DNA of 32,000 nt. Origin: Bellilinea caldifistulae. GTDB taxonomy: Bacteria; Chloroflexota; Anaerolineae; Anaerolineales; Anaerolineaceae. A program made the translations under genes and the position numbers. Every line of letters starts with the position of its first letter. Position 1 is the first letter of the stretch. The stretch covers positions 18,577 through 50,576 of the forward strand of contig NZ_LGHJ01000028.1 in NCBI RefSeq assembly GCF_001306055.1, given 5' to 3'. Below are positions 1 to 32,000 of the stretch, in pieces. The notes under the pieces are model-generated. The model was not told the DNA's origin, made no database searches, and was given only the letters and a program-made list of their open reading frames with translations.

Positions 1-2672
1 TTTTCCAGATGCAAGGCAAAGGATCGTTGAGGATGTATTTGCAGTTGTTCCTCAATTTCGTCTAACCTTTGAGGTGGAGAAACCATCTCTATAAGGATGG
101 AATTCTCCGGTGGTCTCGGAGGTGGATCTTGCAAATCATACCGTCCCATAGCCACAAATTGAAGGCGATATTGAGAAGGCGGCAAAGAATATTCTTTCGG
201 AATATCCATTTGCCACCAACCCGGCTCGTTATGTCGCGTGCTGGGAGAAAGATCGTCAGGAACAGGAATCTGAATTGGATCTGACCAGGGTTGCCACAGA
301 CCCCAAATACGCACATATCGTTGACGCAACGGCTCAGGCTCAAACCAGTGCAACCGCCTGCCTCTGTTCTGGAGAATCTCGATTTCACATTTTTGAATAT
401 TAAGATCGCGATGGGCTTGCAAAACCGGTAACTCAATGCTTTGCTCATTGAATTGCATTTTCAGGATGAAATATAAGATAGACGCCCTGGAATGGCTTCG
501 TAAAGTATCATGAAATGCATTGAGTTGAAAAACCAATTCCCGTTGATATGTTTGTTGGGGAGGTTGTACTTGTAGGGTTTCATTCTCGTTGTCATCCGTT
601 AAATGGAGCTCCACAATATCCAATTCCATCGCAGAAGGAATTTTCAGGAATAACCGGGGATTGTCGCTTTGGAGTATTTTGGCGAGGGATAAGGATAAAG
701 GCTTATCTTGCCATTCACGGGGTTTACCGGATATCAATTCTAATGACCACTTCAAGTGTGGAATTTCAATCTTGAAAGGTACCCGAATGATCTCTTTCTC
801 GGTGGGCTTTTCAATTTGCAGAGCAACCTGTTCGTCTTCCGCAGGTACGTTGATTTGCCACCTGTCGCCTATGTTTTGTATTTCCGCCTCGCTATCTTCC
901 AACAGGGAAAGAGAGAAACCCTCTGGAAGCCGAATCGAAAACTGCACATCCTTTGCCCCTTGCCAATCAGGAAGATAATAAGGGTGAAGATCTTCCACCT
1001 GAATAGAAGAGGGCAAAACACGGAAGGGGAGTTCTGCTTGAAAACTATTGCCCCGCTGGATTGTAAGATGAAAAGTACCGCAGGGGGCTTCTCCCAGCAC
1101 CTTATGGAGAGATAATCGAACCACATTGTTTTCCGGAACGTTCTCGCCCGGAAAATCGCCGGCAGAATACTCCCACTTCCCTTGCGGGTTTGCAGCGAAA
1201 CGAGACTGCAGGTGAATTTTCCAGCGGCTCAGTTCACTTTCCAAATGCTCAAAATCATGAACAGGGAGTTCCAAACCGGGACTTCCCAGATAGACGGGTT
1301 TCTCTTCTATCGGCAGGCTTTGGGGTAAAAGTATGCCAACAATTTTTGGCTCTTGTGTCCACCGGACAGGCAAAGGGGGGCAAACATCCTGCCCCTGGCG
1401 CTGTAAACGAATGAGGCTGGCATTCCTGAGATCCCACGCTTGGGATTGCCAATTGTCCAAAGGTGGTGGGAAAGGATGTAAATGTTCAACTTCATGAACA
1501 GACCCTGAAAACAACAATTCAGCATCCGCCGGATAGAAAAGCCACAACGTCTCTGCAGGGATTACCGGGTTGAGAGAACACGCGCTATTATCCCTGTAAC
1601 GGAAGGCAAAAACAGGCACTTCGGAAGAGGGCAAAAGACGCAGAGAACGCTTAAAAAGCGTTGTTTCGTTTCCTTCTTCACTTTGCCCTACAAAGGAAAT
1701 TTCGGCATATGGAGCAAGCGTCTCCGGCTGGTAGGAAACTTCATCCGTATGTACTTCTGAACCACTGCGTCGAACACGCAGACGAAGGGTTCCTTCTTCC
1801 CCAACAGGCTGGGTGCTATCAACAAGGCGTATCCTCCAGAAAAAACAGACATAACGCGATTGCTCTTCAGAAGAGATAGGTTGGGCAGGCAATTGAATGT
1901 TTAAGCCGGGAGCGTAGGGATCAAAATACAAACGCGGCAAACGCCGGCGAATGGATAATTCAGCCCGGTTTTGCCAGAAATGCTCAAAGGCTTGTACCAC
2001 ATACGGGCGGATACCTAAAGTTGCTGCATCGGGAATGGGGTTCCCTTGCACGGCTTCACGCGCCATCTGGCGGCATTTGCTGAAAAAGCGTTGGGCCGGT
2101 TCCCCCCCATATTGGAAAAAGTGACGCACAACGTCATCCACAAACAATTCAGCCGTATAATGGTTGAGCAATTCTTCCAGTGCTCGACCGTCTTCCAGAT
2201 CTTTGTAAGGGGGTTTTTGCACCGAAGGAAGCAAAATGTGCTGAAAGAAATCCGCTAGAGAGTAAGCCGGAATGCCCCCATGAAGACGGATGGGATTTAT
2301 ATATCCTTCTTCGAACTCATTTCGAAAGTCCCGGAGATTGGGGTACTGCTGAATAATTTCGCGGAACAATCTTCCCCAGTGATGGTTTGGGTGAAATATT
2401 GCGACGTGATCTATTTCAAACGCTTCGGCTACCTTATCCCAAAAACTGCGTTCGTCGTTGAATGCTGCCTTAAATGACAGATAGGTCACAAAAACGGCGG
2501 GAAAATGTGTCCCGAAGTTTCGAGTGGCTTGGGTTAATCCGTACCGACGTATCCATTTTTCCAGCTCTATTTCCAATTCCGCATGCTGTTCCCGAGAAAG
2601 CGGAATTTCTCCCAGCAACTGAATTTGGCTGAGATAAGGTTCTAAGTAAGTTTCCCATTCGTGAAGGTGCAT
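1..2672 (-). CDS. Large uncharacterised protein, N-terminal >=890 aa. The 3' end runs off the window. Last visible gene of the methyltransferase operon.
   Basis: Absent from the supplied ORF track because no stop codon lies inside the window. Manual minus-strand translation from the ATG at 2672-2670 (MHLHEWETYLEPYLSQIQLLGEIPLSREQHAELEIELEKWIRRYGLTQ...) stays open for 890 codons down to position 3. A GGGGGAG Shine-Dalgarno lies about 9 nt upstream, and the start is 27 nt downstream of the MTase stop. I see no Walker, nuclease or PglZ-like motif. Confidence 0.75.
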   Translation of the reverse strand, partial: MHLHEWETYLEPYLSQIQLLGEIPLSREQHAELEIELEKWIRRYGLTQATRNFGTHFPAVFVTYLSFKAAFNDERSFWDKVAEAFEIDHVAIFHPNHHWGRLFREIIQQYPNLRDFRNEFEEGYINPIRLHGGIPAYSLADFFQHILLPSVQKPPYKDLEDGRALEELLNHYTAELFVDDVVRHFFQYGGEPAQRFFSKCRQMAREAVQGNPIPDAATLGIRPYVVQAFEHFWQNRAELSIRRRLPRLYFDPYAPGLNIQLPAQPISSEEQSRYVCFFWRIRLVDSTQPVGEEGTLRLRVRRSGSEVHTDEVSYQPETLAPYAEISFVGQSEEGNETTLFKRSLRLLPSSEVPVFAFRYRDNSACSLNPVIPAETLWLFYPADAELLFSGSVHEVEHLHPFPPPLDNWQSQAWDLRNASLIRLQRQGQDVCPPLPVRWTQEPKIVGILLPQSLPIEEKPVYLGSPGLELPVHDFEHLESELSRWKIHLQSRFAANPQGKWEYSAGDFPGENVPENNVVRLSLHKVLGEAPCGTFHLTIQRGNSFQAELPFRVLPSSIQVEDLHPYYLPDWQGAKDVQFSIRLPEGFSLSLLEDSEAEIQNIGDRWQINVPAEDEQVALQIEKPTEKEIIRVPFKIEIPHLKWSLELISGKPREWQDKPLSLSLAKILQSDNPRLFLKIPSAMELDIVELHLTDDNENETLQVQPPQQTYQRELVFQLNAFHDTLRSHSRASILYFILKMQFNEQSIELPVLQAHRDLNIQKCEIEILQNRGRRLHWFEPEPLRQRYVRIWGLWQPWSDPIQIPVPDDLSPSTRHNEPGWWQMDIPKEYSLPPSQYRLQFVAMGRYDLQDPPPRPPENSILIEMVSPPQRLDEIEEQLQIHPQRSFALHLE

Positions 2673-2699
2673 ACGCCTATTCTCCCCCTTTCCAATTTT

Positions 2700-5423
2700 T
2701 TATAAAAGGCTCTGCTGTCTTGGCTGATCCTCCCAACGCAGGCGCGCGTTGTCGGCATACATTAACAACTGAGAATCATCCTCAAATACCCGTTCCGGAA
2801 GGCGATTGGCAACCTGGACAATGGCAGCGTAATTGCGTTCCTTCCACGCCCGGCTGAAGCCCGCTCGGATGGCTTCCAATCGAAAGGCTTTCAACTTCCC
2901 CTTACTCTGCAGATAGGCGGCAAACTCGCGCAGTAAACTCTTCTCCCGCAGGGCTTGCAAGTCGCTTTCTTTGGAGGGATCCGGTAACCGCCAGAGCCCC
3001 TCTGCATCCTCCAGAAAGTTTTCCTCCAGCATTGTTTTCAACTCGGGCATGGCTTCGTAGGGCAATTTGCGGCTTTCCTGGTTGAAGCGGATGAGCAAAT
3101 CCGAGTACGTTTTGGGACCTTCTGCCAGTTGAACCCTCAACCACTGGATGGCGCTCTTCTCATCCGTGATCAACAGCGGCATTTGCTCTACCCGCTCGGC
3201 TTGCAGGCGCAATCGGTCAAACTGGCTGGCTTGGGGATAGGTGAAAATCATCCCTTCGCGTTCGGCAAAGCGCTCTTTTAAGCCAGCGTAAAATTGCGGC
3301 GCAGAGAGGGGCACGGCAAACCCATGCTGAATGTGATAGGCAACCATGCGGTCGAACAGTACATAGGGGGCGCGCTCTTGGACGAACTCGAGCAGAACGT
3401 CGTTCTTCAGCATCGGCATGGGCAGGAACTCCAGATGCTGACGCACAAACTCCCAGGCCCCCTCCACCGTACCGGCTTCCAGCGCAAACTGCTGTTCAAA
3501 TATGGCGGTGGGCTTGTAAGCCGAGATGATCAGGTCCTGCTTGACGGCGCCAAAGGCGTTGACCTGATTGAATGTTCCTTGTATTTTGTCTATCGTACGT
3601 ACATCGGCGATCACAAAACCGGCGCGTAACAGGGCTTCTTGAATGGCGTTCCAGACGGCGTTTTGCGAGTTATGGAACTCTACCGTCATCCAGCGCCCGG
3701 GTTTGAGCACGCGGTAGAACTCGCGGAAGCAGGCTTCCATGAGGGCTTGATATTCGGGCAAGCCCTTGCGCTGGGTCTTGTTGACCACCGCCTCGGGCGC
3801 GTTGTTGGTGAAAACGCCCAGCCAGGCTTCCCAGAGGAAGTTGAGTTCGCTGTACATCAGGTTGGCGCCGAAGGGAGGGTCAATAAAAATGTAATCTAAT
3901 GAATTATTAGGCAAGTTTAATCTGTTGCTCGATTGGGTTGATAATAAACCAAAACTATTCTTCTTAGTTCTTATCAGTAGATTTAGAAGTTTATAGAATT
4001 TTCTTGAGATAAAAGGAATTGGATCTATCTCTCTAATTGTGGATGCAATATATAAAGTTCTAGATAATTTACTAGGTATACCACTTGTCCTTTCTCGGTT
4101 TAATTTTGAGGAGCCTTCAGTAATTCCTGTAAGTAGCCAAAGCAAATAATTTTTGTGTGGAGATTTTCCCATTTTTTTAAAAATTTCCGCCAGCGCCCAT
4201 AGATTGCGGCGGGTGTAGAAATGGTGCACGTGGGTAACTCCCACGTTAAACGGGTCGCTGGTTTTGTCACCCTTCGGCAAAGGATAGGTCGGGAACGGAT
4301 AAGGAATGTCGCTGTTTTCGATTTTCTCCAGCAGGGCAAGGTCTGCGGCATCCGGGCGTTTTTCGTAGCGCTTCTTGCCCACGCTGTAGTTGATCAGCAC
4401 CGGCACCTGCTTGGCTTGGCGCACGGTTTGCCCGATGGCGCGGTCGTACTTGGTTTCAAAGGCGCGCTCCACCCGCAGGGTGCGGCTTTCTTTGCGCGGG
4501 CTCTTGCTGAGCAGGGCGCCACATCCAGGACAGTGCCAATCGTCGCGAATCTGCCCGTTTTCATGATCCACCGCCACGTCCCAGAAGACCATCTCTGCCC
4601 CACACTGCGGGCAGAGAAAGACATCCGACCAGACGGTATAGTTGATTTTGCCTTTTACCCCCTCACCCCCAGCCCCTCTCCCAGCGGGAGAGGGGGGCGT
4701 GTGCCAGGTTTCGTACATCCAGTCGCATTCTTTTTCTACTTCCCGGAGAATGCGCTGGGCTTCACGCTCAAAGGCGCGCGCATCGGCCGGGGTGTTGTAG
4801 TTGTAAGCGATGAACGTGGCGGCGGGGGAGAGATCAATGAGCACGGCTTTACGCGTCCCCAGGCGGGAAATGGGCTTATCACCTTCCCAGATGATGTCCT
4901 GCTCATCCACGCGGTAGCCCAGGCTCTCCACAGTTCTTTGATCGCCACATAATTGCGCCGCCACGCCGGTCATGCCGGTGCCGCAGAATCCGTCCAGCAC
5001 AATATCGCCCGGTTCGGTGTAGTGCAGAATATAGCGCATGATGGCTTTGTGCGGCACTTTGGTGTGATACGAATGGGCATTGTAGATAGGATCGTTCTTA
5101 CCCTCCGAGACATCTGCGGCAAATGGCTCGCGATGGTAGTGGTTCTCGGCATCGTTGGGCAAGCCCATTTTCTCGCGGGTCTGGCGCCGTTCTTCCTGCC
5201 ATTGCGCCAAAATTTCCTCCATGAAGGGATTGGGACAAGCCGTGTAGTAGGGTGGATCGGAGAGGTTGAGGATGGCTTCGTCGCTGGCAATGGGAAAGCC
5301 GGGAATCTGGCGGAATTGCGCATCTTTTAGGTGCTGGCATAGTTTCTCCCGCCATTGCTGACGTTCTTCTTCGGAAACCATTGGGGTAGCATTGACTTGC
5401 TCAAACAGTTCGTCTTGATGCAT
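2700..5423 (-). CDS. DNA methyltransferase, N6-adenine/N4-cytosine type, 907 aa, with an internal zinc ribbon
   Basis: ORF 2700..5450. The preferred start is the ATG at 5423 (MHQDELFEQ), preceded by AAGGAAGAG. SAM-binding motif I is VLDGFCGTGMTG. Catalytic motif IV is IFIDPPFGANLMY. There is an N-terminal SDPPYYTACPNPF box and a CPQCG...CPGCG zinc ribbon between the motifs. Confidence 0.88.
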   Translation of the reverse strand: MHQDELFEQVNATPMVSEEERQQWREKLCQHLKDAQFRQIPGFPIASDEAILNLSDPPYYTACPNPFMEEILAQWQEERRQTREKMGLPNDAENHYHREPFAADVSEGKNDPIYNAHSYHTKVPHKAIMRYILHYTEPGDIVLDGFCGTGMTGVAAQLCGDQRTVESLGYRVDEQDIIWEGDKPISRLGTRKAVLIDLSPAATFIAYNYNTPADARAFEREAQRILREVEKECDWMYETWHTPPSPAGRGAGGEGVKGKINYTVWSDVFLCPQCGAEMVFWDVAVDHENGQIRDDWHCPGCGALLSKSPRKESRTLRVERAFETKYDRAIGQTVRQAKQVPVLINYSVGKKRYEKRPDAADLALLEKIENSDIPYPFPTYPLPKGDKTSDPFNVGVTHVHHFYTRRNLWALAEIFKKMGKSPHKNYLLWLLTGITEGSSKLNRERTSGIPSKLSRTLYIASTIREIDPIPFISRKFYKLLNLLIRTKKNSFGLLSTQSSNRLNLPNNSLDYIFIDPPFGANLMYSELNFLWEAWLGVFTNNAPEAVVNKTQRKGLPEYQALMEACFREFYRVLKPGRWMTVEFHNSQNAVWNAIQEALLRAGFVIADVRTIDKIQGTFNQVNAFGAVKQDLIISAYKPTAIFEQQFALEAGTVEGAWEFVRQHLEFLPMPMLKNDVLLEFVQERAPYVLFDRMVAYHIQHGFAVPLSAPQFYAGLKERFAEREGMIFTYPQASQFDRLRLQAERVEQMPLLITDEKSAIQWLRVQLAEGPKTYSDLLIRFNQESRKLPYEAMPELKTMLEENFLEDAEGLWRLPDPSKESDLQALREKSLLREFAAYLQSKGKLKAFRLEAIRAGFSRAWKERNYAAIVQVANRLPERVFEDDSQLLMYADNARLRWEDQPRQQSLL
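4658..4697. repeat. GC-rich palindromic repeat element, intragenic in-frame copy inside the MTase gene
   Basis: CCCCCTCACCCCCAGCCCCTCTCCCAGCGGGAGAGGGGGG. It contains a perfect 10-bp stem (4673-4682 pairs with 4686-4695) and a 3-nt loop. On the minus strand it is read as PPSPAGRGAGGEGV. Confidence 0.55.
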
Positions 5424-5433
5424 ATCTCTTCCT

Positions 5434-8400
5434 TTACCAGTCAATCTCAATGCGTACTTTGGTGAGATCCTTATCGCCGATTTTCTTATCCAACAAAGTT
5501 TTCAACCGTTGGTAGAGTTCTTCGATGGTGCAGGGCATTCCCGGCTGGGTAAGAGCAATCAAGAAGTCGCTGCCTTCCAGCACCACTTTATCCAAACCGC
5601 GTAGCGCGTCGTTGATAGCCTCAACGAGATTCCTGGATACCGGAGAAGTAAACTCGCCCTTTTCCACGAACTCCTTGATCTGCTCGCGGTAGGGCGATTT
5701 GAGCAAAGTGATATTTTCGGCAACTTCGGGTTTTTGTAATTCCTCACGCAGCCGGGCAATCCACTTGCTGTGCACCAGGTTCAGGTTTTCTTCTAATTTC
5801 TCCAGTCGCTCCACAGCAGAGAAGGAGAACATTTCACTGCGCGGGTCAAAGCCACAGTGAGGGCATTCGGTGTATTTGGATAAATCCTCAAGCGTAAGGT
5901 TCGGACAGGAACGCAATTCCGAAAATTCTTTTTGCAAGCGAGTCAGTTCACTGTTGGGCAGGATAATCACCTCTTGTAAGGTAAGCAAATGGCGCCAGTG
6001 CGGGTTTTGGGTCAACTTCTGCTTTCGCTCATCGCCCAAACGGTCGAGCCGCGCTCTGGCATGTAGATTAAGATATGCCTGCGCATAAGACGACCGCAGA
6101 TTGCTCAGTCCGCCATTCAGACGGGAATACAGCGAAGGGTCGGCGCGTTGTTGAGGATTTCTTAACCAGGTAAGATGCTCATTCCTCAAGCGCTGAGCCT
6201 CGAGATGCCATGGATGATGCTCAGGAAGATGCAAATCAGCCCGTGTTATGTACTGGAGATGAGATTGTACCGATTGAAGGACATCCCGGAGCATGATAAG
6301 AACTTTGAGAGTGTCTCGTCCCTTCAGTTGTGCTTGCACTTCCCCAACTTCGAGAGAAAACTGCTGCAAACGCCCGGGGGTATTCAAGCGTTGAATCATC
6401 TCCAGCAAATTTTTATAGTTATCCAACGACTTACGATAAGATTGAATTTCATCTGAAGATAGAACAGGCTCTCCCCAATACTGTAAGCCATCCCGCAGTC
6501 CATCCATCACCATCACTAGGCGTTGAAGTTCTTCATTAGCGAACTGATTCAGTTCTTGGACCATGCGTTCATGCTGTTCGGAGTAATCTACCCATTCTGG
6601 AGGGAACCCCAGTCCTTGCAAGAGCGCTTTCAGCGCTTTTTCGGGTATCGGCTTTGGCCGAGAAATAGCAGAAAACTGCATGAAATCTTCAATTTTCAGA
6701 CGCGCTACTTCATTAAGATCATCTGAAGTGAATGTTTTTCCCATCCAGTTAATAGTGATGGCGCCTTGACGGAGAAGCGCCGCTAGAACAACCATCAACA
6801 GTTCCGGCTCAAGGCCAAACTGAACTTCACGCTCTTCATGACGTGGGTCAGGCGGGGCTATTAAGTCCTTGCGGTTGAGTACCTGAGCGGGAGGAAGTGT
6901 ATCCAATTTATTGAGCACTGCCCGGGCGTAACGAGATTCCAGAACAGTGAAGACTGGTTTATTATTCTCTTTTCGAAGTAAATCAAGTCCTTCCAGAATA
7001 CTCTGGGCTTGGATATTCATCGAGCCACCTGTCATTGCGCGAATTGCCCATTCCGCGGCTTCCGGTAAGGACTTCAAGGTAAGTTGCATGCCGACAAAGG
7101 ATGGGTATTCGGGGTACTTTTGGTCAAAAACAGGCTGGAGGATGGCGGAAGCAAGTTGATAGATCTGATCGCGCAAATTGATTTCCTGGCGGAAAAGACG
7201 ATACTCGCCCTTGTAATCAGCCACCCGGCGAGAAACCGCCCCGTATCGAATGGAAAAAGCCTTGTCGAAGTATTCCCGAATCCAGCGGGAAAGGTCTCTC
7301 AGATGGTTTTCTGCTTTTTTTTCATACTGCATCTTATTACTTCCGGAAGAAATTGTCGACATTTCGCGTGCGCCAGCATATAACCTGAGCGAGCGCAGAA
7401 AATCTTCCTGAGGGGACTCAAGTACAAAGAAAATTTCATCCGAACGGGGCTGGTCATTTTTTCCGTTAGTTTTGAATAGGTGCAAGAAGTGAATATAAAA
7501 GTCGCGCTCCGGGTGGGTGGTGGAGAGTTCATCGCGCGTACCCAGGAAAATATAACCATCCCGGGTAATTCCATGACCTTGCCAAGGGATCTCAACCTGC
7601 CAGATGCGAAAACCGGTCCGGTAGGTGCTATCGCTTAATTCCAGAAGGCGCCTTAAGGCATCGAAGTAGTAGCGGTCAAGAGTATCCGGATCCAATACAG
7701 CGGCACGTTGCTCGATTTGAGCATCAAAATCAATGTCTTTATCTAAATCAAGATAATACTGATCGTTTTCCGGATTACGGGAGAGAAATTGCCCGCTAAC
7801 TGTTCGGGAAATTTCCTGCAGAACATTTTCCACACTGGTCAGTAGGAAAGTTGCATCGGTTTCAGGAATAGGCAGATACAGACACAGACGATCGCGCAGT
7901 TCTCTGGGGGTCAATCCAATCGGCACACGCAGGTCGCCGGTAGTGAGGCGATGAAGCGAAAGACTGTGGATGATCCGAATAGCGGCATCTCGGTAAATGG
8001 GAGAAAGGGCATTACGCACCCGCTCTTCCAGCACCTGGCTCTTGTCCATCACCTCCCGAATTTCTGGGATTGCTCTGTAAGAAGGGTCTTCGAGAATCAA
8101 ACGCCAGAATGCATCAAACGAAATCAGCCCAGGGCGGTCTTCTGGGACTTCCTGTTGAAGTATTTGACGTATTTCGTGACTGACTGCCTTGAGGGCTTGC
8201 CGTTTTTCAATAACTGTCACTCGCTCGAACATTTCCAAGTATGCCGGGTGAATGGGGAACAACGCAACAAAGTCTTCTAAACGCTCTGCCATTGAGTCGT
8301 ACAGGGGGGTGAACTTTTGTAAGTAAGTTCGAATCTGTTGGCGTTGTTTCTCATACTTCGCAAGTAAACGGCGAGAGACGACAAAAGCCACATCTTCGCG

Positions 8401-9141
8401 GACAATGCGGACTTGTTGATACCGATCACGCACCCGGCGGATTGAATCTGCGGCAAATTGGAAGCGTGGGCTGTCAAACAATGATTCCTGTAACCCGGCT
8501 ATGAAGCGCAAGTCGGTCGTAGAGCAAATCTCACCGATTTCTCGAAGAAACGAAAGATCATGGATCAACTCACGTTCATTTCGTCCTTGCAAGTAGTCCA
8601 GTAATTCATCAATAACAATCAATAGGCCCTGTCTGGGGTATTTTGCTTGAAAAGCGTGGATAGCGTTTTGGAGCAAATCTTTGGTGTTGGGAACCTGATT
8701 CATGGGCGGGAAATGCACTTCAACCCCCATTCGGGCTAGCCCTTCTTGCAAGTATTGGAGGACAATATCCCGCAAAGTCATCGCAGAATTGCCGATTTCC
8801 TGGCGGATCACACTGAAGCGACCTGCAATAGGCTGAAGGCCTTGCTGGACAGCAGGATGAGTGACCTCACTAAGTAATTCGGCATGTTCTGCAATAGCAG
8901 AAATAAGCGCCATTAAGTGCGATTTACCGGTGCCATAGTATCCCACAATGAATAAACCACCGTTATCTTCACTCCGTTCAAGGCTGATAGTAGGCAGGAT
9001 GCGGAGCAGGATGACATCCGCCATGCGGTCAGAAATGACATACGTGCGCACAAGTTTTTCGGCAATACGGTGGTCATCTGCCTCACGGACATGGACTACA
9101 TTTTCGACGGGTTCGAACTGAACTAGGTCAGAATACTTCAT
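5434..9141 (-). CDS. Giant P-loop ATPase (~1235 aa), BrxC/PglY-sized; family not assignable by eye
   Basis: ORF 5434..9153. The likely start is the ATG at 9141 (MKYSDLVQFEP), with GAGG 6 nt upstream. The alternative ATG at 9153 overlaps the helicase stop. Walker A is GYYGTGKSH and Walker B is LLIVIDELLDY. A long helical C-terminal region carries a C-x14-CPHCG zinc-ribbon-like motif. Confidence 0.85.
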   Translation of the reverse strand: MKYSDLVQFEPVENVVHVREADDHRIAEKLVRTYVISDRMADVILLRILPTISLERSEDNGGLFIVGYYGTGKSHLMALISAIAEHAELLSEVTHPAVQQGLQPIAGRFSVIRQEIGNSAMTLRDIVLQYLQEGLARMGVEVHFPPMNQVPNTKDLLQNAIHAFQAKYPRQGLLIVIDELLDYLQGRNERELIHDLSFLREIGEICSTTDLRFIAGLQESLFDSPRFQFAADSIRRVRDRYQQVRIVREDVAFVVSRRLLAKYEKQRQQIRTYLQKFTPLYDSMAERLEDFVALFPIHPAYLEMFERVTVIEKRQALKAVSHEIRQILQQEVPEDRPGLISFDAFWRLILEDPSYRAIPEIREVMDKSQVLEERVRNALSPIYRDAAIRIIHSLSLHRLTTGDLRVPIGLTPRELRDRLCLYLPIPETDATFLLTSVENVLQEISRTVSGQFLSRNPENDQYYLDLDKDIDFDAQIEQRAAVLDPDTLDRYYFDALRRLLELSDSTYRTGFRIWQVEIPWQGHGITRDGYIFLGTRDELSTTHPERDFYIHFLHLFKTNGKNDQPRSDEIFFVLESPQEDFLRSLRLYAGAREMSTISSGSNKMQYEKKAENHLRDLSRWIREYFDKAFSIRYGAVSRRVADYKGEYRLFRQEINLRDQIYQLASAILQPVFDQKYPEYPSFVGMQLTLKSLPEAAEWAIRAMTGGSMNIQAQSILEGLDLLRKENNKPVFTVLESRYARAVLNKLDTLPPAQVLNRKDLIAPPDPRHEEREVQFGLEPELLMVVLAALLRQGAITINWMGKTFTSDDLNEVARLKIEDFMQFSAISRPKPIPEKALKALLQGLGFPPEWVDYSEQHERMVQELNQFANEELQRLVMVMDGLRDGLQYWGEPVLSSDEIQSYRKSLDNYKNLLEMIQRLNTPGRLQQFSLEVGEVQAQLKGRDTLKVLIMLRDVLQSVQSHLQYITRADLHLPEHHPWHLEAQRLRNEHLTWLRNPQQRADPSLYSRLNGGLSNLRSSYAQAYLNLHARARLDRLGDERKQKLTQNPHWRHLLTLQEVIILPNSELTRLQKEFSELRSCPNLTLEDLSKYTECPHCGFDPRSEMFSFSAVERLEKLEENLNLVHSKWIARLREELQKPEVAENITLLKSPYREQIKEFVEKGEFTSPVSRNLVEAINDALRGLDKVVLEGSDFLIALTQPGMPCTIEELYQRLKTLLDKKIGDKDLTKVRIEIDW

Positions 9142-9149
9142 GATAAACC

Positions 9150-10844
9150 TCATTTTGTAGATGGTAGTATTTTTTCAAGTAGGCTTTTTGAGCGTTCATG
9201 AGCAACAATAATCAGATAGGTTCGAGCGCGTGAACAGGCAACGTATAGAATCTCATTGATCCAATATGCATCACTGTCTTCAAGCCCGGTCAAAATAACG
9301 ACCCGATTTTCCAAACCCTTGAAACGCGAAGTACTGCTGACGCGAATATCAATGTGACGAGAGGTTTTATCACTCCACTCCCGAAGGATGAAATTTCCCA
9401 ACTTCCTCCCAGGATTGAATATGGTATGTTCTGGTGCCCGCGTGGTCAGCAATGTGATATGTCTTGGCTCTACCTTTTCGGTATTTACCAGACGATCTAA
9501 AGATTTTCTAACAATTTCTTCTTGTTGGGCCGAATTAGAGAAGAAATACACTTCGGGAGAGAGACCTACTGGACCATAACACACAAGTTCGTTTGAAGCA
9601 GTATGAAATTCTTTAACCACATTATGGATAGACTGGGTATTCCGGCAGTTCTCATTCAAAATAAACGGGGGGATCTTCAACCAATTATCCAGATCTTTGA
9701 GACGATGATAGATATTCTGATTATTATCATAGAAGACATAGAAGATACCCTTCTCACCGTCATGAAGAGCCATCATTAGAGTTTTAAGCCATTCTATATG
9801 AAAGTCTTGTCCTTCATCTACAATAATGGCATCATATTGAGTTCCTAAATTCTCTAAAGCCTCCAAAAGCATTTCGGGTAAGACATTATTATAGTAATCC
9901 TCATCATTTAGAAAAGAACGATAACCCAATCCAGCATCCTTCGCCAATTTTGTGCATAGTCCATGAAAATGAAATACATCAACTTCTTGTGGCGCAACTT
10001 CTCGTAAGTATTCAGCTAGAGGTACATTAAAACAGACCAGTAACGTTGCAAAGCCCTGTTCTGATAATTGGCGTGCTTTTTCCAAAGCCAGCATGGTTTT
10101 TCCAGAGCCTGCACATCCTTCGATGAGTGCACGTCGTTGCCGTTGGATGAATTGCAACAGAGCCATTTGTTGTTCGGTTAATTCAATAATTTTTTGCTCC
10201 TCATATTCAAGTTGTACGCCCATTGGGGTACTCAGCGTAATAGAATTTGCAAGAAAAGACTCAAGAATCTCAATCCCTTGTTTTCCCAACGCGCCGAATT
10301 TATTTCCATCTCTATGGAACCAGTCAAAAGTCTGTTCAATTTTATCTAACAGGTTTCTTAGATCCACCGCATCTATTATCAGTTCACGTGACAGGTCCGG
10401 ACGTATGAGAATTTTTTCGGCGATTACATCTGGAAATACAACCGAATAAGCAATATTGATATAACGATTTCCCCAAGAGGGTAATTCTCTTAACTTGGAA
10501 ATCATAGCCCCCTTGCTTCTTCGGAGTTGATTTACAGGGTCTTTGATAGGATGCTCTTGTCCATAACGATCTTTGCTATACCATTGCTGAAGATTGGCAT
10601 CATAATGGATCTGTCCCCCTTTTACTTCTAAAATCAAAATACCTTTATTGGGGTGGGCAATAATAAAATCTGCTTCTCCGTCTTCTACACCTTGTTGAAG
10701 ACTACGTATTTGCCAGGCCACGTGGTAGAACACGGTGTAATTATCGGGTAAGGTGGATAAGGCCGCGTAAACCTTCTTTTCTGCCGATAGCTTTTCATCT
10801 TTCAGTGCCCATTCAGGGAAGTGCTGAGGGTACATTCTTGCCAT
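9150..10844 (-). CDS. NERD-domain / SF1 (UvrD-RecD-like) helicase
   Basis: ORF 9150..10931, trimmed to MARMYPQHFPE at 10844. NERD-like signature: EADFIIAHPNKGILILEVKGG. Walker A: EGCAGSGKT. Walker B: AIIVDEGQDF. C-terminal SF1 motif: ILYVACSRARTYLIIV. About 35-38% GC on sampled lines, well below neighbouring genes. Confidence 0.85.
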   Translation of the reverse strand: MARMYPQHFPEWALKDEKLSAEKKVYAALSTLPDNYTVFYHVAWQIRSLQQGVEDGEADFIIAHPNKGILILEVKGGQIHYDANLQQWYSKDRYGQEHPIKDPVNQLRRSKGAMISKLRELPSWGNRYINIAYSVVFPDVIAEKILIRPDLSRELIIDAVDLRNLLDKIEQTFDWFHRDGNKFGALGKQGIEILESFLANSITLSTPMGVQLEYEEQKIIELTEQQMALLQFIQRQRRALIEGCAGSGKTMLALEKARQLSEQGFATLLVCFNVPLAEYLREVAPQEVDVFHFHGLCTKLAKDAGLGYRSFLNDEDYYNNVLPEMLLEALENLGTQYDAIIVDEGQDFHIEWLKTLMMALHDGEKGIFYVFYDNNQNIYHRLKDLDNWLKIPPFILNENCRNTQSIHNVVKEFHTASNELVCYGPVGLSPEVYFFSNSAQQEEIVRKSLDRLVNTEKVEPRHITLLTTRAPEHTIFNPGRKLGNFILREWSDKTSRHIDIRVSSTSRFKGLENRVVILTGLEDSDAYWINEILYVACSRARTYLIIVAHERSKSLLEKILPSTK

Positions 10845-10911
10845 AAATAACCTGCGAGTCAAGGAATAGATTTTTGGAATAAGAATTTCGCTCAGGAAAG
10901 ACTGTATAGGC

Positions 10912-11047
10912 CAAAAACTCAGCCCGCGCATTTCGGTTCGCTTGCGCGGGCGGCAAAAGTTTGCTATGCTTGTTTTTGCCGCAACGCGCCTTCACCGCGT
11001 TGCCGTCTCAGCCTCGCCGATACCAGCGGTGGGGCTGAATTTGTCTT
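10912..11047 (-). ncRNA. Candidate structured 5' leader/attenuator or small RNA upstream of the helicase operon
   Basis: A GC-rich 115-nt island lies between two AT-rich genes and holds three perfect hairpins: 10981-11003 (8-bp stem GCAACGCG/CGCGTTGC), 10952-10980 (7-bp GGCAAAA/TTTTGCC) and 10922-10951 (9-bp GCCCGCGCA/TGCGCGGGC). On the minus strand the last hairpin is followed by TGAGTTTTTGG, which resembles an intrinsic terminator. Confidence 0.35.
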
Positions 11048-11054
11048 TCTAGAT

Positions 11055-11082
11055 AGTATATAGCAAAAGTTTATGCTTTCAA
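11055..11082 (-). promoter_or_regulatory. Putative sigma70-type promoter reading leftward toward the helicase operon
   Basis: On the minus strand this reads TTGAAA (11082-11077), a 16-nt spacer, then TATACT (11060-11055). It sits in the divergent intergenic region between the helicase operon and the integrase. Confidence 0.4.
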
Positions 11083-11144
11083 AGCCGTTTTGAGGTGGCA
11101 GAATCGGAATACCAAAAAATTACCACCAATTAACGGAGGACGCC

Positions 11145-12017
11145 ATGTTGTTTAGCACTGCAGTCAAACAATTTATCGAAGAACGGATTGCGATGCGATA
11201 TTCACCGCATACCATCCGGGATTATGGGGTCATCTATAAAAAATTTCTTGCTTGTGTGGGAGATGTGGATATTCGTACAATCAACAAACAAAACATCGTC
11301 CAGTTCATGGCTTCTCAATCGAAAATATCGGCAAAAACCCTGCGCAACTATCATGCCGACCTGTCAGCGTTATGGCAATGGGCTATCCAGCAAGGTATTT
11401 GTGATGAGAACCCGGTTCGCCAGATCAAAGCGCCAGTAGCGGAAAAGAAAACAATCTTACCTTTTTCCAAAATTGAGATATTTACAATTTTAGAGGCAGC
11501 AAACCACTCTTCCAATCCCTTCCAAAATCGAGCCATAATATTGCTGTTACTGGATACCGGAATACGGGCATCTGAATTATGCAACTTGACAATAAATGAC
11601 CTAAACAAAGCGACAAATCATATTTTGGTCTTTGGAAAGGGAAAGAAAGAGAGAAACATTCCGATCTCAAAAAATACTTCCAACGCGATTGAGGAATGCC
11701 TCTGGTACAGAAAATATACAACCGCTAATTCGCCACTATTCGCTAAAACCAATGGCAAACCTCTCGACCGAGTTTTACTAGGACGAATTCTAACAAGATT
11801 AGGAATGGACGCGGGGGTAAGTCATGTTTTTCCACATCGGTTCAGACACACATTTGCGATTCAATTTCTGAGAAACGGGGGAAATATATATTCACTTCAA
11901 AAGATTTTGGGACATTCAACTCTGGATATGGTGAAGAGATATTTGGCAATTGCCCAACACGATCTTGATCGTGACCATGAGATCGCCTCACCGGTAAATC
12001 ATTGGGGCTTAAGATAA
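11145..12017 (+). CDS. Tyrosine recombinase / phage-type integrase (XerC/D-like), 290 aa
   Basis: An N-terminal SAM-like core-binding domain, then the catalytic set: TGIRASEL (Arg), HRFRHTFA (H-x-x-R) and LGHSTLDMVKRYL (His...Tyr). GGAGGA RBS lies upstream. About 40% GC. Confidence 0.9.
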   Translation: MLFSTAVKQFIEERIAMRYSPHTIRDYGVIYKKFLACVGDVDIRTINKQNIVQFMASQSKISAKTLRNYHADLSALWQWAIQQGICDENPVRQIKAPVAEKKTILPFSKIEIFTILEAANHSSNPFQNRAIILLLLDTGIRASELCNLTINDLNKATNHILVFGKGKKERNIPISKNTSNAIEECLWYRKYTTANSPLFAKTNGKPLDRVLLGRILTRLGMDAGVSHVFPHRFRHTFAIQFLRNGGNIYSLQKILGHSTLDMVKRYLAIAQHDLDRDHEIASPVNHWGLR

Positions 12018-12055
12018 CTCAAATTCGAACTCCCGACTCACAGTTCACATCCGTG

Positions 12056-12170
12056 AGGTTCGGGGGTTCGACCCTCTCCGCGCCCACTCTACACCCCGCG
12101 ATGGGGTGTTTTTTTTACAGGTTCGGGCGTCCCCGCAAGGGGGATGCAATTCGACCCTCTCCGCGCACAC
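12056..12170 (+). repeat. Two direct copies of a tRNA/tmRNA-3'-end-like segment (putative att remnants)
   Basis: AGGTTCGGG (12056-12064 and 12119-12127) and TTCGACCCTCTCCGCGC (12067-12083 and 12150-12166) each occur twice. Copy 2 carries a 22-nt insert (CGTCCCCGCAAGGGGGATGCAA) that forms a GCAA-tetraloop hairpin. A TTCGA T-loop-like core is followed by an acceptor-like GC run and then CCA/ACA. Confidence 0.55.
12091..12116 (+). terminator. Rho-independent terminator downstream of the integrase
   Basis: ACACCCC-GCGAT-GGGGTGT hairpin followed by a run of 7 T. Confidence 0.7.
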
Positions 12171-12350
12171 CTGATACCCCACCACAGGTAGAGAACCAAT
12201 GGTTTAACTTTCCGTTCTTTCGTCACAAGCAACAGGTTAAAAAAGCCTGAATTTTCTTTTCAAACTTGAAAATAATCTTTACAAAGATGTTACGGAGTCC
12301 GTGGGAAAGACTTTTTATAATCTTTTTAAAGGTTGTGTGGAGGTAATGCT

Positions 12351-13559
12351 ATGCGCGAAAAAATCTTCATTGTAGATGACAATGAAGTCAGCCGTAAATT
12401 GGTGGGTGGGATACTCAAAAAAGAAGGATACGAGGTTTACGCTGCCGCCAGCGCCACCGAAGCCCTGGCAGCCATTCCCAATATCATGCCGGATCTGGTG
12501 ATTCTGGATGTGATGATGCCCGAAATGGACGGGTATCAGCTTTGCCGCCGGTTGAGGGATCGTTCGGACACCGCCCGACTACCGATCATCATTCTCACTT
12601 CACTCAATCAACTGGAAGAACGCCTAAAAGCCTTTGAAGCCGGCGCGGATGACTTCATTCCCAAACCGTTTCAACCGCAGGAGTTTCTGGCTCGGGTGCA
12701 GGTCGCCCTGCGGCGCTCTGGGTTTTACCTGCCCACACCGACCAAAACCGAAGCCAGTACAATTGCGGTATTTTCCTTACGCGGCGGCAGTGGCGTTTCT
12801 TCGATTACCGCCAATACGGCCATCGGGCTCAGCCAGTTGTGGAAGAAACCGGTTGTGCTGGTAGATCTGGCACTTGAAAACGGCATTTCCGCTCTGATGT
12901 TGGATTTGCCTCTGCGTCACAGTTGGGCGGAATTATCCAAAATCCACGCCGAAGAAATAGACAGTGAGGTGGTCTATCAAGTCCTTTTGAAGCACCCTAG
13001 CGGCGCCAATGTGCTGGCAGCCCCGCGCCGCCCTTACGAGGCTGAGTTGTTGAACGCCGATCAGGTCAAACAGGTGCTGACTTTGCTTTCCCAACAAAAC
13101 GAATACCTTGTGATTGACCTGCCCCACAATTTTGCAGAAACGACTCTGGCGGCTTTGGACCAGGCCGATTTGATCCTGCTGGTGCTTTCCCCGGAACTGG
13201 CATCGGTGCAATGTGCCAGCATTGCGCTGGATGTGTTTTCCAAAATCGGTTATCCGCCCGAAAAAGTCAAACTGGTCTTGAACTGGACTTTCAAAGGCAA
13301 AGGACTGCCCAGAGAAGAGATTGAAAAGGTTCTCCAAAAACGAATCGAGATTGTCTTGCCCTTCGCCGGAGATGAGCTGATCAACGCGCTGACGTTGGGT
13401 AAGCCACCCGTTTATGAAGCGCCGGAAAGCGCTTTGGGCGGCTTGTTTGAAGATTTTGCCTTTTACTGGAGCAAACCCGAACACAAGAAAAATCCGCCCA
13501 AGCCGTATTCCGAAGCGCTGATCCGCGTTCAAAAGCGGATGAAAGCCAGAAAGAAATAA
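12351..13559 (+). CDS. Response-regulator receiver domain fused to a CpaE/TadZ-like (MinD/ParA-family) domain with a degenerate Walker A
   Basis: The ATG at 12351 is preceded by GGAGG (12339-12343). REC motifs: IFIVDDN, DLVILDVMMPEMDG, PIIILTS, KPF. The C-terminal ParA/MinD-like fold has SLRGGSGVSS where KGGxGKT/S is expected. Confidence 0.8.
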   Translation: MREKIFIVDDNEVSRKLVGGILKKEGYEVYAAASATEALAAIPNIMPDLVILDVMMPEMDGYQLCRRLRDRSDTARLPIIILTSLNQLEERLKAFEAGADDFIPKPFQPQEFLARVQVALRRSGFYLPTPTKTEASTIAVFSLRGGSGVSSITANTAIGLSQLWKKPVVLVDLALENGISALMLDLPLRHSWAELSKIHAEEIDSEVVYQVLLKHPSGANVLAAPRRPYEAELLNADQVKQVLTLLSQQNEYLVIDLPHNFAETTLAALDQADLILLVLSPELASVQCASIALDVFSKIGYPPEKVKLVLNWTFKGKGLPREEIEKVLQKRIEIVLPFAGDELINALTLGKPPVYEAPESALGGLFEDFAFYWSKPEHKKNPPKPYSEALIRVQKRMKARKK

Positions 13560-13574
13560 AACACCGGAGGGCGA

Positions 13575-14312
13575 ATGATGGAAAAAAGAATTCAAGAGTC
13601 GGGACAGGGATTGTTGGAATATGCATTGATTCTGGTGCTGGCGGCAGTTGCACTGGTGCTGATTTTGCAGCTATTTGGGATTTCCCTGCGGGATGTCTAC
13701 TGCGCTGTCGTCAGCATCTTTTCCGACAGCGGAACTTGCGCTGTTTCCGCCAAACCCGCCGTAATTTGCGAAGATGACTTTACCCAGGGATTGAGCGGCT
13801 GGCAAAATAATTTTGGGAACACCAACATACAAGGGGGCAACTTTTGCTGGAACGGAGCCACCCAAACCTTCAACCAATGTTCGATGAAGCAGGAATTAAA
13901 AGACTATGTCATCCACCTGGAAGATGTGGTCATTGGCCAAGGGCCGGGATTTGGTGTGTTTTTCAGAACAACCTTTGGGCAGCAAGGCGCGTCGGGGTAC
14001 ATTTTTCAATACGACCCCGGTATGAAGAATTACGGATCACCCAATGGCTCCTTCCTCATCCGCCGCTGGATGAACGGCAAAGAAATTTGGAAACCGATAG
14101 CCGAAACAACTATTCCGCCTGATTTTGCGCTTTACAAAACCCCCCATGATATAGACATCGTTGTCAGCGGCGCGAATTTTACTGTTCTGGTGGACGGGAA
14201 AAAAGTTTTGGAAGTTACCGATCATGTGTATAAAGATGGCGGGGCAGGTTTTCGTTCGTGGGGCAATACCACCGCCTGTACCTCGCACTTTTCCATCTTT
14301 GAAGTGAAGTAG
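13575..14312 (+). CDS. Flp/Fap-type prepilin-like leader fused to a ~180-aa concanavalin/LamG (DUF1080-like) domain
   Basis: The N-terminus ESGQGLLEYALILVLAAVALVLIL matches the Flp pilin G/xxxxEY processing motif plus a hydrophobic helix. The C-terminus (GFGVFFRTT...GYIFQYDP...VLVDGKKVLEVTD...GAGFRSWG) resembles a lectin-like jelly roll. GGAGG RBS. Confidence 0.7.
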   Translation: MMEKRIQESGQGLLEYALILVLAAVALVLILQLFGISLRDVYCAVVSIFSDSGTCAVSAKPAVICEDDFTQGLSGWQNNFGNTNIQGGNFCWNGATQTFNQCSMKQELKDYVIHLEDVVIGQGPGFGVFFRTTFGQQGASGYIFQYDPGMKNYGSPNGSFLIRRWMNGKEIWKPIAETTIPPDFALYKTPHDIDIVVSGANFTVLVDGKKVLEVTDHVYKDGGAGFRSWGNTTACTSHFSIFEVK

Positions 14313-14337
14313 CTAGCGGCAGGTTCAGGAGGTTGGA

Positions 14338-14766
14338 ATGAATTTTGAACAATCACCCTCATTGAAAGATTTCCAAAACGGGCTGCGGGAAGACCTGCCC
14401 TCAAAAAAGCGGTTAACCCCCCAGCAGGTGATTATTTTGCTGCTGCTGGTGACGGTCATTGCACTGGCAGCCCTGGTTTGGGCGCGCTCCGACAGCGCTC
14501 AGCTGGTGCGCGGGGCCGGCAGTGTCAAGGGCTACGTGGTGGATGATCGCGGGCAGCCTTTTCAGGGAGAAATTTACATTCTCGGCACAGAAGTTACCGG
14601 CATTACCGACACCAACGGCTTCTTCCAGGTGGACGGTGTGCCCGCCGGAAAACAGTATTTGATCGTAGCCGACCAACGCATCGGGCATGAGTTTCAGATT
14701 GCGGTTTTACCGGGTGAAATTCTGGATGTCGGTACGCTCCAATTTGTTTCAACCGCGACACCGTGA
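14338..14766 (+). CDS. Membrane-anchored carboxypeptidase-regulatory-like (CarboxypepD_reg) domain protein
   Basis: AGGAGG RBS. A single TM helix (VIILLLLVTVIALAALVW) is followed by GYVVDDRGQPFQGEIYILG...TDTNGFFQVDGVPAGKQYLIV. Confidence 0.7.
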   Translation: MNFEQSPSLKDFQNGLREDLPSKKRLTPQQVIILLLLVTVIALAALVWARSDSAQLVRGAGSVKGYVVDDRGQPFQGEIYILGTEVTGITDTNGFFQVDGVPAGKQYLIVADQRIGHEFQIAVLPGEILDVGTLQFVSTATP

Positions 14767-14769
14767 GAA

Positions 14770-15717
14770 ATGGACAAATTCAGGAGAACGTTAATGATTT
14801 TCCAGGAACTTAGAAAACGACTGGCGCTTCAATATGCCCTGACCGGTTTTGCAATCGGCTGCCTCTTCCCTGTTTTTGCAATCTTGCTGGAATTGATCGC
14901 GCGCGGCAACTTCAACGGATGGTTTTCGGTCGTTGAGTTATTTTCAGGCAGCCGGATCATCTGGGTAGTCGCCTCTGCGCCGCTAGTCATGGGTGTGGTG
15001 TTTTATTTACTGGGCAGGCAGAAAGAAGCCCTCCTGTTCGTTAACCAGAAGCTGGAAAGCGCGGTCAACGAACGGGTTGGTAAGCTGGATCAGGCCTATA
15101 AAACCCAGTTTATCTTAAATCAGTTATTACAGATTTCATTACAGAATCTGCCGCTCAAAGAAACGCTGACCCAATCGCTGGATTTGATTCTGGAATTGCC
15201 GATTCTTTCTTCAGCAAAGCAGGCCGGCATCTTTTTATATGACAGGCCCACCAACAGCCTAAAAATTGTCGCCGAACGCTACCTTGACCCGAATGCGGGG
15301 CAATTCTGCCGGTTGGTGCCGGATGGCTACTGCCGCTGCGGGGCAGCCATGCGCAATAACGCCATCCAGTTTGTAACCTGCCAGAACGAAATCAGTTCCA
15401 TACAGCGCGATCAGTTTCACGGCAACCTGTATGTTCCCATCGAAGTGGATGGTCAACTGGAAGCCGTGCTGGCCGTGTACATTGACGAAAACACGGTCAA
15501 CGATGAGGCCTGGAATCCACTCGATCTCGAGTCGGTCGCCGGTGATCTGGCTACGATTTTGAAAAACAGGATTAATGAGGAAAAATTACGCCTCCACAGC
15601 GTCATCCTCAATCACATCACTAACGCCGTTCTGCTTGCCGATCCTCAGGATCGGGTGGTCTGGGTCAACCCGGCTTATACTGAATTGACCGGCTACACAC
15701 CCGACGAGGTGATTTGA
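14770..15717 (+). CDS. Sensor kinase N-terminal fragment: TM helices + GAF + first half of a PAS domain, ending at an in-frame TGA
   Basis: Two or three hydrophobic helices, a GAF-like region, then LHSVILNHITNAVLLADPQDRVVWVNPAYTELTGYTPDEVI followed by TGA at 15715-15717. Same reading frame as ORF 15814..17904. Confidence 0.75.
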   Translation: MDKFRRTLMIFQELRKRLALQYALTGFAIGCLFPVFAILLELIARGNFNGWFSVVELFSGSRIIWVVASAPLVMGVVFYLLGRQKEALLFVNQKLESAVNERVGKLDQAYKTQFILNQLLQISLQNLPLKETLTQSLDLILELPILSSAKQAGIFLYDRPTNSLKIVAERYLDPNAGQFCRLVPDGYCRCGAAMRNNAIQFVTCQNEISSIQRDQFHGNLYVPIEVDGQLEAVLAVYIDENTVNDEAWNPLDLESVAGDLATILKNRINEEKLRLHSVILNHITNAVLLADPQDRVVWVNPAYTELTGYTPDEVI

Positions 15718-15813
15718 AAGAAGCTGGGTTTCTCCCGCTCCGGTGCACATGACGACGAATTTTACCTCCAGATTCGCGAACAGGTATTAAAGGGCGAACT
15801 CTGGCAGGGAGAG

Positions 15814-17904
15814 TTGATCGAGAAAAAGAAAGATGGGTCATTGTTCATCAATCAGCAAACTTCCATTCCCCTCAGTGATGAGGAAGGCTCAATCAAGTAT
15901 GTGATTTCGGTGATGGAAGACATCACCGAACGGCGCAAGGCGGAAGATGAAATCCGCCGTCAGAAACGCTATTTTGAAACCCTGGTGGAAAACTCCCCCA
16001 TTGCCATCGTGACTCTGGATCATCAGCACCGCATCACCGGCTGCAACCCGGCATTTGAAAGCCTGTTCGGCTACTCTCGCAACGAGATTCACAACCAGAA
16101 TATTGACAAACTGATTGTACCGGAAGAGGAACTGGAACATGCCAGGTCGCTCAGCGCAACCGTCGTAAGCCGTGGTAAAGTTCACCTGATCGGGCAGCGC
16201 AAGCGCAAAGACGGACGTCTGGTGGATGTGGAAATCTTCGGTGTACCGGTGGTGGTGGATGGTCAACCGATAGGCGTGCTGGGTATCTACCACGATATCA
16301 GCGACCTTTTGGAGGCACGCCGTCAGGCTGAGGCTGCCGCCCAGGCTAAAGCTGAATTTTTAGCCAACATGAGCCACGAAATCCGCACGCCTCTCAACGC
16401 CATCATCGGGATGACCAGTCTGCTGCTCGACACCCGGCTGGATGCTGAGCAGAAAAATTTTGTCGAAACCATCCGCACCAGCGGCGATTCCCTGCTCACT
16501 ATCATCAACGACATCCTCGATTTCTCCAAAATCGAGGCCGGAAAGATGGTGATGGAAAAGCAACCCTTCTACCTGAGCGACTGCATCGAGTCGGCCATGG
16601 ATCTGCTGGTTTCCAAAGCTTCAGAAAAGGGGCTGGATCTGTCCTATTTGGTTCAGGAAAATACCCCCAACCGCTTGCTGGGCGATGTCACCCGCCTGCG
16701 TCAGGTGCTGGTCAACCTGCTTTCCAACGCCGTCAAGTTCACCGAAAAGGGCGGGGTGTTTATAAACGTTGAGTCTGAAAAGATCACTGAGCCGGACGAG
16801 TACCGCGTTCATTTTGCGGTGCGCGACACCGGCATTGGCATCCCGGCTGATCGTGTCAACAGCCTTTTCCAGCCCTTTACACAGGTGGACGCCTCCACCT
16901 CGCGGCGATTCGGCGGTACCGGCCTCGGCCTTTCGATCAGCAAACGATTGGTCGAGATGATGGGCGGTGAAATTTGGGTGGAGAGCGAACCGGGCAAAGG
17001 CTCAACTTTTCACTTTACCATCCGGGCGCAAGCCACCCAGGCCACCCATCTGCTGCCGCACCAGATCCATACCGACGAACTGGCCGAGCGCAAGATTCTG
17101 ATTGTGGATGACAACGCCATGAACCGCATGATCATCTCGCGCCAGACCGCCCGCTGGAAAATGAAACCCTACTCGGTTGCCAGCGGCGCAGAAGCGCTGG
17201 AATTGATCCGCAAAGGGGAAAGCTTCGATATCGCCTTGATTGACATGCAAATGCCGGAAATGGACGGCGTAGCTGTTGCCGGTGAAATTCGCAAATTACC
17301 GGAAGGCAAAAACCTGCCGATGGTACTGTTCACCTCTTTGGGATATAAACCGGAAACTGCCACCCAGGATTTGTTTACCACTGTGCTTTACAAACCGCTC
17401 AAACCAAACCAGTTATTCGAAACCATCCTTTCGGTGTTAAACAATAAACCGCGCCAACAACCCCGCAAACACACCGCGCCAGTCATTGACCATACCTTTG
17501 CGGAACGCTGCCCCATGCACATCCTGTTAGCAGAGGACAATCTGGTCAACCAGAAAGTGGCCATCGGTATCTTGCAGCGGATGGGCTACCACGTGGATGT
17601 GGCCGCCAACGGGCTGGAAGTGCTGGAAGCCCTGCGCCGCCAGCACTACGACGTGGTGCTGCTGGATGTGCAAATGCCGGAAATGGACGGCGAGGAAGCC
17701 GCCCGAGAAATTCAGCGCCGCTACCCACCCGAAGACAGGCCGATCCTGATTGCCATGACCGCCAATGCCCTGGAAGGCGACCGCGAACGCTATCTGGCAA
17801 TCGGAATGGACGATTACATCTCAAAACCAATCCGTGTTGAAGAATTAATGCGCGGTTTGGAGAATGCCTATCAAAAAATTAGACGAGGTGAACATGTCTC
17901 TTGA
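15814..17904 (+). CDS. Hybrid sensor histidine kinase C-terminal part: PAS remainder, PAS, HisKA, HATPase_c, REC, REC
   Basis: H-box [21 protein letters not shown]1 and G2 boxes ([25 protein letters not shown]). Two receivers ([10 protein letters not shown]...DMQMPEMDG and [10 protein letters not shown]...DVQMPEMDG). The track start is only a TTG. The frame is continuous with 14770..15717 apart from the single TGA. Confidence 0.85.
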
Positions 17905-18244
17905 TCTGAGTACGCTCAATTCCTACCGCGATTTCATGGGTGAAGATGCAGACAGTTTCATTGAGGACATTATCCGCTCTTACCTCAATGATGCCCCCCG
18001 CTTGCTGGACACCCTGAAGGAAACCATCACCAGCGGTGATACCGCCCGCTTTGTACGCTCGGCACACACCCTCAAGTCCAACAGCGCCACGCTGGGCGCC
18101 GGGCAACTGGCCAGCATGGCAGCCGAACTGGAACAGGCCGGTAAAACCACCCCCCTGCCAGAACTGGCCGGGAAGGTCGCTGCTGCCGGCGAGGAACTGG
18201 AGCGTGTTTTACAAGCCCTGAAGGATTACTTAAACGGCGGATAA
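17894..18244 (+). CDS. Hpt (histidine phosphotransfer) domain protein
   Basis: HTLKSNSATLGA phosphotransfer motif. The ATG at 17894 has GAGGTG upstream and overlaps the kinase stop (17902-17904) by 11 nt. The track's longer start at 17864 is less likely. Confidence 0.85.
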   Translation: MSLDLSTLNSYRDFMGEDADSFIEDIIRSYLNDAPRLLDTLKETITSGDTARFVRSAHTLKSNSATLGAGQLASMAAELEQAGKTTPLPELAGKVAAAGEELERVLQALKDYLNGG

Positions 18245-18337
18245 AACCGCCTGCAAAGCCGCAGGTTAAATGTTTTCGCAAGGATAGGCAAAGATAGTTT
18301 TCTCCAGCGCACCTGACCGAAAACCCGGTTTTGTTTT

Positions 18338-18381
18338 CCCCCTCCCCCGCCTCAACCCTCTCCCGGTGAATGGGGGCAGGG
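18338..18381. repeat. GC-rich imperfect palindromic repeat element, intergenic copy
   Basis: CCCCCTCCCCCGCCTCAACCCTCTCCCGGTGAATGGGGGCAGGGC. It shares the CCCCCTC(A/C)CCCC...CCCTCTCCC...G-run layout with the copy at 4658-4697. Confidence 0.5.
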
Positions 18382-18403
18382 CAAATACCGGTTTCCAACT
18401 CCC

Positions 18404-18432
18404 TTGACAAAAATACTCATCGGTTTTATATT
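18404..18432 (+). promoter_or_regulatory. Sigma70-type promoter of the padR-ABC operon
   Basis: TTGACA (18404-18409), a 17-nt spacer, then TATATT (18427-18432), about 35 nt upstream of the padR ATG. It is flanked by an ACCGGTTT / AAACCGGT inverted pair (about 18387 and 18449) that could be an operator. Confidence 0.6.
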
Positions 18433-18467
18433 TTCCCGAAATTTGGTAAACCGGTGAGTATTTTTCT

Positions 18468-19061
18468 ATGTCCGTCCGAAACGCACTTTTAGGTTTGCTC
18501 TGCCAGCGCAGCCGCTATGGCTACGAACTGTTGCAGGCTTTTCAGGCAGTGATGGGCGGGCGCGAAACCTGGGAACTCAAACCCGCGCAGGTCTATACCA
18601 CCCTGACCCGCCTGAAAGAAAGCGGTCTGATCGCCGAAGAATCGCCGGAAAGTGAAGCCGACCAGGCCAGGCGTTGTTACACCATCACCCCGGCCGGTAA
18701 AGAGGAATTGCGCCGCTGGTTTGAGTCGCCGGTCAAAGTGGAACATCAGCGGGATGAATTCTTCCTGAAACTGATGCTCGCCATGGCAACCGGACAAACC
18801 GACCCGCGCCGCCTGATTTACCTGCAGCGCACCAGCCTGTTCCAGGAACTGCACCGCCTGACCACCCTGCGTATGGAACTCGATCCGTACACCTCGCTGG
18901 CTCACATTCTTCTGCTGGATCAGGCCATCATGCATGTGGAGGCTGATTTGCGCTGGCTGGACATGATCGAAAGCCGGCTGGACGAAGTCAGTCATCAGCC
19001 GGTGCCGGAACCGGAATTGAAACCGCGCGGGCGGCCGCCCAAATCCAAATCTCCCGATTAG
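18468..19061 (+). CDS. PadR-family transcriptional regulator
   Basis: A winged-helix N-terminus (RNALLGLLCQRSRYGYELLQAF...VYTTLTRLKESGLI) and a C-terminal dimerisation helix region. Confidence 0.85.
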   Translation: MSVRNALLGLLCQRSRYGYELLQAFQAVMGGRETWELKPAQVYTTLTRLKESGLIAEESPESEADQARRCYTITPAGKEELRRWFESPVKVEHQRDEFFLKLMLAMATGQTDPRRLIYLQRTSLFQELHRLTTLRMELDPYTSLAHILLLDQAIMHVEADLRWLDMIESRLDEVSHQPVPEPELKPRGRPPKSKSPD

Positions 19062-19093
19062 TCACCATCCCCCCTATGAATTACGGAGGCATC

Positions 19094-19843
19094 ATGAATC
19101 ACCCAATTGTTCGTACCGAAGACCTGACCAAAATTTACGGGCAGGGTTCAACCGCCATCCGCGCGCTGGACGGCGTCAATCTTGCCATTCAGCCGGGCGA
19201 GTTTGTCGCCGTGATGGGCCCCAGCGGCTGCGGGAAATCCACCCTGCTGCATCTGATCGGCGGGCTGGACCGCCCCACCAGCGGAAAAGTCTTTCTGGAT
19301 GGTCAGGATTTGACCACCCTCAATGATGACGCGGTGACCGCCATCCGCCGGCGTAAAATGGGCTTTGTTTTTCAGTTCTTCAACCTCATTCCGGTGCTGA
19401 ACGCCCTGGAAAACACTGCCCTGCCGATGATTCTGGACGGCATCCGCCCGGCTGAAGCACGTCAGCGGGCGCAGGAATGGCTCGAACGAGTCGGCATGGG
19501 ACACCGCCTGACGCATCACCCCTCGCAACTTTCCGGCGGGGAGCAGCAGCGGGTGGCGATTGCCCGCGCGCTGGCAGCCGACCCGGCCCTGATTCTGGCG
19601 GATGAGCCGACCGGCAATCTCGATTCGCGTTCTTCTGAGGAAATTGCCACCCTCCTGCGCCAGATTTCCTCCACCTGGGAACGCACCATCCTGATGGTGA
19701 CCCATGACGCCCGGATTGCCGCCTACGCCGACCGGATTGTCTTTCTAAAAGACGGCAAAATTGTGGATGAAACTATTCTGGAACATCGCAACGGCGAACA
19801 GACCGAAGCCGTGCTGGATAAAATGCGCGAAATTGGTGACTGA
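19094..19843 (+). CDS. ABC transporter ATP-binding protein (MacB/LolD/FtsE-like)
   Basis: Walker [10 protein letters not shown], signature [15 protein letters not shown], Walker [13 protein letters not shown], and H-loop VTHD. The ATG at 19094 has GGAGG 5 nt upstream. The track start at 19076 is less likely. Confidence 0.92.
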
Positions 19844-19865
19844 GCAGCCGTAAAAGGAGTATGAG

Positions 19866-22421
19866 ATGAACCTCTACTGGACTCTGGCATGGAGATACCT
19901 GAGCGGACGCAAATTGCGCACCGCCCTGACCACGCTGGCGATTACCTTTGGTGTGCTGGTCATTTTTGGCATGAACACCTTTTTGCCCACCTTCGTCAAA
20001 GCCTACCAGACGCAGGTGATGGCGGTTGCCGGTCAGGTGGATGTCACCATCACCCATAAAACCGGCGAGGCGTTCGATCCTTCGGTTCTCGAAAAGGTGC
20101 GCGCCGTGGAAGGGGTTGAAGTTGCCAGTGGTTCGCTGGAACGCATCGTCAACCTGCCGGCCGATTACTTTGATCACGATCCGCAAGCCTTTGACCGAAT
20201 CACCGCCCTGCTGCTGAAAGGCATTGACCCGACGACCGCACGCCAGATGATCGCCTACAACATCATCGAAGGGCGTTTCCTTGAACCTGAGGATCAGGGG
20301 GCGGCGGTGATCACCCGCTCGCTGGCGCGCGAAATCGGCCTCAAATTGGGCGATACCCTCGCGCTGCCCACCGCTACCGGCATTGCCGAACTGAAGATTG
20401 TCGGCATCCTGCCGGAGCGGATGATGCCCGGTAACGAAGAAGTGCTGGTGACCCTCAGCGATGCTCAACGGTTGATGAACATGCCGGATAAGATTAACAT
20501 CCTGGATGCCAATTTTGGGACACTGGATGAAGCCCGCCGCGCCGAGATTCAAAAACGAATCACCGAAACCCTTGGCGATTCCTTCAAAATCGGCGCGCTG
20601 GAAACCGGCTCGGAAATCTACACCAACCTGAAAAACGCCCAGTTGATTTTTGTGCTGATGGGCTTTCTGGCGCTGTTGATGGGCGGCTTCATCATCTTTA
20701 ACACCTTCCGCACCATCATCGCCGAGCGCCGCCGCGATATTGGCATGCTCCGCGCCCTCGGCGCAAACCGCCGCACCATCCGCTGGCTGATCATCACCGA
20801 GGGGCTGCTGCAGGGGGTGATCGGCACGGCGGCCGGCCTGGTGCTGGGCTACCTGTTCGGGCTGCTGGTGTTGCAGTTGATTGTGCCGGTCGCCAAGCAA
20901 TTTCTCAATATTACCGTCGGCGCGCCGGAGGTTTCACCGCTTTTGCTGATCAGCTCCATTGTGCTGGGAGTGGGCATCACGGTCGTTGCCGGTCTGATCC
21001 CGGCTTACTCGGCTTCGCGAATCACCCCGCTGGAAGCCCTGCGCCCCTCGTTGGGCAAGGTCAATTTCAAGCGGGTTGCCAGCCTGTCCTTTTGGGCCGG
21101 GGTTGTGCTGATGGCGCTGGCCGCCGGGATTTTGTTCAGCCGGCAGGCCGCCCTGATCGGGCTGGGAGCGGTGCTCTTCACCGTCTCGCTGATCCTGATG
21201 GCGCCCGCCTTGATTAACCCGATTGCGGTGATGTTCGGCAGCCTGCTGGCGTTGATCTACGCCCGCAACGGCACAGCCCAGTTAGCCGAGGGCAACCTCA
21301 GCCGACAGCCGGGCCGCGCAACCGTGACTGCCTCCACCACGATGATTGCCCTTGCCGTGGTGGTGATGATGGCTTCCATCCTCTCATCGGTGGCGCTGAC
21401 CTTTACGCGGATCATGGAAAAAAGCCTGGGCAGCGACTACCTGCTGGTGCCGCCAACGCTGGCGGTGTGGGGCTCGAACACGGGCGCTTCCCCACAGCTG
21501 GCCGAGAACCTGCGCCAGATTGAGGGTGTGGAACTGGTCAGCACGCTGCGCTTTGCCGCCGCCCAGATTGGCGATATTGCCGTGGGCGTGCTGGGAATTG
21601 ACCCGGACGCCTACCTTCAGATGGAATCGCTGACCTTCACGACCGGCGACCCGCTCAGCGCGTTTCAGGCGCTCAAAACCGAACGGGCGATGATCATCAA
21701 CGGCGTGCTGGCAACCGCCTCCGGCATTCAGGTGGGCGACGAGGTTGAACTGGTGACCCCCGGCGGCAAACAGACCTACCGCGTGGTGGGGCTGGCAACC
21801 GACTACCTCAACGCCAAGACGACCACCGCCTACATCTCCCAGTCGAACATCGCCCTCGACTTTGGACGGCAGGAAGATGTCTTCTTCCAGATCAACCTCA
21901 AACCGGGCGCCGACCGGCAGAAGGTGGAAAGCGCACTGATGACCCTGCTGAAGGACTACCCGCAGTTCAAACTGCTCAACGGCAAAGCGTACGTGGAAGA
22001 AAACGCCCGCATGTTCGACGCCATCTTCATCGCCATGTACGCCATGGCCGCCTTTCTCGCCATTCCTTCGCTGATTGCCATGGTCAACACGCTGGCTATT
22101 GGGGTGCTGGAACGCACCCGCGAAATCGGCATGTTGCGGGCGGTGGGCGCCAACCGCCGTCAGGTGCGGGCGATCATCCTCTCGGAGGCCCTGATTCTGG
22201 CGGCAATTGGGACGGCGTTTGGTATTCTCGCCGGGCTGTACATGGGCATCATGGCGGTCAAAGCCTTTGAGGCGATGGGCTTCCCCATGGAGTACATCTT
22301 CCCGGCTTCCGGCATTCTGGCGGCGGCAGCAGTTGGCTTGCTGTTTGGGGCGCTGTCGGCGGTTGTGCCGGCCCGTCAGGCAACCCGGCTGGATGTGGTT
22401 GAGGCTCTGCGCTACGAGTAA
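19866..22421 (+). CDS. ABC transporter permease with two FtsX/MacB-type domains (851 aa)
   Basis: AAGGAG RBS. Two repeats of the FtsX 4-TM module (ERRRDIGMLRALGANRR and ERTREIGMLRAVGANRR) are each preceded by a large extracytoplasmic domain. Confidence 0.9.
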   Translation: MNLYWTLAWRYLSGRKLRTALTTLAITFGVLVIFGMNTFLPTFVKAYQTQVMAVAGQVDVTITHKTGEAFDPSVLEKVRAVEGVEVASGSLERIVNLPADYFDHDPQAFDRITALLLKGIDPTTARQMIAYNIIEGRFLEPEDQGAAVITRSLAREIGLKLGDTLALPTATGIAELKIVGILPERMMPGNEEVLVTLSDAQRLMNMPDKINILDANFGTLDEARRAEIQKRITETLGDSFKIGALETGSEIYTNLKNAQLIFVLMGFLALLMGGFIIFNTFRTIIAERRRDIGMLRALGANRRTIRWLIITEGLLQGVIGTAAGLVLGYLFGLLVLQLIVPVAKQFLNITVGAPEVSPLLLISSIVLGVGITVVAGLIPAYSASRITPLEALRPSLGKVNFKRVASLSFWAGVVLMALAAGILFSRQAALIGLGAVLFTVSLILMAPALINPIAVMFGSLLALIYARNGTAQLAEGNLSRQPGRATVTASTTMIALAVVVMMASILSSVALTFTRIMEKSLGSDYLLVPPTLAVWGSNTGASPQLAENLRQIEGVELVSTLRFAAAQIGDIAVGVLGIDPDAYLQMESLTFTTGDPLSAFQALKTERAMIINGVLATASGIQVGDEVELVTPGGKQTYRVVGLATDYLNAKTTTAYISQSNIALDFGRQEDVFFQINLKPGADRQKVESALMTLLKDYPQFKLLNGKAYVEENARMFDAIFIAMYAMAAFLAIPSLIAMVNTLAIGVLERTREIGMLRAVGANRRQVRAIILSEALILAAIGTAFGILAGLYMGIMAVKAFEAMGFPMEYIFPASGILAAAAVGLLFGALSAVVPARQATRLDVVEALRYE

Positions 22422-22448
22422 AACCGGAAGCCGGGGTCATACACCCCA

Positions 22449-22480
22449 CCGCGAGCCGCCTGACGGCGGCTCGCGGTTTC
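22449..22480 (+). terminator. Hairpin terminator after the permease gene
   Basis: A perfect 12-bp stem, CCGCGAGCCGCC-TGAC-GGCGGCTCGCGG, followed by a short TTT(C) tract. Confidence 0.55.
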
Positions 22481-22521
22481 CCGCAAAGGTCAGCGAGCAG
22501 GTTGGGCTGGCCTCTTTGGGG

Positions 22522-22698
22522 CTATCTGGCCGCACCAAAAACGCTGATGGAAATCAGATGACAAACGGCAACCGCTCTTTTCAGCCAGAGTTGCAGTTCT
22601 TGACTTTCGACATACAGACCGTAGAGAATCGCTCCCCCGTAACCCAAAGAAACAAAAAAGAAAATGTCGTAGAACAAAAGCCTTAATTTGCGCATCAT
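22522..22698 (-). CDS. Possible small membrane protein (58 aa), below the ORF-track cutoff
   Basis: Manual translation gives MMRKLRLLFYDIFFFVSLGYGGAILYGLYVESQELQLWLKRAVAVCHLISISVFGAAR. It has two hydrophobic stretches, a weak RBS, and converges on the 22449-22480 hairpin. Confidence 0.3.
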   Translation of the reverse strand: MMRKLRLLFYDIFFFVSLGYGGAILYGLYVESQELQLWLKRAVAVCHLISISVFGAAR

Positions 22699-22803
22699 AT
22701 CCCGGTCAGCCTATCCAATTTTGAGGGGTCTTGATGATATTTCCCCGCTTTTGCCTATTGCAGAGCAGAAATCAAACCTTCTTTGCGAATTTCCGCAGGC
22801 GGG

Positions 22804-23070
22804 TCATTCATCCGGATCGTCCAATTCGTTTTTTCGGGCAAATTCGAGCAAGTCGAAAAGGGAGATTGTGAAAAGAATTTTTCTTTTGCTGTCATCTTCA
22901 AGGATCACTTTTCTGGCATCGCTTTCACTCTCCGCAACCGTCGTTACAAGGATCTTTTTTTCGCCATCGGCAACCACATGCAGATAGAGATGGTAATCTT
23001 CCGGCTCGGCGTACCATGCCCCGCATTGCAAGATCACCGAAATCATTCGGGTTTCCAGTTCGTTGATCAT
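22804..23070 (-). CDS. Hypothetical acidic 88-aa protein next to the CRISPR trailer
   Basis: Clean ORF with an AT-rich upstream region. No family recognised by eye. Confidence 0.5.
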   Translation of the reverse strand: MINELETRMISVILQCGAWYAEPEDYHLYLHVVADGEKKILVTTVAESESDARKVILEDDSKRKILFTISLFDLLEFARKNELDDPDE

Positions 23071-23343
23071 CTCTTTTTTCCCCTTTACGGATCAATTTAA
23101 ACGGATATTGTCATTTATTATCCTGACGGCTTGAGCCTCAGTCGAAATTCCCCCTGCTATACCAGCAAATTATACCCGAAACTTTCCAGTCCAGCCGGTA
23201 ATTGATCTTCAAATGGATGATGATGAGGGCGCAAAACAGGCGGTTGTCGTGTCGTTTCAACCGGCTGATGAGCGGCCGAGCCCGTTGAGGCAGATCAAGA
23301 GATCAGGATGAGCAACAATAAGCCCAAGTCGCCAAAAAGGCGT

Positions 23344-23677
23344 GTCTTAATGCCCTTACGGGCATTTATTGATTCGGACCTTTCCTCTATGATACCGATG
23401 GTGGAAAGGATTTTTAGTTCTGTCTTAATGCCCTTACGGGTATTTATTGATTCGGACGAAATCAGATTTTGTGACGTTTATGAGAACATCGAGACGTCTT
23501 AATGCCCTTACGGGCATTTATTGATTCGGACAAAGCGTGCAAGGACAAGTTCCGCCCGCAGGCGATTTAGTCTTAATGCCCTTACGGGCATTTATTGATT
23601 CGGACTTCAAAAATTTTTACAAAAAAAATACCCCCCTCTTTGTCTTAATGCCCTTACGGGCATTTATTGATTCGGAC
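23344..23677 (-). CRISPR. CRISPR array, 5 x 36-bp repeats and 4 spacers (42, 38, 38 and 36 bp)
   Basis: The plus-strand repeat is GTCTTAATGCCCTTACGGGCATTTATTGATTCGGAC, at 23344, 23422, 23496, 23570 and 23642. Repeat 2 has C to T at 23441. On the minus strand the repeat is GTCCGAATCAATAAATGCCCGTAAGGGCATTAAGAC, with a GCCC-GTAA-GGGC hairpin and an ATTAAGAC 3' end typical of an 8-nt crRNA tag. The AT-rich leader lies on the 23678+ side. This gives minus-strand transcription, the same direction as the cas genes. Confidence 0.95.
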
Positions 23678-23813
23678 CACTGATTCATCTCTGCATTTCT
23701 CTTGTTTTTTCAGTGAAGTCCGTTTAGTATAAGTACATTTTATTACCGGTTTTATAAAAAATCAATCAATTCTGGCAAAAAATTGCTTTTTCCGTACAAT
23801 TTTAATCTTTTTT
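23678..23813 (-). promoter_or_regulatory. Probable CRISPR leader
   Basis: About 135 bp that is strongly AT-rich by eye, directly abutting the perfect terminal repeat. It lies between the cas operon and the array. A candidate TTGCCA-16 nt-TATAAA promoter is present on the minus strand. Confidence 0.5.
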
Positions 23814-23869
23814 GCGTACCCCCCTCCAAAATTCGGTTATTTTTTGGTGGAATGAGGAGGGGGGTACGC
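23814..23869. other. Perfect 14-bp inverted repeat (GCGTACCCCCCTCC / GGAGGGGGGTACGC) with a 28-nt loop
   Basis: Arms at 23814-23827 and 23856-23869, located between the cas6 stop and the leader. On the minus strand the hairpin is followed by A6, not a U-tract, so it is not a canonical terminator. Confidence 0.5.
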
Positions 23870-24082
23870 ATAATCTATACGAAACCCTCAAACGATCACC
23901 ACTTCCGGTGGGGGCAGCGGCTTTCCCTGCCCAACCACCCGTACTTTTCCGCGGCAGGCGGCGCGGCTATCTCCCGCAACGGGAGCGCCGGATGAGCCGG
24001 ATTATCCGAATCGGTTGGGTTGTAGTCCATCACCTCAAACGACGTATGCAGTTTTTAAGGTGCAGAGGCGCGATGCGGGCGC

Positions 24083-24943
24083 TTAATCCGATGTGCGGCT
24101 GGGGGAAGCCAGACGGCGCGCCTGCCCCAGCCCGTAAGCCGCCCCGCTGCCCAGCCCGGAGAATAGCGCAAACTCGGCCAGCGTGTAAAGGGCGGTCAGC
24201 CAGAAGCGGTCGTAGTGGCTGGCGGTGTAGGTAGCCTCACCCACCGCGCCGATGCGCAGCCCGCCCTGTTTGAGCGGCACCGGCACACTGTTCAGGCGGA
24301 AGCGCGAAAGGTGCAGGCACTCGGCGGCAAACCGGCGCGTTTCGGCCGGCAGGGCGAGTGGCGAAAAGGCGTTCCAGCGTTCCAGCAAACTGGTAAAAAC
24401 CTGCTCCGGCAGCGGCAGTGGCAGGTGACGGCCATCCACGTGAAAAGTGGTCGGGCTGGCAAAGTGCAGGGTCAGACGGCGCGGCGGGGCGCTGCCCAGC
24501 AGGTGTCCGGCGGAGAAATCGTCGTAACGCGCCGTAGCCGCCCACGGGTGAGCGACGGGGTCGAAGTGGGCGGCTTCGATGCGGAAGGGCAGGTAATCCA
24601 GCTCCACCTGTGCGCCGGCGGCCAGCGGCCCGCCGGGCTGGGCGGCGGCGAGGAGCAGGCCGGCCAGCGGCGCCGTCAGCGCGGTAAAGCGCAGGGTGTA
24701 GGTTTGTTCGGGCTGCGGGCGGCGCGCCTCAAAATGCCCCAGCAGATTCGAGGCGGTGTAGGGGCGCAGGCCGTTATCGTCGTGCAGTTCGGCAGCCAGG
24801 CGTTCGTCGGAGCGTCGGACGACATCCAGCAACAGAGCCTGCGCCGCCCGCCCCCACCATTCCGGCAGCGGGCGTTCCTCGGCCGCGGCCGGCAGCGGGC
24901 GCACAATCAGCACCAGCGAAAGCAGGTCGGGCGGTGCGCTCAT
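24083..24943 (-). CDS. cas6: Cas6 crRNA-processing endoribonuclease (286 aa)
   Basis: C-terminal glycine-rich loop FSGLGSGAAYGLGQ in a RAMP-like fold. The start MSAPPDLLSLVLIV at 24943 forms an ATGA overlap with the csx15 stop (24940-24942). The 361-aa track ORF is an over-extension. Confidence 0.85.
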   Translation of the reverse strand: MSAPPDLLSLVLIVRPLPAAAEERPLPEWWGRAAQALLLDVVRRSDERLAAELHDDNGLRPYTASNLLGHFEARRPQPEQTYTLRFTALTAPLAGLLLAAAQPGGPLAAGAQVELDYLPFRIEAAHFDPVAHPWAATARYDDFSAGHLLGSAPPRRLTLHFASPTTFHVDGRHLPLPLPEQVFTSLLERWNAFSPLALPAETRRFAAECLHLSRFRLNSVPVPLKQGGLRIGAVGEATYTASHYDRFWLTALYTLAEFALFSGLGSGAAYGLGQARRLASPSRTSD

Positions 24944-25344
24944 CCGGCCTCTCCGTTGGAGGGGTAGCGGGCGGCGCGCGCCCGTTCGCGCACCGCGTTG
25001 AGGTTGAGAATTTCGGCCACCTCGTAGCGCGGCGGCAGCGCATCCGGCACGGGGCGCAATCTGAGCACCGGGGGGAAGTAACCCATCCGCCCGTGCAGCT
25101 CGGCCAGCAGCAGGGCGGTGATGAAGTTGAGCGAGGGCGGGTTGACGAGAATGGGGCGGCTCTGCCACTCGGCCGGGGAGAGGGACAGGCGCGTCATGAG
25201 CGCCTCCAGCTGGGGCAGGAAGGGCTGGTTGTTGTCGAAGTGGACGGGGATGTCCATAATCTCAACCGGCTGGCCGCTGAGCGCTTCCACCTGTTGAATT
25301 TGATCGGTGGTGAGGGGGTGAGAGAAGTTGAGCAGCAAGATCAT
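24940..25344 (-). CDS. csx15: Csx15-like small CRISPR-associated protein (134 aa)
   Basis: The N-terminus MILLLNFSHPLTTDQ... matches my recollection of the Csx15 (VVA1548-type) family. It sits inside the cas operon and has a GAGGT RBS. Confidence 0.6.
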   Translation of the reverse strand: MILLLNFSHPLTTDQIQQVEALSGQPVEIMDIPVHFDNNQPFLPQLEALMTRLSLSPAEWQSRPILVNPPSLNFITALLLAELHGRMGYFPPVLRLRPVPDALPPRYEVAEILNLNAVRERARAARYPSNGEAG

Positions 25345-25354
25345 GGGGTTACCT

Positions 25355-26620
25355 CTAATCGGAAGGAGTGGGTAAATCGGCGGGCGGGTTTTCGTCCGCG
25401 GGCAGGATTTGCCACTTAATTAGCAACTGATGCAAGGCATCCAGCACTTCTGAAATCTGACGCTCCACCTTAGGAAGGTTCATCCGGTCTGCCTGATGCT
25501 CCGCATGGCTCAGTTGATTACGCAGCCTCGTCAGGCTAGAAAAGTTTTTTGCCATGCTCTCTGCATCCGGCCATTCATTGTAAATTTGATAGCCAATCCG
25601 ATTCAAGTCATCCACGCTGAATTTGCGCTTTTCGCCGGTATGCTCATCGGTTATTGGCTGACCAATTTTGGCAATCCCCGAAATGGCTTTTTCGAGTGTG
25701 GATCGCTGGTCGTGTTTCAGGTGAATGTTTTTTTCGTAACGCACGGCTACCGCATCAATCATCACCTCGCGCGCCAGCGTGACAGCCTGGAGCATTTGGC
25801 CATGGTCCGCATACCACTCGATCATCTTCCACTCCCGGCGGATAAACTCTAACGGATCATCTAGCGGAGCTTCGAGCGCAAAATCATCAAAAATGCCGAT
25901 GATATTCTTCGACAAGACACTGAAAGGCCTGGAAGTATGAGAGAAAGATCTGGCAGCCCTCTCCAGATGTGGACGCAAATCAGTGCTGGCTTTCATCAGA
26001 CTGACCGGCTGGCATAAGAAGGCAGCCTGCGAAACGGTTCTGAGCGTTTCCGCCGCCCGTTTCTGTTCTTTGACGCCACCCAACAAATCCGCCAGCCGGG
26101 TAGCATTGCCGGTTTGAACAAATTGATCGGCAGCATTAATCCAATCCAGCATCGAAGCAAAACGCGAAAGATCCAATACCGGCGCTACACCGTTATTTTC
26201 TTTCTGTAAATCCAGTGCGCCATAGAGGATCGAGCGGATGGTCACTCCCTTGGCAGATTTGAGATAAGCTGCAAAAAGGAAGGCAAGAAAAGGGATTGAA
26301 CGCAGTCCATGGGTAATATCGAAGGTTACCTCTTCTCCATCCTTAATTTCGTCAATAACATTGTCAAAGATACCCCACATTTCTTTATCATCACGACCGG
26401 TAGGAATGGGAACCTTCTGAATGCGGGGATCATTTCCCTTTTCAAGAGTCGACGAATAAACCGACTCCGCTTCCGGCGTTGTTAGCACCAGCATTCGATC
26501 AAAGTTAAGAAATTGCAGGATGGCTTCGGCAAAAACCTGTCCTTGATATTCCCTGCCGTCATAGCGGTAAGTAGTTTGTTGAGGGCGAATGCCCAGAAAC
26601 GTAATCACCGTATGCGTCAT
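25355..26620 (-). CDS. csx1: CARF-HEPN ancillary ribonuclease (Csx1/Csm6-like, DxTHG family), 421 aa
   Basis: The N-terminus MTHTVITFLG plus the FDITHGLRSIPF (DxTHG) motif are typical of CARF. The C-terminus has the R-x4-H HEPN motif in LTRLRNQLSHAEH. The start at 26620 forms an ATGA overlap with the csm5 stop. About 45-50% GC on sampled lines, against about 65% for flanking cas genes. Confidence 0.8.
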   Translation of the reverse strand: MTHTVITFLGIRPQQTTYRYDGREYQGQVFAEAILQFLNFDRMLVLTTPEAESVYSSTLEKGNDPRIQKVPIPTGRDDKEMWGIFDNVIDEIKDGEEVTFDITHGLRSIPFLAFLFAAYLKSAKGVTIRSILYGALDLQKENNGVAPVLDLSRFASMLDWINAADQFVQTGNATRLADLLGGVKEQKRAAETLRTVSQAAFLCQPVSLMKASTDLRPHLERAARSFSHTSRPFSVLSKNIIGIFDDFALEAPLDDPLEFIRREWKMIEWYADHGQMLQAVTLAREVMIDAVAVRYEKNIHLKHDQRSTLEKAISGIAKIGQPITDEHTGEKRKFSVDDLNRIGYQIYNEWPDAESMAKNFSSLTRLRNQLSHAEHQADRMNLPKVERQISEVLDALHQLLIKWQILPADENPPADLPTPSD

Positions 26621-27759
26621 GTCGTCCTCCAGAGTGAGAGATTGCCGGTAACCGGCTGGAACTGCACCAGCACCCAACCGAGCGGCAGGGCGGGGCTTTC
26701 CTGCACTTTGCCGTTGTTGCCTCTTTGAAAGGCGGCCGCCACCCGCCGCGAGAGCGGGAATGGGTCGCCGTGTTTGCGTTTGCCACGCGCCATGCGGAAC
26801 TGGCGCAGCAGCGCCTCACGGGTGTTGGGGTCGCCAAACATCTGCGTACCGAACGTTTTGCTCTCCCAGCCGGTACCCCAGCCCAGGCACAGGAGCATCT
26901 GGTTGGGCTGCAGCTGGCTTTTGAGCAGGGAATCGTAAAACGAGGTCACCCGCCCGGCGCCGGGGATGCGCGCAAACCAGGCCTGCTCGCGCCGCACCTG
27001 CTCCTGCGCGCGCTTGTTGACGATCTGCGGCAGGGCACGCAGCGCGCTTTCGGCGGCAAACCGCAGCCCCTTGCCCTTCGCCCAGTCCGAGAAGAGCGCG
27101 GTATCCACCTTGATGGTCAGCTCAAAGGTCACATCCGGGCGGATGGCTTCCATTTCGATGGGCGAACCCAACGCGCCGCCGCGGTTGATCACCCGCGCGT
27201 TGACCACCATCAGGCTTTCCGCACCGAGCGGCTGGCTGTCGCTGACCTGCAAGGCGCGCAGCAGGTCGTGGTTGGGGTTTTTGCCCAGCAGCGAGCGTTC
27301 CAGTTCCTGGGCGGCAAACTTGGCGTTACGCCCAAGGTGGCTAACTTCCAGCCGCAAGCCGTTCTGCTTCCACAATACGGCGGCCAGCGCCGTGCGCAGC
27401 GCGCCTTTGAGTGAAGAACCGGGCAGGTAGGGTCGGTCATACACATCCTTGATCTGCTCGCGCAGGACGGCCCCTTCACCGGTGGCACGCGGCGTTCCTT
27501 TCAGCACATAGCGGAAGAGGGGACTGTCAGGACGATAATCAGCCTCGCTGAGCAGCTCCTGCGGCGGCCGTTCGGCGATGATGGCCAGTTGGCGTGGGTC
27601 CTCGATCTTTTGGGCTTCCAGCAGGTGGTCATGGTGGATACGCCAGGTGTGGTCTTTATAAATGGCATAATCGTACTGGTTGAGCAGTTCTATGCCGCTG
27701 CCAATGTGCAGCGGAGTGAGGGTGGAAACCTTTACCTGAAAGACGGTGTAGTCGGGCAT
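26617..27759 (-). CDS. csm5: Csm5 (RAMP, Cas7-like) type III subunit, 380 aa
   Basis: MPDYTVFQVKVSTLTPLHIGSG and DRPYLPGSSLKGALRTAL RAMP motifs. GGAGG lies 6 nt upstream of the ATG at 27759. The track start at 27861 would overlap csm4 by 100 nt. Confidence 0.8.
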   Translation of the reverse strand: MPDYTVFQVKVSTLTPLHIGSGIELLNQYDYAIYKDHTWRIHHDHLLEAQKIEDPRQLAIIAERPPQELLSEADYRPDSPLFRYVLKGTPRATGEGAVLREQIKDVYDRPYLPGSSLKGALRTALAAVLWKQNGLRLEVSHLGRNAKFAAQELERSLLGKNPNHDLLRALQVSDSQPLGAESLMVVNARVINRGGALGSPIEMEAIRPDVTFELTIKVDTALFSDWAKGKGLRFAAESALRALPQIVNKRAQEQVRREQAWFARIPGAGRVTSFYDSLLKSQLQPNQMLLCLGWGTGWESKTFGTQMFGDPNTREALLRQFRMARGKRKHGDPFPLSRRVAAAFQRGNNGKVQESPALPLGWVLVQFQPVTGNLSLWRTT

Positions 27760-27760
27760 G

Positions 27761-28870
27761 TCAACCTCCTCGCGCGTTGAAACCGGCCGCACAGGCAAGC
27801 CCGTAACGGTAGATGGGGTGCGGCAGGTCGCCGGCTTGCCGCGGCGAAACCTCGCACACATCCCCCGCCGGCAGGTTCGGTAAGTTCAGCAGGCTACCCT
27901 CGCCGATCATCAGCACGCGCTGGCGCAGCAGGTTCTCGCGTCCGAAGGGATCACACCAGCCGCCCACGCTGACCAGCTGGTAGCATCCGTCTTGCAGGGC
28001 AGTGGGCAGTTCGGCCGCGCGGGGGTGATAGCGGCTGAGCAGGTAGGCCGGCTGGCCGGGCGCAGCAACAGGCAGTTCAAATGGTAGTGGCTGAGGAAAG
28101 CCTTTACGCAGCTCAAAACCGCCAAAGCCGATGGCGCGCTTCCCGCCCAGCCCACTGTATTGCAGGGCATCCAGCGCGCGGCGCAGCAGGACACGGCTGG
28201 GGTGAGTTTCATCGGCCAGCCACTGCACGCCAAACCACAGGCCGCATCCCGGCTGAAAGTGGATCTGGACGGTGTGGTAGATATCCGGCGCGTAGCGGAT
28301 GCGGTCCACGGTCACATGCGGCTGGCGGGCGCGGCGGTAGACCGCCTGGCGCCGCAGGGCAAAGATTTTTTCTTTCCTCAGTTTATAAACTTCCAGCAGC
28401 GAACCGGTTTCTTCCAGCGTCAGCCAGAACTGGCCGCCTTGCAGGGCAATGCCGTTTTTGGGCGGTTGCTCTTCTTCTTTTGGAAAAAGGTCATCATCCA
28501 GCCGCTCACCGCCCAGCAGACGCAAAAAGAGCCGCTCGGAAAGGTACTGCACCTTTTTGATGCGCTTGCCGTAGTCGCGCAGGGTTTCGGCGCTCAGCGC
28601 GCCGCTCCAATCCAGCGGTGCGGGGTAAAAGCGCACCTCGCCGACGTAGGGGAAAGTCGAGGTCAGCAAAAAGGGCGGACGGGGTGGATCGGTCAGAAAC
28701 GGCTGCAGGAAGGCGGCCGTGTCCTCGCCGGAAGCCGCCAGCGCCGCGGTCAGCGCGCTGAACAGTGTATCCGAGGGGATAGCAGGCAGGGTGTCTTCCA
28801 GCTCCAGCCCGCGCCGGCCAACCCGCACTACGCCCTTCATTTTCAGGGCATAGATTTCAAGGGGTGGCAT
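27761..28870 (-). CDS. csm4: Csm4 (Cas5-family RAMP) type III subunit, 369 aa
   Basis: N-terminal ...AIPSDTLFSALTAALA motif and the glycine-rich loop YSGLGGKRAIGFGGFE. GGAGGG RBS. Confidence 0.85.
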   Translation of the reverse strand: MPPLEIYALKMKGVVRVGRRGLELEDTLPAIPSDTLFSALTAALAASGEDTAAFLQPFLTDPPRPPFLLTSTFPYVGEVRFYPAPLDWSGALSAETLRDYGKRIKKVQYLSERLFLRLLGGERLDDDLFPKEEEQPPKNGIALQGGQFWLTLEETGSLLEVYKLRKEKIFALRRQAVYRRARQPHVTVDRIRYAPDIYHTVQIHFQPGCGLWFGVQWLADETHPSRVLLRRALDALQYSGLGGKRAIGFGGFELRKGFPQPLPFELPVAAPGQPAYLLSRYHPRAAELPTALQDGCYQLVSVGGWCDPFGRENLLRQRVLMIGEGSLLNLPNLPAGDVCEVSPRQAGDLPHPIYRYGLACAAGFNARGG

Positions 28871-28879
28871 ATCGCCCTC

Positions 28880-29692
28880 CTACAACTCGGCCAGAATTTG
28901 CTGCTGAAGGCCGCTCAGCCCGGCGGCCAGTTCGGCAACCGTTTCAAATTCTCCTAATTTCTTCGGCTCGGCGCTGTAATCCTTGCCGCGCCAGGCGAGG
29001 CGAATGTTCTGGATCTCCACCTTGCCAGAACCGCGGCTGCCCAGCCCGCCGAGGTAGTCATCCAGCAGCAGTTGCAGCCCTTCAACAATCACCTTCAGGC
29101 GCTGAACGTCCTTTTTAGCGTCGCAATTGGCACCTTCATAGACCGAATAGACCAGTTCGGCGTTGCTGAAACGGGTGCCGGCCGGCACGCGCTCCATCTG
29201 GCGTGGGTTGGCTGCCGAGGTCACCCGGTCAATCGAAACTTCGGTCTTGACTTCGGTGTAGGGCAGGTCGGTGCCGGCATTTTCCAAAGCCTTTACGCTT
29301 TCTTCATCCATAAAGACATCCCGCACGATCAGGCGGGTGGGGGTGGCAAACTCGCGCTCGCCCGGCACGCCAAAGGTGGTACACACATCACAGTTCAGGT
29401 AAGTATCAGAGTGTTTATTGTTTTCCGCTCCACAGGAATGAATATAACCCTGCCCGATGCGCTGGTTCTGCGGCAAGCCCTTGTACTTTTCCAGCAGGCT
29501 GCGCATCTTGCCGCGCAGGCTGGAACCGGGGATGTAGGGCCGGTTGGTGAGCGGGTCGCGGATGACCGTCTTATCCACCCCGCCGATTTCGATGCCCGAT
29601 TCGGTACCGCCGATGTGCAAACCTGTTTGGGCAACCACATCAAAATGGATTAAAACGCGTCCTTTGAGTTGAATTTTGTTGTTGTTCATCAT
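28880..29692 (-). CDS. csm3: Csm3 (Cas7) backbone subunit, 270 aa, catalytic Asp present
   Basis: TGLHIGG, then VIRDPLTNRPYIPGSSLRGKMRSLLE (the Asp of the RNA-cleaving loop), then TEVKTEVSIDRVT...ANPRQMERVPAG. AGGAGG RBS. The start is ATG 29692 or 29689. Confidence 0.92.
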   Translation of the reverse strand: MMNNNKIQLKGRVLIHFDVVAQTGLHIGGTESGIEIGGVDKTVIRDPLTNRPYIPGSSLRGKMRSLLEKYKGLPQNQRIGQGYIHSCGAENNKHSDTYLNCDVCTTFGVPGEREFATPTRLIVRDVFMDEESVKALENAGTDLPYTEVKTEVSIDRVTSAANPRQMERVPAGTRFSNAELVYSVYEGANCDAKKDVQRLKVIVEGLQLLLDDYLGGLGSRGSGKVEIQNIRLAWRGKDYSAEPKKLGEFETVAELAAGLSGLQQQILAEL

Positions 29693-29722
29693 GACCTCCT
29701 GAAGTTCAAGTTTTGCGGGGTG

Positions 29723-30154
29723 CTAACTGCCACCGTAGGCTTTGTGGTAGGCCAGAATTGCCTCGAGGAATTCGACAAAACGCTTGAAGTACTCGTCCTG
29801 CTTTTCGGCCGGCGCCTGCGTGACCGCATCCAGCGCCGGTTTGAGCACATCCACCAGCGCCCGAACAGCCTGCCCGCGCTCTCGGCGGGCGCGGTACTCC
29901 ATCTTCGGCTTGAGCAGAATCAGGCGGCGCAGTACCTTCTGGCGCTCGGCGACCGCTGCTCCGCCCTTCTGGCGGGCAACTGCCCATTCACCCTGAATCT
30001 GGCGCACCTCGCCGAACAGACTGCGGATCTGGCTGGTGGAAAGATACAGCTCTTTCAACTCCTTACCGAACTGATTCGTCCATTGCACCAGCAGTTCGCC
30101 GCTGGCGTCCTGAGTGATAATTTTTTGCACTTCATTTGCAGGTATGGGGCTCAT
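29723..30154 (-). CDS. csm2: Csm2 (Cas11 small subunit), 143 aa
   Basis: A helical small-subunit pattern with LSTSQIRSLFGEV and C-terminal LAYHKAYGG. An AGGAGG RBS is embedded in the last codons of the upstream gene. Confidence 0.8.
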   Translation of the reverse strand: MSPIPANEVQKIITQDASGELLVQWTNQFGKELKELYLSTSQIRSLFGEVRQIQGEWAVARQKGGAAVAERQKVLRRLILLKPKMEYRARRERGQAVRALVDVLKPALDAVTQAPAEKQDEYFKRFVEFLEAILAYHKAYGGS

Positions 30155-30155
30155 T

Positions 30156-31856
30156 TTATTCCTCCTGTGTATTGAGCGTATAAAACTTTGGACTTATATC
30201 CATCAAGATTGGGGTTAATTTGTCTTGGAATTGTGTAGAGAGACCTTGAATCTGGTTCTCGAACCTCGTTCGATTTTCTTGAATCAATTCTTTGAGGTAA
30301 TTAGCCGCAAAAATAACCTGAGTCAAATCTGTAAAGAAACGAATCCTTCTCCTTTCCTCAGTTTCGGTTAGAACCGATAAACTCAAGCAAAACATCCTAG
30401 CATTTCTTCTCATCACCCGGTTAAATTGATGATGGCCGATCTCTTCGCCTAGATTTACATTTATTGCTAATTTCTCAGTTTGGCTCCAAAAAGACCTCAT
30501 CGTATCGGGATCATAATTTCTTTTTTGTGCTTCTCTGTTCCATGCTCTCCAATAAATGCGGTCAAGCATGACGCCAATTCGAATGTTCTGATCTTCAATT
30601 AAGGTTTTTTGAGACTCTGTGGCTTCCGTTCTCACTTCAATCGGTTGATCAAGGGTTAATTCTTCTGCTTGTGCAATCTCGCTCGGTTGACTATTATTTT
30701 CAGAATTGTCCATATCCTCTCCATCTTCTGCTATCGTCGGGATTATCTCGTTTTCCTTTACCAAATCATCCTGTTGCGGGGAATATTCACCAATAATCTC
30801 TGGCAAGGCTGTTTCAAGATAAAAAGGAATCGAACAAATTTGTGTCAGCTCCTGGTCGGCGTAAATAAAGGTTTCAACCTTTTCAAGGATCTCACTTTTG
30901 CATTGAACTTCAATGTATTTTCGGATTTGCTCTTGATTAAATGGCTGTATTCTTATTTCCGATATGTCTTTTCTGTATTCATCCGCAAAAGATGGTGAAG
31001 GCGGGCGAGTGGCCAGAATAAATTTCAGATCAGGATACTTCCTTATCAAATCTTCTAAGATTCGAATAAAACTCCTGCCAACTACCCTATTCAATATCTC
31101 ATCAAAGCCATCCAGCAACACCACAAAGTGATACCTCCGATTTTCAAATAACCGATTCAATTCTTCAGGTCTTCTCTCTGGAAATTTCAATCCCTCACAT
31201 AAACGATTAACCAGAAGGCTTTCCATTTGATCGCTATTATTTATGTTCAACTCCCTTAGTGAAACAAAAATCGGTATAAAACCAAATGGATAGTACACCT
31301 GATGGTAGTTTTCTTGATTTCCAATATCCCCCTCCAATAATTCAGCCCTCATATAAGCGAACCTTTCGAGTAATGTGGTTTTCCCAATAGCGGCTTCGCC
31401 AGTTATTACGAGAAGGTTTTTGTTACTCTCAAGGAACCTCCGAATCTCTTCAACAATCTCTATTCCATTATTTGAAAGTAATTCTTGATATCCTTCAATG
31501 GTGAAGGATTCCTTGAATCTCTCTTGCAGTTTCACAAAATAATTCTCCCATTGTTCTGGAAAAATATACGGGCATTTTGTAAAAGGATGGTAAATTCCTT
31601 CCATTTCGGGAGCCAGTCTTTCGTTGCTCTCCCCGGTTCGTATCCAGGATTGACCTGTTTCTATGCGATCCAGACTTCTTCTGACTTTGAATGGGGTTTC
31701 TGTTGGCAGAGGGGGTATTTTGATGGACAAAATGATATGCCCATCACAATCAATTGCCTCCAAGTTCACAGCCCGAAGCTCTGGTTGGATATAATCATTT
31801 ATGAGATTTTTTATAGTTCTTTTTACTCCATCAATTCCTCTGAGTTGATGTATCAT
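30156..31856 (-). CDS. NACHT/STAND-type P-loop NTPase (566 aa) occupying the cas10 position
   Basis: Walker A: VITGEAAIGKTTLLE. Walker B: HFVVLLDGFDEI. This is followed by KFILATRP, a NACHT-like sensor region. The N-terminal ~90 aa resemble only the second half of an AlbA_2/Schlafen-type domain (HIILSIKIPP...SWIRTGESNERL). There is an acidic low-complexity linker (AEDGEDMDNSENNSQPSEIAQAEE) and a helical C-terminus. No HD, palm or GGDD cyclase motif is present. About 33-43% GC on sampled lines. Confidence 0.8.
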   Translation of the reverse strand: MIHQLRGIDGVKRTIKNLINDYIQPELRAVNLEAIDCDGHIILSIKIPPLPTETPFKVRRSLDRIETGQSWIRTGESNERLAPEMEGIYHPFTKCPYIFPEQWENYFVKLQERFKESFTIEGYQELLSNNGIEIVEEIRRFLESNKNLLVITGEAAIGKTTLLERFAYMRAELLEGDIGNQENYHQVYYPFGFIPIFVSLRELNINNSDQMESLLVNRLCEGLKFPERRPEELNRLFENRRYHFVVLLDGFDEILNRVVGRSFIRILEDLIRKYPDLKFILATRPPSPSFADEYRKDISEIRIQPFNQEQIRKYIEVQCKSEILEKVETFIYADQELTQICSIPFYLETALPEIIGEYSPQQDDLVKENEIIPTIAEDGEDMDNSENNSQPSEIAQAEELTLDQPIEVRTEATESQKTLIEDQNIRIGVMLDRIYWRAWNREAQKRNYDPDTMRSFWSQTEKLAINVNLGEEIGHHQFNRVMRRNARMFCLSLSVLTETEERRRIRFFTDLTQVIFAANYLKELIQENRTRFENQIQGLSTQFQDKLTPILMDISPKFYTLNTQEE

Positions 31857-31941
31857 TCTTTCTGTAAATTCTTGGACCTTAACAAAAATGGTGAGTCAGA
31901 AGTATCCTTATACGGTGACCAAACCAAATAAGGAGAACCCA

Positions 31942-32000
31942 ATGACTCACCAAAATGATTATAACCTTTCTGCAGGGACGATCGAAGAAATTTTGCGCAA
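31942..32000 (+). CDS. 5' end of a divergently transcribed gene (only 19 codons visible)
   Basis: An AAGGAG RBS (31930-31935) sits 6 nt upstream of the ATG at 31942 (MTHQNDYNLSAGTIEEILR...). Identity cannot be determined from this fragment. Confidence 0.4.
   Translation, partial: MTHQNDYNLSAGTIEEILR

Follow-up and report, generated by a model that had tools for sequence, protein, structure and literature searches.

A six-gene Bellilinea caldifistulae operon with type 3 BREX components, a DruE-like helicase and a NERD helicase

Closest described systems and layout of the operon

Type 3 BREX is organized as brxF-brxC-pglXI-brxHII-pglZ-brxA (Goldfarb 2015; Rakesh & Krishnan 2026, PMC12839542), and its methyltransferase BrxXI has as hallmark an insert with a four-cysteine zinc finger (PMC12839542). 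Druantia III-B consists of DruH and a compact DruE without PLDs (10.64898/2026.05.13.724758), DruH being described as a globular N-terminal domain followed by six Ig-like ones and a C-terminal domain (10.64898/2026.05.12.722862). Druantia II (DruM-DruF-DruG-DruE) includes a DNA methyltransferase, DruM, which is a cytosine-5 enzyme. Two other classes with YprA helicases have been reported: ARMADA II, composed of the BrxHII-like ArmA, the PglX-like methyltransferase ArmB, the YprA helicase ArmC and the GajB-like UvrD helicase ArmD (Bell 2025), and TALON, which is rare, largely confined to Chloroflexota and combines NERD with a YprA helicase (Bell et al. 2025).

We analysed a 32,000-nucleotide stretch of Bellilinea caldifistulae DNA (the window). 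An earlier note on this DNA had reported four co-directional genes; these minus-strand ORFs were confirmed within the window at the sizes given, and independent gene calls agreed. The operon itself does not have four genes but six, its position-1 end being cut short by the window edge, so that the window holds its 5′ two-thirds. Gene 1, a NERD and SF1/UvrD-like helicase (9150..10844, minus strand; 564 aa from the ATG at 10844, in an ORF that opens at 10931), is followed by a BrxC/PglY-type AAA+ ATPase with DUF6079 (gene 2; 5434..9141, minus strand; 1235 aa), the type 3 BREX adenine methyltransferase PglXI/BrxXI (gene 3; 2700..5423, minus strand; 907 aa) and protein X (gene 4; 1..2672, minus strand), of whose 1200 codons the first 890 lie in the window. 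A PglZ just beyond position 1 had been considered in the earlier note; what we found there was the rest of X, a 1674-aa DruE-like YprA/MrfA helicase (gene 5) and, last in the operon, a 235-aa BrxA (gene 6), past which the coding strand flips. The first three gaps are of 8, 10 and 27 nt, as previously noted, with predicted RBSs (GAGG, AGGAAGAG and GGGGGAG) 5′ of the starts; X and the helicase are separated by 2 nt, and the helicase end and BrxA overlap by 4 nt.

Upstream of gene 1, a putative promoter and leader span 10845..11082 (minus strand). The promoter, TTGAAA-16-TATACT at 11082-11055, is a pattern match only (10/12 in a consensus scan); the 211-nt leader has a predicted fold of -70.3 kcal/mol (z = -2.6) and matched no Rfam family. 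The neighbouring integrase mentioned in the earlier note was found: a tyrosine recombinase gene (11145..12017, plus strand; Pfam Phage_integrase, 1e-36) lies 300 nt from the operon and is divergent from it. A second integrase, not included in the window, is located past the other end of the operon (L003, from 23579). The type III CRISPR locus is equally real (array at 23343-23678, cas genes at 24083-29692), but it does not adjoin the operon, from which it is ∼12.5 kb distant with two-component and ABC-transporter genes between.

BREX-3 components and the NERD helicase

Comparison of gene 2 with BrxC/PglY and DUF6079 profiles, as the earlier note had proposed, identified it as BrxC. It matched PADLOC model PDLC02482 over residues 1-1233 of 1235 (E=0, 1401 bits) and Pfam DUF6079 (E=0), and shared 38% identity over its full length with BrxC of the canonical BREX-3 comparator, a Leisingera plasmid operon (brxF-brxC-MTase-brxHII-pglZ). 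Its Walker A motif G..GxGKSH (71-79) and DE182-183 are conserved. Gene 3 matched PADLOC PglXI (E=0, 1220 bits) and Pfam N6_N4_Mtase (7e-19), and is 42% identical to the Leisingera methyltransferase over 97%. It carries an internal four-Cys zinc ribbon (CxxC...CxxC) inside an inserted target-recognition domain, and the motifs DGFCGTGMTG, DPPF and both CxxC are conserved. Gene 6 matched PADLOC BrxA at 1e-39. By these matches, BrxC, the PglXI methyltransferase and BrxA are genuine components of type 3 BREX.

The operon therefore resembles type 3 BREX in its full-length BrxC, in the BrxC-methyltransferase gene order, in the nested target-recognition insert and zinc finger of PglXI, and in the terminal position of BrxA. 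It differs in having no PglZ, the defining BREX gene, no RapA-like BrxHII and no BrxF, and in possessing X, a YprA/DruE-type helicase and the NERD-SF1 helicase as its first gene. Neither PglZ, BrxHII nor BrxF was found in the operon or within ±10 kb of ∼17 related loci. PglZ, BrxHII and DruH models each found their canonical targets in a positive control (1e-220 for PglZ models on canonical BREX-3 PglZ). Since PglZ is missing, the view that this methyltransferase-centred defence operon fails to fit BREX was upheld, as was the absence of a Lon-like gene. The operon is likewise neither DISARM nor a classical R-M system. It recalls DISARM in placing a helicase and a DUF1998/MZB domain, fused here (compare DrmA and DrmB), next to an adenine methyltransferase, but DrmC (PLD), DrmD and DrmE are absent and the methyltransferase is of another family.

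Gene 1 matched Pfam NERD (2e-12), AAA_19 and UvrD_C_2. In PADLOC it matched 'RT-associated NERD-Hel' (2e-97, full length) and also Nhi, AbiO and, weakly, GajB models. It is the first gene in every six-gene locus complete upstream. The previous domain calls (NERD plus SF1/UvrD-like helicase, P-loop ATPase, N6_N4 methyltransferase with CxxC...CxxC) were borne out, but not the statement that no PD-(D/E)xK motif is present: the NERD domain has D88...E102-x-K104 (593-aa numbering), conserved at 95% or more among 16 orthologues. In the same orthologues, Walker A (GCAGSGKT) and DE372-373 are also at least 95% conserved. The NERD helicase is likely to be the operon's nuclease. All four enzymes of the operon keep their catalytic motifs.

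The DruE-like helicase and protein X

The 1674-aa helicase, which belongs to the YprA/MrfA family, matched PADLOC DruE models at 1e-216, compared with 1e-27 for BrxHII. It contains DEAD, Helicase_C and MZB domains and no C-terminal nuclease. BLASTP against E. coli DruE gave 1e-45 in two blocks, and the protein ends where the PLD region of E. coli DruE starts. DrmA models matched its C-terminal core only (1e-20).

Protein X had been described as free of recognisable motifs, and indeed it matched nothing in Pfam, PADLOC or NCBIfam; an X profile found no match among PDB sequences. In its AF2 model (pLDDT 88), an N-terminal domain made entirely of helices is followed by roughly six beta-sandwich domains of Ig-like fold and by a helical C-terminal domain that bears a small Cys/His zinc module. 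This predicted architecture agrees with the published description of DruH (10.64898/2026.05.12.722862). Foldseek with this model returned tandem-Ig proteins only, and the N-terminal domain (pLDDT 93) matched no PDB structure (best E=0.5). Sequence comparison with DruH was negative: none of PADLOC's 11 DruH models matched X, although they do find canonical targets, HMMER scores in both directions were no better than those of shuffled sequences, and hhalign gave E=0.015-0.066 with <3% probability, a domain-only run aligning a different short segment than the whole-protein run. Because Ig-like chains are common, a shared architecture says little about homology. In every locus long enough to show it, X lay directly 5′ of the DruE-like helicase. 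The pair occurs without BREX genes in at least 10 loci, either alone or with just the NERD helicase; one X homologue is paired with a 2007-aa DruE bearing a PLD-like MIT_C domain. X, suggested earlier as a possible effector, is thus not a free-standing one but an obligate partner, encoded directly ahead of a Druantia-type helicase, and it is best read as DruH-like, although sequence homology to DruH is undetectable.

The likeness to Druantia III/III-B (Bell 2025; Himpich 2026) comprises a large YprA/MrfA helicase with MZB, DruE as best match and no C-terminal nuclease, a tightly coupled upstream protein of ∼1200 aa with no annotated domain, the modelled globular head, Ig-like domains and C-terminal domain of X, and the occurrence of X and helicase as a two-gene unit. 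No sequence similarity between X and DruH could be detected, however, and Druantia III has no modification enzyme, whereas here the pair lies within a BREX-3 module and behind the NERD helicase, which brings the operon to six genes, a methyltransferase among them. Druantia II is similar in uniting a Druantia-type helicase and a DNA methyltransferase in one operon, but its DruM is replaced here by a modification module of BrxC, PglXI and BrxA; DruM, DruF and DruG models matched none of the operon genes.

Competing explanations and a possible mechanism

We consider it probable that the six genes form one anti-phage operon, a chimera of a BREX-3 module (BrxC, PglXI, BrxA) and a Druantia III-B-like restriction module. 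Since the X-helicase pair is free-standing elsewhere, the genes could instead be two or three adjacent, independent systems of a defence island: a NERD helicase acting as a single-gene defence (of Nhi/AbiO type, or as a DRT accessory), a BREX-3 remnant confined to methylation and a stand-alone Druantia III-B-like pair. The loci in which the pair occurs without BREX genes favour this, as do the Nhi, AbiO and GajB matches of gene 1; its PADLOC family name, that of a reverse-transcriptase accessory, counts against the hybrid reading, and a reverse transcriptase adjoins it in L005 and L006. No reverse transcriptase was found in the other six-gene loci, however. BrxA sits 3′ of the DruE-like gene, which it overlaps, and BREX and Druantia parts are therefore interleaved. 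All six genes were found, in this order, in ∼17 distinct loci of Chloroflexota and one Thermotogaceae MAG, at 23-60% protein identity (down to 23-25% for X). One metagenomic contig, L044, holds the same parts permuted, with BrxF present (BrxF-BrxC-X-DruE-like-NERD helicase-PglXI), and in the set of loci retrieved through X, neither BrxC nor PglXI nor BrxA ever occurred without X and the helicase. Independent systems consequently appear rather unlikely. Complete carrier genomes include CP129482.1.

Membership of another YprA-helicase class is distinctly less plausible. ARMADA II also has a YprA helicase together with a methyltransferase related to BREX and a helicase of the UvrD family that bears an N-terminal effector domain, gene 1 weakly matches GajB models, and TALON is largely restricted to Chloroflexota and carries a NERD nuclease. 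By description, however, both are set apart: the operon has no BrxHII-like ArmA, its methyltransferase is PglXI rather than PglX/YeeA type, its UvrD-like helicase carries NERD and not RelE, its YprA helicase has no Vsr tail, and BrxC, BrxA and X are extra; TALON's TPR-CSD and TBP genes and inactivated RNase H helicase tail are absent. DruE models remain the helicase's best PADLOC matches, and an X homologue pairs with the long, PLD-like DruE. An ordinary type 3 BREX, with PglZ (and BrxHII) elsewhere in the genome or with X as a PglZ diverged beyond recognition, is very improbable. Clear BREX-3 orthologues are present and X fills the methyltransferase-BrxA interval, the canonical site of BrxHII and PglZ, but no PglZ lies within ∼10 kb of any related locus, no PglZ model matched X at E<=0.1, the helicase is not RapA-like, and the confident X model shows a helical head, Ig-like domains and helical tail only, with no alpha/beta alkaline-phosphatase-like domain.

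In the proposed chimeric operon, whose parts would act together, methylation may discriminate self from non-self: BrxC (AAA+ ATPase), PglXI (site-specific N6-adenine methyltransferase) and BrxA (DNA binder) would place the mark on host DNA and detect sites that lack it. The Druantia III-B-like pair would replace BrxHII, PglZ and BrxF, with X taking the place of DruH as a putative fast-evolving sensor or scaffold. The DruE-like helicase, which is compact, has an MZB zinc domain and lacks a nuclease domain, could load onto unmethylated invader DNA at single-stranded regions or 3′ overhangs, unwinding it 3′-to-5′, and the cleavage it lacks may be supplied by the NERD-SF1 helicase-nuclease.

We found no published description of a BREX-3 DNA-marking half joined, without PglZ, to a giant helicase of Druantia type plus its large partner protein. 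Given its BREX-3 components (BrxC E=0, PglXI E=0, BrxA 1e-39) and Druantia-type X and helicase, the operon would be a hybrid of two known types, not a wholly new one.

The operon and its BREX genes

The window is a reversed stretch of source contig DF967971.1 (GCA_001050215.2), and this contig was used to complete the operon. The four tightly coupled minus-strand genes described in the earlier note had the sizes reported there. They encode a NERD + SF1/UvrD-like helicase (9150-10844, 564 aa), BrxC (5434-9141, 1235 aa), PglXI/BrxXI (2700-5423, 907 aa) and protein X (1-2672, 890 codons ending at the window edge; 1200 aa in full), with gaps of 8, 10 and 27 nt and purine-rich ribosome-binding sites. 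The operon had been taken to comprise four genes; the source contig revealed six. The gene for a 1674-aa DruE-like helicase starts 2 nt after X, and the last gene, encoding BrxA (235 aa), overlaps that of the helicase by 4 nt. Past BrxA the strand switches, and a second integrase is found ~4 kb further. The first integrase does adjoin the operon as claimed, in divergent orientation (11145-12017), and the type III CRISPR-Cas locus noted with it is real but lies ~12.5 kb off and is not adjacent. Since the operon is bracketed by two integrases, it may ride on an integrative element.

Downstream of BrxA in the source locus (L003, 19462-23603), we observed a run of small genes on the minus strand, of which one gave a weak SWIM zinc-finger match, together with the second tyrosine recombinase. 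GC content of the operon is 41-54%, against 55-69% in several 1-kb windows nearby, and no tRNA gene was found within the window. Ahead of the NERD-helicase gene (10845-11082, minus strand) is a sigma-70-like promoter match, TTGAAA-16-TATACT, by pattern only. The 211-nt GC-rich leader of this gene is strongly structured (-70.3 kcal/mol, z -2.6); it belongs to no Rfam family and is little conserved, sharing just a 49-nt stretch with the equivalent leader at another locus (L019). The CRISPR array (23343-23678) has 5 repeats of ~36-38 nt at a spacing of 72-78 nt. Beside it are minus-strand type III cas genes (24083-29692) for Cas6, two RAMP proteins and Csm4_C, and a gene for a 566-aa NACHT/STAND NTPase (30156-31856).

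Three of the six proteins are those of type 3 BREX. BrxC, the large P-loop ATPase of BREX, was matched over its full length by both PADLOC (E=0) and Pfam DUF6079 (E=0). The third gene product is the type 3 methyltransferase PglXI/BrxXI (PADLOC E=0), with conserved CxxC pairs at 280/283 and 307/310 and a conserved DPPF motif. Its inserted target-recognition domain contains a 4-Cys zinc finger, a combination that is the hallmark of BrxXI (Rakesh & Krishnan 2026, PMC12839542). BrxA, encoded outside the window, matched the PADLOC BrxA model at 1e-39.

BREX of any type is defined by PglZ, an alkaline-phosphatase-superfamily protein. Its absence, already remarked upon in the earlier note, was confirmed: none of the six proteins matched PglZ in PADLOC or Pfam, the 10-kb flanks held no Pfam annotation of it, and none was present in the flanks of related six-gene loci. 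The same profile libraries recovered canonical PglZ (1e-220), BrxHII (E=0, BrxH model) and DruH (E=0). Lacking PglZ by this test, the operon falls outside the BREX definition. Nor did we find BrxHII, a RapA-like Swi2/Snf2 protein of ~940 aa, the sole SF2 helicase being 1674 aa long and matching BrxHI/II at 1e-27. BrxF was not found as first gene; the NERD-SF1 helicase takes that position, and no gene of BrxF size was called in the operon. Compared with the canonical BREX-3 operon of a Leisingera plasmid (WYL-brxF-DUF6079-MTase-BrxHII-PglZ-BrxA), the methyltransferase is 42% and BrxC 38% identical, whereas the NERD helicase stands for BrxF, and X and the DruE-like helicase stand for BrxHII and PglZ.

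The two helicases and protein X

The 1674-aa helicase comprises DEAD, YjiV_N, Helicase_C and MZB domains (Pfam). PADLOC assigned it to DruE1 (1e-216) and DruE3 (4e-189), with BrxHII far behind, and BLASTP matched it twice to E. coli DruE at 1e-45. By these matches it fits the DruE of Druantia type III, a large YprA/MrfA-family SF2 helicase with MZB/DUF1998. E. coli DruE runs ~380 aa further; since the present helicase stops right after MZB, it suits the description of Druantia III-B, which consists of DruH and a compact DruE without PLD domains (10.64898/2026.05.13.724758).

The first gene product was identified by Pfam NERD (2e-12) and by the PADLOC model 'RT-associated NERD-Hel' (2e-97). The operon had been thought to lack any restriction endonuclease motif; this proved incorrect, as the NERD domain keeps the PD-(D/E)xK-type D...ExK. 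Conservation of the catalytic motifs is at least 95% in all four enzymes. The UG/Abi-type reverse transcriptase that a DRT would have beside its NERD helicase is missing from the window, where the upstream neighbour is the integrase. A 592-aa reverse transcriptase (RVT_1) is encoded directly upstream of the NERD helicase at two loci of one Anaerolineales lineage (L005 1-1402 and L006 1-1402), matching the PADLOC name of the helicase family. It is missing from every other six-gene locus, and reverse transcriptase association was rejected as a general trait of the helicase, being limited to that single lineage.

Protein X had no match in Pfam, PADLOC or NCBIfam, and nothing useful came from searching PDB sequences with a profile or plasmids with tblastn. 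In an AlphaFold2 model built with 44 homologues (pLDDT 88), residues 1-235 are all-helical and residues 245-862 form about six beta-sandwich domains; a helical repeat (866-1061) and a small beta/zinc module complete the model. Foldseek with this model retrieved tandem-Ig proteins only, and the head domain modelled alone (pLDDT 93) had no PDB neighbour (best E=0.5). DruH is described as an ssDNA-binding protein with no catalytic fold, in which six Ig-like subdomains lie between a globular N-terminal domain and a C-terminal domain (10.64898/2026.05.12.722862; 10.64898/2026.05.13.724758). The predicted architecture of X fits that reported for DruH, and X lies directly upstream of the DruE-like helicase, as DruH does before druE.

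Sequence comparison gave a different picture of X versus DruH. None of 11 PADLOC DruH models matched X, and HMMER in both directions scored like shuffled sequences. With hhalign we obtained E=0.015-0.066 at <3% probability; the full-length alignment was collinear and paired the GG[IL]P motifs, again at <3% probability, and a domain-only test against 150 column shuffles (p ~0.02) picked out a different 22-column segment. PADLOC, HMMER and hhalign therefore do not support homology of X to E. coli-type DruH at the sequence level; we refer to X as DruH-like by position and modelled architecture and leave its membership undecided. X as a cryptic PglZ was rejected, there being no profile match despite the positive controls and no phosphatase fold in the model.

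For X, BrxA, the methyltransferase and the helicase, identities to the related locus L008 were 25%, 22%, 59% and 47%, respectively. X and BrxA are the fastest-evolving components, which would fit a role as sensor or in phage contact. Some X-family proteins (P0091, P0106, P0104) are 1700-2000 aa long and have N-terminal fusions, either to the RNA polymerase alpha C-terminal domain with sigma-70 region 4 or to CoA-binding/DNA-binding domains that are Rex-like. Such fusions hint that X may contact DNA or the transcription machinery.

Related loci in other genomes

A scan with one X-specific peptide motif located X homologues in 31 of 185,579 species-representative genomes, all Chloroflexota. An X HMM scan of 1.84 billion representatives extended the family to 1920 public-data clusters (50% identity), making X a large, unannotated and fast-evolving family whose head domain is a structural orphan. 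The DruE-like helicase directly follows X in every locus with enough sequence, and one X homologue has as its partner a DruE of 2007 aa that includes a PLD-like MIT_C domain. The six-gene operon was present in ~17 distinct loci, including a Thermotogaceae MAG with an X only 25% identical, and the pair also occurs alone or with just the NERD helicase (e.g., L007, L011, L023, L034). One metagenomic contig (L044) carries a permuted order, BrxF-BrxC-X-DruE-like-NERD helicase-PglXI, its BrxF matching PADLOC at 5e-41. We argue that interleaving, translational coupling, deep conservation and the permuted variant together indicate one functional system of exchangeable modules.

Neighbouring genes at these loci were also recorded. 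Ahead of the permuted locus (L044 140-3259) are the genes for a SNF2 helicase and for another protein, 1039 aa long, that PADLOC TmtA models match at 4e-60 and whose C-terminus resembles type IV methyl-directed restriction proteins. At L007, a NERD helicase-X-DruE-like trio has as its neighbours (19196-23555) a DUF499 ATPase, an ASCH/DUF7680 protein and a GmrSD_N protein; these three share its island and make up a BREX-related system centred on DUF499.

On Clostridium butyricum plasmid pNPD4_2 (L046 5783-13668), the gene for a 1069-aa hypothetical protein overlaps that of a compact 1559-aa DruE-like helicase. This partner was rejected as a sequence bridge between X and DruH, since it matches neither. 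Its unlikeness to both indicates that different lineages fill the 'DruH slot' with proteins that cannot be recognised as related to one another.

Known systems, proposed mechanism and meaning

Druantia type III consists of two genes without a modification enzyme, which places the present operon, with six genes including BrxC, PglXI and BrxA, outside its definition. Other genomes do have the X-helicase pair as a unit of just two genes. The earlier view that the operon fits neither DISARM nor classical R-M was upheld on gene content. Of the DISARM components (DrmA, DrmB, the PLD protein DrmC, DrmMI/MII, DrmD/DrmE), we obtained just a weak DrmA match to the helicase core (1e-20), and none of the six proteins matched DrmB, DrmC, DrmD or DrmE. 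Type III R-M pairs a Res helicase-nuclease with a Mod methyltransferase; here the methyltransferase is best matched by PglXI, the type III MTase model reaching 2e-5, and no Res subunit was found among the operon's proteins. ARMADA combines BrxHII-like ArmA, PglX-like ArmB and a Vsr-tailed YprA helicase, and TALON combines TPR-CSD, TBP, NERD and an RNase H-tailed YprA helicase (Bell 2025). The gene and domain inventory of the operon contained neither the ARMADA accessory genes, nor the TPR-CSD and TBP of TALON, nor the helicase tails of either; E. coli loci retrieved for ArmC comparison carried no ARMADA genes. Judged on gene content, the operon is not DISARM, type III R-M, ARMADA, TALON or DRT.

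Full-text literature searches returned no description of BrxC and DruE in one system. DruE and DUF1998 go unmentioned in the 2026 BREX survey, which discarded unassigned hits (Rakesh & Krishnan). The combination is likewise absent from the main text of the YprA survey, whose supplementary tables are partly readable (Bell 2025), and Bellilinea does not figure in the readable supplements of the two.

By analogy with BREX, BrxC, PglXI and BrxA would place site-specific m6A marks on host DNA and recognise sites that lack them. The DruE-like helicase and X, as sensor or scaffold, could then engage unmodified invader DNA at ssDNA or 3' overhangs, and the helicase would unwind it 3'-to-5', as shown for E. 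coli DruE. The NERD-SF1 helicase-nuclease might supply the cleavage absent from compact DruE.

We tentatively propose, as a reading with slightly less than an even chance of being right, that the operon represents a distinct, unnamed defence type in which the PglZ, BrxHII and BrxF of a type 3 BREX scaffold have given way to a DruH-like/DruE-like pair and a NERD helicase-nuclease. Such a chimera would explain why automated tools are likely to report these loci only as incomplete BREX plus an orphan DruE. As it keeps the BREX-3 genes for marking and recognition and swaps PglZ and BrxHII for the DruH-like/DruE-like pair, it suggests that, once unmodified DNA has been recognised, the two restriction modules serve equivalent functions. 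With its clear two-gene and permuted relatives, the operon offers a compact six-gene genetic system for testing this equivalence. Both BREX and Druantia are widespread, and the way in which each stops phage is debated, as are the role of PglZ and the need of Druantia for a nuclease or a self-mark. If the proposal is true, the restriction halves of BREX and Druantia would be naturally interchangeable, and a Druantia-type helicase could be steered by a BREX methylation mark.
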